Positions 1 through 64,000 of a stretch of DNA of 64,000 bases are shown here, piece after piece. Origin of the DNA: an uncultured Bacteriovoracaceae bacterium. Its GTDB lineage: Bacteria; Bdellovibrionota; UBA1018; UBA923. Positions within the stretch are counted from its first letter, which is position 1. The number at the start of each line of letters is the position of its first letter. A program made the position numbers and the translations under genes. The stretch lies in contig CAZNGN010000008.1 of assembly GCA_964572865.1 (NCBI GenBank), positions 31,561 through 95,560 of the forward strand, written 5' to 3'. The notes under the pieces are model-generated. The model ran no database searches. It was not told where the DNA came from and was given only the letters and a program-made list of their open reading frames with translations.

Positions 1-1196
1 CCATCTGTGCCGAATGAAGTTTGAAGGATGCTATATCCAACTGGATTGGGAGCATTTGCTATTACAGTGAGACCTCCGCCAACGACAGATCCAGATACAA
101 GGGCATATTTAGCAAGGTCTGATAAGTTTGGAACAAGTGACCCTAAATATGTAAGTGCTGCATTGTCGACTACGGCAGTGAGACCAATTGAGCCAAGATA
201 TAATAAATTCGCATTTAATTTTGTGATGATTGGTTCAAGCCACCAATTTTGAAATCCACCTAAGATGACTAATCCAGCTAAAAAGAGAGATACAAGCAAA
301 CTTTCTTTCATTCGAAGAGTATTTTGATATTTTTTAGTAGCTTGAGCAATTGCTAAGAAAACTAAGGCTGCGCCAATTACAATATTTGAATAATGAGCAA
401 AAAATACAATTACTGATAAAAGTACCAAATGAATAAAAATTACTAACTTTGGTGTTGTTACTTTAATAATGCTTTTAGATACACTAAGTGATGAAAGTTC
501 TTTTTTGAATAAATAAGCAAGAATTGTTGAAGAGATGATTGAAGAAAATAAACCTTTCCAGCCGAAGTTTAAAAACATAAATTTTAAATTCCAATCAAAT
601 GTTTTTGCGACCATTAAAACGGGTGGTGCAGCGTAAGGCGTAAGTGTTCCGCCAATTGAAATGTTTACAAAAAGTGTTCCTAAAATTGCATATTTTAACT
701 TTGTTGATATTTTATTTTTGAAATAGTTTTCAAATAAAATATACGCTGTAACTGTCATCGCAGCTGGTTCAGTAATAAAGCTACCTAGGGATGTTCCGAA
801 AGTTAATGTAACGATTAATACAGATATTGAATAGGGAATCGGTAATAGTCTTGCAATGAATGCGATGATTGTATCAGCAATATCTAATACCGGTTTTGAT
901 GAACAAATTAAAAGTACAGCAAAAATAAAAATTGGTTCTGAGTAGTTTTTAGAATTTAAGTAATTTACAGCCTCATTTGGGCTTATAACGAACGAAATGT
1001 ATAATAATAATACTGCAGACCATAATGCGAAAACGAGTTCTACTTCAGATAATAAAGTAAACAGTACTTTAAAAGTGGAGCCTTGCTTGAAATTTCGACT
1101 CAATTTATGCAATTGCCCCACTAAAAAAGTATGTATAATGGCTAGGCAAAAAACAAATGTTGCAGCAACCTGTACTGTTTTTAAGTTTGTGTTCAT
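1..1196 (-). CDS. Polytopic membrane permease, possibly a Na+/H+ antiporter-like ion transporter; partial, with the C-terminus beyond the window start
   Basis: ATG at 1196-1194 (minus) preceded by AGGAA. The by-eye translation (MNTNLKTVQVAATFVFCLAIIHTF...) stays open to position 1 and is very hydrophobic with many predicted transmembrane helices. The ORF track omits it because it has no stop inside the window, and lists no other minus-strand ORF over 1-1217. The family assignment is a guess. Confidence 0.55.
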   Translation of the reverse strand, partial: MNTNLKTVQVAATFVFCLAIIHTFLVGQLHKLSRNFKQGSTFKVLFTLLSEVELVFALWSAVLLLYISFVISPNEAVNYLNSKNYSEPIFIFAVLLICSSKPVLDIADTIIAFIARLLPIPYSISVLIVTLTFGTSLGSFITEPAAMTVTAYILFENYFKNKISTKLKYAILGTLFVNISIGGTLTPYAAPPVLMVAKTFDWNLKFMFLNFGWKGLFSSIISSTILAYLFKKELSSLSVSKSIIKVTTPKLVIFIHLVLLSVIVFFAHYSNIVIGAALVFLAIAQATKKYQNTLRMKESLLVSLFLAGLVILGGFQNWWLEPIITKLNANLLYLGSIGLTAVVDNAALTYLGSLVPNLSDLAKYALVSGSVVGGGLTVIANAPNPVGYSILQTSFGTD

Positions 1197-1217
1197 TCCT
1201 ACAAACTTTAACAGTAA

Positions 1218-2357
1218 TTACTGATTCATGCAAAATGCATTTGAACTAAATATAAGACCGTTGCCAGTGATTTGTATTTCATTCCATGCAATCAAAGAAC
1301 CATCCCATTTTGCAAGACCAGTAATGTGAGCTTCAGAGCGAGTAGCTAAAATGGTTCCAATTACTGAACCTTGTCCTGAGATATGAATATTGCTATGACA
1401 TCCATATAAGCTAAACAAAATGTGTTTTGCATCAACTTGAGTTGAGCTTTTAATAGATGCATTGCCACTCAATGAAAACTCACCTTTTACTATAAAGATG
1501 AATACATCTTGAGATGTACCATTTAATGTGAGTGTTTCGTTGCCAGTTAATTGAATTCCATTATTAACTTCAATTACATTTAATCCGCCATTTCCAGTAA
1601 TGACAGTATTACTGTTGATTCGGTTAAAACTTTGTGTGGCATTTAAACTTTGAATGTAGTCAGAATAGTTTTCAATCGAAATTTTTTCAGAGTGAAAGTC
1701 TTTTTGAACTACAGCATGAATGTAAGCATTTCCAGTTTTACGAACTCGGTCAGTGCAACCTATAAACAAAGTTGAATCGATCGATGCATTACCTGTTAAT
1801 GTTGCAGTCGAGTTTTCAAACATATAAACGTTTCCATTTACTTCTGCATTTCCTGTCATAGCTAATTCAGTATTGCCTAATCCAATTACGGCAGCATTTT
1901 GGTTTAGACAAAAATGTTCGTTACTTGGATTTACTACAACCGAAGTAGGCGAACTCGATGGAGTTGGTGTTGGAGTAGGCGATACAGCTACGGTTGGTGT
2001 TGGGGTTGGAGTAGGTGTTGGATCTACGTACACCGAAGTTTCAGTAGGTGAAGGTGTTGGCGTAGGATCAACATAAACGGTAGATTCTGTTGGTGAAGGT
2101 GTTGGTGTTGGGTCAATTCCTGTTGGTGGATCTACAAAAACGGTAGTTTCAATCGGAGTTGGAGTTGGTTCGGGTGTTAATTCAGGTGTTGGGTTGATTG
2201 GATCAACATCAGTTAAATCATTTCCATTTGTACCCGCAGAATTAATGGCATCTTGATCTGAAGTTTTGCTAAAATTACTGTCTGTTGATTCACAGGCAGT
2301 TAAAAAAAGCATTGATAATATAGAAGCGTTAAACGAGCTTAAACGTAAGGTAATCAT
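1218..2357 (-). CDS. Lipoprotein with a Pro/Thr-rich tandem-repeat linker and a C-terminal beta-helix domain of the DUF3494 ice-binding-like family
   Basis: Signal peptide ending in lipobox LTAC. About 110 aa of PTPTPSPTE(S/T)xVYVD-type repeats. The C-terminal half matches the DUF3494 pattern by eye ([28 protein letters not shown]...[25 protein letters not shown]...). Confidence 0.6.
1900..2215 (-). repeat. In-frame tandem repeat, unit about 45 nt (15 aa), encoding the Pro/Thr linker of the DUF3494 lipoprotein
   Basis: Near-identical units are visible on the plus strand, for example ggtgaaggtgttggcgtaggatcaacataaacgg and ggtgaaggtgttggtgttgggtc. The antisense reading gives the GVGVGV pseudo-ORF at 1873-2076. 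Confidence 0.6.
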
Positions 2358-2547
2358 AAAAGTACCCTCCTTAATAAATCACATTCTCTTTTACATGGGA
2401 TTCTCTCTTTCATTGGTTGATATTGAATATTAAAAGATCTTAACTATTATTCTACGCTTTTTAGCGCAAAGCGCAATAGAAAATTATTAAATAATAACAG
2501 ATACTTATAAAAAACGGTTAAGAATATATAATTATAGTTGAGTTTAA

Positions 2548-3426
2548 TTATTTTAAAGAACTTAAAAACATCCAGATTGCATCAATCTCAGTTTGGTTTA
2601 ATTGTTTTAGTAAATTTACAGGCATCGGAGCTCTTAATGGTTGCCCGGAATAAATTGAAACTCCAGATTGAATCATTTTTTGAAAGTTTTCTTTTGTCCA
2701 ACGTGAGTCTGCCCCCAAACGAATATTAGCAGCAGGCGGCCAAGAAGGATCTCCTCCCGGAATTGGGCCCCCTTTATATTCAGAGCCATGGCACCCAATG
2801 CAGGCGTTTGCTAAATATTTACCAAATTCAATTGTCGCGGCTTCGGTAGGTTTTGTTCCAAACCCTTTTGAATGATCAATGAAATGCGCAGGAAACACTA
2901 CTGGCATTTTATCTAATGCACTTAGAATTTTTAACATCGGACCATATGTATTCTGATGACTTTCTTGTGCAATTTCAGGAGTACTACGTAAAAAAGCAAT
3001 CAATGCAGATAGATCATCTGTACTCATGCCTTCAAAATCAAAAGAAGGCATAAATCGCAATGAACGCCCTGATTGATGTACTCCATAACGAACTGCTCGT
3101 ACAATATCTTCATCACTAAGGTGTTTTGTACGAAAGGGAGTAATGTTTACGCCATATAAACTGCCCATAGCACCGTTTTCCATTATTTTTACGCCAGTCA
3201 AATTTTGACCATGGCATTCAACGCAACCATTGCGAACATAATAAATGCGTTTACCAAGTTCTATATTTGGATTTTGTTTCCAATTGATTTTAGATAGTTC
3301 TTCATGCATTGGAAATTTTTCTTCTAGTTTAGAATTAAACTTACTAAATTGAATTCCAATAAAAATACTTGCTACTACGACTAGAGTTGCTAATAAAAAT
3401 CCAATATATTTGAAAAATTTCTTCAT
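2548..3426 (-). CDS. Membrane-anchored diheme c-type cytochrome
   Basis: N-terminal transmembrane helix. Two CxxCH haem-binding motifs (CVECH and CIGCH). Confidence 0.75.
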   Translation of the reverse strand: MKKFFKYIGFLLATLVVVASIFIGIQFSKFNSKLEEKFPMHEELSKINWKQNPNIELGKRIYYVRNGCVECHGQNLTGVKIMENGAMGSLYGVNITPFRTKHLSDEDIVRAVRYGVHQSGRSLRFMPSFDFEGMSTDDLSALIAFLRSTPEIAQESHQNTYGPMLKILSALDKMPVVFPAHFIDHSKGFGTKPTEAATIEFGKYLANACIGCHGSEYKGGPIPGGDPSWPPAANIRLGADSRWTKENFQKMIQSGVSIYSGQPLRAPMPVNLLKQLNQTEIDAIWMFLSSLK

Positions 3427-3504
3427 CTGATTTGGCCCTTTCGAATGAAGTGAGTAGGTAAAAAAGTTCTACTAGATTAGATAAAAAAAACCGATACGTA
3501 AGTA

Positions 3505-4785
3505 ATGAAATACTTTATTTTTATTTTAATATTTATTTCTCATTCTGTTTTTGCTCAATGCAAAAAGCAAACGACTAAAATTGAAAAATTAGAAAGTTTT
3601 GCAAATTTAAATTTAAATTATGGATGTCTAGGAGCCTATGTTGCAAATGAATTAAAAGAATATCATCCCGATCGAAATATTAATGGTGAAAAATTAGCAG
3701 AAAATGTAGCAGCGTGGGCACAAGAAAATACTAAAAAAGAGAATTGGTTTACAGATATTAGAGATTCTTTTAAATCAAGAATGAAAGCGGGTGCAACTCT
3801 TCTGCCGCGTTTATGGAATGGTTCACTTATTTCATATGATCAAGATCAAAATGATATTCAAAAATTAAGAAAATGGCTTTTGAGCACAAAAGATTTATCT
3901 GTAACCCCTGATCAGCTGATTAAACATGCATTAGCAATTTCTGAAGGAAACATCGAGCGTGCGATTACAATGTGTTATAATCACTTTTTAGTTGAAGGTG
4001 CTGTGGGTGTAAACGCAATTGAACGTGACACTCGTTGGTATGTAATGAAAATGACTGACATCACTGGAGAGAGAGAAGTTTTTGATGATATTGGCCACAA
4101 AGTGAATGGGCAGTATAAAAAATTCGGAAGAGGAGATTTGTATTCAGCATATTATCATTTTTTTGCAACCGCATTGCATTCGTATATTCGTGAAGAAAGT
4201 TCTGTCAGCTTAAGATTGCCAACATCAACTTATTCTTGGCTTGAGGAGTCTCAGTGGAATAAATCGATGGAGGATAAATTAAAACGTAAACAAATTGATG
4301 AAGAAGGAGCTGAGTTTGGAAAAAACTTAGCTGAACTATTAAAAAAAGATGAGAAAGTAAAAGTAAATGGAAAATACATAGAAGACAGACCCGATCTTTA
4401 TGGTGAAAAGTGGGCTTTGAAAGAAGGACAACATCCAAGAGATTTTAATACAGACAATAAAACTTATAATTATCCTACTGCTTTAGAAGAAGTCACAATT
4501 CTTAAGAAACTAATGCAAAATGAAAAATACTATAAAAAATATTTTAATTGTTACGCAGATCATTTAAGAGGTAGCGATAATCAGTACATCATTTTATCTG
4601 TCGTAGAAACTTTGTCACAAGATCGTGATTTGAAAACTGGAAAAATTAAAAAAGATTCCTATGATCTTTTAAAGAAAATGAGTCAAAAGGGCTACAGTGT
4701 TGTGAAGAAGATGGCCCAATGTGTTCTAACTGAAAAAACATTAGAAGAGTGTGAAAAAGCAAATCGCCCAACCAATCTTGAATAA
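3505..4785 (+). CDS. Secreted hypothetical protein, 426 aa
   Basis: Clear signal peptide (MKYFIFILIFISHSVFA) and a long ORF. Divergent from the cytochrome gene. No family recognised. Confidence 0.5.
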   Translation: MKYFIFILIFISHSVFAQCKKQTTKIEKLESFANLNLNYGCLGAYVANELKEYHPDRNINGEKLAENVAAWAQENTKKENWFTDIRDSFKSRMKAGATLLPRLWNGSLISYDQDQNDIQKLRKWLLSTKDLSVTPDQLIKHALAISEGNIERAITMCYNHFLVEGAVGVNAIERDTRWYVMKMTDITGEREVFDDIGHKVNGQYKKFGRGDLYSAYYHFFATALHSYIREESSVSLRLPTSTYSWLEESQWNKSMEDKLKRKQIDEEGAEFGKNLAELLKKDEKVKVNGKYIEDRPDLYGEKWALKEGQHPRDFNTDNKTYNYPTALEEVTILKKLMQNEKYYKKYFNCYADHLRGSDNQYIILSVVETLSQDRDLKTGKIKKDSYDLLKKMSQKGYSVVKKMAQCVLTEKTLEECEKANRPTNLE

Positions 4786-4870
4786 AAGATTCAAAAGATT
4801 AATATGTTAACGCTAGGCGCAACTAAAAATTGGTTGTAGCTATGAATCGCGTTCGTTAAGTTAAAATGCG

Positions 4871-5857
4871 ATGTTTTTAAAAGATTCTTTTCAAAGAAAA
4901 TTTTCATATTTAAGACTTTCAGTTACAGAAAAATGTAATTTTAAATGTGAGTATTGTTTGCCGAATGGGTTTCAAGAATTTGCCTCAAACTATGATGAAA
5001 ATGAATTAACAATCAATGAAATAAAAAATTTAGTTACAGCATTTGCAAGTCTTGGTGTCACGAAAGTTCGACTCACTGGAGGAGAGCCAACCGTGAGACG
5101 AGATATTGTTGAAATTGTAGATGTTGTTTCGAGAATTAATGGAATTGAAGATATTGCATTAACGACAAATGGATTTAAATTGCCACAGTTAGCGCTATCT
5201 CTTCGCACTGCTGGATTGAATAAGTTAAATATTAGTTTAGATAGTTTAAATAAAAACAAATTTAATAAAATCGTCGGTGGCGACAAATTTGAATCTGTTA
5301 TGATGGGAATTGAGACTGCACTCAGTTTAAAATTTAATAGCATAAAATTAAATGCAGTTTTAACTGCAGAAACAACTGAAGATGAAGTTCAGTTGTTTTT
5401 AAATTATATTAAAAATAAACCGATTAGTGTGCGTTTCATCGAATTAATGAAAACAGAAAAAAATTCAGAATTTTTTAAAAAAAATCACATCAACGCTGGC
5501 GCTTTAAAATTATTTCTTCAAAAAAATGACTGGAAAATAATGAATAAAAAATCAACAGATGGACCTGCAATCGTTTATAGACATAATGACTACGAAGGTT
5601 CGATTGGAATTATTGCTCCATATACAGAAGGTTTTTGTGAAGACTGTAATCGTTTGAGGGTAACTTCAGTGGGCGGTTTAAGGCTTTGCTTATTTGGAGA
5701 AAATGACTATCAATTGCGAGATTTATTACAAAATGAAAATCACAGTAATGATTTAATAAATCGCATTCAATCTGCAGTACTAGAAAAACCAGAAAGTCAT
5801 TTTTTAAAATATGGAATTGTAGGAAAAAATACACATTTTGCTCAAATTGGAGGCTAA
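4871..5857 (+). CDS. moaA: GTP 3',8-cyclase MoaA, a radical-SAM enzyme
   Basis: N-terminal YLRLSVTEKCNFKCEYC radical-SAM CxxxCxxC cluster. The size and C-terminal Cys motif are typical of MoaA. Confidence 0.85.
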   Translation: MFLKDSFQRKFSYLRLSVTEKCNFKCEYCLPNGFQEFASNYDENELTINEIKNLVTAFASLGVTKVRLTGGEPTVRRDIVEIVDVVSRINGIEDIALTTNGFKLPQLALSLRTAGLNKLNISLDSLNKNKFNKIVGGDKFESVMMGIETALSLKFNSIKLNAVLTAETTEDEVQLFLNYIKNKPISVRFIELMKTEKNSEFFKKNHINAGALKLFLQKNDWKIMNKKSTDGPAIVYRHNDYEGSIGIIAPYTEGFCEDCNRLRVTSVGGLRLCLFGENDYQLRDLLQNENHSNDLINRIQSAVLEKPESHFLKYGIVGKNTHFAQIGG

Positions 5858-5858
5858 C

Positions 5859-6860
5859 GTGAATCAAGAAAATGCAAATTATAAAATGATAGATATCGAT
5901 CACAAAGTGGATACGCACCGAAAAGCAGTAGCATCTGGTTATTTTTATGCCTCACACGAAACAATTAAAAAAATAATAAATAAAGAAATCCCAAAAGGCG
6001 ATGTACTTTCTTTGGCTGAAATTGCAGGCATACAAGGTGCTAAACTAACATCTCAAGTTTTGCCACTTTGTCATCCTTTGCAATTAACATCAGTCAGAGT
6101 ATGGACAGAATGTTTGGCTGATACCATCCAAGTATTTTGTGAAGCAAAAACGATATCAAAAACGGGTGTTGAGATGGAAGCATTATGTGGAGTGAACGCA
6201 GCACTACTTTGTATTTATGATTTAGTTAAAAGTGTTGATCCAGTTTTAGAAATAAAAAATATTAAGTTACATTCAAAGGAAGGCGGAAAAACCGGACATT
6301 GGATGAATCCAACAATCGAACAAAAGTCGATTGAACAGCCATCCGAGAAAAGTGCTTCTAGTGAGTTTACAAACTTACATTTTTCAGTAATCACAATGAG
6401 CGATCGAGCATATCAAGAAAAATATGAAGATCATTCTGGAGCAGAAATCGTAAGTTGGGTTCAAAAAAATAACGGAAAACTCATTCAAAAAATAATTCTT
6501 CCCGACGAAAAAGATAAGTTAATGTCTGAAATTAAAAAGTTAATTGCAGAAAAAAGTACAAATTGCATTTTAATTTCTGGGGGCACTGGTTTATCAAAAC
6601 GAGACATTACGCCTGAAGCAGTTTCTCAATTAGTAAAAGAATGTGGTGGAAAAGAAATTTGCGGTATTGGTGAATTGTTAAGAAATGAAGGAATTGCAAA
6701 AACAAAATTTGCAGTGCTCAGTCGTTCTTCGGGATATTTAATTGAAAATACTTTAATCATTACTTTGCCTGGAAGTGTAAAGGCAGTGTTAGAAAGTTTA
6801 CCTGTGATTCATGATTTAATTCCTCATATGATTCATACTGCTCGAGGTGGTTCACATTGA
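5859..6860 (+). CDS. moaC: Fusion of cyclic pyranopterin monophosphate synthase MoaC with a MogA/MoaB-type molybdopterin adenylyltransferase domain
   Basis: The N-terminal about 150 aa is MoaC-like (LTSQVLPLCHPL...EALCGVNAALLCIYD). The C-terminal about 170 aa is MogA/MoaB-like (ILISGGTGLSKRDITPEA). A GTG at 5859 lies 5 nt after GGAGG (5849-5853), so the likely start is GTG 5859 rather than the ORF-track ATG at 5838. Confidence 0.75.
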   Translation: MNQENANYKMIDIDHKVDTHRKAVASGYFYASHETIKKIINKEIPKGDVLSLAEIAGIQGAKLTSQVLPLCHPLQLTSVRVWTECLADTIQVFCEAKTISKTGVEMEALCGVNAALLCIYDLVKSVDPVLEIKNIKLHSKEGGKTGHWMNPTIEQKSIEQPSEKSASSEFTNLHFSVITMSDRAYQEKYEDHSGAEIVSWVQKNNGKLIQKIILPDEKDKLMSEIKKLIAEKSTNCILISGGTGLSKRDITPEAVSQLVKECGGKEICGIGELLRNEGIAKTKFAVLSRSSGYLIENTLIITLPGSVKAVLESLPVIHDLIPHMIHTARGGSH

Positions 6861-7939
6861 GATTTAAAATTAATAATTTAAACAATTTCTTTGGAGCATT
6901 TGCAGATATTGCGATTATGCTGCCGATTATATCGCTTTTATCTGTTCACTCAGGGTTTTCAGCCCCCACATTATTTTTAACAAGTGGTATGCTATATGTT
7001 TTCAGTTCATTGTACTATAGAGTTCCCATTTCAATTCAGCCATTAAAATCAATAGCGATTTCTTCGTTAACGTTAGGAGCAAGTTTTTATGATGTGCGAA
7101 TGGCGGGTTTTTTATTGGGATTTATTTTTGTATCTCTTTGGATTCTGAAAATTGATAAATATTTAAATAAAATTCCAGATTCGATTGTACATCAAATTCA
7201 AGTGGGGTTAGGTACACTTTTATTAATTCAAGCATACCGAAGCGATTCTAATGCGATTATATATTTAATCAGCGCAGTCGTTGCTTTTGTACCATTCTTA
7301 TCAAAAATTCCTGTGTTAGGAATTGTAGCAGTCATCGGATTATTATTTGGATTATTTTATCCAAGTTCAAGTAAAGAATTATCAATCAATTCAAATTTAC
7401 ATTGGAACATAATTATATCTCTTTTATTGCCTCAGATTATATTAACTCTTTCAAATTCAGTTGTAGCAACACAAAGAGTATGCAAAACGTATTTTAAAAG
7501 CGAAGCTAAAAATGTAAAAATGAATCGACTCATCTTTAGTATTGGATTTGGAAATATAATTTCATCAATGTTAGCTGGGTTACCGTTTTGTCATGGTTCA
7601 GGTGGGGTAACTGCTCATGCCAAAGGAGGGTCACGTAACTTTATATCAACTATAGTGACTGGTGCATTTTATATAATTTTCGGCATTATATTGTTTAATT
7701 TTAAAAATTTAACTTTTCAGTTACATCCAGTATTTATTTCATTTTTACTTGCAACGACTGGCTTTTATCATATGCAATTAGCAAAAAATACAATTTTACA
7801 AAAATTAGGAATTTTTAAAGTCATTACTTCAATTTTGATTACTGTAATTTCTTTAAATTTAATTTATGTTTTATTGTTTTCTATAATTTTAGAAATATTA
7901 GAAAATAAATATCTAAAATTGAAACGAGCATTCGTATGA
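6857..7939 (+). CDS. MOT1-family high-affinity molybdate transporter (sulfate-permease-like MFS_MOT1)
   Basis: Polytopic membrane protein carrying both MOT1 signature motifs: PISIQPLKSIAISS (consensus PxPVQPMKxIxAxA) at 7025-7066 and GLPFCHGSGGVTAHAKGGSRNF (consensus FGxMPxCHGxGGLAxQ..FGxRxG) at 7577-7642. TTG start at 6857 lies 6 nt after GAGGTGG and overlaps the upstream stop. An alternative internal ATG is at 6917. Confidence 0.7.
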   Translation: MRFKINNLNNFFGAFADIAIMLPIISLLSVHSGFSAPTLFLTSGMLYVFSSLYYRVPISIQPLKSIAISSLTLGASFYDVRMAGFLLGFIFVSLWILKIDKYLNKIPDSIVHQIQVGLGTLLLIQAYRSDSNAIIYLISAVVAFVPFLSKIPVLGIVAVIGLLFGLFYPSSSKELSINSNLHWNIIISLLLPQIILTLSNSVVATQRVCKTYFKSEAKNVKMNRLIFSIGFGNIISSMLAGLPFCHGSGGVTAHAKGGSRNFISTIVTGAFYIIFGIILFNFKNLTFQLHPVFISFLLATTGFYHMQLAKNTILQKLGIFKVITSILITVISLNLIYVLLFSIILEILENKYLKLKRAFV

Positions 7940-9207
7940 TTCGATATTCTGAAGCTTTGAATTGTATTTCTGAAATCGCATTAGAGTTAAGAGATCAAAA
8001 AGAGTTATATGAAGTTGTATCAATAAAGAATGCAACCGGTAGAGTTTCATTTAATGATGTATTTTCAACTGAAAACATTCCAAATGTTGATAATTCAGCG
8101 ATGGATGGATTTGCATTACGATCAGTAGATATACAAACTGCTTCAATTGAACATCCCATTGAGTTAAAAGTGGTAGGATCAATTGCTGCAGGAGATTTGA
8201 ATGCATGGAAAGAACATAATGATTTAACAGAAAATACATCCGTTGAAATTATGACTGGGGCACCTATCCCTTTAAATGGTGCAGACTGCGTAGTAAAAAT
8301 AGAAGATGTTAAATGTATTCATAACCAACAAGGCAAAATCATTTCGATTGTCATAAGTAAACCACTACATAAGTATGAAAATATACGACGCTTTGGTTCG
8401 GATCTGTCAATTGGAGATAAACTTCTTTCAAAAAATACGAAAATATCTTCAGAAAATATAATGGTTTTATCAAGTGTGGGGATTTCAGAAATTAAAGTTT
8501 ATAAAAAACTAAAAGTTGGAATTCTATCAACTGGATCTGAAATTGTAGATGCAGGAATTAAAAAAATAGAAAAAGCACAAGTTCGTAATTCTACGACAGC
8601 ATATATTCAGTCTATATGTGAAAAAATGATGTGTGATGTAGTTGTGTCGGAGCATGTTACTGACGATCCTGTACAATTTAGAAGTAAATTCGAAAAAATG
8701 TCATCAAATAGAATAGATGTTATTTTTACGACCGGTGCTGTATCGATGGGTAAGTATGATTTTATTCCAAATGTTTTAAGAGAATTAAATTCAGAAATTT
8801 ATTTTCATAAAGTTGCCATTAGGCCTGGTAAACCAATTATTTTCGCTAAAACAAATGATAATATAGTAGTCTTTGGTTTGCCCGGAAATCCAGTTTCAAG
8901 TGCAATTGGTCTTCGATTTTTCTTTGAACCTTATTTGAGAAGTTATTTTCAGTTAGAAAAAGAAAGTATCTTTAAAGCAAAATTATTAAAACCTACAAAT
9001 AAAATGTTAGGCCTAAGAACCTTTTTAAAAGCAAATATTAAAAATGACTGCAGTCAAATTTATATTGAACCACAAGACGGACAGTCATCTCATATTGCAA
9101 AATCATTACAGAATTCAAATGCATGGATCATTGCCGATGAAGAATTGCAAGATTTACAGACAAATCAAATAGTGAACTTTGTGCCAATTGATTCAGAGCT
9201 AATGTGA
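7936..9207 (+). CDS. moeA: Molybdopterin molybdenumtransferase MoeA
   Basis: NSAMDGFALR and GLPGNPVS motifs. About 420 aa. ATGA overlap with the upstream gene. Confidence 0.85.
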   Translation: MIRYSEALNCISEIALELRDQKELYEVVSIKNATGRVSFNDVFSTENIPNVDNSAMDGFALRSVDIQTASIEHPIELKVVGSIAAGDLNAWKEHNDLTENTSVEIMTGAPIPLNGADCVVKIEDVKCIHNQQGKIISIVISKPLHKYENIRRFGSDLSIGDKLLSKNTKISSENIMVLSSVGISEIKVYKKLKVGILSTGSEIVDAGIKKIEKAQVRNSTTAYIQSICEKMMCDVVVSEHVTDDPVQFRSKFEKMSSNRIDVIFTTGAVSMGKYDFIPNVLRELNSEIYFHKVAIRPGKPIIFAKTNDNIVVFGLPGNPVSSAIGLRFFFEPYLRSYFQLEKESIFKAKLLKPTNKMLGLRTFLKANIKNDCSQIYIEPQDGQSSHIAKSLQNSNAWIIADEELQDLQTNQIVNFVPIDSELM

Positions 9208-9214
9208 GGAAAAT

Positions 9215-9490
9215 ATGATTAAAATTGAATTAAAAATGTTTGGAACGTTTCGAAAATATGAAAACAATCAGATGATATCACAGGTTCATTCGCTAAACGC
9301 TATATCGATACAAGAAATTAAAAAACAAATATCTTTGAAACTTGAATCTATTCAAAAAAATGATTCAATCCTTGTTTTTGACTCAGCGTTTGCGAATGCT
9401 CATTCACATAAACCAATTATTTTGACTGATGAAACGATTATTTCAGAATCTTGCTCATTAGCCATTTTACCTCCTGTGTGTGGCGGTTAA
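9215..9490 (+). CDS. moaD: Molybdopterin synthase sulfur-carrier subunit MoaD
   Basis: 91 aa ending in Gly-Gly (…PPVCGG). GAGGAAAA RBS. Operon context. Confidence 0.75.
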   Translation: MIKIELKMFGTFRKYENNQMISQVHSLNAISIQEIKKQISLKLESIQKNDSILVFDSAFANAHSHKPIILTDETIISESCSLAILPPVCGG

Positions 9491-9961
9491 ATGAAACAAA
9501 ACATTAAATGTTCAATTACAAATAATAAAATTAATATAATGAATGCAATTCAATTTGTGCAGTCATCTGAGTTGGGCGCGCAGAATATTTTCATTGGAAC
9601 GGTTCGATCTCCAAATCACAATCAAGAAGTTGTTTCGGTTCATTACGATGTATTTGAACCAATGGCATTAAATACTTTTAATGAAATAGCGAATGAAGTG
9701 CTAGCAAAGTTAAGCATGAGCCTTAAAATATATATTGAACATCGAGTAGGTATTTGTCCGACCGGTGAAGAAAGTATTGTAATTGCCGTAGGATCAAAAC
9801 ATCGCGAAGATTCTTACAAAGCTTCTAGATACATTATTGAAGAAATTAAAAAACGTTCACCGATTTGGAAAAAAGAAATTTATTCTACTGGAGAGAGTGA
9901 GTGGCTACAGGGGCATTCTCTTTGCCAATATTCAAATGGTGTTGAGCATTCACTGTATTAG
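9491..9961 (+). CDS. moaE: Molybdopterin synthase catalytic subunit MoaE
   Basis: 156 aa with a MoaE-like core (FIGTVR...HRVG...VIAVGSKHREDSYKASRYIIEEIKKRSPIWKKE). TAAATG overlap with moaD. Confidence 0.8.
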   Translation: MKQNIKCSITNNKINIMNAIQFVQSSELGAQNIFIGTVRSPNHNQEVVSVHYDVFEPMALNTFNEIANEVLAKLSMSLKIYIEHRVGICPTGEESIVIAVGSKHREDSYKASRYIIEEIKKRSPIWKKEIYSTGESEWLQGHSLCQYSNGVEHSLY

Positions 9962-10700
9962 TACATGTTTTACAATTGGAATTTTTTAGAATTTCAAAAG
10001 TATGTATTTTAGGCATTTCTGAAAAATCTAAATGAATGAATTTAGATTTAGTAACATTTAGTGGATTTGCTAAATATAAAATACTTTCGGTCGCTTGTAT
10101 GCCAGCAACAATTCCGGCAAATGAGCCTAACACACCAGCGCTTTCACAAGTTTGAATTCGTGCTTTTGGTTTTTGAGGATATACACATCGAAAACAAGGA
10201 CCATTATGTAAATTAAAAATTCCAACATGACCTTCAAATTGATCAATGGATCCATAAATAAATGGTTTCGAATAATTAAAACTAAAATCATTAATTAGTA
10301 ATTTAGTTTCAAAGTCATCGCATGCATCAATGATGATGTCATATTGTGCAAATAAATCATCCGCTATTTCGGAAGTTAATTGATAAGGATATGCAATTAC
10401 ATTTGTATTTGAATTAAATTTCTTTAAATTGTGTTGAGCTGCTAACGCTTTGTTTGTTCCTACATTCTCTTCAGAAAACAAAATCTGTCTGTGTAAATTG
10501 GATAAGCTTACCGTATCATAATCAATAACACCGATTGTTCCGATTCCTGCAGAAGCAAGATACATTGAAATGGGATTTCCTAATCCTCCCATTCCAACTA
10601 TGAGTGCTTTTGAATTGAGTAAGTTAGTTTGGCCGTTCGGCCCAATTTGGTTTAAACTAATCTGTCTTTGAAAGCGGATTGGATCAAACATTTTTGCCAA
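9885..10700 (-). CDS. moeB: Molybdopterin-synthase adenylyltransferase of the MoeB/ThiF E1-like family
   Basis: IVGMGGLGNPISMYLASAGIGTIGVIDYDTVSLSNLHRQ Rossmann/ThiF motif. C-terminal CxxC...CxxC zinc site. Its 3' end overlaps the convergent moaE by 77 nt. Confidence 0.8.
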   Translation of the reverse strand: MAKMFDPIRFQRQISLNQIGPNGQTNLLNSKALIVGMGGLGNPISMYLASAGIGTIGVIDYDTVSLSNLHRQILFSEENVGTNKALAAQHNLKKFNSNTNVIAYPYQLTSEIADDLFAQYDIIIDACDDFETKLLINDFSFNYSKPFIYGSIDQFEGHVGIFNLHNGPCFRCVYPQKPKARIQTCESAGVLGSFAGIVAGIQATESILYLANPLNVTKSKFIHLDFSEMPKIHTFEILKNSNCKTCTNTVNAQHHLNIGKENAPVATHSLQ

Positions 10701-12246
10701 TAGCTTTTTCTAAAATTCGTTCGCTGATTAAGAAGCCAACTCCGAGAGCAGTACCTAATCCGAAGAACATCATAAAGAAACTATAGTTCGACATGGTTGA
10801 GTAAAAGCCGCCCAAATATCCTGCCAAGTAGTTGCCGATGAATGAAGACAAGAACCACATTCCCATCATCATTGCGAGCATTCGAGCAGGTGCTACTTTT
10901 GTAACAAAGGATAAGCCAATCGGAGACAAATAAAGTTCTCCCATTGTGAATATAAATGTTGTTACAGTTAACCACATCATATTGATTAAAGATTTATCTG
11001 CGGTTACTTGAGAAGATCCCCACGCTAAAAATAAAAAGGCAGCGCCGGCTAAAAATGAACCAATCGCCATTTTGCGTACAGAAGAAGATTTCTTACCTTT
11101 TCGTGCACGAACTGCCCAAATGGTATCTAAGATCGGTGCAAATACGAAAATAAAAAATGGATTGAACGATTGATAGGTTTCAGCGCGTCCGCCTAAAATG
11201 GTCCAATCAGCTTTTTCATCTGCCCATAGTTGTAATGTATTTCCTTGTTGTTCAAAGATTGCCCAAAAGAAAATAGTCAAAGCACACAATACTACGAGAG
11301 CAGTTACTTTGCTGCGTTCAGTGTGATCTTTGAGTTTTGAAATGGTAAATGCAATCGAAGCAATGATTGCAACAATTGCGATCATTTTAATTGTCATTGG
11401 TAATGCTAAGAATACAAAAAAGCCAATCATTACTGCAAAAAATCCACCAGTGGTTTTTAAAGTAATTTGTTTTCGTTCTTGTTCTGGAGCAAGCTCTGAA
11501 GATTCAGGCGGCAAATGTTTGCGGCCCATGTGGTAAATGATTACGCCTAAAAGCATGCCGATACCAGCGAGGGTAAATCCAACGTGCCACGTAGCTTGTG
11601 GTTCGTTGTGTCCCATTCCTTTTGCAATCCATTCAGCAACGGTTGCACATAAGATTGGAGAGAAGAATGCACCTAAATTAATTCCCATATAAAATAATGT
11701 GAATGCACCGTCTCTGCGATCGTCGCCTTCAGGATATAAATTTCCAACTTGTGTAGATATGTTTGGTTTGAAAGCACCATTTCCTAAAATTAAGAAAAAT
11801 AATGCTAATAAGAATGAAGCTTCAAATGCCATCAAGAAGTGACCGATGGCCATTAAGATTGCACCGATGTAGACGGTTTTCTTTTTTCCAAAAACATGGT
11901 CGGCTAAAATTCCACCAAAGAATGGTGATAGATAAATAAAGCCTGTGTATAATCCATAAATTTCTGATGAGAAGGGTTGAATGTCGAGGGCTTTACCAGA
12001 ACTGCCTTCGATTATTTTACGTAAAACATCCATGCCGATTACACTTTGAAATCGGGCAGGATCACTCAATAAATATTTAGTCATGTATAATACGAGTAAT
12101 GCGCGCATTCCGTAGTAAGACATGCGTTCCCACATTTCTGTAAAAAATAAATAGAACAACCCTTTCGGATGAATAGTGCTCGATTTTTTGAGCATTACGA
12201 TGAGATAAACGAGAACTACTAAAACGATGATTGTGCCGATAGACAT
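10684..12246 (-). CDS. POT/PTR2-family proton-dependent di/tripeptide transporter
   Basis: MWERMSYYGMRALLVLYM PTR2 signature. About 12 predicted transmembrane helices. 520 aa. Confidence 0.8.
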   Translation of the reverse strand: MSIGTIIVLVVLVYLIVMLKKSSTIHPKGLFYLFFTEMWERMSYYGMRALLVLYMTKYLLSDPARFQSVIGMDVLRKIIEGSSGKALDIQPFSSEIYGLYTGFIYLSPFFGGILADHVFGKKKTVYIGAILMAIGHFLMAFEASFLLALFFLILGNGAFKPNISTQVGNLYPEGDDRRDGAFTLFYMGINLGAFFSPILCATVAEWIAKGMGHNEPQATWHVGFTLAGIGMLLGVIIYHMGRKHLPPESSELAPEQERKQITLKTTGGFFAVMIGFFVFLALPMTIKMIAIVAIIASIAFTISKLKDHTERSKVTALVVLCALTIFFWAIFEQQGNTLQLWADEKADWTILGGRAETYQSFNPFFIFVFAPILDTIWAVRARKGKKSSSVRKMAIGSFLAGAAFLFLAWGSSQVTADKSLINMMWLTVTTFIFTMGELYLSPIGLSFVTKVAPARMLAMMMGMWFLSSFIGNYLAGYLGGFYSTMSNYSFFMMFFGLGTALGVGFLISERILEKAIGKNV

Positions 12247-12312
12247 GTGGAAACTCCTTATATCTATAAGAAGTTGCTAAAGAGAACGCTAATTGTCAAA
12301 TTGGTTATTCAA

Positions 12313-12504
12313 TTATTGTGTAGTCCAAGAGTCTTGGCAGATGGTTGGATCGTTTGCTTCTTCAATATCTAGGTCTGAAGGATCGCCAGTGAGTGAAGCT
12401 TGAGTGCCCGTTTCAGCAGTTTTGTCAGTTACTTTTGAAGTGCATGATCCGATTGAAAGTGAAAGCGCTAGTAAAATGATAACGATACTGAAATATTTTG
12501 ACAC
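12313..12504 (-). CDS. Small lipoprotein, 63 aa
   Basis: GTG start 5 nt after AGGGGG. Signal peptide with lipobox IGSC. Acidic mature part. Confidence 0.45.
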   Translation of the reverse strand: MSKYFSIVIILLALSLSIGSCTSKVTDKTAETGTQASLTGDPSDLDIEEANDPTICQDSWTTQ

Positions 12505-12726
12505 AAAAACCCCCTGATATTGTCAATTATATCAGTTTATCGGCAAAATGTTCATAGACTTTAGTTATTTTTTAAGTATATGAAATTATTGATATATTAT
12601 TGACAGTTTGTGCTCTTCACTGTTTTGTATCATTAGAAAACAGCATGAAATTCAAGAAAAGTTGCATAATATCCGATAATTATAGTAAGATATTATATAT
12701 CTATATATATTGTACGTTGGTGGGGA

Positions 12727-15675
12727 ATGAAAATAAGGGTTCTATTATTTATTTTAGTTTTAGTCTCAGTTATCGGATTATCGTTCGATGCAATTGCAAC
12801 TCCATACTACGAGTTTGATACAACAAATTTTTATCCTGGCGATATTGGTGAAGATTCACAACCGACGATTAGTATAAGTGGTTGCCCATCTTATGGTGTC
12901 ACATTTGGAATCTATGATGATTCAAGTTGCACTAATTTAGCATTTGTTCCTAGTGCTCCGATTATGTGTATTGCACCACCAGATCCGTTCTTAGTTACAA
13001 CTACGAAAACATTAACAACAACCGGAATTTATAATTATTATATAAAATTTAATGGAGCTTGCGATATAAATTCAACTCATTACTTAAATAATTCTGCACC
13101 ACTTAAATATTATTATTTAAATCCGACTATGGAATTAGATCCGGTACAAACTCCAAACTATACTGATACTACTCCCACAATTTTAATTCATTCGGCGCTT
13201 CCTAATTCAATCTTAGAATTATTTAAAGATTCAAGCTGTAGCCAAAGCGTAAGCTCAACTGCTAATGCAAGCTCTACTGGTGAAGCTTCTATTACAACAA
13301 ATCATATTTTAACTGCATTGAATTTTTACTTAAAAGTGAAACGAAATTTAACTGATGATGGATATTGCATTCAAAATCATGTTTTATTTTATCCATTAAA
13401 TTCAGCTCTTGTTACAATGTCTAGAATTAATCCAACAGGTAGTAGATCAAATACAGTATTAAATCCTAAATTTAGAATTTCTAACATAAACACAATGGCA
13501 GGTCAGGTCATTAAATTAAAAGCTAAAAATACTAGTACAAATATTATTTCAACATCAGCAAATCATACAATTACTTCTATAGAGGCAAATGATGGATATG
13601 TTGATATCACATTTTCGCCTTCGCTAACTTGTTCGGCTTCCGTTTGTATTTTTAGTATTTATCCTAACATAAATGCTAACGATCATTACTATGTAGCTCT
13701 TGATTATATTTATGATATTGCAACGCCTTCGATTAATTCATTAACGTATACGATCAATGGTCAATTGAATTCACAATATAATACAAACAATGGAAATGTG
13801 ACAATATCTCTAAATCAAATTTGGCAAGATGATGTTTATACATTTTATTTTTATGCTAACAATAATTGTTCAGGCACCGAGAGTTCAATCGCAATATCAA
13901 ACTTTCAATCTAGTATCACAACGAATATTGATTTAGCTTTTGATGGAACTTATCAATTTTCTTATAAAGCAAAAGATTCAGCTGGTAACAATTCTTCACC
14001 AACATGTAGAATATTTACTAATCCAATCATTGCTGGATCAAACATAAACATGACAATAGATCGAGTCAGTCCTAATATCAGTAATATTAATATACAAAAA
14101 TCTGTAAACGGAGTTCTTCAAAATGCAAATGGACTTTGGTCTGATACAGTTAGTATTACTGCTAATTCAACTGATAATTCATATATTTTAAGTACTGCAA
14201 CAAAACTTAATATGAATAGAACTTATAATAATGTGGTATATAATGCGCAATTTAATTTAAATTGTACAAATAATGCACAAAATACAAGTTCAAATTGTTC
14301 ACTATCTCTTGATACGTTAAATAATTCTCAGTTTTTAGATCAATTTAAGTATATTCCAAATCAATCATCTACGCCTATATTATTAAGCTCAAATGCTGGT
14401 GTAAATTCTAACGGAAGTTATAACTTTACATTGAGTACGCTTGATAATTTTGGCAATTCTTACACATCTGCATCCTATTCAGCAGTTATATCAAATGATT
14501 TTGTCTCTCCAGTTATCAGTTTTAACAGTCCGCCAGAAAATGCAACTTTAAATGGAAATCCAACTTGTATTTTGGCAACAGGAACAGCGTTCCCTGTACA
14601 GCTGCAGCTTTCAGATGATACAGGTGGAAACAAAACTATGTTCGTATTTATGAATGAAAATCAAGCATCATTGCCAAGTGCATTTTCAAATGCAAATTGT
14701 CCTATAAGTGGAAGTACTACATTGCAGGGTATATCTACTATAAATATATTTCAAAGCGGAAATGTAAGTAATGGATTGTTTTCAACAAGTTTGAATACGA
14801 TTAGTAAAGCAAATAATATTTATTACTTGCGAGCTGTCGCCTGCGATTCTGCCGGACATATGAGTGTAGCACATGATTCATGTTTGAAAATTGCAAATGC
14901 AGTGAATGATACTGCAATTCCAACTGGATTAGCATTTAATAGTACACCAACAACTGCAAGTGGAAATAATTTTATTTTAACTGCAAAAGTTTTTGATGAT
15001 GTTCAAATCGCAAAAGTAGAGTTGTATAAGAATGGAGCACTTTATATGGTTAGTAGTGTTCCGCAAGATTTTACTCCGAATGCAGGTGATCCATGGAAAT
15101 ATGATTTTAAAATTAATACGCTAACGTTACCAAATGGCAGTGCTACATTTGCATTGAGAGCGTGTGATACTTCGAATAATTGCACATCCTTGACTGCTTC
15201 GATCATAGTAACGATACAAAATGCTGATCTAATTTTGCAGGCAGAAAACTATACGCCCATTGCAGGTTTGGTGTTTCCAATTGCTACATCTGCAGCAACA
15301 GGAAGTCCGATTGTGATTTCATTTCCTGTAGGTACTTCAAAATTTAATTGGATCACATATACTGTACAGCCACGATTTGCAGCAAATAATGATTATTATG
15401 TTTACGTACGATTGAGAGCAAAAGATTCAAATTTACCAACAGGATTAAAAATAAGTTTAGACAACGGTTTAACCTTTACGAATATGTCATATCGAAAAAA
15501 TAATACGTTTAAATGGTGTCGTTATCAGGTGAACGCTACTACTGCTCGAAAATTTAAATTTGATCCAGCTAATCCTAAGTCAGTTCAATTTAAATTTAAT
15601 AATTCAAATCTTGAAGTAGATAAAATATCGATTCTTCCTGCCGATGCCACTTCAATCAACCTACAAAATCAGTAA
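12727..15675 (+). CDS. Large secreted Asn/Ser/Thr-rich surface protein, 982 aa, a probable adhesin with Ig-like beta domains
   Basis: Signal peptide MKIRVLLFILVLVSVIGLSFDAIA. 982 aa uninterrupted. Highly N/S/T-rich with many NxS/T sites. No enzymatic motif recognised. Confidence 0.6.
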   Translation: MKIRVLLFILVLVSVIGLSFDAIATPYYEFDTTNFYPGDIGEDSQPTISISGCPSYGVTFGIYDDSSCTNLAFVPSAPIMCIAPPDPFLVTTTKTLTTTGIYNYYIKFNGACDINSTHYLNNSAPLKYYYLNPTMELDPVQTPNYTDTTPTILIHSALPNSILELFKDSSCSQSVSSTANASSTGEASITTNHILTALNFYLKVKRNLTDDGYCIQNHVLFYPLNSALVTMSRINPTGSRSNTVLNPKFRISNINTMAGQVIKLKAKNTSTNIISTSANHTITSIEANDGYVDITFSPSLTCSASVCIFSIYPNINANDHYYVALDYIYDIATPSINSLTYTINGQLNSQYNTNNGNVTISLNQIWQDDVYTFYFYANNNCSGTESSIAISNFQSSITTNIDLAFDGTYQFSYKAKDSAGNNSSPTCRIFTNPIIAGSNINMTIDRVSPNISNINIQKSVNGVLQNANGLWSDTVSITANSTDNSYILSTATKLNMNRTYNNVVYNAQFNLNCTNNAQNTSSNCSLSLDTLNNSQFLDQFKYIPNQSSTPILLSSNAGVNSNGSYNFTLSTLDNFGNSYTSASYSAVISNDFVSPVISFNSPPENATLNGNPTCILATGTAFPVQLQLSDDTGGNKTMFVFMNENQASLPSAFSNANCPISGSTTLQGISTINIFQSGNVSNGLFSTSLNTISKANNIYYLRAVACDSAGHMSVAHDSCLKIANAVNDTAIPTGLAFNSTPTTASGNNFILTAKVFDDVQIAKVELYKNGALYMVSSVPQDFTPNAGDPWKYDFKINTLTLPNGSATFALRACDTSNNCTSLTASIIVTIQNADLILQAENYTPIAGLVFPIATSAATGSPIVISFPVGTSKFNWITYTVQPRFAANNDYYVYVRLRAKDSNLPTGLKISLDNGLTFTNMSYRKNNTFKWCRYQVNATTARKFKFDPANPKSVQFKFNNSNLEVDKISILPADATSINLQNQ

Positions 15676-15779
15676 AATTACTCCTTAACGCAGCGCGCTT
15701 AAGACATATATGCCTAGATAATTATTGATAAATTATACAAAAAATTGAAGACTAAGTTATCCTAACAGAAGGGGGAAAT

Positions 15780-16010
15780 ATGAAGACAATCATGTCATCA
15801 ATCTTATGTTTAATGTTCGTTGGAGCATCAGCGTTTGCTTGTCCTTGCAAAGAAGGAAAAGAAGCAAAAGCCACTGAAAAAGGCGCTAAAGTAGCTTGTG
15901 CATGTAAAGAAGGCAAAGAATGTAAAAGCTGCAAAGAGTGCAATGGCAAAAACTGCGAGCATCATAAGCATAAAGATGCTGAACCTAAAAAAGAAGAAGC
16001 ACATACATAA
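15780..16010 (+). CDS. Small secreted Cys/His/Lys-rich protein, metallothionein-like and probably metal-binding
   Basis: AAGGGGG RBS. Signal peptide (…GASAFA). The 56-aa mature part has 8 Cys in CPC, CAC, CKSCKEC and NC motifs with the internal repeat C(P/A)CKEGKE, and a C-terminal HHKHK. Confidence 0.6.
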   Translation: MKTIMSSILCLMFVGASAFACPCKEGKEAKATEKGAKVACACKEGKECKSCKECNGKNCEHHKHKDAEPKKEEAHT

Positions 16011-16124
16011 GTATTTGTAACCACTAGGTTAATGGCTATTTCAAGGACGATTGACACGGAGTATTAATTCGTGATAGCTACTTAGTTGTCGTCGTCTCGT
16101 CAGTACATGAGAAGGGGAATGTGT

Positions 16125-17798
16125 ATGATGAGAGTTAAAAGTCTAATAATTATTTCTATTATTATTTTATCTTCTTTGGTTTTTACCGCATGTAAAAATC
16201 CATTTAGTAAGGAAGATTCTAGTTCGCAAAACTCTACAAATACTCCTGCACCAACTTTCACTGGAGTTGTAATTGGCATTGATCCTACGACCGATTTAAC
16301 GTTAGCTCCACAATTAATTAAAGATACAGTTCTTTGGGACTCTTCTGGAAAAGTAGTAACTGGCACAATGGAAGATCGTGGAACTTGGGATTTAACTTCT
16401 GCATTTTTAGGTGAAGGACACTATTCAGGTGTTTCAAATTTACCAAACTCAAATCAAGTTTGCACTGGTAATACGATTTTAGGTGTTACAGGAGCAGCTG
16501 TTTGCCAAAGTGGAACAGCAACCACGCTTGCTTCTACTTCTCAAATTTTATCGGGATTTCAAGCTTGGGATTCTACAGGCACGTTGATGACGGGAACAAT
16601 GACTTCTCAAGGAAGTTTAAATGCTTCTCTTAGTTTTCCGGGAGCTGGATATTATTCAGGCACTGTAACTAACTTACCGACAACTTCACAAGTTTGTAGT
16701 TCAGTGAATGTATTAGGAGTTACAGGAGCAGCTGTTTGTCAAAGCGGCTCGACTACTTCTCCTGCCGGTGTTGGAAATATTTTAAATGGCTTAGAAGCTT
16801 GGAGTGCGACAGGCAATAAGATTACAGGCACTATGCCAAATCGTGGTTCATTAGATGCGACTCAGAGTTTTCCGGGAAATGGGTATTACTCTGGAATTGT
16901 AACCAATTCTCCAACTGCAGCTACCATTTGTAGTGGAAATACAGTTTTAGGTATAGCAGGAACTGCAATTTGTGGAGCACCTGCAACTCCATATTCATCA
17001 AATGCAAATCGCGATAAAAACACTACTCAAATTACACAGCTTCAAGAAACTGTGACGTATGCTGGTACTAGTTTGCCAAATAATTATCGCGAAATGCCAT
17101 TTGTATCTAAAGATGATGATGGTTCATTTTCATCAAATGCTACTAAAGTTGTGCGAACAACTTTTGTGAATTGTGGATTAACACAAACTACGATTACAGC
17201 TCGAATCAGCGACTGCGCAACCTTAAATGGTGTCAATGCAACGTGGGATGGACAGGTCAAAGGAAATAATGGTTTTGGTGTATGGAAGCTTGTTACAAGA
17301 ACCGCAGCAAATATCGAAGTATGGCGTGATGAACGCACAGGTTTATTGTGGTCATCAAAAGTTGCAACATCAAAAAATTGGTGTAAAGCTTCTGGAAATA
17401 ATAATAGTTCAGTTGTAACAAACACAAATTTTAAAGAAAATGATCCCAATGGTACTTGTACGAATTCATCGAATCAAAATACAACCACAGCACCAATTTC
17501 ATATTGTTTAGAAAATGCACAATTTGATACTTCAAATGTAAATGCTGCAGGCAAAGCTGGATTAAAAGCAAGTTCAACACCAACTGTTCGTTGGAGGCTA
17601 CCTACTTTGAATGATTATTTGCAAGCACAAGTGGATGGTATTAATTTAGTGCTTCCTGATTTTAGTACTTCGTATGAATGGACGGCAACGATTAACTCAG
17701 CAAATACATCGCAAGCATGGATGTATAGACCTGCATCAACAATCATTGCAACCAATCCTAGATCAAATAATCGCGATGTTCGTTGTGTGGGAAGATAA
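16125..17798 (+). CDS. Lipoprotein with three tandem Cys-capped repeats of about 70 aa and a C-terminal DUF1566 (Lcl C-terminal, lectin-like) domain
   Basis: GAAGGGGAA RBS then ATG at 16125, chosen over the upstream in-frame ATG at 16086. Lipobox VFTAC. The repeats end in QVCxxNxxLGVTGAAVC. The C-terminal domain has VWRDERTGLLWS...VRWRLPTLNDYLQA...YEW, typical of DUF1566. Confidence 0.65.
   Translation: MMRVKSLIIISIIILSSLVFTACKNPFSKEDSSSQNSTNTPAPTFTGVVIGIDPTTDLTLAPQLIKDTVLWDSSGKVVTGTMEDRGTWDLTSAFLGEGHYSGVSNLPNSNQVCTGNTILGVTGAAVCQSGTATTLASTSQILSGFQAWDSTGTLMTGTMTSQGSLNASLSFPGAGYYSGTVTNLPTTSQVCSSVNVLGVTGAAVCQSGSTTSPAGVGNILNGLEAWSATGNKITGTMPNRGSLDATQSFPGNGYYSGIVTNSPTAATICSGNTVLGIAGTAICGAPATPYSSNANRDKNTTQITQLQETVTYAGTSLPNNYREMPFVSKDDDGSFSSNATKVVRTTFVNCGLTQTTITARISDCATLNGVNATWDGQVKGNNGFGVWKLVTRTAANIEVWRDERTGLLWSSKVATSKNWCKASGNNNSSVVTNTNFKENDPNGTCTNSSNQNTTTAPISYCLENAQFDTSNVNAAGKAGLKASSTPTVRWRLPTLNDYLQAQVDGINLVLPDFSTSYEWTATINSANTSQAWMYRPASTIIATNPRSNNRDVRCVGR
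16311..16973 (+). repeat. Three tandem in-frame repeats of about 70 aa (210-225 nt) in the DUF1566 lipoprotein
   Basis: Each unit reads (ILxGxxAW(D/S)xxGxxxTGTMxxRGSxxxxxSFPGxGYYSGxVTNxPTxxxxCxxxxxLGxxGxAxC). The three units align with each other. Confidence 0.6.
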
Positions 17799-17801
17799 TT
17801 A

Positions 17802-18947
17802 TTAAATCAATCCAGTGACATGGTTTGCAATTGCAAGTGAGGACGTAAGTCCAGGTGATTCAATTCCTAATAGATTGATCCAGCCCGAATGTCCGCGGTC
17901 AGTTTCTTTTGCGATATAAAAATCACCAAGTTGTTTGCCATCAAAACCAATTAGCTTTGGTCTTACGCCGACGAAACCAGGAGTTAAATTAGCAGCGTTC
18001 ACGTTAGGTAGATATCGTGTTACAGCTTTTAAGAATTTTTGTGTAAGAGGTTCGATGTCTTCATCGTAAAAGTTTAAATCCACTCGATCTGCTTGTCTCC
18101 AATCAGTGTCAGGGCCAAGTCTTGCCATTCCTTCAAGATCTAAAGTCAAATGAATTCCCAGACCACCGCCCTTTGTATCTGGAAGAGGATAAATTAATTT
18201 TTTAGTAATATTTTTAAATTTATTTGATAAATGAAAATAATGACCGCGAACATAGGACATTAAAAAGGGCGGCTCCTCACCAAAAATATTTTTTGATAAA
18301 TCAAAAGCGCCAAGCCCTGCAGAATTGATAAGGATATCAGTATGCACTTTCATTTTGTCAGAGCCAGGTTGAGAAATGAGGAGTTCATAACCTTGTGTGA
18401 GTTTAGTCCACTGCAAACATTTACTTTGCTTAAATATTAAAACCCCATTTTGTTCGCTTAAAAGTGCTAATCTTTGTGTGTACTCTTCGCTATCGATGAT
18501 ACCTGTTGAGGTCGATAAAAGAGCGTGCTTTGCATTTATATTAGGCTCCAATGATTTAATTCTAGATTCATCAATTATTTTAGTAGGAACAAAATTATCT
18601 TTGGCTCTTTGATGCATCTTTTGGAGTTCTTCTAGTTCTACCTCATCATGAGCAACAACTAGTTTTTCGCATTTTTGAAATGCGATTTCATTTGATTGGC
18701 AAAAGTCATACAAAAGTGGCTTTCCCTCTAAACAAAATTTCTCTTTTAGTGAGCCTTCTTTATAATAAAGCCCTGCATGAATGACTTCAGAGTTACGAGC
18801 CGTTGTTTCGGTTCCTAAACGTTCGTGTTGTTCTATTAATAGAATACTTTTATTTTTGTATTTTTTAGAAATTGAATATGCACAAGCAACGCCAATTACA
18901 CCGCCGCCAATAATAACGATATCAAAAGAAATTTCGTGTTTGCTCAA
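17802..18947 (-). CDS. FAD-dependent oxidoreductase of the L-2-hydroxyglutarate oxidase (LhgO) family
   Basis: DIVIIGGGVIGVACAY dinucleotide fold. Collinear similarity to LhgO (EVIHAGLYYKEGSLKEKFCLEG, LIYPLPD). Confidence 0.6.
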   Translation of the reverse strand: MSKHEISFDIVIIGGGVIGVACAYSISKKYKNKSILLIEQHERLGTETTARNSEVIHAGLYYKEGSLKEKFCLEGKPLLYDFCQSNEIAFQKCEKLVVAHDEVELEELQKMHQRAKDNFVPTKIIDESRIKSLEPNINAKHALLSTSTGIIDSEEYTQRLALLSEQNGVLIFKQSKCLQWTKLTQGYELLISQPGSDKMKVHTDILINSAGLGAFDLSKNIFGEEPPFLMSYVRGHYFHLSNKFKNITKKLIYPLPDTKGGGLGIHLTLDLEGMARLGPDTDWRQADRVDLNFYDEDIEPLTQKFLKAVTRYLPNVNAANLTPGFVGVRPKLIGFDGKQLGDFYIAKETDRGHSGWINLLGIESPGLTSSLAIANHVTGLI

Positions 18948-20046
18948 TTACATAGTCCTGTTCTGCAGCGGTCATGTTGTAATAAAGTGGAAGTCTTGCT
19001 AAACCATCTGAAAATTTCATGCAGTGATTAAATGATTGACCTGATCGAATGAATTTTTTACCAAACGGCGATGTATGAAGGGCAACATAATGAAAAGGGG
19101 TACTAATTTCTTTTGATCTCATGTGTGAGATAAACTTTGTGCGCTCTTCAAAAGTTTTAAATAGAATTCCAAAAGTGTGAAAATTAGATTTGCAATTGGG
19201 TGGAATTTCTAACATTTCAACATTCCATTTTTTTAAATTAGGGCGAAACGCAAGTTCATAGCGTGCCCACAAAACTTGTCTTCTGTGATTGATTTCAGAA
19301 ATATTTTCAATTTGTGGAAATAAAAAAGCAGCATTGAGTTCAGATAAGACATAGCTAGAGCCAATGTCTACCCAGGTGTATTTATCAACAAGGCCTTGTA
19401 AAAATTGGCTACGATTTGTGCCTTTTTCACGTAAAATTTCAGCTCTTTGTAATAGCGATTTATCATTTACAATGAGAGCTCCCCCTTCGCCGCTTGTAAT
19501 ATTTTTAGTATCATGAAAACTTATGCAACCGATTTGTCCAAATGTTCCCAATGGTTTATTGTCGTAAGTTGCACCGGCACATTGTGCAGCATCTTCAACT
19601 AAAAAGATTTTATGCTTTTTACAAATTTCAACCAAACGATTCATGTCACAAGAGGCACCAGCATAATGTACTACAACAATGAGTTTGGTTTTTGATGTAA
19701 TCGTTTTTTCAAGTGCATCTAAATCAATGTTACCGTATTGATCATTATCAACAAAAACAGGAGTGGCTCCTCGTAATAAAAATGCATTTACTGTGGAAAC
19801 AAATGTAAAACTGGGAGAAATGAATTCATCGCCGGGTCCAATTTGAGAAAGCAAACCGGCTAATTCTAAAGAATGCGTGCAAGATGTCGTTAATAAAGTG
19901 GGAGAACCAAGTTGAGTTGATAAACTTTTTTCACATTTCTTATTGTATACCCCGCCACCTGATAATTGTGCTTGGTCATGCAGAATTTTTAAAATGTGTT
20001 CTTCTTCTTTTCCGGTATAACAAGGTTTGGTAAAGGGAACTTTCAT
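18922..20046 (-). CDS. DegT/DnrJ/EryC1/StrS-family sugar aminotransferase (WecE/ArnB-like)
   Basis: LTTSCTHSLELAGLL...GDEFISPSFTFVSTVNAFLLRGATPVFVD aligns closely with WecE. Confidence 0.75.
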   Translation of the reverse strand: MKVPFTKPCYTGKEEEHILKILHDQAQLSGGGVYNKKCEKSLSTQLGSPTLLTTSCTHSLELAGLLSQIGPGDEFISPSFTFVSTVNAFLLRGATPVFVDNDQYGNIDLDALEKTITSKTKLIVVVHYAGASCDMNRLVEICKKHKIFLVEDAAQCAGATYDNKPLGTFGQIGCISFHDTKNITSGEGGALIVNDKSLLQRAEILREKGTNRSQFLQGLVDKYTWVDIGSSYVLSELNAAFLFPQIENISEINHRRQVLWARYELAFRPNLKKWNVEMLEIPPNCKSNFHTFGILFKTFEERTKFISHMRSKEISTPFHYVALHTSPFGKKFIRSGQSFNHCMKFSDGLARLPLYYNMTAAEQDYVIEQTRNFF

Positions 20047-20049
20047 TTT

Positions 20050-21498
20050 TTAGATTGCTCCAATTCCACGTACAACTGAAATGATTGTTTTAATAATAAT
20101 CGCAATGTCTAAAAGTAACGAGCGGTTTTCTAAATAAAATAAATCATATTCCATATTCGCATGAATGGGTTCAGCACGTGCTGCTGAGATTTGCCATACA
20201 CCAGTGATTCCTGGCTTTGCTTCTAATCTTCGTTTTTCAATCGCACTGTATTGACTTACTATAAAGGGCATTTCAGGTCTGGGTCCAACTAAACTCATAT
20301 CTCCACGTAAAACATTGAAGAGTTGAGGAAGTTCATCTAGTGATGTTCTTCGAAGCCAGCGTCCTATTTTTGTAATTCTTGGATCGGTTGGATCTGAAGG
20401 TGTGCGTGCATATTGAGGAGCATCGATGTACATGCTTCTAAATTTGTAAAAGCTAAATTCTTTACCTTTTAGTCCAACTCGTTTTTGTTTGAAAATGATT
20501 GGACCTTTTGAGTCTAATTTAATCAATACTCCAATTAAAATATATAACGGTGAAAGAACAAGAATAAATGCTAATGATAAAATAAAATCAAGAATACGTT
20601 TCGCTATTAAATAAACTAAACTAGCTCGTTTTTTTCGTTTTCTCAAAATTGGAATTCCACCAATTTCAAACATTTCAATTTCTTGAATCAATTGATCATA
20701 TGAATTGGGAACAATTGAATAAGCTACTTGTGCAGAAACACAGTGTTCAACCAGTTGTTGGTTGCGATCAAATTTTGCTGAAGGAAGTGCTATCATTACA
20801 TGACTAATATCAAATCGTTTCAATTCATTTAAAACATCTTCACCACCAATGATGGGGACACCATTTTTAGGTCCTAATCCTGCCCATTTTACAGTTTGAC
20901 CGTGACGTGATTGATCGTCATCTAGAAATGCAACAGGTAACATTCCTAATGAAGGACTTTGAAATAATCTTTTAGCAAGATGAATGCCGATTTGTCCTGC
21001 GCCATAAATTAAAACTCTGGTTTGAGACCAGCCTTTCATGTGAAATAAAACATGAATTTTGTAAAAAGCCATTCGTTGAAAATACAAAATTATAGGTGCA
21101 CCAACGAGTGCTGTGGTGACAGTAACCCGAGAAAATGAAGTATAACGAATATAAAATGAAATACTTAATACGATAGCAGCAGCATAAAGTCCTACCCGAA
21201 AAATTCCACGTAGTTCTTTTATATTTAATAAACTGATTTCGCGCCTGTATAATCCCATTCGATCTAGTAAAAAAATGTATAAAATACTTACGGCAGCTGA
21301 AATGTATAGAAATTCTATAAAATTTTGAGGTGAAATGCCTTTTAAATACTTTGTATAGAAAAAATAACTCGCCATGTAGCTTAAAAAAATTGCGAGATAG
21401 TCTGCAACCACTTGAAAGATAGTGATAAACTTACCAAAGGTTGCGCGCACTCTTTTAGATGTATTGAGCTCCATGCCTTGCAAAACTATAGAATCCAT
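20050..21498 (-). CDS. Polyprenyl-phosphate hexose-1-phosphate transferase, the initiating sugar transferase (WbaP/PssY type)
   Basis: N-terminal transmembrane segments plus a C-terminal bacterial sugar-transferase domain (KRVGLKGKEFSFYKFRSM...DELPQLFNVLRGDMSLVGPRP). Confidence 0.8.
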   Translation of the reverse strand: MDSIVLQGMELNTSKRVRATFGKFITIFQVVADYLAIFLSYMASYFFYTKYLKGISPQNFIEFLYISAAVSILYIFLLDRMGLYRREISLLNIKELRGIFRVGLYAAAIVLSISFYIRYTSFSRVTVTTALVGAPIILYFQRMAFYKIHVLFHMKGWSQTRVLIYGAGQIGIHLAKRLFQSPSLGMLPVAFLDDDQSRHGQTVKWAGLGPKNGVPIIGGEDVLNELKRFDISHVMIALPSAKFDRNQQLVEHCVSAQVAYSIVPNSYDQLIQEIEMFEIGGIPILRKRKKRASLVYLIAKRILDFILSLAFILVLSPLYILIGVLIKLDSKGPIIFKQKRVGLKGKEFSFYKFRSMYIDAPQYARTPSDPTDPRITKIGRWLRRTSLDELPQLFNVLRGDMSLVGPRPEMPFIVSQYSAIEKRRLEAKPGITGVWQISAARAEPIHANMEYDLFYLENRSLLLDIAIIIKTIISVVRGIGAI

Positions 21499-21545
21499 TT
21501 ATTTTAAAGACTTAACGCTAAGATACAGGAAGAGCAACTCTTTAA

Positions 21546-22673
21546 ATGAAAGTCGCAATTGTACATGTTCCATATCAATTTCGAGGTGGTGAAGACGTAC
21601 ATATTGATGTGTTAAAAAATGTTTATTCAAAATTATCTATCGATGTAGAATTTTTTCCAAAAAACAGAAATAAACCTGGCCTTTCATTCAAAAACACATT
21701 TAAATCGCTTAATTTTCTCTCAAATTTTGAAGATTTTGATACTTATTGGAATGACGCAAAGCCAGATTTCTTACATTTACATAATATTTATCCAATTTTA
21801 GGACCAAGATTTTTAAAATGGATCGTGAATACTCAGAAAAAAGCAATTATGACTACTCATAATCACAGATTTTATTGCGCCAATGGCCTTGCGCTACGCG
21901 ATAATAAAATTTGCAAAGATTGCTTTCATGATGAAATGAAAATGAAGCCCGCTGTGTTCAACTGCAATTTAGAACTTCAAAAATCAATATATTATTCAAT
22001 CGCACTAAGCGAAAACCATTCACTATTGAAAAATGCGATCAAACACTTCATTGCGCCTTCGCCCTATATTGCCAAAGAATTAGAAAAGTGGGGAATCGAA
22101 CAAAATAAAATTACTCAAATTACAAATCCTGTAGAAATTGAAAATGGATTTCAAACTTCAAATGAGATTTCGAATGATTTATTTTATGCCGGTAGACTTT
22201 CAATTGAAAAAGGCATTGTAAATTTATTAAAACTTACAAAAGAATTACCTGATGTACGATTTGTCATTGCTGGAGACGGACCCCTTAAAAAAGAAGTGAT
22301 TGAGGCATCGAGAGTACAAAAAAATATCTCTTATTTTGAAAAGTGTTCACGATCTGAAGTAATGAACCTCATTTCAAAATCTAAGTTAGGAATTTTGCCT
22401 TCGATTTGTAACGAAATATTACCTACGTTTGTTTTAGAATGTGAAATGCTTGGAACAAAATGTTTAGTTCCGAATCTAGATTCAACTACATGGTTCGCAG
22501 GCAGTATGTGGAATGCAAGTTTAATGAATACCTTTAGTGTTGAATCAATGAAAAAAGTCGTATTAGAGGAAATGAGTTTGTTTAAAAAGAAAGAAATTAA
22601 AACTGAAATTAAGCAGCAATTAAGTGTAGAATTGTATGCTTCAAAACTTAAAAAAGTGATCGATCAATTATGA
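21546..22673 (+). CDS. Glycosyltransferase family 4
   Basis: FYAGRLSIEKG GT4 motif. Divergent from the initiating transferase. Confidence 0.7.
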   Translation: MKVAIVHVPYQFRGGEDVHIDVLKNVYSKLSIDVEFFPKNRNKPGLSFKNTFKSLNFLSNFEDFDTYWNDAKPDFLHLHNIYPILGPRFLKWIVNTQKKAIMTTHNHRFYCANGLALRDNKICKDCFHDEMKMKPAVFNCNLELQKSIYYSIALSENHSLLKNAIKHFIAPSPYIAKELEKWGIEQNKITQITNPVEIENGFQTSNEISNDLFYAGRLSIEKGIVNLLKLTKELPDVRFVIAGDGPLKKEVIEASRVQKNISYFEKCSRSEVMNLISKSKLGILPSICNEILPTFVLECEMLGTKCLVPNLDSTTWFAGSMWNASLMNTFSVESMKKVVLEEMSLFKKKEIKTEIKQQLSVELYASKLKKVIDQL

Positions 22674-23596
22674 AAAAAACATTTTTTGTAGAAAATTCAA
22701 TACAACAAATCAGTTCAATTTTTACATGGAATTGGCCTCAAAAAACACAATTAGCGCGAAAGTACATTTCTCAAAAAAAACCAAAACGAATTATTTTTAT
22801 AGGAACGGGCAGTTCATTTCATGTTGCCAATTGGAGTAATTGGGTTTGTAGCGCAAATCAAATCGAATCACTTTGTATTACTTCTTGGGAAATTTTGGCC
22901 GAAAAATTTAAACCACAAAAAAATGATATGCTCATTTTTATTTCTCATAGAGGCGCACAAGGGTTAACAGCTAAATTAATTCAAAAATTTAAACTTCACT
23001 CTAAAATATTAATTTGTGCACAAGAAATGCCCACAATGAATGTCATGACCATTCATACTGTAAAGCCTGAAAAATCAAACGCACATACAATCAGTTTGGT
23101 TGGCGCCATGCTTTCTATACTTTCATTGTTCCAAATCAAAATTGATTTTAATAAAATAACTAAAGAAAAAATGAAAGAACTAAAATTTAAGTATTCAAAA
23201 CAAAACTCTGTTTATTTTATTGGTGCAGGCATTATGTCGAGTATTGCTTTTGAAGCCGCATTAAAAGCTAGAGAGATGGCTCGTATTCCAGCATTTGGAT
23301 ATCAATTAGAAGAATTTTTACATGGGCCTTCGATTGCGTTAAAGAAAAATGATTTAGTAATATTTCTAAACCATCAAGTGATTCAAAACTCATTTTTATG
23401 GGATGAGCGTTTGAAACAAATTAAAATGACCTGTAAAAAATCAAAATCTAAACTTATTTCAATTGGAAACTCGAAATATAAGTCCCAGGCAGATTCTTTT
23501 TTAAAATCGATATTACTTTTGCGAATACTTCAAAAAACATTGTTAAATCAGGCACTTCGCTTAAAGGTGAATCCTGACATTAACCCTTTTGCGTAA
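22670..23596 (+). CDS. Sugar isomerase with tandem SIS domains (GlmS-C/AgaS-like)
   Basis: [13 protein letters not shown] and [22 protein letters not shown] phosphosugar-binding motifs. Confidence 0.55.
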
Positions 23597-23615
23597 TTTG
23601 TGTTATAAAACAGCC

Positions 23616-24551
23616 ATGCAAGATCCAGTCGTAACTGAAATTCTAAAACTTAAAGAACAGAAAAACGCAGTCATTTTAGCTCACTATTATCAAGATTCTG
23701 AGATTCAAGATGTGGCCGACTTCATCGGTGATAGTTTAGAGTTGTCAAAAAAGGCTGCCACTACCACCAAAGACATTATCGTTTTTGCTGGCGTGCATTT
23801 CATGGCAGAAACTGCCAAAATCTTAAATCCTTCAAAAAAAGTATTATTGCCTGACTTATCTGCTGGCTGTTCATTGGCTGATTCGTGTCCTGCCGATCAA
23901 TTTTCGATTCTAAAACAAAAGCATCCCAATGCAGTGGTTGTGACGTATATCAACTGTTCTACCGAAATGAAGGCATTGAGTGATTATATTTGCACTTCAA
24001 GTAATGCAGAAAAGATCATTCGTTCAATTCCAACTGATCGTGAGATTATTTTTGCTCCCGATAAGAACTTAGGAGCTTATTTGTCTAAAAAAACAGGAAG
24101 AAAAATGATTCTATGGCAGGGCAGTTGTCTTGTTCATGAAATTTTCTCTGAAAAGCTTATTCGGCAATTAAAAGTTCAAAACCCAGATGCGCTTGTGATC
24201 GCGCACCCTGAGTGTGAAGAAGATGTATTGAAACTTGCTGATCATATTGGATCTACGTCTGCATTGTTGAAATTTTCTCAAGAAAGTAGTGCGAAAAGAT
24301 TTATAGTAGTAACGGAGCCTGGAATTATCCATCAGATGAAAAAATTAAGTCCAAGTAAAGAATTCTTGATGGGACCAGCAGTAGACTCAAAAGATGGGCG
24401 CACTTGTGCTTGTAATGAATGTCCATATATGAAGAAAAATACACTCGAAAAGGTCCGAGATTGTCTTTTAAATGAAACTCCAGAAATTCTTTTAGAAGAG
24501 TCTTTGAGAAAGAAAGCGCTTTTACCTATTGAAAGAATGCTTTCAGTCTAG
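23616..24551 (+). CDS. nadA: Quinolinate synthase NadA
   Basis: [19 protein letters not shown]...FMAETAKIL...three conserved Cys regions. The ORF is open from a TTG at 23589. ATG 23616 aligns with the start of NadA homology. Confidence 0.8.
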
Positions 24552-24572
24552 GGCAGAAAATATCTATTCAAA

Positions 24573-25031
24573 TTAAATATTTTTAACAAGTAATGTACGT
24601 TGGTTGTCTTTAAAGCCAAGTTTTTGGTAAAACTTCTTAGTTCTGCGATTATTTTTGGTTACTTCAAGTCTAAGTGTGTTTATTCTTTCTTTTTTGCAGA
24701 CTTCAAATGCTTTTTTAATTGCAAGAGTGCCGATTCCTAGACCGCGATGTTGCTTTAAAATAAATAATTCATCTATAAATGCTTCACGACCTCCACACTC
24801 TAAGCTAAATCCAAAGCCAAGTGCCATATAACCTATTAAATTTGTATTATTTAGATAAATTCCTAAAATTAATCCAAAAGATTGATGCTTTAAAAGTTGT
24901 TTTAAAGCGTGTTGTGCTCGTTTTAAATCCCATGAAAGAAGATCAAATTGATAAAATTGTTCCATCAATAGGATAATATTTTGATCAATCTTAGATTTTT
25001 TATTCAATTTTAATTTTTTAAACGTGATCAT
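24573..25031 (-). CDS. GNAT-family N-acetyltransferase
   Basis: QHRGLGIGTLAIKKAFE...FYQKLGF acetyl-CoA binding motif A. 152 aa. No evident SD before the ATG at 25031. Confidence 0.7.
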   Translation of the reverse strand: MITFKKLKLNKKSKIDQNIILLMEQFYQFDLLSWDLKRAQHALKQLLKHQSFGLILGIYLNNTNLIGYMALGFGFSLECGGREAFIDELFILKQHRGLGIGTLAIKKAFEVCKKERINTLRLEVTKNNRRTKKFYQKLGFKDNQRTLLVKNI

Positions 25032-25066
25032 GAATATTCAAGCCATTTCGTTTTTTTAATTATGAA

Positions 25067-25103
25067 CAAAAAAAAACGAGCCAACTGATTTCAGAGGGCT
25101 CGT
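25067..25103 (-). terminator. Rho-independent terminator between the poly-Lys micro-ORF and the GNAT gene
   Basis: On the minus-strand RNA the sequence is ACGAGCC-CUCUGAAAUCAGUU-GGCUCGU followed by UUUUUUUUU, a 7-bp stem with a 9-U tract. Confidence 0.7.
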
Positions 25104-25106
25104 CGT

Positions 25107-25127
25107 AAAACACTTTGCGAGTGTTTT
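25107..25127 (-). promoter_or_regulatory. Perfect 8-bp hairpin (AAAACACU-CGCAA-AGUGUUUU) between the micro-ORF stop and the terminator
   Basis: The inverted repeat is seen directly. The position suggests a leader-region structure. Confidence 0.4.
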
Positions 25128-25143
25128 GAAATAGAAAAAATAC

Positions 25144-25194
25144 TTATTTCTTAGATTTTTTCTTAGCTTTTTTCTTTGCTTTTTTCTTAGCCAT
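25144..25194 (-). CDS. 16-codon poly-lysine micro-ORF (MAKKKAKKKAKKKSKK), a candidate leader peptide or tiny polycationic peptide
   Basis: GGAGG (plus 25201-25205) 6 nt upstream of the ATG. Three 12-nt repeats AAGAAAAAAGCW. TAA stop, followed by the hairpin and terminator. Confidence 0.35.
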   Translation of the reverse strand: MAKKKAKKKAKKKSKK

Positions 25195-25405
25195 TGAAGG
25201 CCTCCTTTTGGTTTTTGTGCTGTAGAGAGTCCGTTCTCATCAGCACGTTTAGTACTGCAACTTTACGTCTTCCTAATAAAACTTGATGACTTACATATAT
25301 GTTACCTAAAAGTTTCAAAAATCAAAATTTTTTTTCATAATTATGCATTTTTTTTCCTAGTGAATGTTACTTAAATGAGAAAAAATTAGAAAAAATGGTT
25401 TTTTT

Positions 25406-26128
25406 GTGATGAAAATGGTGATTATGAAGAAAAAATTCTCGATTTTAATTCTATTTTTGATGTTCAATTACATTTTTGCTGAAGAAAAAGATGCAAAAGT
25501 AGTTCAGAAAGAAGAAAAAGTTACTCAAAGTGATGAAAAATCAAAAATTTCGCCAATGAAAGGTACATTATTTGAGTTTTTGAAGAAAAAATATGGTTCT
25601 ACAACCACTTTGAAAGCAAATTTTGTTCAAATACAAAAAAATAAAATGATGGGATCAGAAAAAAAATCAGAAGGCGTGCTCGAAATCAAACGTCCAGACA
25701 AATTTCGTTGGGACACACTCAAGCCAGATCCAACTTTGTTACTTTCGAACGGAAAAAAAATAATTTATTACACTCCACCCTTTCATGAAGGTGAAAAAGG
25801 ACAAGTGATTTTCAAAAAATCAGCAGATGTGCAATCAAAATTGGCCATTGATTTACTCTCAGGTAGTGCCAACTTAAAACAAGACTTTAAACCTAAAAAA
25901 ATCGCTGATAGACACTACGAGTTAATTCCGATCAATAAAAACCTTGGTGATATCAATAAGATAGAGCTTTATATTGATCCTAAGGCCAATTTAGTCTATA
26001 AGGTCGTATTACAACACACCACAGAAAATGAGACGGAAATTGAACTACAAAACGTTCAACTAGCTGAAAAAATTGAAGAGAATCGATTTGAATTTCAAGT
26101 TCCGCCAAACACCGAAGAGATAAAGTAG
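25406..26128 (+). CDS. lolA: Outer-membrane lipoprotein carrier protein LolA-like
   Basis: Signal peptide. LKANFVQIQKNKMMGSEKKSEGVLEIKRPDKFRW matches the LolA family core. The start may be an internal ATG at about 25424. Confidence 0.6.
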   Translation: MMKMVIMKKKFSILILFLMFNYIFAEEKDAKVVQKEEKVTQSDEKSKISPMKGTLFEFLKKKYGSTTTLKANFVQIQKNKMMGSEKKSEGVLEIKRPDKFRWDTLKPDPTLLLSNGKKIIYYTPPFHEGEKGQVIFKKSADVQSKLAIDLLSGSANLKQDFKPKKIADRHYELIPINKNLGDINKIELYIDPKANLVYKVVLQHTTENETEIELQNVQLAEKIEENRFEFQVPPNTEEIK

Positions 26129-26159
26129 AGATTAAGTAATATTATATAGAGGAAGTAGT

Positions 26160-26648
26160 ATGCCATCGTTTGATATCGTTTCTAAAACAGATCCACAAGA
26201 AGTCGACAACGCAGTTAACATTGCAAAAAAAGAATTATTAAATCGATTTGATTTTAAAGGTTCTAAATCTTCGATTGAATTCAACGGAAAAGATGAAATT
26301 GTTCTGGTTTCAGATGATGATTACAAATTAGGACAATTAAAAGACATTTTAGAGAGTAAAATCACCAAAAGAGGCGTTTCATTGCTCGCTTTAGACTATC
26401 AAAAGCTTGAAGATGCTACTTTGGGAACCAAAAGACAAAAGATTAAATTAAAACAAGGCGTAGATAAAGATAGAGCAAGAACGATTATCCAAACCATAAA
26501 AGAGAGTAAATTAAAGGTTCAAAGCCAATATATGGACGAACAAGTTCGTGTATCAGCAAAAAAAATAGATGACCTTCAAGAAGTCATTCAAACTTTAAAA
26601 ATGTCTAAAATTGATCTTCCTCTTCAATTTGTAAACATGAGATCGTAA
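26160..26648 (+). CDS. yajQ: YajQ-family (UPF0234) nucleotide and cyclic-di-GMP binding protein
   Basis: MPSFDIVSKTDPQEVDNAVNIAKKELLNRFDFKG... is collinear with E. coli YajQ. Confidence 0.85.
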   Translation: MPSFDIVSKTDPQEVDNAVNIAKKELLNRFDFKGSKSSIEFNGKDEIVLVSDDDYKLGQLKDILESKITKRGVSLLALDYQKLEDATLGTKRQKIKLKQGVDKDRARTIIQTIKESKLKVQSQYMDEQVRVSAKKIDDLQEVIQTLKMSKIDLPLQFVNMRS

Positions 26649-26677
26649 TCGAAAAAAGAAGTAAGGATTAAGCAGTA

Positions 26678-28018
26678 ATGGAAAAAAACGTACACTTCGT
26701 ATCACTGGGATGCCCTAAAAACTTAGTCGACTCTCAAGTCATGCTCGGACTTTTAAAAACCGACAAGTACGGAATTACAGATGAACCATCAAAAGCAAAT
26801 GTAATCGTTGTAAACACATGTAGTTTTATTGAGTCAGCTAAAAAAGAATCAATCGATGCTATTTTAGAAATGGCCGAATATAAAGACACAGGTAAATGTG
26901 AAGCACTTGTTATGGCAGGCTGTCTTTCTCAAAGATATAAAGACAAACTTCAAGATGAACTACCTGAAGTCGACTTATTTATTGGAACCGGAGAGTACCA
27001 AAGAATTGCAGAGCTTGTAGATTGGGCTAGAAAAGGTGAGCTTCCACAACGTGCTTATGTAAATAAGCCAGCATTCATTCATACAGATGAACATCCTAGA
27101 CTTCAGACAGGACAAAATTTTTCTGCATACTTAAAAATCTCTGAAGGATGTAATCGCCGTTGTAGTTTTTGTATTATTCCTAATTTAAGAGGCAATACTA
27201 GATCGCGCACAGTGGAATCTTTGGTTGAAGAATCAAAGAGATTGGCACTTTTAGGTGTGAAAGAATTAAATTTAGTTGCACAAGATTTAACCGAATATGG
27301 AATGGAACATCGTTATCAAAAGATGACACTTGAAAAACTATTGCCAGAGCTTGCTAAAATCAAAGGTGTAGAGTGGATTCGTTTGTTTTATGCATATCCT
27401 GACCAATTTTCTGATGAGTTGATCGACATTATGGCTTCAGAGCAAAAAATAGTTAAATATTTAGATATGCCGATTCAACACACCTCAGACCGAATTTTAA
27501 AATTAATGAATCGTAAATTCACACGCCAAGAAATATTCGATTTTATCGGTAAACTTCGCGATAAAATGCCAAATATTTATTTGCGAACTTCAACGATCGC
27601 AGGTTTTCCATCTGAGACCGACGAAGAGTTTGTTGATTTCATGAAAGACTTAGAGTTATTGAAGTTTGATCATTTAGGTGCATTTAGTTATTCAAAAGAA
27701 GAAGATACAAAAGCAGCATTACTAGACGGACAATTGCCTTTAAAAACTCGAGTTGCTCGCCAAAGAAAAATTAGAAAATTTCATGAAGAGTATTCAGCAA
27801 AACGAAATAAAGAATTAGTCGGAAAAACATTCACCGTATTAGTTGAAGGTGAGTCTGATGAAACAGAATTACTTTTAAAGGGTCGCCATTATGGACAAGC
27901 TCCAGACATTGACGGACAAGTTCTCATTAATGAAGGCGTAGCTAAAGTAGGTGATTTGGTTCAAGTTCAAATCACAGAAGCATTGCCTTACGATTTAGTG
28001 GGTGGAATCTTAGAATAA
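26678..28018 (+). CDS. rimO: Ribosomal protein S12 methylthiotransferase RimO
   Basis: VHFVSLGCPKNLVDSQ MTTase N-domain. Radical-SAM CNRRCSFC cluster. C-terminal TRAM domain. 446 aa. Confidence 0.8.
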   Translation: MEKNVHFVSLGCPKNLVDSQVMLGLLKTDKYGITDEPSKANVIVVNTCSFIESAKKESIDAILEMAEYKDTGKCEALVMAGCLSQRYKDKLQDELPEVDLFIGTGEYQRIAELVDWARKGELPQRAYVNKPAFIHTDEHPRLQTGQNFSAYLKISEGCNRRCSFCIIPNLRGNTRSRTVESLVEESKRLALLGVKELNLVAQDLTEYGMEHRYQKMTLEKLLPELAKIKGVEWIRLFYAYPDQFSDELIDIMASEQKIVKYLDMPIQHTSDRILKLMNRKFTRQEIFDFIGKLRDKMPNIYLRTSTIAGFPSETDEEFVDFMKDLELLKFDHLGAFSYSKEEDTKAALLDGQLPLKTRVARQRKIRKFHEEYSAKRNKELVGKTFTVLVEGESDETELLLKGRHYGQAPDIDGQVLINEGVAKVGDLVQVQITEALPYDLVGGILE

Positions 28019-28023
28019 AATTT

Positions 28024-29106
28024 TCATTCAGAGGTTTTATAAGATATTTTGAGAATTCGATTTTGGTTCTCAATGATTGAAGATCCTCTTAATTCGATTG
28101 AGTTATTTGCTTTGTTATAAACCCAACCATTTTTAGAATCATTTTTAATTTTCATTCCATCAATTTCAATCTCAATCTTTGATTTAGGAAGAGAAGTTAA
28201 TTTATAGATCGGTTCGTTTGAAAATTGTAATTGAGAAGCAATATTTACATATTCTTCTGAAAAATCAGTCGTCACATCTTTAATTGTACCTTGAAGTACA
28301 TTTTCTGAAGCTTTTAAATACACAGAAGGATACATCATAAAATCTGGTCTAATCATTTCATCTGCTTTTGGTGGTTTTGCTTTTAAATTTATAAAATAGC
28401 TGATTTTAATTTTAGTGGGATCACCTTTTATTTGACGCAATCTGTTTTGTAATTCTTGAATTCTTGAATCAACATTTTCATTTTTAGCAATAAATTCATC
28501 TTCATCAGTAATAAAAATAATTGAAAGTATGGCATCGTTTCGTAAAAAACCAGCATTCGTATGATTATTTGGACTTAATCCCAAAGTAATAGAACGTATG
28601 CATTGTTCATAATTACTGCCTTTGGTTCCCAGTTTTACGTTATTTTGAAACTTTTCAATTAAACTTGGAGTTTCGCTAGTAAGAAAATATTCACCTGGAT
28701 ATTTTGTTTTAAATGCACCATTGTCATTGATTACATCTGAAGAAACAATTCCGATGTGAAGATTCATGCCGCTATTTTCGGTAGCTTCAATAAAATTTTG
28801 AAAGTGTGAAGACAGAATGTATTGCTTATCTGCCATTGATCCTGAGTTATCTACACAAAATAAAATGTCAGCTTTATCATTACTAACCGAAGGAACAGTA
28901 AACTCTTGTGTTACAAATACAGTGTTTGATGGAGCAGTTTCTTTAATTGGTTCGTTTTGAGCAATAGGAGATGATTGTGTGCTAGAATTTTTGTCGTTTT
29001 TTTCATTTGTAAGCATATGAGAGAAGTTATAACCACTAACTCCACATCCAATTTGAGAAAAAATTACTAAAAAAATTGAGAATTTATTGAATGCGCTTAA
29101 CTTCAT
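28024..29106 (-). CDS. von Willebrand factor A (VWA) domain lipoprotein
   Basis: Lipobox QIGC. MIDAS motif DNSGSM in ADILFCVDNSGSMADKQ. Confidence 0.65.
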   Translation of the reverse strand: MKLSAFNKFSIFLVIFSQIGCGVSGYNFSHMLTNEKNDKNSSTQSSPIAQNEPIKETAPSNTVFVTQEFTVPSVSNDKADILFCVDNSGSMADKQYILSSHFQNFIEATENSGMNLHIGIVSSDVINDNGAFKTKYPGEYFLTSETPSLIEKFQNNVKLGTKGSNYEQCIRSITLGLSPNNHTNAGFLRNDAILSIIFITDEDEFIAKNENVDSRIQELQNRLRQIKGDPTKIKISYFINLKAKPPKADEMIRPDFMMYPSVYLKASENVLQGTIKDVTTDFSEEYVNIASQLQFSNEPIYKLTSLPKSKIEIEIDGMKIKNDSKNGWVYNKANNSIELRGSSIIENQNRILKISYKTSE

Positions 29107-29131
29107 ATTGCTCCTTAATAAATAGGCCTGA

Positions 29132-29160
29132 ATAATATATTATTTGATTAATTTAGTCAA
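29132..29160 (-). promoter_or_regulatory. Candidate sigma70 promoter for the VWA lipoprotein gene
   Basis: Minus strand reads TTGACT, then 17 nt, then TATTAT, followed by AAGGAG and ATG. Spotted by eye. Confidence 0.3.
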
Positions 29161-29225
29161 TTATAATATGACTAACCACTGTATAATAAATATCAATAAT
29201 TACATATATTTAGTTAGTTAGTTAA

Positions 29226-30083
29226 TTAATTAATGACATTTACTTCTGAGGGAGCGGCTTTAATTATCACTTTACCAAATTTACAGTCTTCTATGGTTAG
29301 AATTAGATAGTTTACACCTTCACCGCGACGATCCATTTCGGTTTCAATTGAGTGTACTTTTCCTGCAAATGAAACTATTTCGCCCATCGTGTATTCTTGT
29401 ACAGATGTTGTGCCGAATACGAGTTTATTTTTATATAAAGTATTTATTCCTTTAGTATAGAAATCTGAATCATCATATTTCTGAAATTTTAATTTCTTAG
29501 ATTTTACTTCAGATATCAATTGTTCTGAAAGGTCATATAATTTCTTCAAATATCCTTTGCGTGATTTCAGAGGAAATCTATATATTCCAGTGTTTAAACC
29601 TTCAAATATTTTATAATTTTTTAATTTTCGATTAGCTTCAGGCATGTAAAAATATTCTTTGAAATATAGTGGAATGATGCCGTCTGAACGATTAATTAGT
29701 TTTGGGTTTATTACTGTTGCTAGTCTATTAAATGTTCGTTCATCAGTCCAGTCTTCAATGATCATAAGTTTTTTAATTTTTGCCAAGCCATTTTGGAATA
29801 TATAATTATCTTCTCTAGAAAAACTTCCTTCGAATACTGGATTCATGTTGAAATAAGCAACATAACTTGCTTCTTTTAACTGTTCATTTGTGAGCATTTC
29901 AGAAGGAATCCAATCGTCATTTAAAGTTTTTAAAATAGATTTTATTTTTTCATTGTATTCATTTTTGTTTTGAATTTTCTCATTTTGATATGAGTCTTTA
30001 AGCATGAGTTTACATGGTAGCGTATCGGCAAATAGGCAGTTTAGTAGAAGTAATTGAGAAATTAGATATATGATAATTTTCAT
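29226..30083 (-). CDS. Secreted hypothetical protein, 285 aa, possibly with a C-terminal OB-fold (BOF/YgiW-like) domain
   Basis: Signal peptide. No catalytic motifs. The OB-fold resemblance is weak. Confidence 0.45.
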   Translation of the reverse strand: MKIIIYLISQLLLLNCLFADTLPCKLMLKDSYQNEKIQNKNEYNEKIKSILKTLNDDWIPSEMLTNEQLKEASYVAYFNMNPVFEGSFSREDNYIFQNGLAKIKKLMIIEDWTDERTFNRLATVINPKLINRSDGIIPLYFKEYFYMPEANRKLKNYKIFEGLNTGIYRFPLKSRKGYLKKLYDLSEQLISEVKSKKLKFQKYDDSDFYTKGINTLYKNKLVFGTTSVQEYTMGEIVSFAGKVHSIETEMDRRGEGVNYLILTIEDCKFGKVIIKAAPSEVNVIN

Positions 30084-30168
30084 GTAGTATTCACATTCTT
30101 TGCAAAAAATTAGTAAAACTATCTATCATTATGCGTTGAAATCAGATTTATGAAAACAGGCAGAATAG

Positions 30169-31254
30169 TTATAATTGCTGGGAATTATTTGCCCGTTTGC
30201 TTTTATCAAGCTGCCGCCACGATTTGCCTTCGCGTGCTTTTGAATTGATTTGAAATTTATTTACTGCATTTTGATGGTCTTTAAAATTGGTTGTGAATTC
30301 ATGAGTGCCATCGTTATGAGACACAAAAAATAAATACGGAGTTTCTTCAGGATTTAAAGCTGCCACGATTGCTTCTTTACCTGGATTGCAAATAGGACCT
30401 AAAGGAAGTCCTTTGATTACATAAGTATTGTAAGGTGTTTTTCGCAATAAATCTTCTCGATGAATGTTTCCTGAATAATCTGGAATTCCATAAATGACAG
30501 TTGGATCACTTTGCAGCTTCATTTTTTTCTTTAGTCGATTATGAAATACAGAGGATATTTTCGGGCGTTCAACTGCAGCACCCGTTTCTTTTTCAATTAC
30601 ACTTGCCATGGTAAGAATTTGATAGGGAGTAAAACCGATTTCGTGTGCACGAAGCTTCATTTCTTCAGTGAAAACTGATTTATGTTTTAAAACCATTTGC
30701 GCAATGATTTCATCTACTGGCATTTTTCTGCGAATTAAATAGGTGTCCGGAAATAAATAACCTTCAATATTTCCAGAAGCTGGTTTTAATCCTAACGAAG
30801 AAATGAATTTTTCGTCATTACAAAGTTTAATGAATGTATCTTTTGAATCTGGTCGAATTCCTTCTAAAATATCTGCAATTTGTTTGTGATTTAAACCTTC
30901 AGGCACTCGAAATGGAATTCCATAACTGATTCCAGAAATAATTATATTCATTACTTCATCTGGTTTCATTGAAGTTAAAAACCGATAATCACCAGCTTTA
31001 ATTTTAGAAAGGTTACCTTTAAATCTGCCGTACCAATAAAAGTACTGTGCATTTGAAATAATTCCATTGTGTTCAAGTTCTTGGATTATAGCCCAAGGCG
31101 TCATATTCTTTTCTACTTCATAGAATATGGTTTTTGGGTTCTTGTCTGACATCGGAGAGTTTATGAAATTTACAAACTGAATTCCTTTATAGACAACTAC
31201 GCCGCTAATGGCCAAAAAGATTAGCCCAATGAATAATAAACTTGCTCTCCTCAA
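30169..31254 (-). CDS. mltG: Endolytic murein transglycosylase MltG (YceG family)
   Basis: N-terminal transmembrane anchor. YceG-like domain (…SGNIEGYLFPDTY...). Confidence 0.8.
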   Translation of the reverse strand: MRRASLLFIGLIFLAISGVVVYKGIQFVNFINSPMSDKNPKTIFYEVEKNMTPWAIIQELEHNGIISNAQYFYWYGRFKGNLSKIKAGDYRFLTSMKPDEVMNIIISGISYGIPFRVPEGLNHKQIADILEGIRPDSKDTFIKLCNDEKFISSLGLKPASGNIEGYLFPDTYLIRRKMPVDEIIAQMVLKHKSVFTEEMKLRAHEIGFTPYQILTMASVIEKETGAAVERPKISSVFHNRLKKKMKLQSDPTVIYGIPDYSGNIHREDLLRKTPYNTYVIKGLPLGPICNPGKEAIVAALNPEETPYLFFVSHNDGTHEFTTNFKDHQNAVNKFQINSKAREGKSWRQLDKSKRANNSQQL

Positions 31255-31352
31255 TCATTCCTCGTAAATATAGTTGTGAATAATCTATAACCCAATCATA
31301 TCATTCTAATGATTCAATCAACAATTTAATTCTAATCAATCGAAGGAGAAAT

Positions 31353-32600
31353 ATGCATCTTAAAGAATTAAAAGAGAAAAAAATCAGCGATTTAACTGAA
31401 TTAGCAAAATCAATGGGAATCGAAAATGCTTCTTCCCTACGTAAACAAGAATTAATATTCGGAATTTTACAAAAATCAGCAGAACAAAACCAAGCGATCT
31501 ATGGCGACGGCGTTTTAGAATGCCTACCCGATGGATTCGGATTTTTACGTTCACCTGATTATAACTATCTTCCAGGTCCAGACGATATTTATGTATCACC
31601 ATCACAAATTCGTAGATTCAATTTACGAACAGGTGACACTATTTCTGGACAAATTCGTCCTCCAAAAGAATCGGAAAGATATTTTGCTCTATTGAAAGTT
31701 GAAAATTTAAACTTCAAAGACCCAGCAGAGACAAAAGATAAAATTCTTTTTGATAACTTAACTCCTCTCTATCCTAACGAGAGATTGAATTTAGAATTTG
31801 ATCCAACCAATTATTCTACACGTATTATCGACATGATGGTTCCAATCGGAAAAGGTCAACGTTGTTTGATCGTTGCTCCTCCACGTGCTGGTAAAACAGT
31901 GTTGATGCAAGATTTAGCAAACGCGATTGTGAAAAATAATCCTGAAGTTGCATTAATTGTACTTCTGATCGATGAACGTCCTGAAGAAGTGACAGATATG
32001 CAAAGAACAGTAAAAGGCGAAGTGGTCAGTTCTACATTCGATGAACAAGCTTCACGTCACGTACAAGTTGCTGAAATGGTTTTAGAGAAAGCAAAACGTT
32101 TAGCGGAAAATAAAAAAGACGTTGTTGTATTGTTAGACTCAATCACACGTCTTGCTCGTGCGTACAACACAGTAGTTCCTCCGTCAGGAAAGATATTGTC
32201 AGGCGGTGTGGATTCAAACGCGTTACATAAACCAAAACGTTTCTTCGGAGCTGCACGTAACTTAGAAGAAGGTGGTTCATTAACCATCATCGCTACTTCG
32301 TTAATTGATACAGGTTCACGTATGGATGAAGTGATTTTCGAAGAATTTAAAGGTACTGGTAACTCAGAAATTCATCTTGATCGTAAGCTTATGGAAAAAC
32401 GTATTTTCCCATGCTTAGACATCAATAAATCAGCAACTCGAAAAGAAGAATTGATCATTCCTAAAGAAGATCTTCAAAGATTGTGGATTTTAAGAAAAGT
32501 ATTACATCCGATGAATCCAGTGGATGCAATGGAATTCGTATTAGACAAAGTTGCAAAAACTAAAACCAATAAAGAATTTATTGGAGCGATGAACAGCTAA
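31353..32600 (+). CDS. rho: Transcription termination factor Rho
   Basis: N-terminal CSD-like RNA-binding domain ([14 protein letters not shown]). Walker [16 protein letters not shown]. RecA-like ATPase domain. AAGGAG RBS. Confidence 0.95.
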
Positions 32601-32617
32601 TTCTTTTAGGAACCTAA

Positions 32618-33667
32618 ATGGCTGAAAAAAAATATACAAGTATCGGGGGGCAGGCAGTAATCGAAGGCGTGATGATGCGTTCTCCCCACTATCTTGCCAT
32701 TGCTGTTCGAAAACCTGATAGAAAAATTGTAATCAAAGAAATGAAATGGAAGGGTTGGGCTGACAAATTTCCACTCTTAAAAAAACCAGTTCTTCGTGGT
32801 GTGGTTACATTGATTGAATCAATGGTGAATGGAATTGAAGCTTTAAGCTATTCAGCAAATGTTGCTGTTGCAAATGATCCAGAAGCCACTGCAAAAAATG
32901 GTGGAAAAAAAGAAGAAATTACAACATTTGCAATGATTAGTAGTATTGCTTTTGCCTTTGCAATGGGTATGGCAATTTTTGTGGCTGCTCCCCATTTGTT
33001 GACCGCGTTTTTAGGTAAACTTGGCTTGTTTCAGCAAGGAATTGATAATCCGATATTTCATTTAATAGACGGGTTAATTAAAGTTTTATTTTTAGTTACT
33101 TATGTTTACGTGATTGCGTTCATGAAAGATATCTATCGAGTATTTCAATATCATGGCGCTGAACATAAAAGTATTTATGCTTTTGAAAGCGGATTAGAAT
33201 TAACCGTTGAAAATGCAAAAAAATATACAACTCTACATCCACGTTGTGGCACATCGTTTTTATTATTTTTATTAATTATATCAATCATCGTATTTTCATT
33301 CGTTTTTCCTGCATTTGGATTAACTAAAATTTCAAATGTTGCGATATTAAATCACTTAGGAATGATCGTAATTAAAATATTTTTAATGCTCCCTGTGGCT
33401 GGATTAAGTTATGAGTTCATTAAGTTGTCTGCAAAATATATGGGAAATCCAGTTTGTAGAACCATGATTTATCCAGGATTGATGCTTCAAAAATTAACAA
33501 CTCGTGAACCCGATGCCGATCAATTAGAAGTGGCTTTGGTTTCATTAAAACGAGTTTTATTGCTAGAAAAAAATCCTGCACTTTTAAGTGATCAAGAAAT
33601 CGAAGTATCCGGCTTAAGTGACATTCAGTCAGTACCCGCAACCGTTACAGAGTTTGCCGAGGCATAA
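32618..33667 (+). CDS. DUF1385 (YqhQ-like) membrane protein
   Basis: IGGQAVIEGVMMRSP motif. Multi-transmembrane protein. Sits upstream of prfA-prmC, as in many Firmicutes. Confidence 0.6.
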   Translation: MAEKKYTSIGGQAVIEGVMMRSPHYLAIAVRKPDRKIVIKEMKWKGWADKFPLLKKPVLRGVVTLIESMVNGIEALSYSANVAVANDPEATAKNGGKKEEITTFAMISSIAFAFAMGMAIFVAAPHLLTAFLGKLGLFQQGIDNPIFHLIDGLIKVLFLVTYVYVIAFMKDIYRVFQYHGAEHKSIYAFESGLELTVENAKKYTTLHPRCGTSFLLFLLIISIIVFSFVFPAFGLTKISNVAILNHLGMIVIKIFLMLPVAGLSYEFIKLSAKYMGNPVCRTMIYPGLMLQKLTTREPDADQLEVALVSLKRVLLLEKNPALLSDQEIEVSGLSDIQSVPATVTEFAEA

Positions 33668-34744
33668 ATGTTTTCAAAATTAGGTGACGTCGAAAGAAGA
33701 TTCGAAGAACTCGAAATGAAATTGTCTGACCCAAGCATCGCGGGAAGGCCTAATGATTTTAAAATGTTTTCAAAAGAGCGCGCAGACTTAAGTGAGTTAG
33801 TGGATGCGTATCGACGATATAAAGTGGTTACAAAAGAAATTGAATCAAATAAAGCCATGCTTGAAGAAAAAGACGAAGATATCCGTCAAATGGCTAAAGA
33901 AGAATTAAATACATTGGGCGTTGAAAAAATACAACTCGAAGAAAGAATGAAAATCCTACTTCTTCCGAAAGATCCCAATGACGATAAAAATATATTACTT
34001 GAAATTCGAGCAGGTGCAGGCGGTGAAGAAGCATCCCTATTTGTAGGGGAGTTATATCGTTTGTATCAAAAATATGCTGATACCCAAGGTTGGAGAGTTG
34101 AAGTATTGAGTGCTAACCCAACAGGACTTGGCGGATTTAAAGAAATCATTTCTATGATTTCTGGCAATAAAGTTTATAGCAAACTTAAATACGAAGGTGG
34201 AGTTCATAGAGTACAACGTGTACCTGAAACAGAAGCGCAAGGTAGAGTGCATACTTCGACTGTAACGGTTGCAGTTTTGCCAGAAGCAGAAGAAGTTGAA
34301 GTGACGATTAATCCAAACGATTTACGCATTGATGTGTTTAGAGCAGGCGGACACGGTGGTCAGTCAGTAAATACCACAGACTCTGCTGTTCGCTTAACAC
34401 ATATTCCTTCAGGATTAGTCGTAATTTGTCAGGACGAAAAAAGTCAGCTTAAAAACAAAGATAAGGCAATGAAAGTATTGCGTGCGCGCTTATTAGACAT
34501 GGAACAAGAAAAAGCTGCTAAAGAAATTTCTGATAATCGTAGAAGTATGGTGGGAACAGGCGACAGGTCAGAGCGCATTCGTACTTATAATTTTCCACAA
34601 TCAAGACTTACTGATCACCGCATTGGTTTAACATTACATAATTTGCCTGAAGTAATGGAAGGCAAAATCGGTGAAATTGTTGATTCACTGATAGCGCATC
34701 ATCAGGCAGAAATGCTCAAAGCCTCTGGGGCACAGGCTATATGA
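33668..34744 (+). CDS. prfA: Peptide chain release factor 1
   Basis: GGQ motif ([24 protein letters not shown]). PxT-type recognition region. 358 aa. Confidence 0.95.
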
Positions 34745-35535
34745 TTCCAATGCATGAGCGAAAAATATTAGAAGCTCATGTCAGAGGAGTTTCACTTTCT
34801 CAGTTAGCATTTGAACAAGAACCTCTTAATGAATTTCAAGAAACACAATTAAAAGATTTAATTAAACTGCGAATGCGAAAAATTCCGCTGCAGTATTTGG
34901 TAGGTTCACAAAATTTTTACGGAAGAGATTTCTATGTAAACACATCTGTTTTGGTTCCGCGTCCTGAAACAGAACAATTGGTTGAATTGGTATTAAAACA
35001 ATTGAGCAATTCAGAAAAATATTTTGGTTTAGACGTAGGCACAGGCTCTGGTTGCATTGCTTTGACTATTGCACTTGAGCGTCCCAACGTTCAAATGATG
35101 GCTACTGAATCTCAATCAGATGCTCTAGAAATCGCATTAGAAAATTGTAAAAATTTAAATGTAAAAAATATCAACTTCACCGAAGTTCGATATGAACCTG
35201 ATCTTTCGCAATACCATCAATTTTGTGATTTAGATTTTATTGTAAGTAATCCGCCGTATTTAATTGAAACAGATGAAGTCTCTGAAGATGTGCGCACCCA
35301 TGAACCGCAAGAAGCGCTTTTTGTTCCCGCGGAAGACGCTTTGAAATATTATAAATTTTTACTAGAATTAATGAAAATTAGATTAAAAGATAATGGTTTC
35401 GCTGCATTTGAAATTGCTGAAAATCGATCTCTAGAAACAAAACAATTATTTGATCAGGCAGGATATAGCGCGGAGGTGTTAAAAGATTTAGCAGGTCGCG
35501 ATCGAATATTATTAGTTAAAAAGGAAAATCAATAA
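34741..35535 (+). CDS. prmC: Release-factor glutamine N5-methyltransferase PrmC (HemK)
   Basis: NPPY motif (VSNPPYL). SAM-binding LDVGTGSG. Overlaps the prfA stop. Confidence 0.85.
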
Positions 35536-36872
35536 TGAAAAATAAAACTTCTGATATATGGAAAGTAATCGGCGCTTCTTCTGCAGGAACACTAATCGAG
35601 TGGTATGATTTTTATATTTTTGGAAGTCTTGCTACAATCATTTCTAATTTATTTTTTCCAAAAGGAAATGAAACAATTTCATTGATGCTCACACTTGCTA
35701 CGTTTGCTACTGGCTTTGTGGTTCGTCCGTTTGGTGCCATTTTCTTCGGAAGAATCGGAGACTTAATTGGAAGAAAATATACATTTTTAGTGACACTATT
35801 ATTAATGGGTGGTTCTACGTTCATGATTGGTTGTATTCCTACTTACGAAACAATAGGAATTGCAGCACCGATATTATTGCTCTTGCTACGCTTGCTTCAA
35901 GGATTAGCATTGGGCGGTGAGTATGGTGGAGCAGCTACATATGTAGCTGAACATAGTCCTGAAGGTAAGCGTGGATTTTACACAAGCTTTATTCAAACGA
36001 CTGCAACACTTGGATTGTTTGTTTCATTGGGAGTCATTCTGGCAACACGTAGTACTTTAGGCGAAGAAGTGTTTGCAAAATGGGGTTGGCGTATTCCATT
36101 TATACTTTCGATTTTTTTAGTAATTTTTTCTTATTTTATCAGAACTAAAATGAGTGAATCACCATTATTTCAAAAATTAAAATCTTCTGGAAAAGCATCC
36201 AAATCTCCATTGCGCGATAGTTTTTTAGAGCCAGAAAATAGAAGAATGGTTATTTTAGCACTATTGGGTGCAACAGCAGGACAAGGTGTAGTTTGGTATA
36301 CAGGTCAGTTTTATGCACTTTATTTTTTACAAACGGTTCTTAAAGTAAATTTTGTAATCGCAAATCAAATCATTGCAATGGCTTTAATTTTAGGAACTCC
36401 CTTTTTCATCGTATTTGGTTATTTATCAGACAAAATTGGAAGAAAAAAAATAATGATGACTGGAATGTTATTGGCAGCATTCACGTATTATCCGATTTAT
36501 ACTGCAATGATGACAGCATCAGGATTTAATTCTGCAACACCTGAATTAGGTTCACCAAATCCAAATGTGGTTGTTTTAACAATGCTCATTTTTATTCAAG
36601 TGATATATGTTACAATGGTTTATGGACCAATCGCAGCGTTTTTGGTTGAATTATTTCCAACTAAAATTCGTTACACCTCAATGTCACTCCCATATCACAT
36701 TGGAAACGGCGTATTTGGCGGATTGGTACCATTAATTGGCACTTGGGCTGTTAGTAAAACAGGCGATTTGCATGCAGGAGTATTTTATCCAACAGCAATT
36801 GCGTTACTATCGTTTTTAGTCGGATCTATTTTTATTAAAGAAACTTTTAAACGCACTTTATTAGATGAGTAA
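35535..36872 (+). CDS. MFS transporter of the metabolite:H+ symporter (ProP-like) family
   Basis: 12 predicted transmembrane helices. GRIGDLIGRK MFS signature. Confidence 0.7.
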   Translation: MKNKTSDIWKVIGASSAGTLIEWYDFYIFGSLATIISNLFFPKGNETISLMLTLATFATGFVVRPFGAIFFGRIGDLIGRKYTFLVTLLLMGGSTFMIGCIPTYETIGIAAPILLLLLRLLQGLALGGEYGGAATYVAEHSPEGKRGFYTSFIQTTATLGLFVSLGVILATRSTLGEEVFAKWGWRIPFILSIFLVIFSYFIRTKMSESPLFQKLKSSGKASKSPLRDSFLEPENRRMVILALLGATAGQGVVWYTGQFYALYFLQTVLKVNFVIANQIIAMALILGTPFFIVFGYLSDKIGRKKIMMTGMLLAAFTYYPIYTAMMTASGFNSATPELGSPNPNVVVLTMLIFIQVIYVTMVYGPIAAFLVELFPTKIRYTSMSLPYHIGNGVFGGLVPLIGTWAVSKTGDLHAGVFYPTAIALLSFLVGSIFIKETFKRTLLDE

Positions 36873-36943
36873 AAATATATTATATAAGAATTCACTGGTC
36901 GTAACAGTATGATTTTCATAATATATAACAATAGAGTACTCAA

Positions 36944-38215
36944 ATGGATAAATTAGTCATACAAGGTGGACATAAATTAAAAGGTTCAATTAAGGTAGGA
37001 GGAGCGAAAAACTCAGCCCTTCCCATTTTATTTGCAACCGTTTTAACTGATGGAGAATGTCAGTTAGAAAATGTTCCCAACTTATCAGACATTGTAACTA
37101 CAATTCGGCTTCTCTCAATGATGGGTGTAGATGTTCGTCCAAAATTAAATGATCATAAAGTTTCTGTTCAGGCAAAATCATTAACTAATTTTGAAGCACC
37201 ATATGATTTAGTAAGAACCATGAGAGCATCCGTTTTAATTTTAGGTCCATTGCTAGCTCGATTTAAAAAAGCAAAGGTTTCTTTACCAGGGGGATGTAGC
37301 ATTGGCGCTCGTCCCGTGAATTTGCATTTAATGGGTTTTGAAAAAATGGGAGCTCGAATCAAAATCGAACAAGGTTATATTTTTGCTGAGACTGATGGAT
37401 TGGTAGGAGCTGATATTACATTTGATCAAGTATCTGTGGGTGCTACTGAGAATGTGATGATGGCAGCAACTCTTGCAAAAGGAAAAACAATTTTAAGAAA
37501 TTGTGCTCAAGAACCTGAAATTGATGATTTGGCAGATTTTTTAAATCAATGTGGAGCAAAAATTACGGGTGCTGGAACTCCTACTATTATGATTGAGGGA
37601 GTTGCAAAATTAAATGGATGTCGACATGCAGTGATTGCAGATCGAATAGAAGCAGGAACTTATTTAATTGCTGCAGCTATGACGGGTGGAGATGTTGAAC
37701 TGACTGATATTCCGCCACAATTTTTAACAGCACTGATTGATAAACTGGAAGACTGTGGATTTGAAATTAAAATTGGAGACGATACAGTATCGCTAAAAAC
37801 AACTAGCCATTCTTTTAAAGCACAGGACATTTCAACAATGCCGTTTCCAGGTTTTGCAACTGATATGCAAGCACAATATATGGCACTGATGTCAATTTGT
37901 GATGGTACTTCAGTGATCAAAGAAAATATTTTTGAAAATAGATTCATGCATGTGCCCGAATTAGTACGTTTAGGTGCAGATGTCACCATTCAAGGAAATA
38001 CTGCAATCGTACGTGGACTGCGTGGCAAAGGGAATTTAACAGGTGCTACGGTGATGGCTACAGATTTGCGAGCTTCTGCATGTTTAATTTTAGCAGGACT
38101 TGCAGCCTATGGTGAAACAACTGTAAGAAGAGTGTATCATCTTGATCGTGGTTACGAACAAATGGAAGTCAAACTCAATCAATTGGGTGCAAAAATTGTG
38201 AGAGCTGAGGAATAG
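36944..38215 (+). CDS. murA: UDP-N-acetylglucosamine 1-carboxyvinyltransferase MurA
   Basis: MDKLVIQGGHKLKGSIKVGGAKNSALPILFA... is collinear with MurA and includes the active-site Cys region (GGCSIGARP). Confidence 0.95.
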   Translation: MDKLVIQGGHKLKGSIKVGGAKNSALPILFATVLTDGECQLENVPNLSDIVTTIRLLSMMGVDVRPKLNDHKVSVQAKSLTNFEAPYDLVRTMRASVLILGPLLARFKKAKVSLPGGCSIGARPVNLHLMGFEKMGARIKIEQGYIFAETDGLVGADITFDQVSVGATENVMMAATLAKGKTILRNCAQEPEIDDLADFLNQCGAKITGAGTPTIMIEGVAKLNGCRHAVIADRIEAGTYLIAAAMTGGDVELTDIPPQFLTALIDKLEDCGFEIKIGDDTVSLKTTSHSFKAQDISTMPFPGFATDMQAQYMALMSICDGTSVIKENIFENRFMHVPELVRLGADVTIQGNTAIVRGLRGKGNLTGATVMATDLRASACLILAGLAAYGETTVRRVYHLDRGYEQMEVKLNQLGAKIVRAEE

Positions 38216-38217
38216 TA

Positions 38218-39165
38218 ATGATAACGGTCGTGATTCCTTGCTTTAAAGTTAAAAAACATATTTTAGATTTGCTTTCGCAAATCGGTTCAGAAGTTCATCG
38301 AATTTATGTTGTCGATGATAAATGCCCTGAAGAAACCGGAAAGTATGTAAAAGAAAATTGCAAAGACTCACGCGTTCAAGTTCTGTTTAATGAAAAAAAT
38401 ATGGGTGTGGGCGGAGCAATGATCACAGGATTTCGACAATGCATTCGTGATGGAGCTTCTATTGTTGTAAAACTAGATGGCGACGGTCAAATGAATCCTA
38501 AAATCATATCAAAATTTATAAAGCCAATTCAGGATGGAGAAGCTGATTATACAAAAGGAAATCGATTTTTTCTTTTAGAATCACTTCAATCAATGCCATT
38601 GATACGTAAAATAGGTAATGCGGGTTTATCTTTTATTACCAAAGTTTCTACCGGTTATTGGCGTATTATGGATCCTAGTAATGGTTTTTTTGCCATACAT
38701 GGAAAAGTATTAAAATACTTACCTTTAGATAAAATAGATAATAGATATTTTTTTGAAAGCGATATGTTGTTTAGGCTCAATATTATTCGAGCAGTCGTTG
38801 CAGATATCCCAATGGATGCTGTTTATGAAAATGAAAAAAGCAATTTAAGTGTAACTAAAACTTTTTTTAGTTTTCCTATAAAACATTTTATACGATTTTA
38901 TAAACGAATTATTTATAATTACTTTTTACGGGACTTTAATTCGGCCTCACTTCAATTAATAATGGCTAAAATATTAATTTGGTTTGGTGTAATTTTTGGT
39001 TCATACCATTGGTGGAAAGGCGAAGTGCAAGGTATTCCAGCTACCTCTGGAACTGTAATGATTGCAACACTTCCTATCATTATTGGTTTTCAGCTTATGC
39101 TCGCTGCAATTCAATATGATGTAAGTTCAACGCCCACTGAACCCATTCATTCTAAAATAGAGTAG
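38218..39165 (+). CDS. Family 2 glycosyltransferase, polyprenol-phosphate (GtrB/ArnC-like), with C-terminal transmembrane helices
   Basis: VVIPCFK...VVDDKCPEETG...DGDGQ GT2 DXD region. Two C-terminal transmembrane helices. Confidence 0.7.
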   Translation: MITVVIPCFKVKKHILDLLSQIGSEVHRIYVVDDKCPEETGKYVKENCKDSRVQVLFNEKNMGVGGAMITGFRQCIRDGASIVVKLDGDGQMNPKIISKFIKPIQDGEADYTKGNRFFLLESLQSMPLIRKIGNAGLSFITKVSTGYWRIMDPSNGFFAIHGKVLKYLPLDKIDNRYFFESDMLFRLNIIRAVVADIPMDAVYENEKSNLSVTKTFFSFPIKHFIRFYKRIIYNYFLRDFNSASLQLIMAKILIWFGVIFGSYHWWKGEVQGIPATSGTVMIATLPIIIGFQLMLAAIQYDVSSTPTEPIHSKIE

Positions 39166-39172
39166 GTAACAA

Positions 39173-39715
39173 ATGGAATTTACGAAAACAAAAATATCTG
39201 GATTGTATTTAATTCAAAACGACGTATTTAAAGATGACCGAGGAATGTTTGTAAAGTCATATCGACATGAAACTTTTGACAAATTGGGAATAAAAATTGA
39301 TTTACAAGAACAATTTTATTCAGTTTCTAAAAAAGCTGTTGTTCGCGGAATGCATTTTCAAATTCCTCCGCATGATCAACACAAGTTAGTGAGTGTAAGT
39401 TATGGTGCGATCTTTGATGTTGTATGTGATATTCGAAAAAATTCACCAACGTATGGTGTATGTGAAACATTTGAATTGAGTTTTGAAAATGCAAAAGCGT
39501 TATTTGTTCCCAAAGGCTTGGCCCACGGATTTCAAGCATTGACTGATCAAGCTACAGTTCATTATCAAGTAACCAGTATGCATGCCCCAACTCATGAGCA
39601 AGGGATATGTTACGACTCAATTGGAGTAAAATGGCCGATTGAGCCAGCAATTACTAACGATCGTGATAAAAAATTTCCAAAACTAAAGGACTACGTATCA
39701 CCGTTTTATTTTTAA
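39173..39715 (+). CDS. dTDP-4-dehydrorhamnose 3,5-epimerase-like cupin (RmlC family)
   Basis: RGMHFQIPPHDQHKLVSVSYGAIFDVVCDIRKNSPTYG matches the RmlC core. 180 aa. Confidence 0.75.
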   Translation: MEFTKTKISGLYLIQNDVFKDDRGMFVKSYRHETFDKLGIKIDLQEQFYSVSKKAVVRGMHFQIPPHDQHKLVSVSYGAIFDVVCDIRKNSPTYGVCETFELSFENAKALFVPKGLAHGFQALTDQATVHYQVTSMHAPTHEQGICYDSIGVKWPIEPAITNDRDKKFPKLKDYVSPFYF

Positions 39716-39716
39716 T

Positions 39717-40163
39717 ATGAAAACCTTAATTTTAATCAGAAGATTTTGTATTGGAACTTATTTTGGAATTGCCTTGATGGCTGCGATGGCAGCTCCAGTA
39801 GTTTTTTATAATATAGATTCAAAAACTTTAGCTGGTAAAATCTTTGGACAAATATTAACTAAAATGAATGTCATAGAAATCATTTTACTATCAGTTATAT
39901 TATTTATTGGAATCATTACGATTAAGGGTAAAAAGAAAATTGTAACTACGATTATTACTTTATTAATGTTATTAAACTGGTTTGTATATGCACAGACAAT
40001 GACAAATCGAATGAATGTATTAAGAGAGCAGATTTCTTCATTTGATACTCCTAGTAGTGCTGACTCTACTCCTAAGGCTGAATTTGATGTGCTTCATCAG
40101 CGATACACTAAAATGATGTCAGCCAATATGATTTGTAGCATTGTATTGGGATTAATACCTTAA
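39717..40163 (+). CDS. Small membrane protein (DUF4149-like)
   Basis: Four predicted transmembrane helices. The family guess is low confidence. Confidence 0.4.
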   Translation: MKTLILIRRFCIGTYFGIALMAAMAAPVVFYNIDSKTLAGKIFGQILTKMNVIEIILLSVILFIGIITIKGKKKIVTTIITLLMLLNWFVYAQTMTNRMNVLREQISSFDTPSSADSTPKAEFDVLHQRYTKMMSANMICSIVLGLIP

Positions 40164-40170
40164 TAATCAT

Positions 40171-40971
40171 TTATCGTATTTTTTGTGTGATCGCTTGCTT
40201 CAAAACGGCAGCCACAAATTTAGGATTTGTAGATAAATATCTTGATGCCAATCTGCCTGGTTCAGATAAAAGTCTATGAGACCATTCGAGACCAGTTTTT
40301 TGCATCCAAAGCGGTGCACGTTTTTTATTTCCAGATAAAAAATCAAAAGCAGCACCTACCCCAAGCATAAGTCCTTTTTTAAGATATTTATGAGATCGAT
40401 ACATAAAAATTTCTTGCTTGGGAGCACCTAAACCAATCCAAATTACATCAGCATTAGTGGTATTTATTGTATCTAAATCAGATTTTTCGTCCGATGAAAG
40501 TTCTGTGTAAATGGTTTGAGCCGGACGAATTGGTGGAGAAACCATGCCCGCAATTTTTAGGTTTGAATTCAATTTTAATAGATTTTCTTTCAACAAAGAA
40601 ATGGTTGAAGGAGAGCCTCCATAAAAATAATGACTTAAATTTGAATATTTTGAGTCACTAACTAAAAGTTCTAGAATATCAGGGCCACTTGCGCGTCCAT
40701 GAATCGTTGAACCATTTAGTATTTTTGATGCCCAGATTAGAGGAACCCCGTCTGCTGTAGAAAGAAAGGATTCATTTGTAATTTTTTGATATTCAAGATC
40801 TTCTAAGCCAGTAGTAACTGTATGTACATTTGAAACGCAAATGTACTGTGCATGCTGAATTGTGTGATTCTGTGATGAATAATGTAAAATGATGTCTGCA
40901 GTTTCTGCACAATCGAAAACAGAAATATTTGATCCTAAGATATTTACTCGTTCAGATAAGTTTTGATTCAT
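40171..40971 (-). CDS. WecB/TagA/CpsF-family glycosyltransferase
   Basis: ADGVPLIWASKI...IWIGLGAPKQE...HRLLSEP is collinear with the WecG/TagA family. Confidence 0.75.
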   Translation of the reverse strand: MNQNLSERVNILGSNISVFDCAETADIILHYSSQNHTIQHAQYICVSNVHTVTTGLEDLEYQKITNESFLSTADGVPLIWASKILNGSTIHGRASGPDILELLVSDSKYSNLSHYFYGGSPSTISLLKENLLKLNSNLKIAGMVSPPIRPAQTIYTELSSDEKSDLDTINTTNADVIWIGLGAPKQEIFMYRSHKYLKKGLMLGVGAAFDFLSGNKKRAPLWMQKTGLEWSHRLLSEPGRLASRYLSTNPKFVAAVLKQAITQKIR

Positions 40972-41897
40972 GATAGATTAAATAATTCAGATAATCCCGT
41001 ATTTAGATTAACGGTTGGTGTCCAATTTAACACTTTTTTAGCTGCCGATATGTCTGCCATTGAATAGCGGACATCTGCTTCTCTTGCTTCACCATGACTC
41101 AAATTTATGTCGGTACGTTTTGATACTGAAATCATCGTATTTGCTAATTCTTTAATTGAAGTCGATAGTCCAGAGCCAATGTTAATGGCGCTTCCATTGA
41201 ATTCTTTTAAACTTAGAGTATTTTCACATGCTTTTGCTACATCTTTTACAGAAATAAAATCTCTAGTCTGAGCGCCATCGCCATTAATGACGATTTGCTT
41301 TTTTGTGTTATTTTTTAAGATTTTATTAAAAACGGTGATTACACCAGTATAGGGCGAACTATCATCTTGGCCTACGCCATATACATTAAAAAAACGAAAG
41401 CAAAGTGAAGAGAGTCTTTTAGAAGAATAAAATAATCTCAAAGCTTCTTCTGAATTCATTTTTTGTGCACCATAAAATGAAATTGGTGAGGATACAGTAT
41501 CCGATTCTTTTAAAGCAATATTTAGTTTGCCATTATTACCATAATTAGAAGCAGAGCTGGCAAATACAATGAATGGTTTTTTAGTTAAATTCGAGCAATA
41601 TTCTGCAATTTTTACAGTAGAAAGAAAATTGTTTTCATAGGTTTCTTTTGGATTTTCTTGGCATAACGGAACACTTACAGTAGCTGCGAAATGATAAATA
41701 AAATCAGCTGACTTGATATCTTGTTCATATTTTGCAATTTCCCTACAGTCAGCTTGAATGTATTTAACGTTTTTAATTTCATTTTTAGGTTTTTTTAAAT
41801 CGATAACGGTAACTTTGTGATTCAAAGATAAAAGTTCAGCAGTATTAGAACCAATAAAACCACTACCGCCTGTTATGATTATGTTTTTAGCAGTCAT
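40968..41897 (-). CDS. NAD-dependent sugar epimerase/dehydratase (SDR family)
   Basis: IIITGGSGFIGSN Rossmann motif. YxxxK region. 309 aa. Confidence 0.75.
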   Translation of the reverse strand: MTAKNIIITGGSGFIGSNTAELLSLNHKVTVIDLKKPKNEIKNVKYIQADCREIAKYEQDIKSADFIYHFAATVSVPLCQENPKETYENNFLSTVKIAEYCSNLTKKPFIVFASSASNYGNNGKLNIALKESDTVSSPISFYGAQKMNSEEALRLFYSSKRLSSLCFRFFNVYGVGQDDSSPYTGVITVFNKILKNNTKKQIVINGDGAQTRDFISVKDVAKACENTLSLKEFNGSAINIGSGLSTSIKELANTMISVSKRTDINLSHGEAREADVRYSMADISAAKKVLNWTPTVNLNTGLSELFNLS

Positions 41898-43480
41898 TGA
41901 TTTTCTTTAGGTACAGCCAAATATAGTTTTGCTTCGCTTTTTGAATCTGAAGTGCGAAGTTCTTCAGAATATTCTCCACAAATTTCTAATATTTGATTTG
42001 TAGTTGGAAGTGGTTCTGAAGAAATAATGTATTGATATGAAAAGAAACCAGATAAGTTTTTAGCAAACCAATGATGAATCGATTCTAAGCTATATGCTAG
42101 TTTAGATTTCGCTCCAAAAATGGATGTGAATGATAGTGGAACGCTATTTACGTTTCTGATTATATAGCTACTTTGTTGAAATAAGCGCATTAATGACTTT
42201 TTAGTATAGAGACGAATGTGATGTTTATCTAAAATGCCGCGTGTACCATAATTGAATTGTCCAATGGTAAGCATTAAGCGAGTGATAAAGAATCCAACGT
42301 TACTACATAAAGCTATGATGACAGGTCTTGGTCTAACTTTATGTTGAGATCTAATTAAATCTAAAACGTGATCTGGCTTTGAAACTCTTTCTAGTAAATC
42401 TCCTAAAATAATAAAGTCATATTCATTTTTTTGAAAAATATTTTTAAGTTGATCAGGCTCTTCTATGATATTCATGTGAAAATAATTGCGAAAGTTTGCT
42501 TCGACTTTAGAAGGATCGAGCGAATCAACACCATCCACGATACAACCCTTTTCAATAAGTCGTTTTGCAATATGACCTTTTCCACATGTAACATCTAAAA
42601 CGCGAGTAAAGGGAGCAACCATATTCACAATTTGAGTGTGAGATGAATATGGTGTTAGTTTTGCTGGTCTTTGATAGGGTAATACATCGAATTTACGATC
42701 ATATAAAAATCCAAGTTGTTGTATGCGATAGTGGATAACGGCAAAAAGAACATTTAAAGCATAATCAACACCATTCACGTGACAAATTTCATCTCCATAA
42801 TGTGTTGGAATTGGAATTTCTACAATTTTTGCATTGGCAGCTAAGCATTGAATTATGATTTCGGTATCAAAATGAAAGTCATTTGAATTTTTTTCAAAGG
42901 GAATTCTTTTCAATAAATTGATTGAGTATGATCTATAGCCAGAATGGAACTCGGACATGTTACTTTTTAAAATACGATTTTGTATTTTAGTTAAAATTGT
43001 ATTTCCAATAATTTTGTAAATGGGCATTCCGCCTTTTCGTGCAGACTTAATCGAATACATTCTCGTACCAAACACAGCATCTGGTTTTTTTTCTGAGTCA
43101 TATTCAGCGATCAGGTCTCCTAAAAGTTCAGGAGCATATTGGCCGTCTCCATGAACCATAAATACACGATCGAAACCATTATCAATTGCGTATCGATAAC
43201 CAAGTTTTTGGTTTCCACCGTAACCTTGATTTACAGGATTTTTTAAAACTGTAATTTTAGCTTTTCCTTTATATTTTTCGCTAACGGTATCAGACACATA
43301 GAAGGTACTGTCTTTAGAAGCATCATCAATAATGAGAACTTCATTTTCTGGATTTAAAATCACTGATTCTGGAATTCGAGCGACGACTTTTTCGATAAAT
43401 TTTTCGTGGTTATACGCTAAGATGAAGATTAGATTTTTTGCCATACTATAAGGTTTATCGCAGCTGAGATCGCTTATCAA
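41894..43480 (-). CDS. Bifunctional family 2 glycosyltransferase (N-terminal) and class I SAM-dependent methyltransferase (C-terminal)
   Basis: N-terminus has IDDASKDST...NQGYGGNQK (GT2). C-terminus has VLDVTCGKGHIAKRL SAM-binding motif I and a following motif II-like region. Confidence 0.65.
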   Translation of the reverse strand: MISDLSCDKPYSMAKNLIFILAYNHEKFIEKVVARIPESVILNPENEVLIIDDASKDSTFYVSDTVSEKYKGKAKITVLKNPVNQGYGGNQKLGYRYAIDNGFDRVFMVHGDGQYAPELLGDLIAEYDSEKKPDAVFGTRMYSIKSARKGGMPIYKIIGNTILTKIQNRILKSNMSEFHSGYRSYSINLLKRIPFEKNSNDFHFDTEIIIQCLAANAKIVEIPIPTHYGDEICHVNGVDYALNVLFAVIHYRIQQLGFLYDRKFDVLPYQRPAKLTPYSSHTQIVNMVAPFTRVLDVTCGKGHIAKRLIEKGCIVDGVDSLDPSKVEANFRNYFHMNIIEEPDQLKNIFQKNEYDFIILGDLLERVSKPDHVLDLIRSQHKVRPRPVIIALCSNVGFFITRLMLTIGQFNYGTRGILDKHHIRLYTKKSLMRLFQQSSYIIRNVNSVPLSFTSIFGAKSKLAYSLESIHHWFAKNLSGFFSYQYIISSEPLPTTNQILEICGEYSEELRTSDSKSEAKLYLAVPKENQ

Positions 43481-43531
43481 TGTGAATTAATAGATATAAA
43501 AACGCCCTAAGTGCTCGTAATTAAAGGGTAA

Positions 43532-45007
43532 TTACCAGATCGGTTGTGAAATACCAAAACTAAATTTAGATAAATCAATATCACCTTTTGGCTCACTATA
43601 TTGAATACGAGTTACTTCAAAAACAAAGGCAAAAGGATTGTCAGTGATCATAAAAAGTTGAAATCCTAATCCAGCAGTAATCTCATGATTTCGAGAAGAG
43701 TTGAATTGCATGCCTGTACTTAAAGCAGAATATCTGCCGTATGTCCAAACCCCACGATGTCCGGGAGGCGTTTTACTTAATAACAAACCTAGTTGCGGCC
43801 CTTGCCATGTTCTAATTCCATAAATTCCTTGAGGAGTAGGTGGATTTACAAACATTCCCAGAAGTGTAACACCAGGTTGGATAATAAATTTGATATCAAG
43901 AAATTCAAATGGCAGTTGATATCCGAATTTCGGGTTAAGTCCATAATATGAAAACGGATTTATTTCAGTATTATATTTTGTAAATATTCTTGGAAAATAA
44001 TTAAAAGTATATAAATCAGAAAATGTTGAAATGTATAAAGAATATTTATTGGGAGTAAAAATATATTTATAATCAAGTTGTCCCGCAAGACTCTTTTTAA
44101 TCATTGTTAATTCTAATGAATTTTCATTATATTTATAAATTGAAAAATTAAAACCTAAGTTAAGTGTTGAGCGCTTTTCACGAGGGGGAGGATTGATCAA
44201 TAAATCGTAATTATGAATCGTTCCTTTAATATCATAAGCACCAATGTTTGTAATGACTTCTTGAGATTCATAATCCTCTAGCGACTTGGATAGCGGATAA
44301 ACAATAAATTCATTATTATTTAAGTGATCTAATTTTCCAACTTGAGAAGACTCGTTCCATTTTGCATCATGAGATTTAAAAAATAGAAGTTGATTCAAGT
44401 TCTTAAGTGAACAATTGATTCCAATATAAAAATATTCTGATTTTAAAATCGAAGATACGGTTGATTTTGGTGAGATATAATCTTTAGTACAATCTTCATC
44501 AATAATCAGTAAAGATTGATCGGCTAATATTTCAAGTTTGATCTTATAGTCTACTAGTTTATTAGTTTTCGTATCTTTAAATTGAACCGTTGCTTCTGTA
44601 ATTCTTGATTCTATTGAAAAATCAATTGTATTTTGATTTTCATCATAATTAATTAATTTTGAACCAGAGATTGAAGTGATCGAATCAAATTTATGATTTT
44701 TAGGAAAATTACTTAATGATACTTTAATACGAAAAGAGGGAATTTCTGTTCGAGTACCGTCAGCCAGAGCAGCGTTTTTTAGTCCCCAACCATATTCATC
44801 AGAAATTACACTGAATCGTCTGCCACTTATATCTGACCATTGGCCTGTATAAGATACATTTATATTTTGTAATAATTTACTGCCAACATAATATGCCTTA
44901 TTTGCTGCAAAGCAGTTCAATGAAAAGAATAGAGATAAGAGTATGACTTGAAATTGAATAAACTGGCGTCGTTTCATTAGATTTATCTTATCAAATAAGT
45001 GCTTCAT
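43532..45007 (-). CDS. Probable outer-membrane protein, 491 aa, ending in an aromatic residue
   Basis: Signal peptide (…LFFSLNCFA). The C-terminal …FGISQPIW is typical of a beta-barrel terminal motif. The function is unknown and may be polysaccharide export or assembly. Confidence 0.45.
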   Translation of the reverse strand: MKHLFDKINLMKRRQFIQFQVILLSLFFSLNCFAANKAYYVGSKLLQNINVSYTGQWSDISGRRFSVISDEYGWGLKNAALADGTRTEIPSFRIKVSLSNFPKNHKFDSITSISGSKLINYDENQNTIDFSIESRITEATVQFKDTKTNKLVDYKIKLEILADQSLLIIDEDCTKDYISPKSTVSSILKSEYFYIGINCSLKNLNQLLFFKSHDAKWNESSQVGKLDHLNNNEFIVYPLSKSLEDYESQEVITNIGAYDIKGTIHNYDLLINPPPREKRSTLNLGFNFSIYKYNENSLELTMIKKSLAGQLDYKYIFTPNKYSLYISTFSDLYTFNYFPRIFTKYNTEINPFSYYGLNPKFGYQLPFEFLDIKFIIQPGVTLLGMFVNPPTPQGIYGIRTWQGPQLGLLLSKTPPGHRGVWTYGRYSALSTGMQFNSSRNHEITAGLGFQLFMITDNPFAFVFEVTRIQYSEPKGDIDLSKFSFGISQPIW

Positions 45008-45010
45008 ACT

Positions 45011-46105
45011 TCAAGAACTGAAGGCATTCACAGAGAAGATATCTTTATTTTTAAGATATTCATTTCTTTGAAATTGAAAATATGCAGAGGCTCCGATCAT
45101 CGCTGCATTATCAGTACAATATTGTAAATCGGGAGTAATCAATGAAGTAGTAAGCTTTTTAGAAATGAGTGAGCGGATACGAGAGTTGGCAGATACTCCA
45201 CCGACAAGGGCAAGAGTCTTTGCATTGGTCAATTGAATTGCATTACCGATTTTAGTAACTAATGTTTCACAAATCGCTTCTTGTATAGACGCACAGTAAT
45301 TAGCTAAATCATCATTTTGAGGTAATTTTGATTTATCAACTTCACCAAATATATGTGGAGTATATTTTTCAGCTTTCAATTGTTCTAATACGGCAGTTTT
45401 TAAACCTGAAAAACTAAACTCGAGTCCTTGATTTAATAAAGGACGCGGAAATGAATATTTTTTTACATTTCCGTTTTGGGATAAACGATCGATATGAACT
45501 CCTCCCGGATACGGTAGACCTAATAATTTTGCAGTTTTATCGAATGCTTCTCCGGCCGCATCGTCTCGAGTAGTTCCCAATAATTCTAGATCTAATTTTT
45601 CAGGCGGAAGATTTTTAAGCAAATATAAATTAGTATGACCACCACTGATTAAACAAATTAAAATAGGTAGTTTGTGTTTATCAGTTAAAAATCCATTTTT
45701 TTGTCCATCAATAAAAAGAGAGTGGATATGTCCTTGTAGATGATCGACTGTTATGAGTGGAATTTGTGAACTATAGGCAATCGCCTTTGCAGTAGAAAGC
45801 CCAACCAACAATGCTCCAATAAGGCCTGGACCATTTGTGACAGCAACAGCTGTTAAATCTTTAAATTCAAGCTTTGCACTTACAAGGGCTTCTTCAATGA
45901 TAACATTGATCATATCTAAGTGGTTTCTTGATGCAATCTCAGGAACAACACCGCCAAATTTCTTATGTAAATCGATTTGTGAAAAAATTTTGTTTGATAA
46001 AACACTAATGTGATTTAATGACTGTGAACTCGTAACAACGGAAGCGGAACACTCATCGCAGGATGTTTCAATTGAAAGTATTTTAGGCGGTTGAGTTTGC
46101 TTCAT
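45011..46105 (-). CDS. tsaD: tRNA N6-adenosine threonylcarbamoyltransferase TsaD
   Basis: ILSIETSCDECSASVV and the metal-binding H..H motif (HLQGHIHS). 364 aa. Confidence 0.9.
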   Translation of the reverse strand: MKQTQPPKILSIETSCDECSASVVTSSQSLNHISVLSNKIFSQIDLHKKFGGVVPEIASRNHLDMINVIIEEALVSAKLEFKDLTAVAVTNGPGLIGALLVGLSTAKAIAYSSQIPLITVDHLQGHIHSLFIDGQKNGFLTDKHKLPILICLISGGHTNLYLLKNLPPEKLDLELLGTTRDDAAGEAFDKTAKLLGLPYPGGVHIDRLSQNGNVKKYSFPRPLLNQGLEFSFSGLKTAVLEQLKAEKYTPHIFGEVDKSKLPQNDDLANYCASIQEAICETLVTKIGNAIQLTNAKTLALVGGVSANSRIRSLISKKLTTSLITPDLQYCTDNAAMIGASAYFQFQRNEYLKNKDIFSVNAFSS

Positions 46106-46115
46106 TATGATAACT

Positions 46116-47462
46116 TTATCGCACTTTTGGGCAAGTCATCAAACGATATTTCTCAAAAATAATGTTATAATTTGGCTTATTTTCATTATACCAAGAGGCA
46201 CTACGTTGCAAGGTATGGCAATTTAAGCAAGTTGTTACAGTGAGAGATTGAATGGGGTTATGTCCACCGGGACTATGACAATGTTCACATTGAACATTTT
46301 TAAACTCATTTTTAAATTGGCTAAGATTTTTATATCCACCATTTTGATTCAGACCCAATGTATGGCATTGAAGGCATTCGAGATTCTGACTTTGATTTTT
46401 ATGAACCAATGTTTCATATGCTTTCGAATGTCGTTGGTTTAAATGAAATTGAAATTGTTCTTGATGGCATTGTTTGCAAGATTGTACTGTTTTTATTTTT
46501 GGAGTTGCATTGTTATCCGAAAGGAGAACATGATCAATTTTTTTATTAACTTCTGCAATTTGTGTTTTATTTTTTTCAATTAATTTATCTAATGAGTTTA
46601 AATTCGAATCTTTTGAATCAAGGTCTTCGCTCATATTGAACAGTTGATTAGAAACACCGTCATATATTCCGATATGTTCGCCTCGAAGTGAAGCTTCAAA
46701 TATATTCGTTTGATTTATGCGAATTGGATTTGTTAAAAAATTCATCGAATGAGAAGAAAAGATAAAGTCAATGCCAGACACTTTTTGAGCAAGCAATTCG
46801 TCTTGTAAGGTGCCTGAATGAGATAAAAGTATAATATAGTTTACGTTTTGCGATTTTAATTTTGAAACTATTTTTTCGGCTGTTTCAACAAGAGGAACTG
46901 CTGAGAGCTCTGGCGGTAAGTTAAACTCAGGATTAAATAATCCAAATATTCCCACTTTTTTATTCGCAATGATTTGTATTGCATATGGCTGAAATACTAA
47001 ATCTTCTGAATTTTTAAAAACAATGTTTGAATTAATAATTTTAAAATTAGCATTTTTGACAATTGATTGAAACGTGTTTAAGCCCGCGCTCAAATCAATT
47101 TCTCCAGGCGTAAAGAATTGCACGCCTAATGTGTTGTATGCCGTTACTAAGTTTTTTGCTTGAACGATGTATTGTGGAAGTAGATATTCTGGTGGGTTTG
47201 CGGTTGGCAAAAACGTATCACCACTATCTAAAGAAAGAGATTCAATTTCTTTGGATAGTGAATTTAGCCAATTGAGTCTTCTGTGAACACCTCCTAACGG
47301 ATTGCTTCGGCAACCGCAGGGTGCAATTTCACCATTTATGTTCGAAGAATATAATATGCGAAACCCTAAAGATGAATTTGGATTGTTATCTTTTTTAGAA
47401 GAAGTATGTGAGCATGAAATGAAAGAAGCTGTTAAGCAAATAATGTATAAAAAATACTTCAA
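46116..47462 (-). CDS. Lipoprotein fusing a degenerate 5'-nucleotidase-like metallophosphoesterase domain to a C-terminal tetraheme c-type cytochrome
   Basis: Lipobox FISC. UshA-like blocks (KKVGIFGLFNPE; YIILLSHSGTLQDELLAQKVSGIDFIFSSHS), but the N-terminal metal-ligand motif is degenerate (ILYSSNINGE instead of HTND.HG). Four CxxCH motifs (CKQCH, CLQCH, CEHCH, CLNCH) in the last about 110 aa. Confidence 0.6.
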   Translation of the reverse strand: MKYFLYIICLTASFISCSHTSSKKDNNPNSSLGFRILYSSNINGEIAPCGCRSNPLGGVHRRLNWLNSLSKEIESLSLDSGDTFLPTANPPEYLLPQYIVQAKNLVTAYNTLGVQFFTPGEIDLSAGLNTFQSIVKNANFKIINSNIVFKNSEDLVFQPYAIQIIANKKVGIFGLFNPEFNLPPELSAVPLVETAEKIVSKLKSQNVNYIILLSHSGTLQDELLAQKVSGIDFIFSSHSMNFLTNPIRINQTNIFEASLRGEHIGIYDGVSNQLFNMSEDLDSKDSNLNSLDKLIEKNKTQIAEVNKKIDHVLLSDNNATPKIKTVQSCKQCHQEQFQFHLNQRHSKAYETLVHKNQSQNLECLQCHTLGLNQNGGYKNLSQFKNEFKNVQCEHCHSPGGHNPIQSLTVTTCLNCHTLQRSASWYNENKPNYNIIFEKYRLMTCPKVR

Positions 47463-48238
47463 GATTTTTTCAATTTAGATTTTGCTTTTTTAGCTTCAGG
47501 AGATTGAGGAAAACGTTCTAATAATTCTTGAAAAAAGCTTTGACCGTCTTTAGCAGAGCCTAATTGTTCAAAGCACAAACCAATTTTTAATAATGCGGCT
47601 GGAATGCGAGGAGACTTTGAAAAAGACTCTTGTACTTTCGAGTATTCTACAATCGCTTTTTTCCATGCCTTTTGTCCGTAAGCGGCTTCACCTAAGCCAA
47701 AATGCATTTCGGCAGCTTCTTTTCCTTTAGGATTTTTCTCTCCAAATTCTTTAAATTTGTCTGCAGCTCCATCGTAATTTTTAGCCATTAGTAGAGAATA
47801 ACCGTCTTGAAGTAAGGTTTTTGAAGAAGCAGATTTTCCACCTTTTTTAGAAGGTGGCTCTGATTTTGATTCACTTTCACTGTTTGATCTGTCTTTTAAA
47901 TCTTTTAATTCTGTCATGATTAACATTTGATTTTTTTCTAGATCAGCGACACGCATATCAAGTTTAGCTACATTTTGATTGGTGTCAGCAGTGTTCATAC
48001 CTTTTTGTTCGTGTTCGAGTTCTTCTAATTTACCTGAAATTCTAGTGATTTCATTCTTCAACTCTTCTAATTCATAATGAGAAGGTTTGGCTGAAACTGT
48101 TTTTGCAGTGCCTGAAACGTTTTGTGAATCGTCGGCATTGTCGTCATCGCCTTTGACCATTGTACGAGTTTTTAAACATCCAGAGAAAATGAGAGCGATG
48201 AGTAAAATTGAAAATGAGTATACGTTTTGTTTTTTCAT
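47459..48238 (-). CDS. cpoB: Tol-Pal system protein CpoB/YbgF (coiled-coil plus TPR)
   Basis: Signal peptide and lipobox. Central coiled coil (ELEELKNEITRISGKLEELEHEQ). C-terminal TPR repeats. Confidence 0.7.
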   Translation of the reverse strand: MKKQNVYSFSILLIALIFSGCLKTRTMVKGDDDNADDSQNVSGTAKTVSAKPSHYELEELKNEITRISGKLEELEHEQKGMNTADTNQNVAKLDMRVADLEKNQMLIMTELKDLKDRSNSESESKSEPPSKKGGKSASSKTLLQDGYSLLMAKNYDGAADKFKEFGEKNPKGKEAAEMHFGLGEAAYGQKAWKKAIVEYSKVQESFSKSPRIPAALLKIGLCFEQLGSAKDGQSFFQELLERFPQSPEAKKAKSKLKKS

Positions 48239-48819
48239 TTTGTATCTCCCGAGGATTTATCAAAAGTGGCAGACGATGAATCAGTTGGTTTCTTATCTGT
48301 AGTTGGCTGAGAGGAAGCAGTATTGGAAGCTGGTACGGAGGGTGTGCCAGAAGATGGAACCGGCGGCATTTCTTTTCTTCTCATTTCAGCTTTTAATTCT
48401 TGTTCACGTTTTTCACGTTCTTCAATTTCTAGTTGATGTTGTTTGCCAAGTTCTTTTGCATGTTGCATGGCGGTTTCTGGATCAACATTGGCGCCTTCAT
48501 TGGAGGGAGATTTGTTTGCAATTTCAGGTGTTGCGCCGCCCTTTAAGTAAGCTTCAAATTCTGCTTCTTCAGACAAACGCATTGCTTTACGAGCAAGCTT
48601 TTTTGCAACATCAAAGTTTTTTAAACGGTATTCGGTTTTAGCTTTATAGTATGTTTCACTTGCAGCTCGATATACATCAGGAGCTAGTGATTCTGCATGA
48701 AGTTCTTTGGCTGCTTTTAATGCAGCCTCAGCATTTGACATTTCCTGAATTGGACGTGGGGTTGCTACTGAACATCCCATGACAACCACACATCCAAATA
48801 AGGATAAGTATTTGATCAT
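48235..48819 (-). CDS. DUF4398-like lipoprotein with a Lys/Glu-rich coiled coil and a Ser/Thr-rich tail
   Basis: Lipobox VMGCS. AEAALKAAKELHAESLAPDVYRAASETYYKAKTEYRLKNFDVAKKLARKA resembles DUF4398. Confidence 0.5.
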   Translation of the reverse strand: MIKYLSLFGCVVVMGCSVATPRPIQEMSNAEAALKAAKELHAESLAPDVYRAASETYYKAKTEYRLKNFDVAKKLARKAMRLSEEAEFEAYLKGGATPEIANKSPSNEGANVDPETAMQHAKELGKQHQLEIEEREKREQELKAEMRRKEMPPVPSSGTPSVPASNTASSQPTTDKKPTDSSSATFDKSSGDTK

Positions 48820-48825
48820 TCTTAA

Positions 48826-49320
48826 TTATTTTTCAGTAACTCTGAATTCAGCTCTGCGATTTTTTCCCCATGCAGATTCATCGTGACCGTTATCTACTGG
48901 TTTTTCTTTTCCGTAAGAAATAATGCTTAAACGATCTGCATTTATGCCTTTATCAATTAAAAATGCTTTCGTTGCATTTGCTCTACGTTCACCAAGTGCG
49001 ATGTTATATTGAATTCCACCGCGTTCATCAGTGTGACCTTCGATTTGAACTTTAACAGATGATTTATCTTTTAAAACTTTAGCATTGTTATTTAGCATTT
49101 CTTTGGCTTTTGAATCTAATGCAGAAGAGTCATAAGCAAATGTTACGGTTTGAAGTCCCATTGCTTTTGCAGCACTATTGTCAGCTAAGTCTTGAGCAGC
49201 TTCATTTGATGAACCGCCTTCAGCGCCTTCATCACCTTTTTGCTTTTTAGAACATGATGTAGAAATGGCTAATGTTAAAGCTAATATTAATGTTAAAACG
49301 CTCATGCGTATGAGTTTCAT
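48826..49320 (-). CDS. pal: Peptidoglycan-associated lipoprotein Pal (OmpA-family C-terminal domain)
   Basis: Lipobox ISTSC. VTFAYDSSAL...EGHTDERGGIQYNIALGERRA...NRRAEF OmpA/Pal signature. Confidence 0.85.
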   Translation of the reverse strand: MKLIRMSVLTLILALTLAISTSCSKKQKGDEGAEGGSSNEAAQDLADNSAAKAMGLQTVTFAYDSSALDSKAKEMLNNNAKVLKDKSSVKVQIEGHTDERGGIQYNIALGERRANATKAFLIDKGINADRLSIISYGKEKPVDNGHDESAWGKNRRAEFRVTEK

Positions 49321-49362
49321 TATTGTCTCCTTTAAGAATAATTGAGTACTAAAAAAGTAGCA

Positions 49363-50697
49363 TTAGGTTGACCACAGTGCAACCGCAAGTATCGGAAATA
49401 CAAAGAAGAATATCACTAAACAATAGCCCATAATGTCACGTGCCTTTAAGCCCATGATGCTGAGCAGCGGAATTGCCCAAAACGGTTGAAACATATTTCC
49501 AACCATATTTCCGTATGCGATAGCCATAGTGGTTAATCCAACGGGTGAACCAAGCTCTTTTGCCGCTTGAATCATCACAGGTCCTTCTACGGCCCATTCG
49601 CCTCCACCTGAGGGAATAAACAGTTTAGTCACTACACTTGCAAAGTATGACATCAATGGAAGAGTTTGTTTGGTCGCATGTTCTACAAAAAAGTTTGCAA
49701 AGAGGTGGCCAAGACCTGTTTCTCTCATGATACCCATGATTCCACCATAAAATGGAAATTGTAGAATGATTCCAGAAGTTGCCTTCACTGAATTAGATAT
49801 CGATTTTGCGTAACTGGTTGGATTTCGATGGAGTAACATTCCAATGGTTAGAAATAAAAAGTTAACGATATTGTGATTTAAATTCAAACCGTTTTGCATG
49901 AAGTATTGATACATAAATACCAATCCTAAACCACCGATGATTAAATTGGTGACATAACTTCGTTCAAGTTTTTCAGCAAACGTTTTTGGCTTTTCAATCG
50001 ATTTTTTTAGAGGACTTAATTGTAGATCAACTTCAAACTCTGAAATCAGTCGAAGATTTCTTTTTGGATTCAATTGAGCAATTACAAAAGGAATTGCAAT
50101 CGCCAAAAATATACAAACGATTAAATTGGAAGGTAGAAAAATTGTTTGAGAGAGAGGAATGAGCCCAATTGTTTTTTCTAAGAAATGCCCAGGAGTATTG
50201 ATGAGCAAGGGTGCTGAGGCAGTCGTGCCCGCATGCCAAAGCAGCATACTAGTGTAGGCTGCGGTTGCTACCAGAGGATAATGAATTTGAATCTTACGCT
50301 TATGCATTGATTTTGCAGTTTCTCGTCCTAATAGAGATGCCATCACAAGACCAAGTCCCCAGTGAAGCCAACCTAAGACAATTGAAAAAAATGTAATTCC
50401 AATCAATGTGCGAGTTACATTTCGAGGCATAGAAGCAAACTTTTTAATTAATTTTTGAACAATGGGTGCATCTGCAATGGCTTCTCCTGTTACGACGATT
50501 AATACCATCTGCATTCCAAAATTGAGAAGTTCCCAAAAACCTGTGTTCCAATATTGTAATACTTGAGCAGGGTTTGATTGTGTCAGCCATTGTGCCAGTG
50601 CAAAGGTGGTGATGGTTAGCATTAAGACCAAGACAAATGGGTCAGGCATAAATGACCTGACGAATCGTTCACATTTCTCACCAAATTTTTCTAACAT
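49363..50697 (-). CDS. Short-chain fatty acid transporter (AtoE family)
   Basis: N-terminus FVRSFMPDPFVLVLMLTITTFALA is typical of AtoE. Polytopic. 444 aa. Confidence 0.7.
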   Translation of the reverse strand: MLEKFGEKCERFVRSFMPDPFVLVLMLTITTFALAQWLTQSNPAQVLQYWNTGFWELLNFGMQMVLIVVTGEAIADAPIVQKLIKKFASMPRNVTRTLIGITFFSIVLGWLHWGLGLVMASLLGRETAKSMHKRKIQIHYPLVATAAYTSMLLWHAGTTASAPLLINTPGHFLEKTIGLIPLSQTIFLPSNLIVCIFLAIAIPFVIAQLNPKRNLRLISEFEVDLQLSPLKKSIEKPKTFAEKLERSYVTNLIIGGLGLVFMYQYFMQNGLNLNHNIVNFLFLTIGMLLHRNPTSYAKSISNSVKATSGIILQFPFYGGIMGIMRETGLGHLFANFFVEHATKQTLPLMSYFASVVTKLFIPSGGGEWAVEGPVMIQAAKELGSPVGLTTMAIAYGNMVGNMFQPFWAIPLLSIMGLKARDIMGYCLVIFFFVFPILAVALWST

Positions 50698-50802
50698 GTT
50701 TTGATTTTTGCACAGAGTAGAGTGTTTTCGAAACCATTTTCTTATAAAAAGAACTATTTTTGGCCTCTGTATTGCTTAAGTTCGGGATGGAGGTAAAGAA
50801 AC

Positions 50803-51195
50803 ATGTCCGATTTTAATAGAGTCATATTAGTAGGAAGGTTAGGCAATGACCTTGAATTAAAAGAATCATCCACAGGAAAGGCATATTTACGAATGAACAT
50901 TGCAACTCATTCATATAAAAAGCCGAGTGATTCATCTAAAAATTCAAGTACTCATTGGCACAGAGTAATAGTGTTTGGTGCACAAGCTAAATTATGTGCA
51001 ACTTATCTTAAAAAGGGATCACCCGTTTTGATCGAAGGATCCATTGAAGTGAGCTCGTATAAAGATAAAGAAGGAAAAATGATTACTCAAAATACAGTTT
51101 TGGCAGATCGTGTGCGATTTCTTGGTGGAAGAATGCATGCCGATCTTACCGAATCAGATCAAGCAGGAGATGTCGATACAACATTGAGTGCTTGA
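50803..51195 (+). CDS. ssb: Single-stranded DNA-binding protein
   Basis: OB-fold N-domain (NRVILVGRLGNDLELKES...WHRVIVFG) and an acidic C-terminal tail. GGATGGAGG RBS. Confidence 0.8.
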   Translation: MSDFNRVILVGRLGNDLELKESSTGKAYLRMNIATHSYKKPSDSSKNSSTHWHRVIVFGAQAKLCATYLKKGSPVLIEGSIEVSSYKDKEGKMITQNTVLADRVRFLGGRMHADLTESDQAGDVDTTLSA

Positions 51196-51215
51196 TGTTG
51201 CACATCTCTCCCAAT

Positions 51216-51250
51216 CTCCCGCAAGTCGAGCATAGCTTGCGGGAGTAAAA
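51216..51250 (+). terminator. Perfect GC-rich 10-bp hairpin (CTCCCGCAAG / CTTGCGGGAG, 10-nt loop) after ssb, a probable intrinsic terminator
   Basis: The inverted repeat is seen directly. The trailing TAAAATGTTGT is only a weak U-tract. Confidence 0.45.
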
Positions 51251-51267
51251 TGTTGTAATCTGCAAGT

Positions 51268-52446
51268 ATGTTTTTCGTAAATGAAAAAAATCAAACATTA
51301 CAATTTCCTGAAGATTTAAATTTAAGATTAAAAAAATCTTTATTTGGTAGTTCGGAACCAGATTTTAACGAAATTAAAAAAATAAAATCTCAATTAGAAA
51401 AATTGTGGAAAATTTTAGCCGTAGATCGTGGAATTCAAAGTGAAGATCATTATAGTTTTGATAATAAATTAGTTAAAACGTATGCGTCGTATTATTTGCC
51501 GGTAAATATTTTAAAGCCCGCGGTGATTTTAGAAGAATTAAGTTTATTAGGTTTAAAACTTCAATTGCACAAAACAATTCGATGGTTAGATCTTGGTACG
51601 GGTCCTGGAACATTATTTTTAGGACTAAAATGGTGGTTAGAACAGCATGGATATAATCACGATCTGTCTATTTTAGGATTAGATCAGTCGAAAAATTTTA
51701 TTAATTTAGCTCAAGAAATGGATGGTCAAATTGATTTTGATTTGAAAAGTAATCGAAATTTCAAAACGATTAAAAATAAAAAAGACATTTTAAAAGAAAT
51801 CGAATTGTTTAAGCCAAATGTTTTAAGTGCAATGAATAGTTTGGCTGAAATCGAACCCAATCTTCAAAAAAGAATCGAATTTATAAAAGAAGTTTTAGCT
51901 GTTTTTGAAAAGGTTTCACCGAATGGGTTGATTTTATTTATTGAACCAGGATCTAAAAAAAATTCTCGAGAGTTAATTGAATTAAGAGAATGGATCAAGC
52001 AAAAGTATAATATTTGGCTTCCTTGTTTAAGTGATCGAGATTGTGGAGCCTTTCAAGATCAAAAAGATTGGTGTCACGAAGCGGTCGACTGTGAGTTTCC
52101 AGATTGGATCAATGAATTAGGTAAAAATGCTCAGATGCAAAAAGATTCTCTTCTGTTTTCGTATTTGGTTTTTACGTGTGGTACTTTTTTTGAACCTGAA
52201 AAATTTCCTCATAAATCGTTTCGAATGGTCAGTGATCGAATGCAAGAAAAAGGATTAACCAAATGTTATTTTTGTACTCACGATGGTGTAAAGCGAATGG
52301 CACGTTTAATTCATTCACGAGAAAACGATCAAAATGCTGATTTTCTCAATATAAAGCGTGGCGATATTATTACAGAAAGTGTGATTGATGAAAAAAACAA
52401 TGTTCAACAAATTGAAAGAGTTAAATTAACATCAGAAATATTTTAA
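51268..52446 (+). CDS. Class I SAM-dependent methyltransferase, possibly of the Rsm22 (small ribosomal subunit) family
   Basis: WLDLGTGPGT SAM motif I. A Cys cluster (CLSDRDC...C...C) and a later CxxC. 392 aa. Confidence 0.4.
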   Translation: MFFVNEKNQTLQFPEDLNLRLKKSLFGSSEPDFNEIKKIKSQLEKLWKILAVDRGIQSEDHYSFDNKLVKTYASYYLPVNILKPAVILEELSLLGLKLQLHKTIRWLDLGTGPGTLFLGLKWWLEQHGYNHDLSILGLDQSKNFINLAQEMDGQIDFDLKSNRNFKTIKNKKDILKEIELFKPNVLSAMNSLAEIEPNLQKRIEFIKEVLAVFEKVSPNGLILFIEPGSKKNSRELIELREWIKQKYNIWLPCLSDRDCGAFQDQKDWCHEAVDCEFPDWINELGKNAQMQKDSLLFSYLVFTCGTFFEPEKFPHKSFRMVSDRMQEKGLTKCYFCTHDGVKRMARLIHSRENDQNADFLNIKRGDIITESVIDEKNNVQQIERVKLTSEIF

Positions 52447-52851
52447 TTATTGTTTATCAGAAACTTCTATTACATCGCCAATCATAACAGAGTCATAACC
52501 AGCAATCGGTGTTTGGTCTTTAGGATAAAATTCTACCAAACGAGCAATACTAACATTTTTATCAACATGAATGACTTTTAATCTTGCGATGCGAATGGAT
52601 GTGTCGCCCATCATTTTACTGTTTGCATTGTCGAATATTACCATTCTTCTTTTGGCATCAATGAAGGCACCTTGTTTTAATCCATTATTGGTTCCTGCAT
52701 TAATATAAAAATCTTTATACATAATGTCGGTTTGTTTTAAAGGAACTTCTCTGATTACGGAAGTCACATTAAAGTCTGCCGCATGTGAGTTGGTAATGAG
52801 TACCAATGCTGCGATTACTTGAATGATGTTTTTTGATAACTGTTTCATCAT
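52447..52851 (-). CDS. Small secreted hypothetical protein, 134 aa
   Basis: Signal peptide (…ITNSHA). No family recognised. Confidence 0.4.
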   Translation of the reverse strand: MMKQLSKNIIQVIAALVLITNSHAADFNVTSVIREVPLKQTDIMYKDFYINAGTNNGLKQGAFIDAKRRMVIFDNANSKMMGDTSIRIARLKVIHVDKNVSIARLVEFYPKDQTPIAGYDSVMIGDVIEVSDKQ

Positions 52852-53029
52852 GTCCTAATGATCGGAATTTTGACGGCTGACTTTACATTGAACATTCATT
52901 TCATGTGTTTTTCAGGCAAGTTTTGCCCTGAATACTCAGACACATGTTCAAAATACTGTCACTAAACGAAGTCCTGCCTAGTGAGGGGGGCTATATCTAA
53001 TCAAATTCACTTTAAAGCCCGATAAGACA

Positions 53030-53830
53030 TTGATGGTAAAGTCAAAATTGGGAAAAGTGATTCCCATTTTATTTAAAAATAAAGCTGTAAAAGCCAATCA
53101 TGAGCTTCAACCAATTCTTTCAAGTATGAGAATTGAACTTGAAAGTTTTAGTAAGAAACTAGAAGCAGTTGATGGTGAAGTAACAACTTCATTACATAAT
53201 ATAATCGAAAGTTTAATTATATTATTGGCACGTGATCGCAAAATGTTGCGTTTATTACAACGAATGCATTCTCATGGAACGTATTTATTTTCTCATGGAT
53301 TAGCTACCGCAATGATGAGTTTGTTGATTTCAGTGAAATTAAAATTAGGAGATGAACATTTATTAGAGGTAGTGAGTTTTGGTGGATTGTTACATGATGT
53401 TGGTTTGCTTGGCTTTTCTGTAGAGCAAATTGAAAGTCATACCGTATTTGAATCTAAAAAAGACTATCGTTGGAAAGACTTAGAAAAACATTGCCATGTT
53501 GGCGTAAAATTTTTAGAAGGTGCAGAGTTTATTCCAGAAGAAGTTCAATTTATTGTGCAACAACATCATGAACGTGAAGATGGAATGGGGTATCCCAATC
53601 AAATTCCTGGCGAAGTTATTTTTTATCCATCTAAAATCGTATCCATTGCAGATGCATTTGCTGCATTGATTGTCGATCGTCCACATCGTGAAGCATTCTC
53701 AGTACAAAAAGCGTTGCAAATGATGAGTGATGATGTTGGAAAATTCGATGTAAATATTCTAAAAGTACTTAAACAATTGTTTGAATCAGATGAAAAATCA
53801 AGTTCTGATCAAAACTCAAAAGTTGCCTAA
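53030..53830 (+). CDS. HD-GYP domain protein, a putative cyclic-di-GMP phosphodiesterase or sensor, stand-alone
   Basis: HD motif (LLHDVGLL). The HHEREDGMGYP sequence is the HD-GYP signature. No receiver domain. Confidence 0.75.
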   Translation: MMVKSKLGKVIPILFKNKAVKANHELQPILSSMRIELESFSKKLEAVDGEVTTSLHNIIESLIILLARDRKMLRLLQRMHSHGTYLFSHGLATAMMSLLISVKLKLGDEHLLEVVSFGGLLHDVGLLGFSVEQIESHTVFESKKDYRWKDLEKHCHVGVKFLEGAEFIPEEVQFIVQQHHEREDGMGYPNQIPGEVIFYPSKIVSIADAFAALIVDRPHREAFSVQKALQMMSDDVGKFDVNILKVLKQLFESDEKSSSDQNSKVA

Positions 53831-55546
53831 TTACTTCACTTCAATATATTTATATTTATTCATTATGATTTCGCTTGTTTTGTAATTAGGAATTCGATCA
53901 CGAATTAAACGATATTCATTCTCAAAAATTCCATAAGCCCAAACAGCATTTTCTTGAATGATTTCTTCCATTTTACAAATAATTTCTTTTCGCTTTGCTG
54001 ATGATGACATGAGTGCCATTTGTTCATACAATTTATTGTATTCAGCATTGTCAAAGTTTGCCTCATTGGGACCAGGTGCTTTATTTGGTCCATATAAAAG
54101 TTGCATATTATTTTCTGCATCAGGGTAGTCCATCATCCATCCCCCTTTGCTTAGCTGTAAGTTACCTTTGTTCATTTTATCTAAATATGCAGGAAAAGTA
54201 TTTGCTACGATTTCAATTTGAATTCCGATTGCTGCTAAATTTTTAGAAATAAATTCAGCCAATTGTCGTTCAGATTGATCGGTGCCTCTTGTATCGTATT
54301 TCAATTGAGGCAATCCTTTACCGCCTGGGTAACCTGCTTTTTCCATTAATTTTTTTGCTCTCTCTACATCGTATGTCCATTGATAGGGTTTTCCGCAACG
54401 ATCTAAAATAGACGGAGGGTTTACTTCGTTTTGTGTTGAGCCTCGATCGTTTTTGAAAATTTTAAGCCAATTTACAGAATCAATTGCAGAAGCAATGGCC
54501 TGACGTAGATATTTATTTTCTCCTAAAATTTTATCTTTCATATTCATTGATACATACCAAAATGAATATGCTGGTTCTATACTCACTCGAATGCCTTTGG
54601 CTTTTAATTCAGGAGATACATCTTTAGTACCTTGAATCGCAGTTGCGAAGTTATCTTTAGGAATTTGAATTTGATCAAAATCTCCGTTCATAAAACTAAG
54701 CCAACGTGGTTGGTCTTCTTTGATCACTGTAAATTCAATTGCATCGGCTAACGGAAGTTTTTTACCTTGAACCACTTCATTTCTAAAATTTTCATTTTTC
54801 ACTAAAATAACTTTTGATTGAGGATTCCAACTTGCCGCTTTAAATGGACCTGTTCCGACTGGGTGATTTACAAAATCTTTTCCGTACATTTCAACCGCTT
54901 CTCTCGCAACAGGAGCAGTGAAGTGCATGGTCATAATGTAGAGTAGTTGAGGATACGGTTTGGTTAATTTTAATTCTAAAGTGTAGTCATCTATTTTTTT
55001 GAATCCTTCAACATCTTCTTTCATAACTTCTGCCGATGATTTGCCAGAAAAATGTTTTTGAAACTCGTTAATGCCTACTACTTTTCCGTCAAAAATCCAA
55101 AATGCTTGAGATTCATTTGCTGGATCTGCGTGGCGTTTATATGCATAAATAAAATCGTCAATGGTAACCGCGCGACCTTTGCCATTTGTAGCTTTAAAGC
55201 ATTCATCGTCTTGAAATTTGATGTCTTTGCGAATTTTTACAGTAACAGTTTTTCCATCTTTTGAAAAAGTGGGCATTCCGTCAGTTAAGTTAGGAATGAC
55301 TTCTAATTTTTCTGAAAAATAATTATATTGAAGTAGTCCTTCATAAATTTGATCGATTACTTCTGTTGAGATTACATCGTAAGAGTTCGTGGGATCAGAA
55401 GTTTTTACACCATCTTTTAAAGCCAAGTGTAGAATCTTACCTTTGATATTTGCCAAAGATCCATTTGAAGTGCTGTTGTTTTTTGAATTCGAACAGCCAA
55501 TCATTGAAATAATGATCGAAAATAAAAATAGTTGAGTTGTTTTCAT
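53831..55546 (-). CDS. ABC transporter substrate-binding lipoprotein, family 5 (oligopeptide/nickel type)
   Basis: Lipobox MIGCS. 571 aa. Collinear with OppA/DppA-type SBP_bac_5 blocks (…VGTGPFK..., …GGWMMDYPDAENN…). Confidence 0.8.
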   Translation of the reverse strand: MKTTQLFLFSIIISMIGCSNSKNNSTSNGSLANIKGKILHLALKDGVKTSDPTNSYDVISTEVIDQIYEGLLQYNYFSEKLEVIPNLTDGMPTFSKDGKTVTVKIRKDIKFQDDECFKATNGKGRAVTIDDFIYAYKRHADPANESQAFWIFDGKVVGINEFQKHFSGKSSAEVMKEDVEGFKKIDDYTLELKLTKPYPQLLYIMTMHFTAPVAREAVEMYGKDFVNHPVGTGPFKAASWNPQSKVILVKNENFRNEVVQGKKLPLADAIEFTVIKEDQPRWLSFMNGDFDQIQIPKDNFATAIQGTKDVSPELKAKGIRVSIEPAYSFWYVSMNMKDKILGENKYLRQAIASAIDSVNWLKIFKNDRGSTQNEVNPPSILDRCGKPYQWTYDVERAKKLMEKAGYPGGKGLPQLKYDTRGTDQSERQLAEFISKNLAAIGIQIEIVANTFPAYLDKMNKGNLQLSKGGWMMDYPDAENNMQLLYGPNKAPGPNEANFDNAEYNKLYEQMALMSSSAKRKEIICKMEEIIQENAVWAYGIFENEYRLIRDRIPNYKTSEIIMNKYKYIEVK

Positions 55547-55704
55547 AGTAGCCTTTCTTCTTTGGCATGGTGAAAAGCAAAAGTTGTGCCGTACTCAGAT
55601 TGCTTTTATTTGAATAGAGATAACATTCGAAGGAATTGGTATCAAATAGATACTAGAATTTATGAATATTTTTTAGATGCACCGCAATGCTATTGTGGGA
55701 TATT

Positions 55705-56169
55705 TTAAGTCGCAAAAAGTGTTTCGATCTCTGAAACAGTCTGTGAAATCTTATCAGCAGCTGCAGGTGCGATGAAAATTGTGTCGTCGCCTGCAAGCGT
55801 TCCTAATAATTTAGCAGGTTTTTTTCTGTCTAATATAGATGCAATGAGTGACGCCGAACCTGGTGTCGTGTGCATTACAATGAGAGATCCATTGTTTTGA
55901 ATGTCGATAATTAATTTTGATAAATTTGCTTTTTCAGGATTTAAAATATCAGCAGGTTCGTTCGTTGTACCAAATAAATTTAACTTATAAACAGTTTCAC
56001 CGCTTGTATTGGTAGTTTTGATAGCTCCCAATTTTCGTAAAGCTCTCGAAATTGTAGATTGATTGACGCTTAAGCCAAGTCCTTCTAGTTTTTCACGAAG
56101 TTCTTCTTGTGTTCCTACAAATCCTTTAGAAAGAATATTTTTTAGGGCTTCAGGTGTGGATTGAAACAT
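55705..56169 (-). CDS. argR: Arginine repressor ArgR
   Basis: Winged-helix N-domain (TQEELREKLEGLGLSVNQSTISRALRKLG). C-terminal oligomerisation/arginine-binding domain (GDDTIFIA..). Confidence 0.85.
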   Translation of the reverse strand: MFQSTPEALKNILSKGFVGTQEELREKLEGLGLSVNQSTISRALRKLGAIKTTNTSGETVYKLNLFGTTNEPADILNPEKANLSKLIIDIQNNGSLIVMHTTPGSASLIASILDRKKPAKLLGTLAGDDTIFIAPAAADKISQTVSEIETLFAT

Positions 56170-57109
56170 TTTTTACTCCATTTGATTTTTTAGAAATGAT
56201 TTTTGATTTTATTTTTTTAGATTTTTTTAATTCTTTTGATGCAGATTTCATTTGAGTGCAAATAGTTCCCACGCCTTGGCTTGTAAATAATTCTTCAATC
56301 AAGCAGTGTGGCCGTTTTGCATTGAGAATATGAACGTTTTTTACTCCCATTGAAAGAGCGTGTAAAATGGTTTGAACTTTTGCCAGCATTCCACCTTTCA
56401 CGACTCCGGTATGAATGAGATCGTGAATTTGAGCGGCATCGACTTCAGAAATCAAACTTCCTTCTGCATCTAAAATACCATCTTGATCGGTTAAATAAAG
56501 AATTTTGCTAATTCCTAATGCAGCTGCAATTTTTGAAGCTGCCCAATCAGCGTTTACATTAAGTGCTTTACCGTCTTCACTAAATCCTACAGGTGTAATG
56601 ACAGGAATGAATCCCATTCCAGCTTCTGTTTGTGTGTTTAAAACGGTTTTTATGTAAGAAACATCTACTTTTTCAACGTTACCCACTTGGCCAAGTTCAG
56701 GGCGAGAGGTTTTACATTGTAAAATTCTCGCATCAGTTCCGTTCACACCAACGGCACAAACACCTGCTTGGTTTAAAGTTCTCACAATTCGGCGATTTAC
56801 TTGTCCAGAGAGAACCATTTCAACAATGTCCATCATTTCTGGAGTTGTCACACGCTGACCGTCGATAAAATTCCATTCGATACCGTGAAGTGTAAGTTCT
56901 TTGTTAATCGAAGGACCTCCTCCGTGAACAAGAACAATTGAAATTCCTAAAGATCGAATGAGCGCTAGGTCTTTGCAAATGCTTACTACTAAATCTGAAT
57001 CTTGAAGGGCAGCTCCACCCAGTTTAATGAGTAGAGTTTCGCCTGCAAATGATTTTACATAATTTAAAGTATCTAATACAAATTGAGTTTTATTTGGTTG
57101 AGCCTTCAT
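56150..57109 (-). CDS. argB: Acetylglutamate kinase ArgB, with a Lys-rich C-terminal extension
   Basis: LLIKLGGAA...VLVHGGGP kinase motifs. A KKSKKIKSKIISKK tail overlaps the argR start by 20 nt. Confidence 0.85.
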   Translation of the reverse strand: MKAQPNKTQFVLDTLNYVKSFAGETLLIKLGGAALQDSDLVVSICKDLALIRSLGISIVLVHGGGPSINKELTLHGIEWNFIDGQRVTTPEMMDIVEMVLSGQVNRRIVRTLNQAGVCAVGVNGTDARILQCKTSRPELGQVGNVEKVDVSYIKTVLNTQTEAGMGFIPVITPVGFSEDGKALNVNADWAASKIAAALGISKILYLTDQDGILDAEGSLISEVDAAQIHDLIHTGVVKGGMLAKVQTILHALSMGVKNVHILNAKRPHCLIEELFTSQGVGTICTQMKSASKELKKSKKIKSKIISKKSNGVKNVSIHT

Positions 57110-58306
57110 TTAGTTATACTCCGTATTGATTTCAACATATCGCTTTGAAAGATCGCATCCCCAAGCAGTTGCTTGTTGTTTGCCAGAGTGAAAATCTGCA
57201 TTGATGTAAACTGTTTCGCGTTTTAATAATTCTTTTAATGCTTGTTTTTCAAATGCAACAGGTGCGCCTTGATCAAACACAACTGTGTCTTGAATTTTAA
57301 GTGTTAATTTAGACAAGTGTGCAGCAGGAATTCCTTCTGCACCTAAACGAGAAAGGATTCTTCCCCAATTCGGATCTTCACCATGAATTGCTGTTTTAAT
57401 GAGTGGACTCAATGTGATTCCACGAGCAGCTTTTCTGCAAAGTTCTAAATTCTCAGCATTTTTAAGGGTAACTTCAATTAGTTTAGTTGCACCTTCGCCA
57501 TCTCGTGCAATCGATTTTGCTAAAAACTGAGCTACTTCAGTGAGTGCTGTTTTCATTTTGTGGTAATCGCTATCATTATTGAGCGCAACACCTGAGGCAC
57601 CGTTTGCCATTAAGAATACACAATCGTTTGTAGAAGAGTCGCCATCTACGCTGATCATGTTAAAACTTAAATCAGTAATCTCTTTTAGCATTGTATGAGC
57701 TACATCTTTAGTAATAGCAGCATCAGTTAAAAGGTAGCCAAGCATGGTTCCCATATTTGGGTGAATCATGCCAGAGCCTTTACTAATTCCAGTGATGGTT
57801 ACATCGCCCTTAGAAAGAGTAACTGTAGTTGTAACTGTTTTTGGCACAAGATCAGTAGTTAAAATTGATAAAGCAAATGCTTCAGCCGTTTCATTGGGAC
57901 GAGCTACCATTTCTGGAATTGCAGCTGTTATTTTTTCAATATCAATTTGATGACCAATCACACCAGTTGATGCCGAGAGCACTTGTGTGGATTTACAATT
58001 CAGTGCATGTGCCGCAGACTCGATCATGAGTTTATTGCGTTTAACTCCTTCGTCACCAGTGGCAGCATTTGCTTGTCCAGAGTTTGTGATGATGGCTCTT
58101 ATGTTTGAAGCGGGAACTAATTTTTGGCTGTATAAAATCGGAGCAGCTTTGCATTCGTTTCGAGTAAAAACTCCAGCAACTACGGCATCGATTTCAGAAA
58201 TAATTATTCCTAAATCAGGTCTATATCTTCGAACGCCAGAGTTAATTCCTCCAGCTAAATACTTTTTAGGCAATGGTGTGCGTGCGGTTCCAGGTCCAGA
58301 TGTCAT
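57110..58306 (-). CDS. argJ: Bifunctional ornithine acetyltransferase / N-acetylglutamate synthase ArgJ
   Basis: Autoproteolysis site GTMLGY (the ATML-type Thr nucleophile). 398 aa. Confidence 0.85.
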   Translation of the reverse strand: MTSGPGTARTPLPKKYLAGGINSGVRRYRPDLGIIISEIDAVVAGVFTRNECKAAPILYSQKLVPASNIRAIITNSGQANAATGDEGVKRNKLMIESAAHALNCKSTQVLSASTGVIGHQIDIEKITAAIPEMVARPNETAEAFALSILTTDLVPKTVTTTVTLSKGDVTITGISKGSGMIHPNMGTMLGYLLTDAAITKDVAHTMLKEITDLSFNMISVDGDSSTNDCVFLMANGASGVALNNDSDYHKMKTALTEVAQFLAKSIARDGEGATKLIEVTLKNAENLELCRKAARGITLSPLIKTAIHGEDPNWGRILSRLGAEGIPAAHLSKLTLKIQDTVVFDQGAPVAFEKQALKELLKRETVYINADFHSGKQQATAWGCDLSKRYVEINTEYN

Positions 58307-59388
58307 AATGCTCCCTCCAGAGATTCAATTACCGTATGCGTAGGCGCATCGATCAAACGATTGAAATTTTCAATCGCTTGAGAAGCTGCACCTTTCAATA
58401 AATTGTCTATCAGTGAAAATGCGTACAGTTTATTGCCATCCGTTTTGAAAGCAATGTGTGTACGAGCAGAGCCCACTACTTTTTTAAGTAATAAGCTTTG
58501 TCTTTCGTTTTCATTGTTTAAACTTGTAATTTTTACGAGCGGATAATCTTTATATGCCGCTGTAAAAATGCTCTCGATTTGTTTTTGATTTTCTAAATCG
58601 CTTCCCATTGAAAAGCGTGGATTTAATTTACAAAAAATTGAACTAATAATTCCACGTCGAGTTGGAATTAAGTTTGTCGTAAAAAATGGATTGATTTGAA
58701 CAGCTGAAAATTCATGCACATATTTTTGAATTTCAGGTAAATGCTGATGCTTTGCGATTCGATAAGGCAGACACTCGCCGTCTACTTCGCTGAATAAGAG
58801 ATTTTCTTGCGCTTTTTTACCTGCACCGGTGGTTCCAGACTTAGCGTCTATAACGATAGACTCAGGATCAATCGCTGCTGATTTTAAAAGCGGAATTAAA
58901 GCCATGAGAACAGAAGTAGCATAACAACCTGGATTGCTAATCAATGTCGGTGCTTTCGTAGAAGGCTGTGCCCAAGGTGACAAACCATAGGTTGCTTTTT
59001 GAAGCAACTCAGGTGATGTGTGTTTAAGTTTATAAGTATTTTCAAAATTATCTTTTTCGAGTCTGTATGCGCCCGAAAGATCAATTACGTTTAAACCTTT
59101 TTTCAAAAGATGAGGAGCTAGTTCTAGTGAGGTTTCAGTGGGAGTAGCTAGAAATGCAGTGTGAATTATTTTTGTTTGAAGAAAAGAATCCAAATTTTTC
59201 TGATCGATTGCTGTTACATTTTTCGAAGAATTTTCAGGTAAATAATCAGATAAATTCCAATTTGAATCGGTAGCAATGCATGCCTCTAATTTTGCATTCG
59301 GATGCTTTAAAAGAATGCGAGCAAGATCAAGTCCTGAGTAACCTCTTGCGCCTATTATAATGACAGAGTGCTTTGGATGTTCATGCAT
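58303..59388 (-). CDS. argC: N-acetyl-gamma-glutamyl-phosphate reductase ArgC
   Basis: IIGARGYSGLDLARIL NAD-binding N-terminus. Catalytic Cys region (PGCYATS). Confidence 0.85.
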   Translation of the reverse strand: MHEHPKHSVIIIGARGYSGLDLARILLKHPNAKLEACIATDSNWNLSDYLPENSSKNVTAIDQKNLDSFLQTKIIHTAFLATPTETSLELAPHLLKKGLNVIDLSGAYRLEKDNFENTYKLKHTSPELLQKATYGLSPWAQPSTKAPTLISNPGCYATSVLMALIPLLKSAAIDPESIVIDAKSGTTGAGKKAQENLLFSEVDGECLPYRIAKHQHLPEIQKYVHEFSAVQINPFFTTNLIPTRRGIISSIFCKLNPRFSMGSDLENQKQIESIFTAAYKDYPLVKITSLNNENERQSLLLKKVVGSARTHIAFKTDGNKLYAFSLIDNLLKGAASQAIENFNRLIDAPTHTVIESLEGAL

Positions 59389-59397
59389 ATAACTGCG

Positions 59398-59469
59398 ATT
59401 ATGAACGCATAATTATGAATGTCAAATTATTTTTAATGGAATAAACTGTTCTCATTGCATAAATATGCA
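59398..59469 (-). promoter_or_regulatory. Candidate ArgR operator (ARG-box-like palindromes) in the argC upstream region
   Basis: TGCATAAATATGCA (59456-59469) is a perfect 5+4+5 palindrome of ARG-box architecture (consensus TGAAT-WWWW-ATTCA). Additional TTATGAA(C/T) half-sites lie at 59398-59420. Confidence 0.3.
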
Positions 59470-59474
59470 TATTT

Positions 59475-59978
59475 TTAAGTTTTCGGTGAAAGTAGGTCTT
59501 CTAGAAAAAATGCTGATAATTCGGCTCGTCCCGCAAGGCCTGATTTTTGGTAAATGGTAAGCGATTGTTGTCTAGAAGTGCGCTCACTAGTGCTGCGAAT
59601 GTCAGCGATTTCTTTTAAACTCAAACCTTTCAGTAAGAGATAGGTCACTTCTTTTTCTGCTGCTGTTAAATTCCATCTCGTTAATTGTTCATCAATTGCT
59701 TTTGAGAGACCTTCGATGAATTTGGCAGATTCAGCTTTCCATTTGAGCGATTCCGTTTTGATTTTGTCTATATCTACCTGTAATTCTCGATTTTTTTCGC
59801 GAACATCAGCATATTTTTTCCAAATAAAAATAGAACCTAAAACTGAAATGGTAACCATAAGGCCTTCGAGAATCATATGTACAATTGAGCCACCTGCACG
59901 GTAATCATTTAAGATGTCGATGATACCGATAACTGCAATGACCAATAAAACTATGATAGTTACAATTCGTTCTTTCAT
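59475..59978 (-). CDS. Membrane-anchored LuxR/FixJ-type HTH transcriptional regulator (two transmembrane helices plus a C-terminal HTH)
   Basis: Two N-terminal hydrophobic helices. The C-terminal LTAAEKEVTYLLLKGLSLKEIADIRSTSERT is a LuxR-type HTH. Confidence 0.6.
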   Translation of the reverse strand: MKERIVTIIVLLVIAVIGIIDILNDYRAGGSIVHMILEGLMVTISVLGSIFIWKKYADVREKNRELQVDIDKIKTESLKWKAESAKFIEGLSKAIDEQLTRWNLTAAEKEVTYLLLKGLSLKEIADIRSTSERTSRQQSLTIYQKSGLAGRAELSAFFLEDLLSPKT

Positions 59979-59989
59979 AACTTGAAGAA

Positions 59990-62647
59990 TTATAATCCGC
60001 TTTGGATTGCTTGAAAAACTTCGTCGAATTTAAAGTTTTTGCCACCAGCTTGAGCAAGATCTGGTTTGCCGCCACCGGTGCCTTCTAATATTGGAGCAAC
60101 TTTTTTCACTATGTCGCCTGCGTGAACTTGAGTGCTTAAATCTTTCGTAACCGCTACCAATAACGATGAAACATTTTTGGACTTATCTTTTGCAGCCAAT
60201 GCAATGACTGATTTATTCACTTTAGAGCGTATTAAATCAGCAAGGTCGCGCAACACTTTTGCAGGAGCATCGCCTTCGTTAATGTCAACAATGGCTTTAA
60301 TGAAAGATCCAGAGTTTGTTTTAGCCGCAGATTGAATCCAAGAATCTACATCACCAGCCATTGATTTGCGTGATTGAGCTTCGAGTGACTTGCGTAAATC
60401 TTTTTCAGCGGCTTGAAGTTTTTCAATTTTAATTGGTAACTCATCGGCAGCTGAGGCTTTCATCATCTGCATTAAACGGTCAATCAATGCATCTTTTTCA
60501 CGAAGTTGCTCAACAACTGCAGGTCCTGTAATTGCTGTGATACGACGAACGCCAGCTGCAATTCCGTTTTCATTTAAAATTTTAAAGCTTTGAATGTCAG
60601 AGGTGTTATCTACGTGAGTGCCGCCACAAAACTCGACAGATTCACCGACAGATACAACGCGAACTTTTGCACCATATTTATCACCAAAGAAAGCAATCGC
60701 ACCTTTGGCCATCGCTTTGTCTTTATCCATTTCTTCTTTTGAAACAGATTGTTGTAAAAGAATTTTTTCATTGATTTCGTTTTCAATTTTTTTCATTTCG
60801 TCATCAGTCAGTGGTTTTGTGTGATTGAAATCAAATCGTAATAAATCAGGAGTCACAAGAGATCCTGCTTGCTTAACGTGATTTCCTAAATATTTTCTCA
60901 ATGCATGATGGAGCAGGTGAGTGGCAGTATGGTTTTTAGCAGTAAGTTTTCGTTTTTTCACATCAGTAAGTTGGGTTACAGTAGCGCCTACTTTTAAAGA
61001 ACCTTGTGCCATGTCCACTCTGATGACAACTAAATCGCCCATTGGTTTTTGTACATCGATTGCACGAGCTTTAAATTCGGAAGATTGTGCTGAACCTAAG
61101 CGCACTTCGCCGTGATCACCCACTTGTCCGCCTGACTCTGCGTAAAATGGAGTAGAATCTACAACAATTTCAAATGATCCGGTAGAAGAGCGGTCCACTA
61201 ATTTTCCTTCTTCGATGATTGCTAAAACTTTTCCTTGGCCTTCTAAAGAAATGTAGCCAGTGAAAGTAGTTTTCAATCCTTTTTGATGAAGCTCTTTATA
61301 AATTTCATCAACGGCTTGTTCGCCCGAACCTTTCCAGTTTTCGCGAGAGCGTTCACGTTGAGCTTCCATTGATTTTGTGAAACCTTCTTCATCTACTGAG
61401 AAACCTTTTTCACGAGCTATCACTTGGGTTAGATCTAACGGAAATCCAAACGTGTCATATAATTTGAATGCTGTTTCGCCTGTGATTTTTTTGTTTTTAG
61501 AAGTGCTGCCCATAGAATCTTCTAAAACTTTTAATCCGTTTTCAAGTGTGATTAAGAATCGTTCTTCTTCTAGTTTAATTGAAGTTTCTAAGAACTCGCG
61601 TTTGTCTTTAATTTCTGGATACGCTCCACCCATTAATTTAATGAGTGACTCAGAGACCTTGTAGAAAAACGGATCACGAAATCCTAAATTACGTCCGTGA
61701 CGAATTGCTCGTCTCATAATTCTGCGTAAAACATAACCGCGTCCTTCGTTTGAGGGAAGCACGCCATCGGCTATCAAGAAGTTAGTAGCGCGCGCATGGT
61801 CTGCAATCACTCGTAAAGAAATATCGGTATCTTTTGATTTACCATATGAAACTTTTGCAAGTTTTGCGATATCCGAAATCAATGCTTGAAATAAATCTGT
61901 ATCATAATTTGTATCAACCGATTGAATGACAGAAGCTAGGCGCTCTAATCCCATACCTGTATCAATCGATGGTTTAGGGAGTGGAGTTAAGTTGCCTGAT
62001 TTATCGCGGTTGAATTGCATGAAAACTAAATTCCAAATTTCCATGAATCGATCGCCTTCAGAGCCTACAGTTTCATTTGGATCGCCATTTGAATATTTCA
62101 CCCCGCGGTCTACGAAAATTTCAGAACACGGTCCACAGGGACCAGTATCGCCCATTGCCCAGAAGTTGTCTTTTTCTCCAAAACGAAAAATTCTTTCGCG
62201 AGGAACTCCTTCTTGTTTATGCCAAATATCTGCTGCTTCATCGTCGTCTTTGTAAACAGTTACGTATAAAACATTTTTATCGAGTCCAATGGTTTTGGTG
62301 ATGAATTCCCAAGCAAAGTGAATCGCGTCTTTTTTAAAGTAGTCGCCGAAAGAAAAGTTACCAAGCATTTCAAAAAAAGTATGGTGACGAGCTGTGTATC
62401 CAACATTTTCAAGGTCATTGTGTTTTCCGCCAGCACGCACGCATTTTTGAGAAGTAGTAGCACGTTTATACGAACGAGGGTCTGATCCTAAAAATACATC
62501 TTTGAATTGATTCATTCCCGCATTTGTAAAAAGTAAAGTTGGATCGTTGTGAGGAACTAAACTTGAAGATTCAACAATTTGGTGACCATTTTTTTCAAAA
62601 TATTTTAAGAATTCAGTACGAAGCTGAGTAGCAGTTTTGTTTGCCAT
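59990..62647 (-). CDS. alaS: Alanine--tRNA ligase
   Basis: 885 aa. Class II motifs (FTNAGMNQFK), the editing-domain HxxxH...CGG zinc motif, and a C-terminal DHHA1 region. Confidence 0.95.
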   Translation of the reverse strand: MANKTATQLRTEFLKYFEKNGHQIVESSSLVPHNDPTLLFTNAGMNQFKDVFLGSDPRSYKRATTSQKCVRAGGKHNDLENVGYTARHHTFFEMLGNFSFGDYFKKDAIHFAWEFITKTIGLDKNVLYVTVYKDDDEAADIWHKQEGVPRERIFRFGEKDNFWAMGDTGPCGPCSEIFVDRGVKYSNGDPNETVGSEGDRFMEIWNLVFMQFNRDKSGNLTPLPKPSIDTGMGLERLASVIQSVDTNYDTDLFQALISDIAKLAKVSYGKSKDTDISLRVIADHARATNFLIADGVLPSNEGRGYVLRRIMRRAIRHGRNLGFRDPFFYKVSESLIKLMGGAYPEIKDKREFLETSIKLEEERFLITLENGLKVLEDSMGSTSKNKKITGETAFKLYDTFGFPLDLTQVIAREKGFSVDEEGFTKSMEAQRERSRENWKGSGEQAVDEIYKELHQKGLKTTFTGYISLEGQGKVLAIIEEGKLVDRSSTGSFEIVVDSTPFYAESGGQVGDHGEVRLGSAQSSEFKARAIDVQKPMGDLVVIRVDMAQGSLKVGATVTQLTDVKKRKLTAKNHTATHLLHHALRKYLGNHVKQAGSLVTPDLLRFDFNHTKPLTDDEMKKIENEINEKILLQQSVSKEEMDKDKAMAKGAIAFFGDKYGAKVRVVSVGESVEFCGGTHVDNTSDIQSFKILNENGIAAGVRRITAITGPAVVEQLREKDALIDRLMQMMKASAADELPIKIEKLQAAEKDLRKSLEAQSRKSMAGDVDSWIQSAAKTNSGSFIKAIVDINEGDAPAKVLRDLADLIRSKVNKSVIALAAKDKSKNVSSLLVAVTKDLSTQVHAGDIVKKVAPILEGTGGGKPDLAQAGGKNFKFDEVFQAIQSGL

Positions 62648-62670
62648 AGTGAGTTTGAATTTCTCACAAA

Positions 62671-63117
62671 TTAGTCTTTAAGAACAGAGAGTTTTTTTAC
62701 TACTTCATCTCTTGTGTATTGCACAATTTCTTCATAACCCATGGCTTTTTTATCTTTTGGACATAAAAATTCGGTTTGATTTGCATTTCTTAAAATTTGA
62801 GCACTTAGTTTTGCAATTGATAATAATTTAAAGCTCTCTTTATTAGGAAGAGCATCATAAGCTGTATAAACTAAGTTAAGTAATTCTGATTTGTCACATC
62901 CTCCGCTATATCCATATTGAAATGAGTCGTGAATAAATCTAGCTTGTGCAATTAGATCGCCCTTAGTGTCGTCTAATAAATCTAAAATTTGATGTCTTTC
63001 GTGGCGTTTGATTCCACCAGAAGATTTTTTAGAAGAATAAGCTTCAATACAATCGGCGCTTACATGAGTTGCGCTGAATGCTATTAAAAGTGAGAATAGG
63101 GTTAAAATCTTATTCAT
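62671..63117 (-). CDS. Small secreted hypothetical protein, 148 aa
   Basis: Signal peptide (…SATHVSA). Two Cys pairs. No family recognised. Confidence 0.4.
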   Translation of the reverse strand: MNKILTLFSLLIAFSATHVSADCIEAYSSKKSSGGIKRHERHQILDLLDDTKGDLIAQARFIHDSFQYGYSGGCDKSELLNLVYTAYDALPNKESFKLLSIAKLSAQILRNANQTEFLCPKDKKAMGYEEIVQYTRDEVVKKLSVLKD

Positions 63118-63169
63118 ATGGTCGGGTAATATACACTAATTATTGTATTGCGTCAATTTTTATTGATTC

Positions 63170-63198
63170 TTGCATTAGTTTTATAAATATTTAATAAT
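63170..63198 (+). promoter_or_regulatory. Candidate sigma70 promoter: TTGCAT, 17 nt, AATAAT, followed by GGAGG and ATG at 63221
   Basis: Hexamers and spacing read directly. The position fits the downstream partial gene. Confidence 0.3.
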
Positions 63199-63220
63199 AT
63201 TGGTAAAATTGGAGGATTCA

Positions 63221-64000
63221 ATGGTTAAGGCCCTTATATTATTTGTTACATTATTGATAAATACAGCATTTGCAGGATCAGATGAGTCAGAAAATGTAAA
63301 ATTAGAGTTAGCCAATAAAGTGAACTTTTTTAATTATGCTAGAACTCAATCGGGCACTTTACGTTTTAAGTATGAATCAAAGTATTTAAATGACATTCAA
63401 TCTGGATTAATTTCTCCAAATGTAACATATGATTTTTCTGAAGATGTTTCAGTTAATACTTATCGAATTGGGTATGAAAGAAAAATAACAGATTTTGTAT
63501 CTTTAGATGGATCAATTGGAATGTCGAACCAAAATTATTCATCTGCTGGAAGACTATATATCAAAGGCGCAAAAGCACCTGATTTTAATAAAATTAATTC
63601 CAGTTTTGATGGAATTAGTGAAATAAAAATTGAACCCAAATTTCATGCATATAGAGAACCAGTAGATTTATTTGCAGGCCTTCCTATTAGCTATTTTTTT
63701 ACTAAATATACTTTTTCGACTGGTGCAAGTATTTCAGACTTTGAGGTGAATCGATATACAGTAAATCCTTACGTTGGAATTTCTAAAAAGCTTGGAATTA
63801 GTATGTTAGGTGCTAAATTCAGCTATTTATTTAGAGGTAGTCGTAAGGTTTCAGTAAAAAATGGAAGCGATTATACGTTAACCAAAGGTAACTCATTATT
63901 AGGAGAAGTGTTCTATGAAGCGCATTTCAATAATCATTGGGTTGCGGGTGTGAGCACAGGTTATTTTAAACCATTTAATTATTCTGTTTCATCAGTAAAT
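63221..64000 (+). CDS. Secreted protein, probably an outer-membrane beta-barrel; partial, with the C-terminus beyond the window end
   Basis: GGAGG RBS 5 nt upstream. Signal peptide MVKALILFVTLLINTAFA. The open frame reaches the window end with alternating amphipathic beta-strand-like segments rich in Y/F/G. Confidence 0.5.
   Translation, partial: MVKALILFVTLLINTAFAGSDESENVKLELANKVNFFNYARTQSGTLRFKYESKYLNDIQSGLISPNVTYDFSEDVSVNTYRIGYERKITDFVSLDGSIGMSNQNYSSAGRLYIKGAKAPDFNKINSSFDGISEIKIEPKFHAYREPVDLFAGLPISYFFTKYTFSTGASISDFEVNRYTVNPYVGISKKLGISMLGAKFSYLFRGSRKVSVKNGSDYTLTKGNSLLGEVFYEAHFNNHWVAGVSTGYFKPFNYSVSSVN

What the first reader, a model, noticed from the sequence alone, without database searches (positions are those of the whole stretch)
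6857..7939. Eukaryote-type MOT1 molybdate permease embedded in the Moco biosynthesis operon
The polytopic protein encoded between the moaC-mog fusion and moeA carries both diagnostic MOT1 motifs (PxPVQPMKxIxAxA-like PISIQPLKSIAISS, and FGxMPxCHGxGGLAxQ-like GLPFCHGSGGVTAHAKGG). Bacteria normally import molybdate through the ModABC ABC system. A MOT1/sulfate-permease-like carrier that is translationally coupled, through overlapping stop and start codons, to moaA / moaC-mog / moeA / moaD / moaE would be a compact one-operon Moco pathway with its own molybdate supply. No molybdoenzyme gene is present in the window, so the consumer of the cofactor lies elsewhere.
Basis: partly seen in the sequence, partly recalled or inferred. 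Interest (0 to 1): 0.55.

Follow-up and report, generated by a model that had tools for sequence, protein, structure and literature searches.

The report
Bacterial MOT1-type molybdate permease in Moco operon
A membrane carrier related to the plant and algal molybdate transporter MOT1 sits inside a bacterial operon that makes the molybdenum cofactor, most likely bringing in the molybdate that the operon's enzymes insert; the arrangement is real and conserved in many bacteria, but the family is already annotated and no bacterial member has been tested.

Summary
ORF 6857-7939 (+), 360 aa, scores 89 bits on Pfam PF16983 MFS_MOT1 (cut-off 30). It scores only 23.6 bits on the general sulfate-permease model and has no STAS domain. 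It carries bacterial versions of both MOT1 motifs. A confident AlphaFold model (pLDDT 90.7) has the 14-helix SLC26/SulP fold, and the motifs fall on the two strand-plus-half-helix elements where that fold binds substrate.

The gene overlaps moaC-moaB by 4 nt (TTGA) and moeA by 4 nt (ATGA). The window holds no modABC, molybdoenzyme or Moco riboswitch.

The "eukaryote-type" label misleads. A profile search finds 2409 clusters of relatives. A motif scan finds at least 295 bacterial species across many phyla. Of 80 loci examined, 63 carry Moco genes nearby and 26 have the same moaCB-MOT1-moeA order. Natural MOT1-MoeA and MOT1-MoaA fusion proteins exist.

Most likely function: a molybdate uptake permease feeding the MoeA insertase (inferred, untested).

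Precedent exists. NCBI names relatives "putative sulfate/molybdate transporter", and a 2017 Caldithrix abyssi genome paper reported a PF16983 gene in a Moco locus. Yet molybdenum genomics papers from 2018 and 2026 still treat MOT1 as eukaryote-only. Verdict: a new member of a known kind, of moderate interest.

The parts
4871..5857 (+). moaA (GTP 3',8-cyclase), first gene of the operon
   Evidence: TIGR02666 at 332 bits; Pfam Radical_SAM + Mob_synth_C
5859..6860 (+). moaC-moaB/mog fusion (cPMP synthase + MPT adenylyltransferase-type domain). The mechanical ORF starts at TTG 5838. The likely start is GTG 5859, preceded by GGAGG at 5848-5852.
   Evidence: NF002947 bifunctional MoaC/MoaB at 321 bits; Pfam MoaC + MoCF_biosynth; sequence
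6844..6860 (+). Coupling junction: Shine-Dalgarno-like GAGGTGG (6844-6850), then a TTG start overlapping the TGA stop of moaCB (TTGA, 6857-6860)
   Evidence: Sequence read directly. The same 4-nt overlap occurs in the closest relative, L089.
6857..7939 (+). MOT1-family (PF16983) 14-TM permease, 360 aa, no STAS domain: the predicted molybdate importer
   Evidence: Pfam MFS_MOT1 at 89.1 bits in 2 repeats; AF2 model pLDDT 90.7; Foldseek top hits are SLC26Dg, BicA, SLC26A11 and UraA
7025..7066 (+). MOT1 motif 1, PISIQPLKSIAISS (residues 57-70): short strand 60-62 plus half-helix 64-73, i.e. TM3 of the 7+7 fold
   Evidence: Invariant P57, Q61, P62, L63, K64, S65; DSSP of the model; plant counterpart GIPMPVQPMKAIAAVAIS
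7430..7462 (+). Third conserved block, PQIILTLSNSV (residues 192-202), on the long helix TM8
   Evidence: Invariant P192, Q193, L196, T197, N200, S201, V202; helix 183-219
7571..7642 (+). MOT1 motif 2, LAGLPFCHGSGGVTAHAKGGSRNF (residues 239-262): short strand 244-246 plus half-helix 248-256, i.e. TM10
   Evidence: Invariant G241, C245, H246, G247, G249, G250, T252, A253, H254, G258; DSSP; plant counterpart MPxCHGAGGLAGQYKFGGRSG
7936..7939 (+). ATGA: the moeA start codon overlaps the MOT1 stop codon
   Evidence: Sequence. The same 4-nt overlap occurs in 17 of 36 related loci with moeA next downstream on the same strand, and other overlaps in 11 more.
7936..9207 (+). moeA (molybdopterin molybdotransferase, the Mo insertase)
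   Evidence: Pfam MoeA_N + MoCF_biosynth + MoeA_C; NF007960 at 282 bits
9215..9490 (+). moaD (MPT synthase small subunit, C-terminal GG)
   Evidence: Weak ThiS/TIGR01682 hits; the protein ends in ...VCGG; conserved position in the synteny
9491..9961 (+). moaE (MPT synthase large subunit)
   Evidence: Pfam MoaE at 102 bits
9885..10700 (-). moeB/thiF-type adenylyltransferase, convergent; its 3' end overlaps moaE by 77 nt
   Evidence: Pfam ThiF at 242 bits; NF006444 MoeB; same layout in L089

Best explanation
The gene encodes a bacterial member of the MOT1 branch of the SulP/SLC26 superfamily. It is a 14-helix (7+7 inverted repeat) secondary carrier without a STAS domain, and it most likely imports molybdate across the inner membrane for the cofactor pathway encoded around it.

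Shown here:
- Family membership.
- The fold.
- The two MOT1 motifs fall on the strand-plus-half-helix elements TM3 and TM10.
- Stop/start overlaps with moaC-moaB upstream and moeA downstream.
- Linkage to Moco genes is conserved across phyla.
- MOT1-MoeA and MOT1-MoaA fusion proteins exist.

Inferred:
- In SLC26, UraA and SLC4 carriers, TM3 and TM10 form the central substrate site. I infer that the oxyanion binds there, helped by the invariant K64, C245/H246 and H254 and the TM8 block PQxxLTxxNS.
- The carrier is made stoichiometrically with the MPT adenylyltransferase-type domain and the MoeA insertase. Molybdate therefore arrives where MPT-AMP is converted to Mo-MPT, possibly by direct docking of MoeA on the cytoplasmic C-terminus.
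- It replaces or supplements ModABC in this organism.

Unknown: the energy coupling (proton or sodium symport, or facilitated diffusion) and the Mo versus W selectivity.
For: 1. Family. PF16983 at 89.1 bits against a cut-off of 30, in two repeats. PF00916 is only marginal and there is no STAS.
2. Fold. The AF2 model has pLDDT 90.7 and pTM 0.88 with 14 helices. Foldseek top hits are the SLC26Dg TM domain (E 4e-9, TM 0.66), BicA, SLC26A11, AtSULTR4;1 and UraA. Motif 1 is strand 60-62 plus helix 64-73. Motif 2 is strand 244-246 plus helix 248-256.
3. Conservation. 46 columns are invariant, concentrated in the two motifs and in TM8.
4. Synteny. Of 80 species-level loci, 63 have at least one Moco gene in the flanks, 51 have one within 300 nt, 49 have it on the same strand, and 26 show the order moaCB-MOT1-moeA. 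Linkage survives rearrangement into other orders in Alpha- and Gammaproteobacteria, Elusimicrobia, Nitrospira, Gemmatimonadota and Anaerolineales.
5. Coupling. MOT1-moeA stop/start overlaps occur in 28 of the 36 loci that have moeA next downstream on the same strand.
6. Fusions. P0132 (805 aa) is MOT1 plus full-length MoeA, found in Bdellovibrionota FG-2 and in a Logan read-set assembly. P0174, P0198, P0191 and L074 are MOT1 plus MoaA, found in several samples.
7. Regulator and neighbours. ModE-like genes lie directly upstream of MOT1 in L058 and L070. In the 17 loci without Moco genes, the commonest flanking families are FmdE, Molybdopterin oxidoreductase, Molydop_binding and MobB.
8. No modABC/modE in the window.
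9. Characterised plant, algal and fungal MOT1 proteins are high-affinity, molybdate-specific carriers, and Arabidopsis MOT1.2 interacts with the insertase Cnx1 (PMC10780190, PMC9147641).
Against: - No transport assay exists for any bacterial member in the literature I could search.
- Identity to plant MOT1 fragments is only about 30% over the motif regions. The bacterial motifs differ at positions that could affect selectivity: QPLK against QPMK, and GGVTAH against GGLAGQ.
- Full-length eukaryotic MOT1 sequences could not be retrieved, so there is no phylogeny.
- The rest of the genome was not available, so ModABC may exist elsewhere and the carrier may be redundant.
- In Elusimicrobia, MOT1 sits beside ModB/ModC-like genes, so it does not always replace an ABC system.
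- No Moco riboswitch or recognisable Mo-responsive element lies upstream here.
Confidence: 0.8

Rival explanations
1. It is a general oxyanion or sulfate permease of the SulP type that happens to lie in the operon. Any molybdate entry would be adventitious, as with sulfate systems or the PerO-type oxyanion permease.
For: A marginal PF00916 Sulfate_transp hit of 23.6 bits. The fold is shared with sulfate transporters such as AtSULTR4;1, SLC26A11 and SiSulT. JGI and NCBI names for relatives read "sulfate permease, SulP family" or "putative sulfate/molybdate transporter".
Against: The MOT1 model scores far higher (89 against 24 bits). There is no STAS domain, and the SulP PxYGLY signature is absent from the sequence (motif as cited in PMC5840216). 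Linkage is specifically to Moco genes, Mo enzymes, ModE and MobB, across phyla and through gene-order changes, and includes fusions to MoeA and MoaA. No sulfate-assimilation family appears among the most frequent flanking families listed.
Confidence: 0.07
2. It is primarily a tungstate (or dual Mo/W) importer serving a tungsten-cofactor pathway.
For: The Moco and Wco biosynthesis genes are the same. FmdE, often linked with W/Mo formylmethanofuran or formate dehydrogenases, is the most frequent neighbour in loci without Moco genes, mostly Anaerolineales. Sequence alone cannot separate MoO4 from WO4 selectivity.
Against: All characterised family members are molybdate transporters (PMC10780190). 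The window carries haem-c proteins, and its closest relatives are Oligoflexia and Bdellovibrionota. That these lineages are aerobic and that tungstoenzymes are uncommon in them rests on general knowledge and was not tested here. No AOR-type tungstoenzyme gene was seen in the window or in the flanks examined.
Confidence: 0.06
3. It is not an importer. It is an exporter or homeostasis valve for excess molybdate, a carrier for a pathway intermediate, or mainly a membrane anchor for the Moco biosynthetic complex.
For: Arabidopsis MOT1.2 moves molybdate out of a storage compartment, the vacuole, into the cytosol, which shows the family is not confined to uptake at the cell surface (PMC10780190). 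Fusion to MoeA or MoaA would also fit a scaffolding role.
Against: Vacuole-to-cytosol transport is still delivery to the cytosol. The transport-site motifs are strictly conserved, which argues for real transport. An exporter gene translationally coupled to the enzyme that consumes molybdate would be counter-productive. The window shows no other uptake system that would need balancing.
Confidence: 0.05

Closest known systems
Eukaryotic MOT1 molybdate transporters (Chlamydomonas CrMOT1, Arabidopsis MOT1.1/MOT1.2, Neurospora MOT-1; Pfam PF16983, a SulP-related branch)
   Same: Same Pfam family, well above threshold. No STAS domain. Two signature motifs at equivalent positions with shared cores, QP(M/L)K and P-x-CHG-x-GG. 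A functional tie to Mo insertion: plant MOT1.2 binds Cnx1 (PMC10780190), and here the gene lies between the genes for the bacterial counterparts of the Cnx1 G and E domains.
   Different: The host is bacterial and the gene sits inside an operon. Identity to plant fragments is about 30% in the motif regions. The bacterial consensus is VQPLKS and CHGSGG(V/L/I)TAH, against PVQPMK and CHGAGGLAGQYKFGGRSG in plants. No transport data exist.
Cabys_2008 of Caldithrix abyssi and the SulP-like TOL2_16610 / HRM2_13280 of sulfate reducers (bacterial PF16983 proteins predicted as molybdate transporters)
   Same: Bacterial PF16983 proteins. Cabys_2008 lies in a Moco biosynthesis locus with MoaA, MoaC, MoeA and a MOSC protein (PMC5317091). 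The sulfate-reducer homologues were predicted to be molybdate transporters (PMC5840216).
   Different: Caldithrix has a Moco riboswitch upstream, while none is detected here. Here the gene sits exactly between moaC-moaB and moeA with overlapping codons. That layout is shared mainly by Oligoflexia, Bdellovibrionota and Myxococcota.
ModABC (and WtpABC/TupABC) ABC-type molybdate/tungstate importers
   Same: The same presumed physiological job: molybdate supply for Moco. Frequent genomic linkage to Moco genes and to ModE.
   Different: Unrelated architecture. ModABC is a periplasmic binding protein plus a permease plus an ATPase, while this is a single secondary carrier. No ModA/B/C homologue is in the window. 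ModABC is present in 3269 of 3683 Mo-using bacteria (PMC6147048), whereas MOT1-type genes were found in at least 295 of 185,579 species genomes.
SLC26/SulP anion transporters (SLC26Dg, BicA, SULTR, SLC26A family)
   Same: The 7+7 inverted-repeat fold with strand-plus-half-helix TM3 and TM10; these are the best structural matches.
   Different: No cytoplasmic STAS domain. Only about 10-16% identity. The PF00916 score is marginal. The conserved motifs are different.

Membership tests
MOT1 molybdate transporter family (Pfam PF16983 MFS_MOT1) | Scores above the curated Pfam gathering threshold, with the two internal repeats | tested here: met
   89.1 bits against a cut-off of 30, E 3.1e-25, 2 stretches. 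All 120 listed homologues carry PF16983.
MOT1 molybdate transporter family (Pfam PF16983 MFS_MOT1) | Motif 1, PxPVQPMKxIxAxA (consensus as quoted in the finding; plant example GIPMPVQPMKAIAAVAIS in P0125) | tested here: met
   Window residues 57-70, PISIQPLKSIAISS. Of 10 specified positions, 5 are identical (P, Q, P, K, I), 3 are conservative (V>I, M>L, A>S) and 2 differ. The core QP(L/M)K is invariant in 25 bacterial homologues.
MOT1 molybdate transporter family (Pfam PF16983 MFS_MOT1) | Motif 2, FGxMPxCHGxGGLAxQxxFGxRxG (plant examples in P0121-P0124) | tested here: met
   Window residues 239-262, LAGLPFCHGSGGVTAHAKGGSRNF. The core P-x-CHG-x-GG, G258 and R260 match. The tail differs (VTAH against LAGQ; no FG). 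C245, H246, G247, G249 and G250 are invariant.
MOT1 molybdate transporter family (Pfam PF16983 MFS_MOT1) | Lacks the STAS domain and the sulfate-transporter signature of SulP/SULTR proteins | tested here: met
   The 360-aa protein ends right after TM14. There is no STAS Pfam hit and no PxYGLY string in the translation.
MOT1 molybdate transporter family (Pfam PF16983 MFS_MOT1) | High-affinity, sulfate-insensitive molybdate transport | not testable with these tools
   Only genomic-context support is available: synteny, fusions, and ModE, MobB and Mo-enzyme neighbours.
SulP/SLC26 superfamily (7+7 inverted-repeat anion carriers) | 14-TM fold with two strand-plus-half-helix elements (TM3 and TM10) | tested here: met
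   AF2 secondary structure. Foldseek hits to 5iof, 5da0, 6ki1, 9ias and 7lhv with probability 1.00 and TM 0.61-0.67.
SulP/SLC26 superfamily (7+7 inverted-repeat anion carriers) | C-terminal cytoplasmic STAS domain (canonical SulP/SLC26 members) | tested here: not met
   No STAS hit, and the length is too short. It is therefore a relative of canonical SulP, not a member.
ModABC-type ABC molybdate transporter | ModA-like periplasmic binding protein, ModB permease and ModC ATPase | tested here: not met
   No tblastn hit of E. coli ModA/B/C/E in the window at E<=1e-3. No SBP_bac_11 or ABC_tran family appears in the window scans.

The most novel reading that the evidence does not exclude
Bacterial MOT1-type carriers form a physical transporter-insertase unit. 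The cytoplasmic C-terminus docks MoeA, and in some lineages is covalently fused to MoeA or MoaA, so that molybdate passes directly from the membrane to MPT-AMP without a free cytosolic pool. On this reading the operon-embedded bacterial carrier is the ancestor of eukaryotic MOT1, whose interaction with Cnx1 is a relic of that arrangement. It is also the "missing" Mo uptake system in at least part of the roughly 7% of Mo-using bacteria reported to have no known transporter.
Probability: 0.3. Interest if true: 0.6.

Novelty: new member of a known kind. Interest (0 to 1): 0.38.

Why it matters
Molybdenum comparative-genomics papers still list MOT1 as restricted to eukaryotes (PMC6147048 from 2018; PMC13144720 from 2026). 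The 2018 survey also reports 278 Mo-using bacteria with no known transporter.

This window, together with the conserved synteny and the MOT1-MoeA and MOT1-MoaA fusions found here, gives a concrete and easily testable candidate for a second, non-ABC route of bacterial molybdate uptake. The route appears to be wired directly to the insertase.

If confirmed, it would correct surveys of Mo utilisation and supply a compact bacterial model, 360 aa with no STAS domain, for MOT1 structure and selectivity. It would also bear on the origin of the eukaryotic transporter. It is not a new kind of system. The family, its name and one operon example are already on record.

Tried and rejected
- A genome-contig scan with the single protein found no relative. 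The repeat with alignment A1 succeeded.
- The exact-sequence look-up of the window protein's contig is not on record. Cluster look-ups gave no names or accessions. The source genome could therefore not be examined for modABC or molybdoenzymes.
- Rfam found no Moco riboswitch or any other family in the window at gathering thresholds, and only chance-level hits upstream of moaA.
- The promoter and terminator scan of the operon was no better than shuffled sequence.
- PDB sequence search found no solved relative at E<=1. The afdb50 fold library was unavailable, so no structural match to Arabidopsis or Chlamydomonas MOT1 could be made.
- A synthetic motif query meant to fetch full-length eukaryotic MOT1 returned only 93-109 aa fragments. 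No bacteria-eukaryote phylogeny could be built, and recent transfer from a eukaryote cannot be ruled out by phylogeny. It is, however, unsupported: GC content is like the neighbouring genes and the bacterial family is deep and broad.
- The original MOT1 PNAS papers are not held. The motif consensus was instead checked against plant fragments.
- The supplementary tables of PMC6147048 were cut when stored and hold none of the taxa searched.
- NCBIfam has no model for this protein.
Full report
**1. The observation**

ORF 6857..7939 on the + strand (360 aa) exists as described. The window is uniformly AT-rich, with GC about 0.29-0.40. The gene's interval has GC 0.313, like its neighbours, so nothing in its composition suggests recent import.

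Pfam assigns the protein to PF16983 MFS_MOT1 at 89.1 bits (cut-off 30) in two stretches. The general sulfate-permease model PF00916 reaches only 23.6 bits against a cut-off of 23.2. NCBIfam has no model for it.

The surrounding genes are:
- moaA, 4871-5857
- a moaC-moaB/mog fusion, ending at 6860
- moeA, 7936-9207
- moaD, 9215-9490
- moaE, 9491-9961
- a convergent moeB/thiF, 9885-10700
- a POT-family peptide transporter

The TTG start at 6857 overlaps the TGA stop of moaCB (TTGA). It is preceded by GAGGTGG six nucleotides upstream. The stop codon overlaps the moeA ATG (ATGA). TTG 6857 is the only canonical start that keeps the invariant N-terminal G13 and D17 of the family.

The other junctions are tight but do not overlap:
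- moaA's TAA ends at 5857, and GTG 5859 follows a GGAGG.
- moeA and moaD are 7 nt apart.
- moaD and moaE abut.

**2. What the protein is**

The first search returned 192 homologues, of which the best 120 were listed, and every listed one carries PF16983. Identity is 49% for the closest and 31-42% for the rest. Where a source gives a name, it is "putative sulfate/molybdate transporter", "molybdate transporter family protein" or "sulfate permease, SulP family". The named sources are Oligoflexia, Bdellovibrionales and Pseudobdellovibrio MAGs.

In an alignment of 25 homologues, 46 columns are invariant. They fall in three blocks:
- P57, Q61-S65 (motif 1)
- P192, Q193, L196, T197, N200-V202
- G241, C245-G247, G249, G250, T252-H254, G258 (motif 2)

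An AlphaFold2 model built on that alignment is confident, with pLDDT 90.7 and pTM 0.88, and has 14 helices. Foldseek against the PDB matches the transmembrane domains of SLC26Dg (E 4e-9, TM 0.66), BicA, SLC26A11, AtSULTR4;1, SLC26A2/3/6, prestin and UraA. This is the 7+7 inverted-repeat fold.

Motif 1 is a short strand (60-62) followed by a short helix (64-73). Motif 2 is a strand (244-246) followed by a helix (248-256). These are the TM3 and TM10 elements. From the established architecture of the SLC26, UraA and SLC4 carriers, TM3 and TM10 cross in the middle of the membrane and form the substrate site. Placing the oxyanion there is my inference. I could not measure distances in the model.

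There is no STAS domain, and the SulP PxYGLY signature is absent. No solved structure of a sequence relative exists.

**3. Comparison with eukaryotic MOT1**

Full-length eukaryotic sequences could not be retrieved. A motif query returned only plant and eukaryote-like fragments. They show the plant motifs GIPMPVQPMKAIAAVAIS and (F)GAM(P/L)VCHGAGGLAGQYKFGGRSG.

The window protein aligns to them at 31% identity over 74 residues (E 8e-9) and at 28-29% over 38-54 residues. The shared cores are QP(L/M)K and P-x-CHG-x-GG. The bacterial family has its own consensus, VQPLKS and CHGSGG(V/L/I)TAH. It is therefore a genuine but divergent member.

**4. Distribution and genomic context**

A profile search of 1.84 billion cluster representatives finds 2409 relatives at E<=1e-3 and 440 at E<=1e-30.

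A scan of one genome per species with just two exact motif patterns confirms 295 relatives. The 80 kept come from Oligoflexia, Bdellovibrionota, Bacteriovoracaceae, Myxococcota, Alpha- and Gammaproteobacteria, Anaerolineales, Elusimicrobia, Nitrospira, Gemmatimonadota, Clostridia and others.

I ran tblastn with the window's Moco proteins against those 80 loci, each holding up to 8 kb of flank on either side:

| Measure | Loci (of 80) |
|---|---|
| At least one Moco gene in the flanks | 63 |
| Nearest Moco gene within 300 nt | 51 |
| Nearest Moco gene within 300 nt and on the same strand | 49 |
| Exact order moaCB-MOT1-moeA | 26 |

Other lineages keep the linkage in different orders. Examples are MOT1-moeA-moaA-moaCB-moaD-moaE, moaA-moaC-MOT1-moaD-moaE, and moaA-MOT1. 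That pattern is expected for a functional association, not an inherited accident.

The remaining 17 loci have no core Moco genes. I scanned 84 flanking ORFs from them, and the commonest families were FmdE (4), Molybdopterin oxidoreductase (3), Molydop_binding (3) and MobB (2).

ModE-like genes sit directly upstream of MOT1 in a Nitrospira locus (L058) and in one further MAG locus (L070). In Elusimicrobia, MOT1 lies beside ModB/ModC-like genes and moeA. The two transport types can therefore coexist.

Among the 36 loci with moeA next downstream on the same strand, 17 have the same 4-nt overlap as the window and 11 have other overlaps. The closest relative, P0002 at 49% identity (locus L089), matches the window's gene order, both 4-nt overlaps and the downstream neighbours.

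**5. Fusion proteins**

P0132 (805 aa) is MOT1 followed by a complete MoeA, with MoeA_N, MoCF_biosynth and MoeA_C. It is encoded in Bdellovibrionota bacterium FG-2 and in a Logan read-set assembly. There it sits between moaCB and moaD-moaE-mobA-moeB, next to a Tat-dependent DMSO-reductase-family enzyme.

P0174, P0198 and P0191 are MOT1 followed by MoaA. P0174 and P0198 each recur in several sequencing runs. P0198 sits downstream of a molybdopterin oxidoreductase operon. A Clostridia MAG (L074) has the same MOT1-MoaA open frame.

The C-terminus of SLC26-type carriers is cytoplasmic; that is where STAS sits. These fusions are therefore topologically sensible. This last point rests on established knowledge of the fold.

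**6. What is absent**

No Rfam family is found, including the Moco riboswitch. No ModA/B/C/E homologue is in the window. None of the 57 ORFs of at least 90 aa, nor the two end fragments, matches a molybdoenzyme family, MOSC or mobA.

Without mobA in the operon, the product encoded here is Mo-MPT. Whether bis-MGD enzymes exist elsewhere in the genome cannot be told.

**7. Mechanism**

Shown: family, fold, motif positions, coupling, synteny and fusions.

Inferred:
- The carrier imports molybdate.
- The binding site lies between TM3 and TM10 and includes K64, C245/H246, H254 and the TM8 polar block.
- Co-translation with MoaB/Mog-type and MoeA proteins delivers molybdate at the site of insertion, possibly through direct contact.

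Characterised plant, algal and fungal MOT1 proteins are high-affinity molybdate carriers, and Arabidopsis MOT1.2 interacts with the insertase Cnx1 (PMC10780190, PMC9147641). This makes the inference reasonable. The coupling ion and the Mo/W selectivity are unknown.

The rivals are a general sulfate or oxyanion permease, a tungstate importer, and an exporter or scaffold. Each is disfavoured by the specificity of the genomic associations but is not excluded by experiment.

**8. What is already known**

- A PF16983 gene inside a Moco locus, with a Moco riboswitch upstream, was reported for Caldithrix abyssi (PMC5317091).
- PF16983 homologues in sulfate reducers were predicted to be molybdate transporters (PMC5840216).
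- NCBI already names relatives accordingly.
- Against this, the main comparative-genomics papers search for MOT1 only in eukaryotes. They report no MOT1 in bacteria and 278 Mo-using bacteria without a known transporter (PMC6147048). A 2026 paper still describes MOT1 and MOT2 as restricted to eukaryotes (PMC13144720).
- I found no experimental study of a bacterial member.

**9. Verdict**

Two corrections apply. The family is widely bacterial and not "eukaryote-type". Only the two junctions flanking the transporter overlap.

It is a new member of a known, annotated but uncharacterised bacterial branch of the MOT1 family, in an arrangement that is typical for its lineage. Interest is moderate, at 0.38. 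The value lies in the strength of the comparative evidence, especially the fusions, and in an easy complementation experiment, not in any new principle.

Noticed in passing
L081 6001-8418 (= L011; Bdellovibrionota bacterium FG-2, JBBCAV010000118.1) and L082: An 805-aa natural fusion of the MOT1 carrier to a complete MoeA. It sits in a Moco operon that also has mobA and a rhodanese-MoeB. Upstream are a Tat-dependent molybdopterin oxidoreductase, a PBP_like_2 binding protein and a chemoreceptor (MCP).
   Followed up: partly
L084 6001-8043, L086 1296-3386, L074 about 7521-9545: MOT1-MoaA fusion proteins of 680-696 aa recur in several metagenome runs and in a Clostridia MAG. One lies directly downstream of a molybdopterin oxidoreductase / Fer4 / Nitrate_red_del operon, and another lies next to mobB.
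   Followed up: partly
L060, L064, L069, L076, L079 (Elusimicrobia), about 8001-10720: MOT1 is followed by ModB-like and ModC-like genes and then moeA-moaA-moaC. The carrier and an ABC system therefore coexist in one locus. No ModA-like gene was detected by tblastn.
   Followed up: no
L058 7694-7990 (Nitrospira) and L070 7679-7921: A ModE-like N-terminal (HTH) coding region lies directly upstream of the MOT1 gene, suggesting molybdate-responsive regulation in those lineages.
   Followed up: no
Flanks of MOT1 in L049-L080 loci without Moco genes (mostly Anaerolineales / Chloroflexota): FmdE-family proteins are the commonest neighbour, in 4 of 84 flanking ORFs. Next come molybdopterin oxidoreductase subunits and MobB.
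   Followed up: partly
window 9885-9961: moaE (+) and moeB (-) converge, and their 3' ends overlap by 77 nt. The same overlap (83 nt) occurs in the closest relative, L089, so it is probably real and not an ORF-calling artefact.
   Followed up: partly
window 5838-5886: The mechanical ORF for moaC-moaB starts at TTG 5838, overlapping moaA. GTG 5859 is preceded by GGAGG (5848-5852), one nt after the moaA stop. Family models align only from residue 17 (ATG 5886). The true start is therefore probably 5859 or 5886.
   Followed up: partly
window 2548-3426 (-) and 3505-4785 (+): Immediately upstream of the operon are a di-haem cytochrome c (292 aa, two Cytochrom_C domains) and a 426-aa protein with a signal-peptide-like N-terminus and no Pfam match. 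Any link to a molybdoenzyme electron chain is unknown.
   Followed up: no
window 12727-15675 (+) and 16086-17798 (+): Two large proteins (982 and 570 aa), rich in Ser/Thr/Asn, have only weak Ig-like (Big_7) or Lcl_C matches. Counterparts of 928 and 554 aa occupy the same positions in L089.
   Followed up: no
window 46116-49320 (-): A 448-aa protein with a cytochrome c554/c3-like multihaem domain sits in a cluster with a TPR protein, a DUF4398 protein and an OmpA-family protein. This is an unusual partner set.
   Followed up: no
window 1-64000: No Rfam family (tRNA, rRNA, riboswitch) reaches its gathering score anywhere in the 64 kb.
   Followed up: yes

Follow-up and report, generated by a model that had tools for sequence, protein, structure and literature searches.

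Does the run of four exported-protein genes found in a low-GC member of the Bdellovibrionota form a surface-recognition module, and what could its two large products bind? The genes lie in a 64-kb window (the whole stretch of DNA that was analysed), and a sequence-only reading had described them as an island of four consecutive secreted products between a POT transporter and a glycan locus. All four open reading frames (ORFs) were confirmed at the coordinates proposed for them; each has a Sec-type export signal and its own ribosome-binding site, and two have clear lipoboxes. The setting was confirmed as well, with the POT transporter gene upstream and DAO, DegT, Bac_transf, and GT4 genes downstream; besides the envelope glycan genes DegT, Bac_transf, and GT4, the neighbours include a LolA gene. 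The stretch comprises the following features:

12313..12504, minus strand: 63-aa small lipoprotein (ORF; lipobox ..LSIGS/C read from the sequence)
12505..12726, no strand: divergent intergenic region between the 63-aa and 982-aa genes (26.6% GC, conserved blocks)
12727..15675, plus strand: 982-aa Sec-secreted multi-domain protein (ORF; signal aa 1-23, cleavage ..AIA/T)
12844..14016, plus strand: aa 40-430 of the 982-aa protein, about four Big_13-type Ig-like repeats (domain-level phmmer matches)
14317..15231, plus strand: aa 531-835 of the 982-aa protein, Ig-like domains of Big_7 type (531-620, 681-740, 743-835)
15232..15672, plus strand: aa 836-982 of the 982-aa protein, conserved C-terminal beta-sandwich (Pfam Endotoxin_C match)
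15780..16010, plus strand: 76-aa secreted Cys/Lys/Glu-rich peptide (ORF with strong ribosome-binding site)
16128..17798, plus strand: 556-aa lipoprotein (ribosome-binding site and start; lipobox ..SSLVFTA/C)
16299..16973, plus strand: three 78-aa beta-rich repeats of the lipoprotein (motif positions)
17145..17795, plus strand: C-type-lectin-like head of the lipoprotein, an extended Lcl_C/DUF1566 domain

Our reading, to which we give a probability of roughly 0.55, is that the locus encodes four exported envelope proteins, of which the two large ones are ligand-binding and adhesin- or lectin-like. The composition of these two proteins supports it: both are built from domains used elsewhere for binding or adhesion, namely Ig-like repeats, a galactose-binding-like sandwich, and an Lcl_C head. 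An outer-surface location, glycan ligands, and a role in contact with prey or substrate are what such an architecture would suggest.

The 556-aa lipoprotein lies within a 570-aa ORF (16086-17798), whose likeliest start is the ATG at 16128, with a ribosome-binding site, GAAGGGGA, at 16111-16118; the NCBI model of the protein (P0001) is likewise 556 aa long. Taking a lipobox to be a signal peptide followed by the pattern [LVI..][ASTVI][GAS]C, we found one in both the 556-aa and the 63-aa sequences, and lipidation is predicted for both. Among the first 60 homologues found for the larger lipoprotein, 35 show the same pattern. A lipobox alone tells neither the membrane nor the face on which a protein resides.

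Three repeats of about 70 aa had been proposed for this lipoprotein, each ending in a Cys pair of the type QVCxxNxLGVTGAAVC. There are indeed three, with a period of 78 aa instead of 70, and the proposed ends were seen as CTGNTILGVTGAAVC, CSSVNVLGVTGAAVC, and CSGNTVLGIAGTAIC; each repeat closes in a C-x13-C hairpin (C112-C126, C190-C204, and C268-C282 in the 556-aa numbering). The suggestion that repeat number varies among close relatives found no support, with three copies in each of three relatives and a DNA self-match (16334-16739 versus 16565-16973) of just 61% identity. A strict motif count over 115 homologues ranged from 0 to 5 copies. The repeats gave no Pfam family above threshold (sub-threshold matches only, e.g. 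Phycodna_minor_capsid at 17 bits), no PHROG family, and no fold match. The idea that the repeats, with their motif ILSGxxAWxxxGxxITGTMPNRG, resemble those of phage tail fibres was rejected after tblastn against 50,697 phage records and the PHROG comparison returned no match.

The claim of a DUF1566 domain at the C-terminus was correct in fold and family; the protein's own Pfam score is below threshold. Lcl_C/DUF1566 (PF07603) scored 21.7 bits on the whole lipoprotein and 23.7 bits on the domain alone (E 6e-5 to 2.6e-4), against a threshold of 34.9 bits. We nevertheless assign the head to Lcl_C because 33 of the 47 members of the lipoprotein family match it at E<0.01 (best 1.1e-8) and because the fold resembles that of the Lcl C-terminal domain (Lcl-CTD). 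In the AF2 monomer model of the lipoprotein (pLDDT 80) the head adopts this C-type-lectin-like fold, and a fold search placed the Legionella adhesin Lcl, Bdellovibrio Bd2740, and invasin nearest to it. It carries an N/S/T-rich insertion of ~40 aa, along with six Cys of which five are invariant or almost so throughout the family, and it is the best-conserved part of the lipoprotein among three orthologues. The family is found almost entirely in Bdellovibrionota and is often tandemly duplicated, which bears out the expansion in Bdellovibrio-like bacteria that had been suggested; the phylum of the present bacterium is itself taken from this distribution. The protein would be lipid-anchored through Cys22, with the three disulfide-clasped beta repeats acting as a spacer that presents the lectin-like head. 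Ligand binding would fall to the long N/S/T-rich loop of this head.

N/S/T-richness had also been claimed for the 982-aa protein, rightly so: these residues make up 33.8% of it, and 33.9% of the 556-aa lipoprotein, versus a window median of 17.9%. The accompanying statement that it has no recognisable enzymatic domain misleads if taken to mean a protein devoid of domains, since the domain search gave Big_7, near-threshold Big_13, and Endotoxin_C. Over aa 40-430, the phmmer partners were strong Big_13 repeat proteins, and the repeats have a conserved Cys pair in the pattern DxTPxxxVSG...LYxDSxC...FYxKxxDxAGNxSxC; Big_13 itself (PF19077) scored 25.3 bits on aa 334-426, under its 27-bit threshold. 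Big_7 (PF17957) exceeded its threshold of 24.1 bits both on the whole protein (24.5) and on the segment aa 744-807 (30). The AF2 model, limited to aa 520-982 and built from an alignment of 11 whole sequences, shows Ig folds at pLDDT 78-95, and Ig folds dominated the list of matches when it was used in a fold search.

Endotoxin_C (PF03944) was absent from the scan of the whole protein and surfaced with the C-terminal domain alone (aa 836-982; 24 bits versus a threshold of 21, E 5.5e-5); a second member of this domain family matched it at E 3.6e-7. The domain is all-beta in the AF2 model at moderate confidence (pLDDT 53-77). Its profile found nothing significant among PDB sequences, and a metagenome scan returned no relatives. 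An exhaustive search of 1.84 billion representative proteins yielded one other homologue of the domain, the protein P0146, which contains two copies, and one full-length orthologue of the 982-aa protein, at 42% identity in the related genome L001; a word-indexed search had returned the query alone, a candidate-selection artefact. Against this orthologue, identity is 26-35% over the N-terminal two thirds and 50-69% over the C-terminal third, reaching 67-69% towards the C-terminus (69% for aa 836-982), with 17 of 19 Cys kept. On these grounds the protein may be pictured as a Sec-secreted rod of ~8 disulfide-bonded Ig-like beta-sandwiches, of Big_13 type and then of Big_7 type, that probably terminates in a conserved galactose-binding-like beta-sandwich related to domain III of Cry toxins. 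This lectin-like end could fasten the protein to a glycan, perhaps the surface polysaccharide of the cell itself, in which case the fast-diverging Ig rod would be its exposed, variable part.

The two small products are exported as well. The 63-aa lipoprotein, with a mature part of ~42 aa containing one further Cys, is 78% identical to its orthologue in L001 and gave no family above noise in domain and family scans. In the 76-aa peptide, eight mature Cys (CPC, CAC, CxxCxxC, C) accompany an HHxH motif, and all eight, together with the His residues, are invariant across three genomes; it had no family match, no structure match, and no relatives in the metagenome scan.

How far the four genes belong together was judged from their conservation. 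The complete order is present in two genomes only, the source and L001, while a 3-kb contig of a third genome (L083) retains its downstream part; at the 80 other loci of the lipoprotein family, none of the neighbouring genes recurs. The genes thus adjoin one another in one small clade and are not a conserved functional cassette, and the proposed recognition module loses its footing: joint function is unsupported because the neighbours are not kept with the lipoprotein family beyond the window's own clade. Nor is the stretch a mobile island, a label left without support because the window has no tRNA genes and the gene order is syntenic in L001. GC content across the window genes ranges from 27% to 42%. 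The window matched no Rfam family, and no signal beyond shuffled controls came from scans for terminators and promoters or from folding the intergenic spacers.

Among the alternatives to a ligand-binding, adhesin-like role, the one that survives best, although we think it unlikely, is that both large proteins act inside the envelope of the cell itself, either in the periplasm or on its own peptidoglycan, LPS, or capsule, as structural or housekeeping components and not as outward adhesins. The scans found only Sec and lipoprotein signals and no surface-sorting domain, LolA and the envelope glycan genes adjoin, and conserved Cys pairs are compatible with any oxidising compartment. Outward exposure is favoured by the lipoprotein head, whose nearest structural relatives are extracellular adhesin domains, and by the rapid divergence of the N-terminal part of the 982-aa protein together with paralogue expansion, both more typical of exposed proteins.

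A different fate for the 982-aa protein, and an improbable one in our view, is that it leaves the cell for the medium, to act as a soluble lectin or a factor of S-layer or toxin type that employs the Cry-domain-III-like module, instead of staying on the cell as an adhesin. The protein shows no recognisable membrane anchor or sorting tag, and therefore it could simply be released; the Endotoxin_C match does exceed threshold, and P0146, the sole other protein with the domain, is large, has no further Pfam domain, and is encoded on a short contig beside an Acb1/2',5'-RNA-ligase-like gene. Against this, Pfam scans of the 982-aa protein found no Cry domain I or II (Endotoxin_N, Endotoxin_M) and no pore-forming or enzymatic domain, and Ig-like spacers of a kind typical for adhesins make up its remainder. 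The domain-III-like fold also serves widely as a plain carbohydrate-binding module (Pfam GBD clan).

Going beyond the adhesin-like reading itself, one may speculate, with low expectation, that the adjacent DegT, Bac_transf, and GT4 genes make a surface glycan of the cell, and that the 982-aa protein, a lineage-specific, fast-evolving recognition rod, docks on it through its conserved Cry-domain-III-like lectin module. The variable Ig-like N-terminus of the rod would then cooperate with the lectin-headed lipoprotein, a member of the Bdellovibrionota-specific family with 78-aa Cys-clasped repeats, and the pair would make up a second recognition system for prey or substrate, separate from the MAT fibres.

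The same glycan genes raise the thought that the N/S/T-rich exported proteins are substrates of protein glycosylation, which we regard as very improbable. They contain roughly double the window median of N+S+T, and DegT, Bac_transf, and GT4 lie next door, but the ten downstream ORFs scanned include no oligosaccharyltransferase, the glycan genes yield to housekeeping genes after ~6 kb, and secreted beta-rich proteins are commonly rich in N, S, and T.

Phase-variable expression of the 982-aa gene, through slipped-strand mispairing at an (AT/TA) tract in an extremely AT-rich upstream region, had been proposed as well and is effectively refuted. The spacer, at 26.6% GC, stands at about the 5th percentile of same-length windows, and is therefore ordinary intergenic DNA and not extremely AT-rich; it had no Rfam match. 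There is a short TA run 17 nt upstream of the 982-aa start codon, but this supposed microsatellite has only 4.5 units (9 nt, 12702-12710), TRF does not call it, and TA runs of at least 8 nt occur twice in the window, where 2.6 are expected. It is kept almost base for base in L001, a relative with protein identities of 42-97%, and reads TATAAT there; the tract is thus neither long and slippable nor variable between relatives, as a contingency locus would be, and it looks and behaves like a promoter -10 element.

Many DUF1566 proteins are variable targets of diversity-generating retroelements (DGRs), a role that we consider most improbable for the present head: the 64-kb window holds no template-like copy of the 3' part of the lipoprotein gene (best match 46 nt at 70% identity, E 0.03), and the head is the most conserved part of the protein among the three orthologues.

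The main gain of the analysis is better annotation, in the form of a domain architecture and the true start codon, along with removal of the phase-variation and island ideas. Should the two large proteins prove surface-exposed, the recognition proteins available to Bdellovibrio-like bacteria would be joined by a phylum-wide, lipid-anchored, C-type-lectin-like family on an uncatalogued 78-aa disulfide-clasped repeat and by a rare Cry-domain-III-like module carried by an Ig rod, and the DUF1566/Lcl_C domain would gain a second functional context.

Among known systems, the DGR-diversified C-type-lectin-like targets (Treponema TvpA and Bordetella phage Mtd) and the leptospiral DUF1566 proteins differ from the lipoprotein head, which has no template in the window and is conserved, not hypervariable. 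Multi-Ig surface proteins share the Big_7 and Big_13 repeat types with the 982-aa protein (~130 remote matches), in which one Big_7 domain passes its threshold and one Big_13 comes near it, whose repeats are very diverged (20-35% identity), and which lacks the enzymatic, Kelch, RCC1, and beta-helix partner domains found in the matched proteins. Domain III of the Cry delta-endotoxins is related to aa 836-982 through a match confined to the profile's C-terminal two thirds; the protein is not a three-domain Cry toxin, with Ig-like sequence upstream in place of domains I (the helical pore-former) and II, and the known family of its C-terminal domain is tiny, comprising two orthologues and one unrelated protein with two copies.

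The lipoprotein head has its nearest solved relatives in two domains: Lcl-CTD binds host glycosaminoglycans, and Bd2740 is the tip domain of prey-recognition fibres (PMC11162425, PMC10769870). The C-terminal domain of Legionella pneumophila Lcl (PDB 8Q4E) has a fold like that of the lipoprotein head at an identity of 17-18% and with a sub-threshold Pfam score; set against it, the head has its ~40-aa insertion and its six Cys, whereas Lcl-CTD has no disulfides. Adhesins of the Lcl type have a trimeric head that binds sulphated glycosaminoglycans. Lcl further possesses a collagen-like stalk and an N-terminal coiled coil where the lipoprotein has a lipid anchor and three Cys-clasped repeats, and with no collagen-like GXY repeats in its sequence the lipoprotein is not a collagen-like adhesin of the Lcl type. 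The Bdellovibrio bacteriovorus MAT fibre tip Bd2740 (PDB 8OKS) has its fold in common with the head, with no detectable sequence similarity; MAT proteins are trimeric fibres of ~1,000 aa, whereas the lipoprotein has 556 aa and beta repeats and is not one of them. If surface-exposed, the two large proteins would take their place beside the MAT fibres; these were the only prey-recognition proteins with a characterised structure that our literature search found for such predators.

All four open reading frames (ORFs) described for this region by the sequence-only reading are present, downstream of a POT/PTR2 transporter gene and followed by genes for a DAO-family oxidoreductase, a DegT aminotransferase, a Bac_transf sugar transferase and a GT4 glycosyltransferase (slashes below mark cleavage sites):

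12313–12504, minus strand, 63-aa ORF, small lipoprotein, lipobox ..LSIGS/C
12727–15675, plus strand, 982-aa ORF, A-x-A cleavage site ..AIA/T
15780–16010, plus strand, 76-aa ORF, Cys-rich peptide, ..ASAFA/C; gene copies at 9657–9890 of L001 (contig of a relative) and 108–341 of L083 (contig from a third sample)
16086–17798, plus strand, 570-aa ORF, lipoprotein, lipobox ..VFTA/C

All four products are confidently predicted to be exported, each bearing an N-terminal Sec-type signal as read from the sequence; in the 76-aa peptide, ASAFA/C is compatible with a signal-peptidase I site and also with a permissive lipobox. The lipoprotein gene most likely starts at 16128, giving 556 aa as in the public gene model, with a ribosome-binding site (GAAGGGGA) at 16111–16118. 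The Asn/Ser/Thr (N/S/T) content of the 982-aa protein and the lipoprotein (~34%) is the highest in the window (median 18%). On the minus strand, a 379-aa ORF at 1218–2357 (N/S/T 33%, lipobox ..LFLTA/C) may add a third member to this compositional class, and a 491-aa ORF at 43532–45007, amid glycosyltransferase and methyltransferase genes, had no Pfam match at E ≤ 1e-5.

Every module of the two large proteins is of a binding type, whether Ig-like spacer, galactose-binding-like sandwich or C-type-lectin-like head. In the 982-aa protein, one Big_7 domain (aa 744–807, 30 bits) scored above threshold and a Big_13 domain (aa 334–426, 25.3 bits) near it. Scanned alone, the C-terminal domain matched Endotoxin_C (Cry-toxin domain III), whose lectin-like beta-sandwich belongs to the galactose-binding-like clan, at 24 bits against a Pfam threshold of 21 (E 5.5e-5); a second member of its family gave E 3.6e-7. 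Neither an enzymatic domain nor a membrane anchor or sorting tag emerged from the domain scans or the sequence itself; the protein does lack a recognisable enzymatic domain, as had been claimed, but not recognisable domains. In an AlphaFold model of aa 520–982, built on 11 sequences (mean pLDDT 70), the Ig domains at aa 679–829 were confidently modelled (pLDDT 73–95) and the C-terminal domain was all-beta, with about nine strands, at moderate confidence (pLDDT 53–77).

A word-indexed homologue search returned the 982-aa query alone, and the absence of homologues that this suggested was an artefact: a 928-aa orthologue (42% identity) is encoded on L001, a Logan contig syntenic with the window. 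Exhaustive phmmer searching of 1.84 billion representatives recovered this orthologue and about 130 domain-level matches (aa 40–280, 330–430, 530–620 and 680–840), the partners being Big_7 and Big_13 repeat proteins. The only other protein in that library matching the last 147 residues, in two copies, was P0146, a 1107-aa product of a 5.3-kb metagenome contig (L002, 132–3455) with no Pfam domain besides this Endotoxin_C-like one. Its gene lies directly upstream of one matching 2_5_RNA_ligase2/Acb1 (3458–4021), and this may represent a phage context. Whole-protein scanning of the low-complexity 982-aa sequence masked the Endotoxin_C match, which rose above threshold with the domain alone; given this hidden match and the missed 42%-identical orthologue, N/S/T-rich proteins of this data set may be systematically under-annotated.

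Identity between the 982-aa protein and its L001 orthologue was 26–35% over aa 24–620, 50% over aa 621–740 and 67–69% in the last Big_7 domain and the C-terminal domain, with 17 of 19 Cys kept. The N-terminal portion is the most diverged stretch of the region shared with L001. As the remaining shared genes range from 49% to 97% protein identity, the protein overall lies at the low end and is not a wild outlier. Across window positions 6878–28021 identity to L001 is very uneven: molybdenum-cofactor genes (MoeA, MoaD, MoaE, ThiF-like, MOT1 transporter) reach 49–67%, the adjacent POT transporter 91%, and YajQ and MiaB 95–97%.

The lipoprotein does carry three repeats with terminal Cys pairs, but their period is exactly 78 aa, not roughly 70, each being closed by a C-x13-C pair (CTGNTILGVTGAAVC, CSSVNVLGVTGAAVC and CSGNTVLGIAGTAIC). 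No model in Pfam, NCBIfam or PHROG covers the repeat. Since the DNA copies are only 61% identical and went undetected by TRF, the repeats are old and not slippage-prone. Against Pfam Lcl_C (DUF1566) the C-terminal half scored 21.7–23.7 bits, below the curated threshold of 34.9, and 33 of the 47 aligned family members matched (best E 1e-8). With an AlphaFold model built from this 47-sequence alignment (mean pLDDT 80; C-terminal head mostly 86–97), Foldseek ranked the Legionella Lcl C-terminal domain (Lcl-CTD) first, followed by snake-venom C-type-lectin-like proteins. On the family matches and this ranking, the earlier DUF1566 call was right in substance; the head, as modelled, is a divergent, extended C-type-lectin-like domain.

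Lipoprotein relatives numbered 115 in the word-indexed search, and a scan of species-representative genomes yielded 80 family loci. Labels were nearly all Bdellovibrio, Pseudobdellovibrionaceae, Bacteriovoracaceae, Oligoflexia, Silvanigrellaceae or Bdellovibrionota; several loci had generic labels only (Pseudomonadota, Proteobacteria, 'bacterium'), and two MAG labels (Heliomicrobium, Cyclobacteriaceae) seem misplaced. The proposed expansion of DUF1566 proteins in Bdellovibrio-like bacteria is, for this lipoprotein family, borne out by this near-restriction to Bdellovibrionota and by tandem pairs. Several MAGs hold three or four loci each, and 30 loci have a second same-strand match to the head domain nearby, in at least some cases as tandem gene pairs (e.g. 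Bdellovibrio sp. qaytius), which points to expansion via tandem duplication; some closely spaced double matches may lie inside a single gene. Same-strand tandem pairs of DUF1566 lipoprotein genes are frequent in Bdellovibrio and Pseudobdellovibrio genomes, and double head matches occur at loci L012, L018, L019, L029 (about 5300–6140 and 7130–7960) and about 25 others. A lipobox pattern was present in 35 of the first 60 homologues listed. Family-wide, a strict motif count gave 0 to 5 repeats (period 77–80 aa), a minimum, as the motif misses diverged repeats. Variation among close relatives, which the sequence-only reading had anticipated, was not seen: in the three closest orthologues, each from a separate sample, the repeat count is exactly three throughout, and the head is their most conserved portion.

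The order 63-aa, large, 77-aa and lipoprotein gene between POT and DAO recurs on L001, and on the 3-kb L083 the genes for the 77-aa peptide and the lipoprotein are followed by a convergent gene in DAO's place. Across the 80 other family loci, no relative of the 63-, 76- or 982-aa product is encoded; the neighbourhood is therefore a trait of one small clade rather than a conserved cassette, and a functional four-gene module finds no support. "Island" likewise lacks support, with no tRNA genes in the window, no mobility genes seen adjoining the four genes, and synteny with L001. The 76-aa peptide has eight mature Cys (CPC, CAC, CxxCxxC, C), an HHxH tail and a Lys/Glu-rich sequence; its Cys and HHxH residues are invariant in three genomes at 74–82% overall identity. 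It matched nothing in Pfam, NCBIfam, PHROG or PDB, a metagenome pattern scan returned no relatives, and it resembles a small exported peptide of the metal-binding or disulfide-rich sort.

We favour, at a probability of roughly 55%, adhesin- or lectin-like envelope binding proteins. Solved relatives of the lipoprotein head are adhesion domains. The lipoprotein would present this head with its three disulfide-clasped repeats serving as a spacer, and the 982-aa protein would be held via its conserved C-terminal lectin-like domain with the diverging Ig rod exposed; the ligands of both would be glycans. Outward-facing contact with prey or substrate specifically is less probable than binding in general. 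The main rival, an envelope-internal role for the large proteins, appears unlikely; a released lectin or toxin-like factor and glycoprotein substrates of the adjacent glycan genes are minor alternatives.

Phase variation, proposed through slipped-strand changes in an "extremely AT-rich" region at 12505–12726, is effectively refuted for this window. The supposed microsatellite is a 9-nt TA run, not called by TRF; runs of at least 8 nt number 2 in the window against 2.6 expected under a first-order model; and the run is near-identical base for base in L001, there reading TATAAT. Its most plausible reading is a promoter -10 region. At 26.6% GC (about the 5th percentile of same-length windows; whole sequence 34%), the 222-nt spacer is normal for intergenic DNA. 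Upstream of the 63-aa gene (12505–12600 versus L001 6540–6640), long identical blocks, TATTGTCAATTATAT and TATCGGCAAAATGTT.ATAGACTTTAG, exceed the surrounding spacer in conservation and may represent promoter or operator sites. Neither the scans for promoters and terminators nor spacer folding gave anything exceeding shuffled controls, and Rfam gave no match. DUF1566 is frequently a target of diversity-generating retroelements, but the 64-kb window holds no template-like copy of the lipoprotein gene 3' end, and such diversification is likewise effectively refuted for it.

Databases already list members of the lipoprotein family under hypothetical or 'DUF1566 domain-containing' names, multi-Ig proteins that end in lectin-like domains are no rarity, and nothing here should strongly surprise a specialist, the function of the proteins being a prediction. 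New are the division of the 982-aa protein into domains, with a hidden Endotoxin_C-like module among them, the finding that no family model covers the 78-aa Cys-clasped repeat, the confinement of the lipoprotein family almost entirely to Bdellovibrionota, and a structural link, suggested by the model, between the lipoprotein head and the Bd2740 tip. Bd2740 is one tip domain of the prey-recognition fibres of B. bacteriovorus (PMC10769870), and Lcl binds host glycosaminoglycans (PMC11162425). Unlike the Lcl-CTD, which is without disulfides (PMC11162425), the lipoprotein family head has six Cys, five of them invariant or nearly so family-wide, and the lipoprotein's own head carries an N/S/T-rich insertion of ~40 residues.

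What the first reader, a model, noticed from the sequence alone, without database searches (positions are those of the whole stretch)
15780..16010. Signal-peptide-bearing 76-aa Cys/His/Lys-rich protein resembling a periplasmic metallothionein
After a predicted signal peptide, the 56-residue mature peptide has 8 Cys arranged as CxC, CxC, CxxCxxC and NC. It has an internal near-repeat (CPCKEGKEAK / CACKEGKECK), a C-terminal HHKHK patch and about 30% Lys/Glu. Bacterial metallothioneins such as SmtA and BmtA are cytoplasmic, so a secreted CxC-repeat peptide is unusual. It could be a periplasmic Cu/Zn/Cd buffer, a metallochaperone, or a cysteine-knotted antimicrobial or signalling peptide. It shares the AAGGGGG-type Shine-Dalgarno with the flanking small lipoprotein and DUF1566 lipoprotein genes. 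Its G+C looks slightly higher than its surroundings.
Basis: partly seen in the sequence, partly recalled or inferred. Interest (0 to 1): 0.6.

Follow-up and report, generated by a model that had tools for sequence, protein, structure and literature searches.

The report
Orphan exported cysteine-rich small protein
A real, conserved 76-codon gene in a poorly sampled Bdellovibrionota-like bacterium encodes an exported 56-residue Cys/Lys/Glu-rich peptide; its composition is metallothionein-like, but it has no detectable relatives and no metal-handling genes nearby, so a periplasmic metal-binding role is plausible but unproven.

Summary
The ORF at 15780-16010(+) is as described: 76 aa, an N-terminal export signal ending AFA|C, then 56 residues with 8 Cys (CPC, CAC, CxxCxxC, NC), a 10-residue internal repeat and a CEHHKHK patch. 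It is a genuine gene. A syntenic orthologue of 81% identity differs mostly at third codon positions (8/4/25; dN/dS 0.09).

It is an orphan. An exhaustive phmmer search of 1.84 billion representatives found only itself. Pfam, NCBIfam, PDB, plasmids and phages gave nothing. AlphaFold gave no confident fold (pLDDT 46-48).

The host is a diderm (LolA, Pal). The gene sits among surface-protein and polysaccharide genes, and the 64 kb holds no metal-resistance, metal-sensor or Dsb genes.

The mature peptide has one hydrophobic residue, no aromatics and 43% Lys+Glu, which is metallothionein-like. The same CxCKEGKECK word recurs in unrelated metagenomic proteins, both cytosolic and signal-peptide-bearing.

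Leading reading (about 0.4): an exported, possibly lipid-anchored, thiolate/His metal-binding peptide. Main rival (about 0.3): a disulfide-bonded envelope peptide. It belongs to no known metallothionein family.

The parts
15770..15775 (+). Shine-Dalgarno AGGGGG (within AAGGGGGA), 4 nt upstream of the ATG
   Evidence: Read directly. Conserved as AAGGGGGA in L001. The G-run type is shared with the three adjacent exported-protein genes.
15780..15839 (+). Codons 1-20, MKTIMSSILCLMFVGASAFA: predicted Sec signal peptide (n-region with K2, 12-15-residue hydrophobic core, c-region S-A-F-A with Ala at -3 and -1). Together with Cys21 it also fits a lipobox pattern.
   Evidence: Inspection. It matches a PROSITE PS51257-type lipoprotein rule. 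19 of 20 residues are identical in the orthologue despite 8 third-position changes. No predictor was run, so this is inferred, not shown.
15840..16007 (+). Mature 56-aa peptide: 8 Cys, 14 Lys, 10 Glu, 4 His, 1 hydrophobic residue, no aromatics. Calculated pI 8.4, mass 6.1 kDa, GRAVY -1.48.
   Evidence: Under purifying selection. AlphaFold pLDDT 46-48, so no confident fold.
15840..15869 (+). Repeat unit 1, CPCKEGKEAK
   Evidence: 8/10 aa and 23/30 nt identical to unit 2. The orthologue has CPCQEGKDAK.
15897..15926 (+). Repeat unit 2, CACKEGKECK
   Evidence: Invariant in all five known sequences.
15921..15974 (+). C-terminal cluster C48-x2-C51-x2-C54-x4-C59-E-H-H-K-H-K: four Cys followed directly by the His patch
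   Evidence: Read directly. The Cys, E60, H61, H62 and K65 are invariant; H64 is lost in P0005.
16008..16010 (+). TAA stop codon

Best explanation
The gene encodes a small envelope peptide. It is made with a Sec signal peptide and is released into the periplasm by signal peptidase I at AFA|C, or tethered to a membrane through Cys21 if the lipobox-like SAFAC is used. The 56-residue product is extremely hydrophilic and probably has no fold of its own. It is proposed to bind soft or borderline metal ions (Cu(I), Zn(II), Cd(II)) through its four thiolate motifs (CPC, CAC, CxxCxxC, C59) with help from the adjacent His pair. It would then act as a metallothionein-like buffer or hand-over point in the envelope. 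Shown: the gene is real, constrained and restricted to one small lineage; it has an export-type N-terminus; its composition is metallothionein-like; the host is a diderm. Inferred: cleavage or lipidation, periplasmic location, reduced thiols, and metal binding itself.
For: It is a real gene under purifying selection (dN/dS 0.09; codon-position differences 8/4/25). At 81% identity it is better conserved than both neighbours, which are 42% and 67% identical. The export signal shows n-h-c regions and an AXA site. The host has LolA, a Pal-like OmpA lipoprotein and a CpoB-like protein, so it has a periplasm and an outer membrane. The mature peptide has 8 Cys in CxC and CxxC motifs, 0 aromatic and 1 hydrophobic residue, and Lys flanking most Cys. 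These are the compositional hallmarks of metallothioneins, and a disulfide-knotted globule would normally keep some hydrophobic core. Two AlphaFold runs give pLDDT 46-48 with almost no secondary structure, which fits a peptide that folds only around metal, though the alignment was very shallow. The same CxCKEGKECK word occurs in metagenomic proteins that must be cytosolic: a GrpE with an N-terminal Cys/His extension ending HHHK, and a 37-aa, 12-Cys ORF. There it cannot serve as a disulfide scaffold. It also occurs in a separate family with a signal peptide and 20-24 Cys. Cys-based metal sites are known in the periplasm: Tat-exported Csp1, and CopG with a CxCC Cu4 cluster (PMC7558416). The few exported proteins in the window show no even-Cys bias (19, 12, 1, 3, 1, 11, 4 Cys).
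Against: No homology to any metallothionein family (Pfam at E<=10, NCBIfam, PDB). Cys content is 14%, at the low end for metallothioneins. No metal-efflux, metal-sensor, chaperone or Dsb gene lies in the 64 kb; the neighbours are adhesin-like surface proteins and O-antigen or capsule genes. No recognisable metal-regulator operator was seen upstream, by eye only. The periplasm of an aerobe is oxidising (the window encodes c-type cytochromes), and 8 is an even number, so four disulfides are an equally simple outcome (principle: PMC2823432). Cys conservation is not statistically informative at 77-82% identity. The resemblance to the metagenomic CxC-rich proteins is only 25 bits after selection on the motif. 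It may reflect easy emergence of a purine-rich, low-complexity sequence rather than shared function.
Confidence: 0.4

Rival explanations
1. It is a disulfide-bonded envelope peptide. After export the 8 Cys are oxidised, for example CPC paired with CAC as a two-rung ladder plus two bonds in the C-terminal cluster, or in intermolecular bonds to the Cys-rich surface proteins encoded next door. The peptide, possibly lipid-anchored, would then be a structural or cross-linking component of the outer envelope, in the way the small Cys-rich lipoprotein OmcA works in chlamydiae.
For: It has an export signal and an even number of Cys after an AXA cut. Exported proteins of aerobic Gram-negative bacteria tend to pair their Cys (PMC2823432). 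The gene is embedded, with conserved synteny, between a 982-aa Ig-like surface protein (19 Cys) and a Cys-containing lipoprotein (12 Cys), and all share a G-run Shine-Dalgarno. The N-terminus fits a lipobox rule. The low-confidence full-length AlphaFold model pairs the CPC and CAC segments as strands.
Against: The mature peptide has one hydrophobic residue and 43% Lys+Glu, which is unusual for a compact disulfide-rich domain. No similarity to OmcA (Pfam Chlam_OMP3) or to any knottin- or defensin-type family. If it is lipidated, 7 Cys remain, an odd number. No Dsb gene is visible, though only 64 kb was seen. Neither AlphaFold run gave a confident model.
Confidence: 0.3
2. The N-terminal hydrophobic segment is not cleaved and acts as a membrane anchor, with the Lys-rich tail staying in the cytoplasm (N-out, C-in). 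The product would be a membrane-tethered cytosolic metallothionein-like peptide.
For: There are four Lys within the 15 residues after the hydrophobic segment and only one before it, so the positive-inside rule (established knowledge) leans toward a cytoplasmic tail. The first 18 mature residues have net charge +2, which tends to hinder Sec export in Gram-negative bacteria (knowledge, not tested). The hydrophobic segment is more conserved (19/20) than the tail (43/56), as expected if it has a lasting role.
Against: The hydrophobic core is only 12-15 residues, short for a transmembrane helix and typical of a signal peptide. It ends in a textbook Ala-X-Ala site, or a lipobox-like motif. The difference in conservation is not statistically significant.
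Confidence: 0.1
3. It is a secreted cationic antimicrobial, toxin-like or signalling peptide aimed at other cells.
For: It is small, carries an export signal, has net charge +3 and multiple Cys, and is restricted to one lineage like many bacteriocins. The nearest named relative of the host is a Bdellovibrionota MAG, a phylum that includes predators.
Against: It has no amphipathic or hydrophobic surface, with one hydrophobic residue. No immunity, transporter, modification or receptor genes are adjacent. There is no double-glycine leader, too few Ser/Thr for a lanthipeptide, and no radical-SAM maturase nearby. A Sec signal alone delivers only to the periplasm in a diderm.
Confidence: 0.08
4. It is a young, lineage-specific ORF of low-complexity origin (purine-rich AAAGAAGGAAAAGAA repeats) with no specific biochemical role, or it is not translated.
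For: It has no homologues beyond two close lineages. It has an internal repeat and purine-rich, low-complexity DNA. Similar words arise independently in unrelated proteins.
Against: dN/dS is 0.09 with dS about 0.9, differences are biased to the third position, the Shine-Dalgarno and start are conserved, and conservation exceeds that of both flanking genes.
Confidence: 0.04

Closest known systems
Bacterial metallothioneins SmtA/BmtA/PmtA (Pfam PF02069)
   Same: About 56 residues. A similar Cys density (SmtA has 9 Cys plus His ligands in 56 aa, from knowledge). CxC motifs with His taking part. Almost no hydrophobic core.
   Different: No sequence match, even at E<=10. The known proteins have no signal peptide; PmtA explicitly lacks one (PMC11237414). 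Their genes usually sit with a metal sensor, and here there is none.
Csp1-type copper storage proteins
   Same: A Cys-rich protein exported to the periplasm that binds metal through thiolates. This shows that Cys-based metal storage outside the cytoplasm exists (PMC7558416).
   Different: Csp1 is Tat-exported and is a pre-folded four-helix bundle of about 120 aa that forms tetramers. Here the signal is Sec-type with no twin arginine, the peptide is 56 aa with no predicted fold, and there is no homology.
CopG (periplasmic CxCC Cu4-cluster protein)
   Same: A periplasmic protein that uses closely spaced Cys to hold a multinuclear copper cluster (PMC7558416).
   Different: CopG has a thioredoxin-like domain and is genetically linked to copA/cus/cueO. 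Neither feature is present here.
Chlamydial OmcA (small cysteine-rich outer-membrane-complex lipoprotein, Pfam Chlam_OMP3)
   Same: A precursor of about 9 kDa, a signal with Cys at +1, and a hydrophilic Cys-rich mature part. It is located among envelope proteins and acts through disulfide cross-links (from knowledge; named in PMC1403754).
   Different: No Pfam match. The lipobox here is atypical (-3 Ala, -2 Phe). It has fewer Cys. The host is not a chlamydia.
Eukaryotic Cu-thioneins and intermembrane-space Cys proteins (yeast Cup1, Cox17)
   Same: Lys/Glu/Asn-rich peptides of 50-70 aa with CxC motifs, including CPC. Cox17 works in the intermembrane space, a compartment comparable to the periplasm (from knowledge, not tested).
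   Different: No detectable homology. Cox17 has twin Cx9C helices, which are absent here.
Uncharacterised metagenomic proteins with a signal peptide and 20-24 Cys (L043 1728-2129, L012 6255-6641 and relatives)
   Same: A signal peptide followed by a CxC-, Lys-, Glu- and Asp-rich, hydrophobic-free region that contains CGCKEGKECKCKSCK, compared with CACKEGKECKSCKEC here.
   Different: Only 25 bits in BLASTP after selection on the motif, so homology is not shown. They have two to three times the Cys density and sit in a different genomic setting, downstream of a DUF1538 transporter-like gene. That family is also tiny and unnamed: 7 clusters, annotated 'hypothetical protein'.

Membership tests
BmtA/SmtA bacterial metallothionein (Pfam PF02069 Metallothio_Pro) | Sequence match to the family profile (zinc-finger-like fold, Cys9His2 ligand pattern) | tested here: not met
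   No Pfam hit at E<=1 on the precursor or at E<=10 on the mature peptide. No PDB sequence hit at E<=10, and PDB includes SmtA 1JJD.
BmtA/SmtA bacterial metallothionein (Pfam PF02069 Metallothio_Pro) | Cytosolic protein without an export signal | tested here: not met
   The N-terminus is a typical n-h-c signal with an AXA site. This was judged by inspection and pattern only.
Metallothionein in the operational sense (small, Cys-rich, metal-thiolate cluster protein) | Low mass, CxC/CxxC/CC motifs, few or no aromatic residues | tested here: met
   6.1 kDa; two CxC motifs and one CxxCxxC; 0 Phe/Trp/Tyr and 1 hydrophobic residue.
Metallothionein in the operational sense (small, Cys-rich, metal-thiolate cluster protein) | High Cys content (typically 15-30%) | tested here: inconclusive
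   8/56 = 14%, just under the usual range and close to SmtA's 16% (the ranges are from knowledge).
Metallothionein in the operational sense (small, Cys-rich, metal-thiolate cluster protein) | Binds several metal ions in thiolate clusters; metal-dependent folding | not testable with these tools
   The only indirect evidence is that two AlphaFold runs gave no confident apo fold (pLDDT 46-48).
Sec-dependent secretory protein (signal peptidase I substrate) | Positively charged n-region, 7-15-residue hydrophobic core, small residues at -3 and -1 | tested here: met
   MK-TIMSSILCLMFVGA-SAFA|C, with Ala at -3 and -1. Conserved in the orthologues. No trained predictor was available.
Bacterial lipoprotein (Lgt/LspA substrate) | Lipobox [LVI][ASTVI][GAS]C at the end of the signal peptide | tested here: inconclusive
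   S-A-F-A-C passes a PROSITE PS51257-type rule. However, -3 is Ala and -2 is Phe, unlike the other eight candidate lipoproteins in the window (FTAC, IGSC, FSGC, MIGC, LTAC and others). LolA is present in the window.
Csp1-type copper storage protein | Twin-arginine signal and a four-helix bundle lined with Cys | tested here: not met
   There is no RR motif in MKTIMSS. The peptide is 56 aa with one predicted 7-residue helix. No Pfam, NCBIfam or PDB hit.
Chlamydial OmcA (Pfam Chlam_OMP3) | Profile match; lipoprotein with intermolecular disulfides in the outer membrane complex | tested here: not met
   No Pfam hit. Disulfide state cannot be tested here.
Ferredoxin-type [4Fe-4S] site (CxxCxxCxxxCP) | Cx2Cx2Cx3CP spacing in a cofactor-loaded protein, exported by Tat if periplasmic | tested here: not met
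   The spacing is Cx2Cx2Cx4CE and the signal is Sec-type, so the protein would cross the membrane unfolded and without a cluster (rule from knowledge).

The most novel reading that the evidence does not exclude
This is a natural, Sec-exported (perhaps lipid-anchored) metallothionein-type peptide, that is, a periplasmic thiolate/His metal buffer. It would be one instance of an unrecognised, repeatedly invented class of signal-peptide-bearing CxC/Lys/Glu-rich proteins. That class would also include the 20-24-Cys proteins found in digester and activated-sludge metagenomes.
Probability: 0.3. Interest if true: 0.65.

Novelty: new variant of a known kind. Interest (0 to 1): 0.4.

Why it matters
Every characterised bacterial metallothionein (SmtA/BmtA, PmtA, MymT) is made without an export signal. 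Known periplasmic metal handling relies mostly on Met/His proteins or on folded Cys proteins such as Csp1 and CopG. A small, unstructured Cys/His peptide that buffers metal in the envelope would add a new element to bacterial metal homeostasis. It would also raise the question of how thiols stay reduced, or become metal-loaded, next to the disulfide-forming machinery. Such a peptide would be a compact natural scaffold for surface metal capture. If it is instead a disulfide cross-linker, it would be an OmcA-like envelope component outside the chlamydiae. Either way it is a testable 56-residue peptide. As it stands, it is one more lineage-restricted orphan with an attractive composition.

Tried and rejected
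- **Homologue searches.** The word-indexed search of 5.8 billion proteins found only the protein itself and one 81% cluster. Exhaustive phmmer against 1.84 billion representatives found only itself. Plasmid and phage tblastn found nothing.
- **Genome-collection scans.** Two scans, one with the small protein and one with the neighbouring oxidoreductase, returned nothing. The automatically chosen patterns were N-terminal, so the organism could not be named from a genome title.
- **Exact look-ups.** Look-ups of window proteins were not on record.
- **Synteny.** The 74% relative's contig (L002) ends inside the downstream lipoprotein gene. The 54% and 48% relatives (L003, L004) have a different gene order and no small Cys-rich ORF.
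- **Structure.** Two AlphaFold jobs gave pLDDT 46 and 48. No fold search was run, because it would have been meaningless.
- **Families considered and rejected.** Pfam, NCBIfam and PDB gave no hit. Rejected: ferredoxin-type Fe-S site (wrong spacing, Sec export); c-type haem site (no CxxCH); ZAS anti-sigma motif (absent); RiPP precursor (no maturase nearby, too few Ser/Thr); horizontal-transfer island (G+C at the 78th percentile; synteny conserved).
- **RNA and antisense alternatives.** Rfam found nothing in 15400-16400. The antisense ORFs at 15752-15949 and 15828-16004 are rejected by the codon-position pattern of substitutions.
- **Paralogues.** No other small ORF in the window has at least 6 Cys together with a plausible start and export signal.
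- **Homology to the metagenomic CxC-rich secreted family.** Not accepted: 25 bits after motif selection.

Full report
**1. What is there**

Window 15780-16010 (+) is an ATG-to-TAA ORF of 76 codons: MKTIMSSILCLMFVGASAFACPCKEGKEAKATEKGAKVACACKEGKECKSCKECNGKNCEHHKHKDAEPKKEEAHT. AAGGGGGA precedes it, ending 4 nt before the ATG.

The first 20 residues have the shape of a Sec signal peptide: Lys2, a hydrophobic core SSILCLMFVGA, and a c-region S-A-F-A with Ala at -3 and -1. The two 10-residue units CPCKEGKEAK and CACKEGKECK match at 8/10 aa and 23/30 nt. HHKHK follows directly after the last Cys.

The mature part contains 14 Lys, 10 Glu, 8 Cys, 7 Ala, 4 Gly and 4 His, with a single hydrophobic residue (Val) and no aromatic residue. 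Calculated pI is 8.4, mass 6.1 kDa and GRAVY -1.48. Long ORFs in the window contain 1.3% Cys, so 8 Cys in 56 residues is far beyond chance (P about 6e-7).

Three details needed correction:
- Lys+Glu is 43% of the mature peptide and 33% of the precursor.
- G+C is 38.1% against a window mean of 34.2%. That is the 78th percentile of 231-nt windows, and the downstream gene reaches 42%. There is no compositional anomaly.
- The downstream 'DUF1566' assignment rests on a sub-threshold Lcl_C match.

**2. Is it a gene?**

Yes. One relative exists at 81% identity (P0002, from a public sequencing run, locus L001). It lies in the same gene order: MoaE, ThiF, POT transporter, 63-aa lipoprotein, large Ig-like protein, small Cys protein, lipoprotein, FAD oxidoreductase, DegT, sugar transferase.

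The two coding sequences differ at 8, 4 and 25 sites in codon positions 1, 2 and 3. Nei-Gojobori dN/dS is 0.09 with dS about 0.9. The upstream spacer is only 51% identical, whereas the CDS is 83% identical. The small protein (81%) is better conserved than either flanking protein (42% and 67%). This pattern also rules out the two antisense ORFs.

Three further near-identical variants of P0002 (P0003-P0005) keep every Cys. The His patch reads HHNHK or HHK-K in them, so only HH is fixed. All-Cys conservation is weak evidence at this distance: with about 23% of mature positions changed, 8 of 8 Cys would survive by chance about 12% of the time.

**3. How far does the family reach?**

Nowhere else. 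The indexed search of 5.8 billion proteins collected only two clusters. The exhaustive phmmer scan of 1.84 billion representatives returned only the query. Pfam at E<=10, NCBIfam, PDB sequences, plasmids and phages gave nothing.

Following the neighbouring oxidoreductase outward gave three results. A 74% relative sits on a contig that ends inside the lipoprotein gene (L002). Relatives at 54% and 48% have a different gene order and no counterpart (L003-L005). The closest relative with an organism name is a Bdellovibrionota MAG at 54%.

The window encodes LolA, a Pal-like OmpA lipoprotein, a CpoB-like TPR protein and several c-type cytochromes. The host is therefore a diderm with a periplasm and a lipoprotein-sorting pathway, and it probably respires.

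**4. Context**

Upstream lie a molybdenum-cofactor cluster, a POT transporter, a divergent 63-aa lipoprotein and a 982-aa Ig-like surface protein. Downstream lie a 557-aa lipoprotein with a weak Lcl_C domain, then an LhgO-like oxidoreductase, DegT, a sugar transferase and glycosyltransferases. Nothing in the 64 kb is a metal pump, metal sensor, metallochaperone or Dsb enzyme.

The four adjacent exported-protein genes at 12313-17798 carry 4 of the 5 GGGG-type ribosome-binding sites among 54 ORF starts. In L001, however, the downstream gene has AGGAAG instead.

No intrinsic terminator separates the three plus-strand genes. Rfam finds nothing in the region.

**5. Soluble or lipid-anchored?**

The same N-terminus that gives a perfect Ala-X-Ala site places Cys at +1. 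S-A-F-A-C passes a PROSITE-type lipoprotein rule. The other candidate lipoproteins in the window have L, F, I, M or S at -3 and G, A or S at -1 (FTAC, IGSC, FSGC, MIGC, LTAC). Ala at -3 with Phe at -2 is therefore atypical.

I cannot decide this without a trained predictor or an experiment. It matters because lipidation would consume Cys21 and leave seven thiols.

A third possibility is an uncleaved anchor with a cytoplasmic tail. The Lys-rich start of the tail suggests it, but the short hydrophobic core argues against it.

**6. Structure**

AlphaFold2 gave mean pLDDT 46 with the five-sequence alignment, and 48 for the mature part alone. Almost no secondary structure was predicted. With so shallow an alignment this is weak evidence. 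It fits a peptide with no fold of its own, and it made fold searches pointless.

**7. Analogues**

A metagenome scan for DNA encoding CxCKEGKExK found 43 loci. Most are chance or non-coding, but several are instructive.

- A group from digester and activated-sludge samples encodes 120-133-aa proteins. Each has a signal peptide (...LLSTVYVSA|KEKCC...) followed by a hydrophobic-free region with 20-24 Cys that contains CKCGCKEGKECKCKSCENCKCGC.
- A 37-aa ORF reads MAKKCDCGEKCSCSCGCKEGKECKCGPDCPCSCGCKE.
- A 258-aa signal- or anchor-bearing protein ends in ...CNCGCKEGKECKCGH.
- A GrpE carries the N-terminal extension MSKEDKKHKHDECDKNCTCGCKEGKECKCEDKKHHHK.

None has a Pfam or NCBIfam family. The secreted family is itself tiny: 7 clusters, annotated 'hypothetical protein'.

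BLASTP between the window protein and the L043 protein gives 25 bits. After selection on the motif, that is not evidence of common descent. What the set does show is that this word is used in Cys/His-rich appendages of cytosolic proteins, where only metal binding makes chemical sense. It also shows that hydrophilic CxC-rich proteins with signal peptides occur more than once in nature.

**8. Interpretation**

Two models fit about equally simply.

(a) An exported metallothionein-like peptide. For it: the composition, the lack of a hydrophobic core or predicted fold, the Cys-His juxtaposition, the analogues, and the existence of periplasmic Cys-based metal proteins such as Csp1 and CopG (PMC7558416). 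Against it: no metal genes nearby, no family membership, and the oxidising periplasm.

(b) A disulfide-bonded envelope peptide, possibly cross-linked to the Cys-rich surface proteins encoded beside it, like chlamydial OmcA. For it: export, an even Cys count, and the surface-protein neighbourhood (principle in PMC2823432). Against it: the near-total absence of hydrophobic residues, and the odd Cys count if it is lipidated.

The handful of exported proteins in the window show no even-Cys bias (19, 12, 1, 3, 1, 11, 4 Cys), but the sample is too small to weigh.

I rank (a) at about 0.4 and (b) at about 0.3. Lower down are a cytoplasm-facing tethered version (0.1), an antimicrobial or signalling peptide (0.08) and a functionless young ORF (0.04).

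**9. Comparison with the known**

It works, if at all, like a metallothionein, but it is not a member of the BmtA/SmtA family or any other curated family. The profile match was tested and not met. The defining cytosolic location is contradicted by the signal peptide. Metal binding could not be tested.

The literature available here has no 'periplasmic metallothionein'. The one report of a surface-exposed bacterial metallothionein, PmtA, stresses that it lacks a signal peptide (PMC11237414).

**10. Verdict**

Novelty: an orphan, lineage-restricted variant of the general kind 'small Cys-rich metal-binding or disulfide peptide', unusual in being exported.

Interest is moderate (0.4). It is cheap to test and would be a first if metal binding in the envelope were shown. 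At present, though, it is one of many uncharacterised small secreted orphans.

Noticed in passing
window 16045-16103 (intergenic, between the small gene and the lipoprotein gene): The downstream spacer is 77% identical to L001, against 51% for the upstream spacer. It has perfectly conserved blocks GGACGATTGACACG and TTCGTGAT.(A/T)CTACTTAGTTGTCGTCGTCTCGTCA. A short CACG...CGTG stem has a diverged loop. It is unique in the window, has no Rfam hit and has fold z-score -0.4. It is probably a promoter, operator or leader for the lipoprotein gene.
   Followed up: partly
window 12313-17798: Four adjacent genes for exported proteins (63-aa lipoprotein on the minus strand, 982-aa Ig-like protein, the small Cys protein, 557-aa lipoprotein) carry 4 of the 5 GGGG-type Shine-Dalgarno sites among 54 ORF starts. 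Most other genes have GGAG-like sites or none. In L001 the lipoprotein gene has AGGAAG instead.
   Followed up: partly
L043 1728-2129(-), L012 6255-6641(-), also L018, L024, L030, L035, L039, L040, L047, L048: An unnamed family from digester and activated-sludge metagenomes: a signal peptide followed by about 100 hydrophobic-free residues with 20-24 Cys (CxC, CC, CKCGCKEGKECKC). It has no Pfam or NCBIfam match and only 7 clusters in 5.8 billion proteins. It lies downstream of a second secreted Cys-containing ORF, an unassigned 371-aa ORF and a DUF1538 (UmpAB-like) membrane protein. By composition it is a much stronger candidate for a secreted metallothionein than the window gene.
   Followed up: partly
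L032 284-841(-); L044 990-1103(+); L026 3572-4348(+): The same CGCKEGKECKC word appears in three other settings: as an N-terminal Cys/His extension of a GrpE (…CEDKKHHHK), as a 37-aa 12-Cys stand-alone ORF next to a membrane protein with an N-terminal CC motif, and as the C-terminal tail of a 258-aa signal- or anchor-bearing protein.
   Followed up: no
window 15780-15839 against 15840-16007: The signal-peptide region is more conserved at the protein level (19/20) than the mature peptide (43/56), despite 8 synonymous changes. This is the reverse of the usual pattern, but it is not statistically significant with one comparison.
   Followed up: no
window 4871-10700: A compact molybdenum-cofactor cluster (MoaA, MoaC-MogA/MoaB fusion, MOT1-type MFS molybdate transporter, MoeA, MoaE, MoeB/ThiF) lies 5 kb upstream and is also present in L001. 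No functional link to the Cys-rich peptide is evident.
   Followed up: no
window 25406-26128, 47459-49320: LolA, a CpoB-like TPR protein and a Pal-like OmpA-domain lipoprotein show that the source is a diderm with the Lol lipoprotein-sorting pathway. The nearest named relative of a neighbouring gene is a Bdellovibrionota MAG at 54% identity, so the lineage is very poorly sampled.
   Followed up: partly
window 15684-15703: A GC-rich imperfect hairpin, CTTAACGCAGCGCGCTTAAG, lies just after the stop of the 982-aa gene with no T-run. It is absent from L001 and was not called by the terminator scan. Seen by eye only.
   Followed up: no
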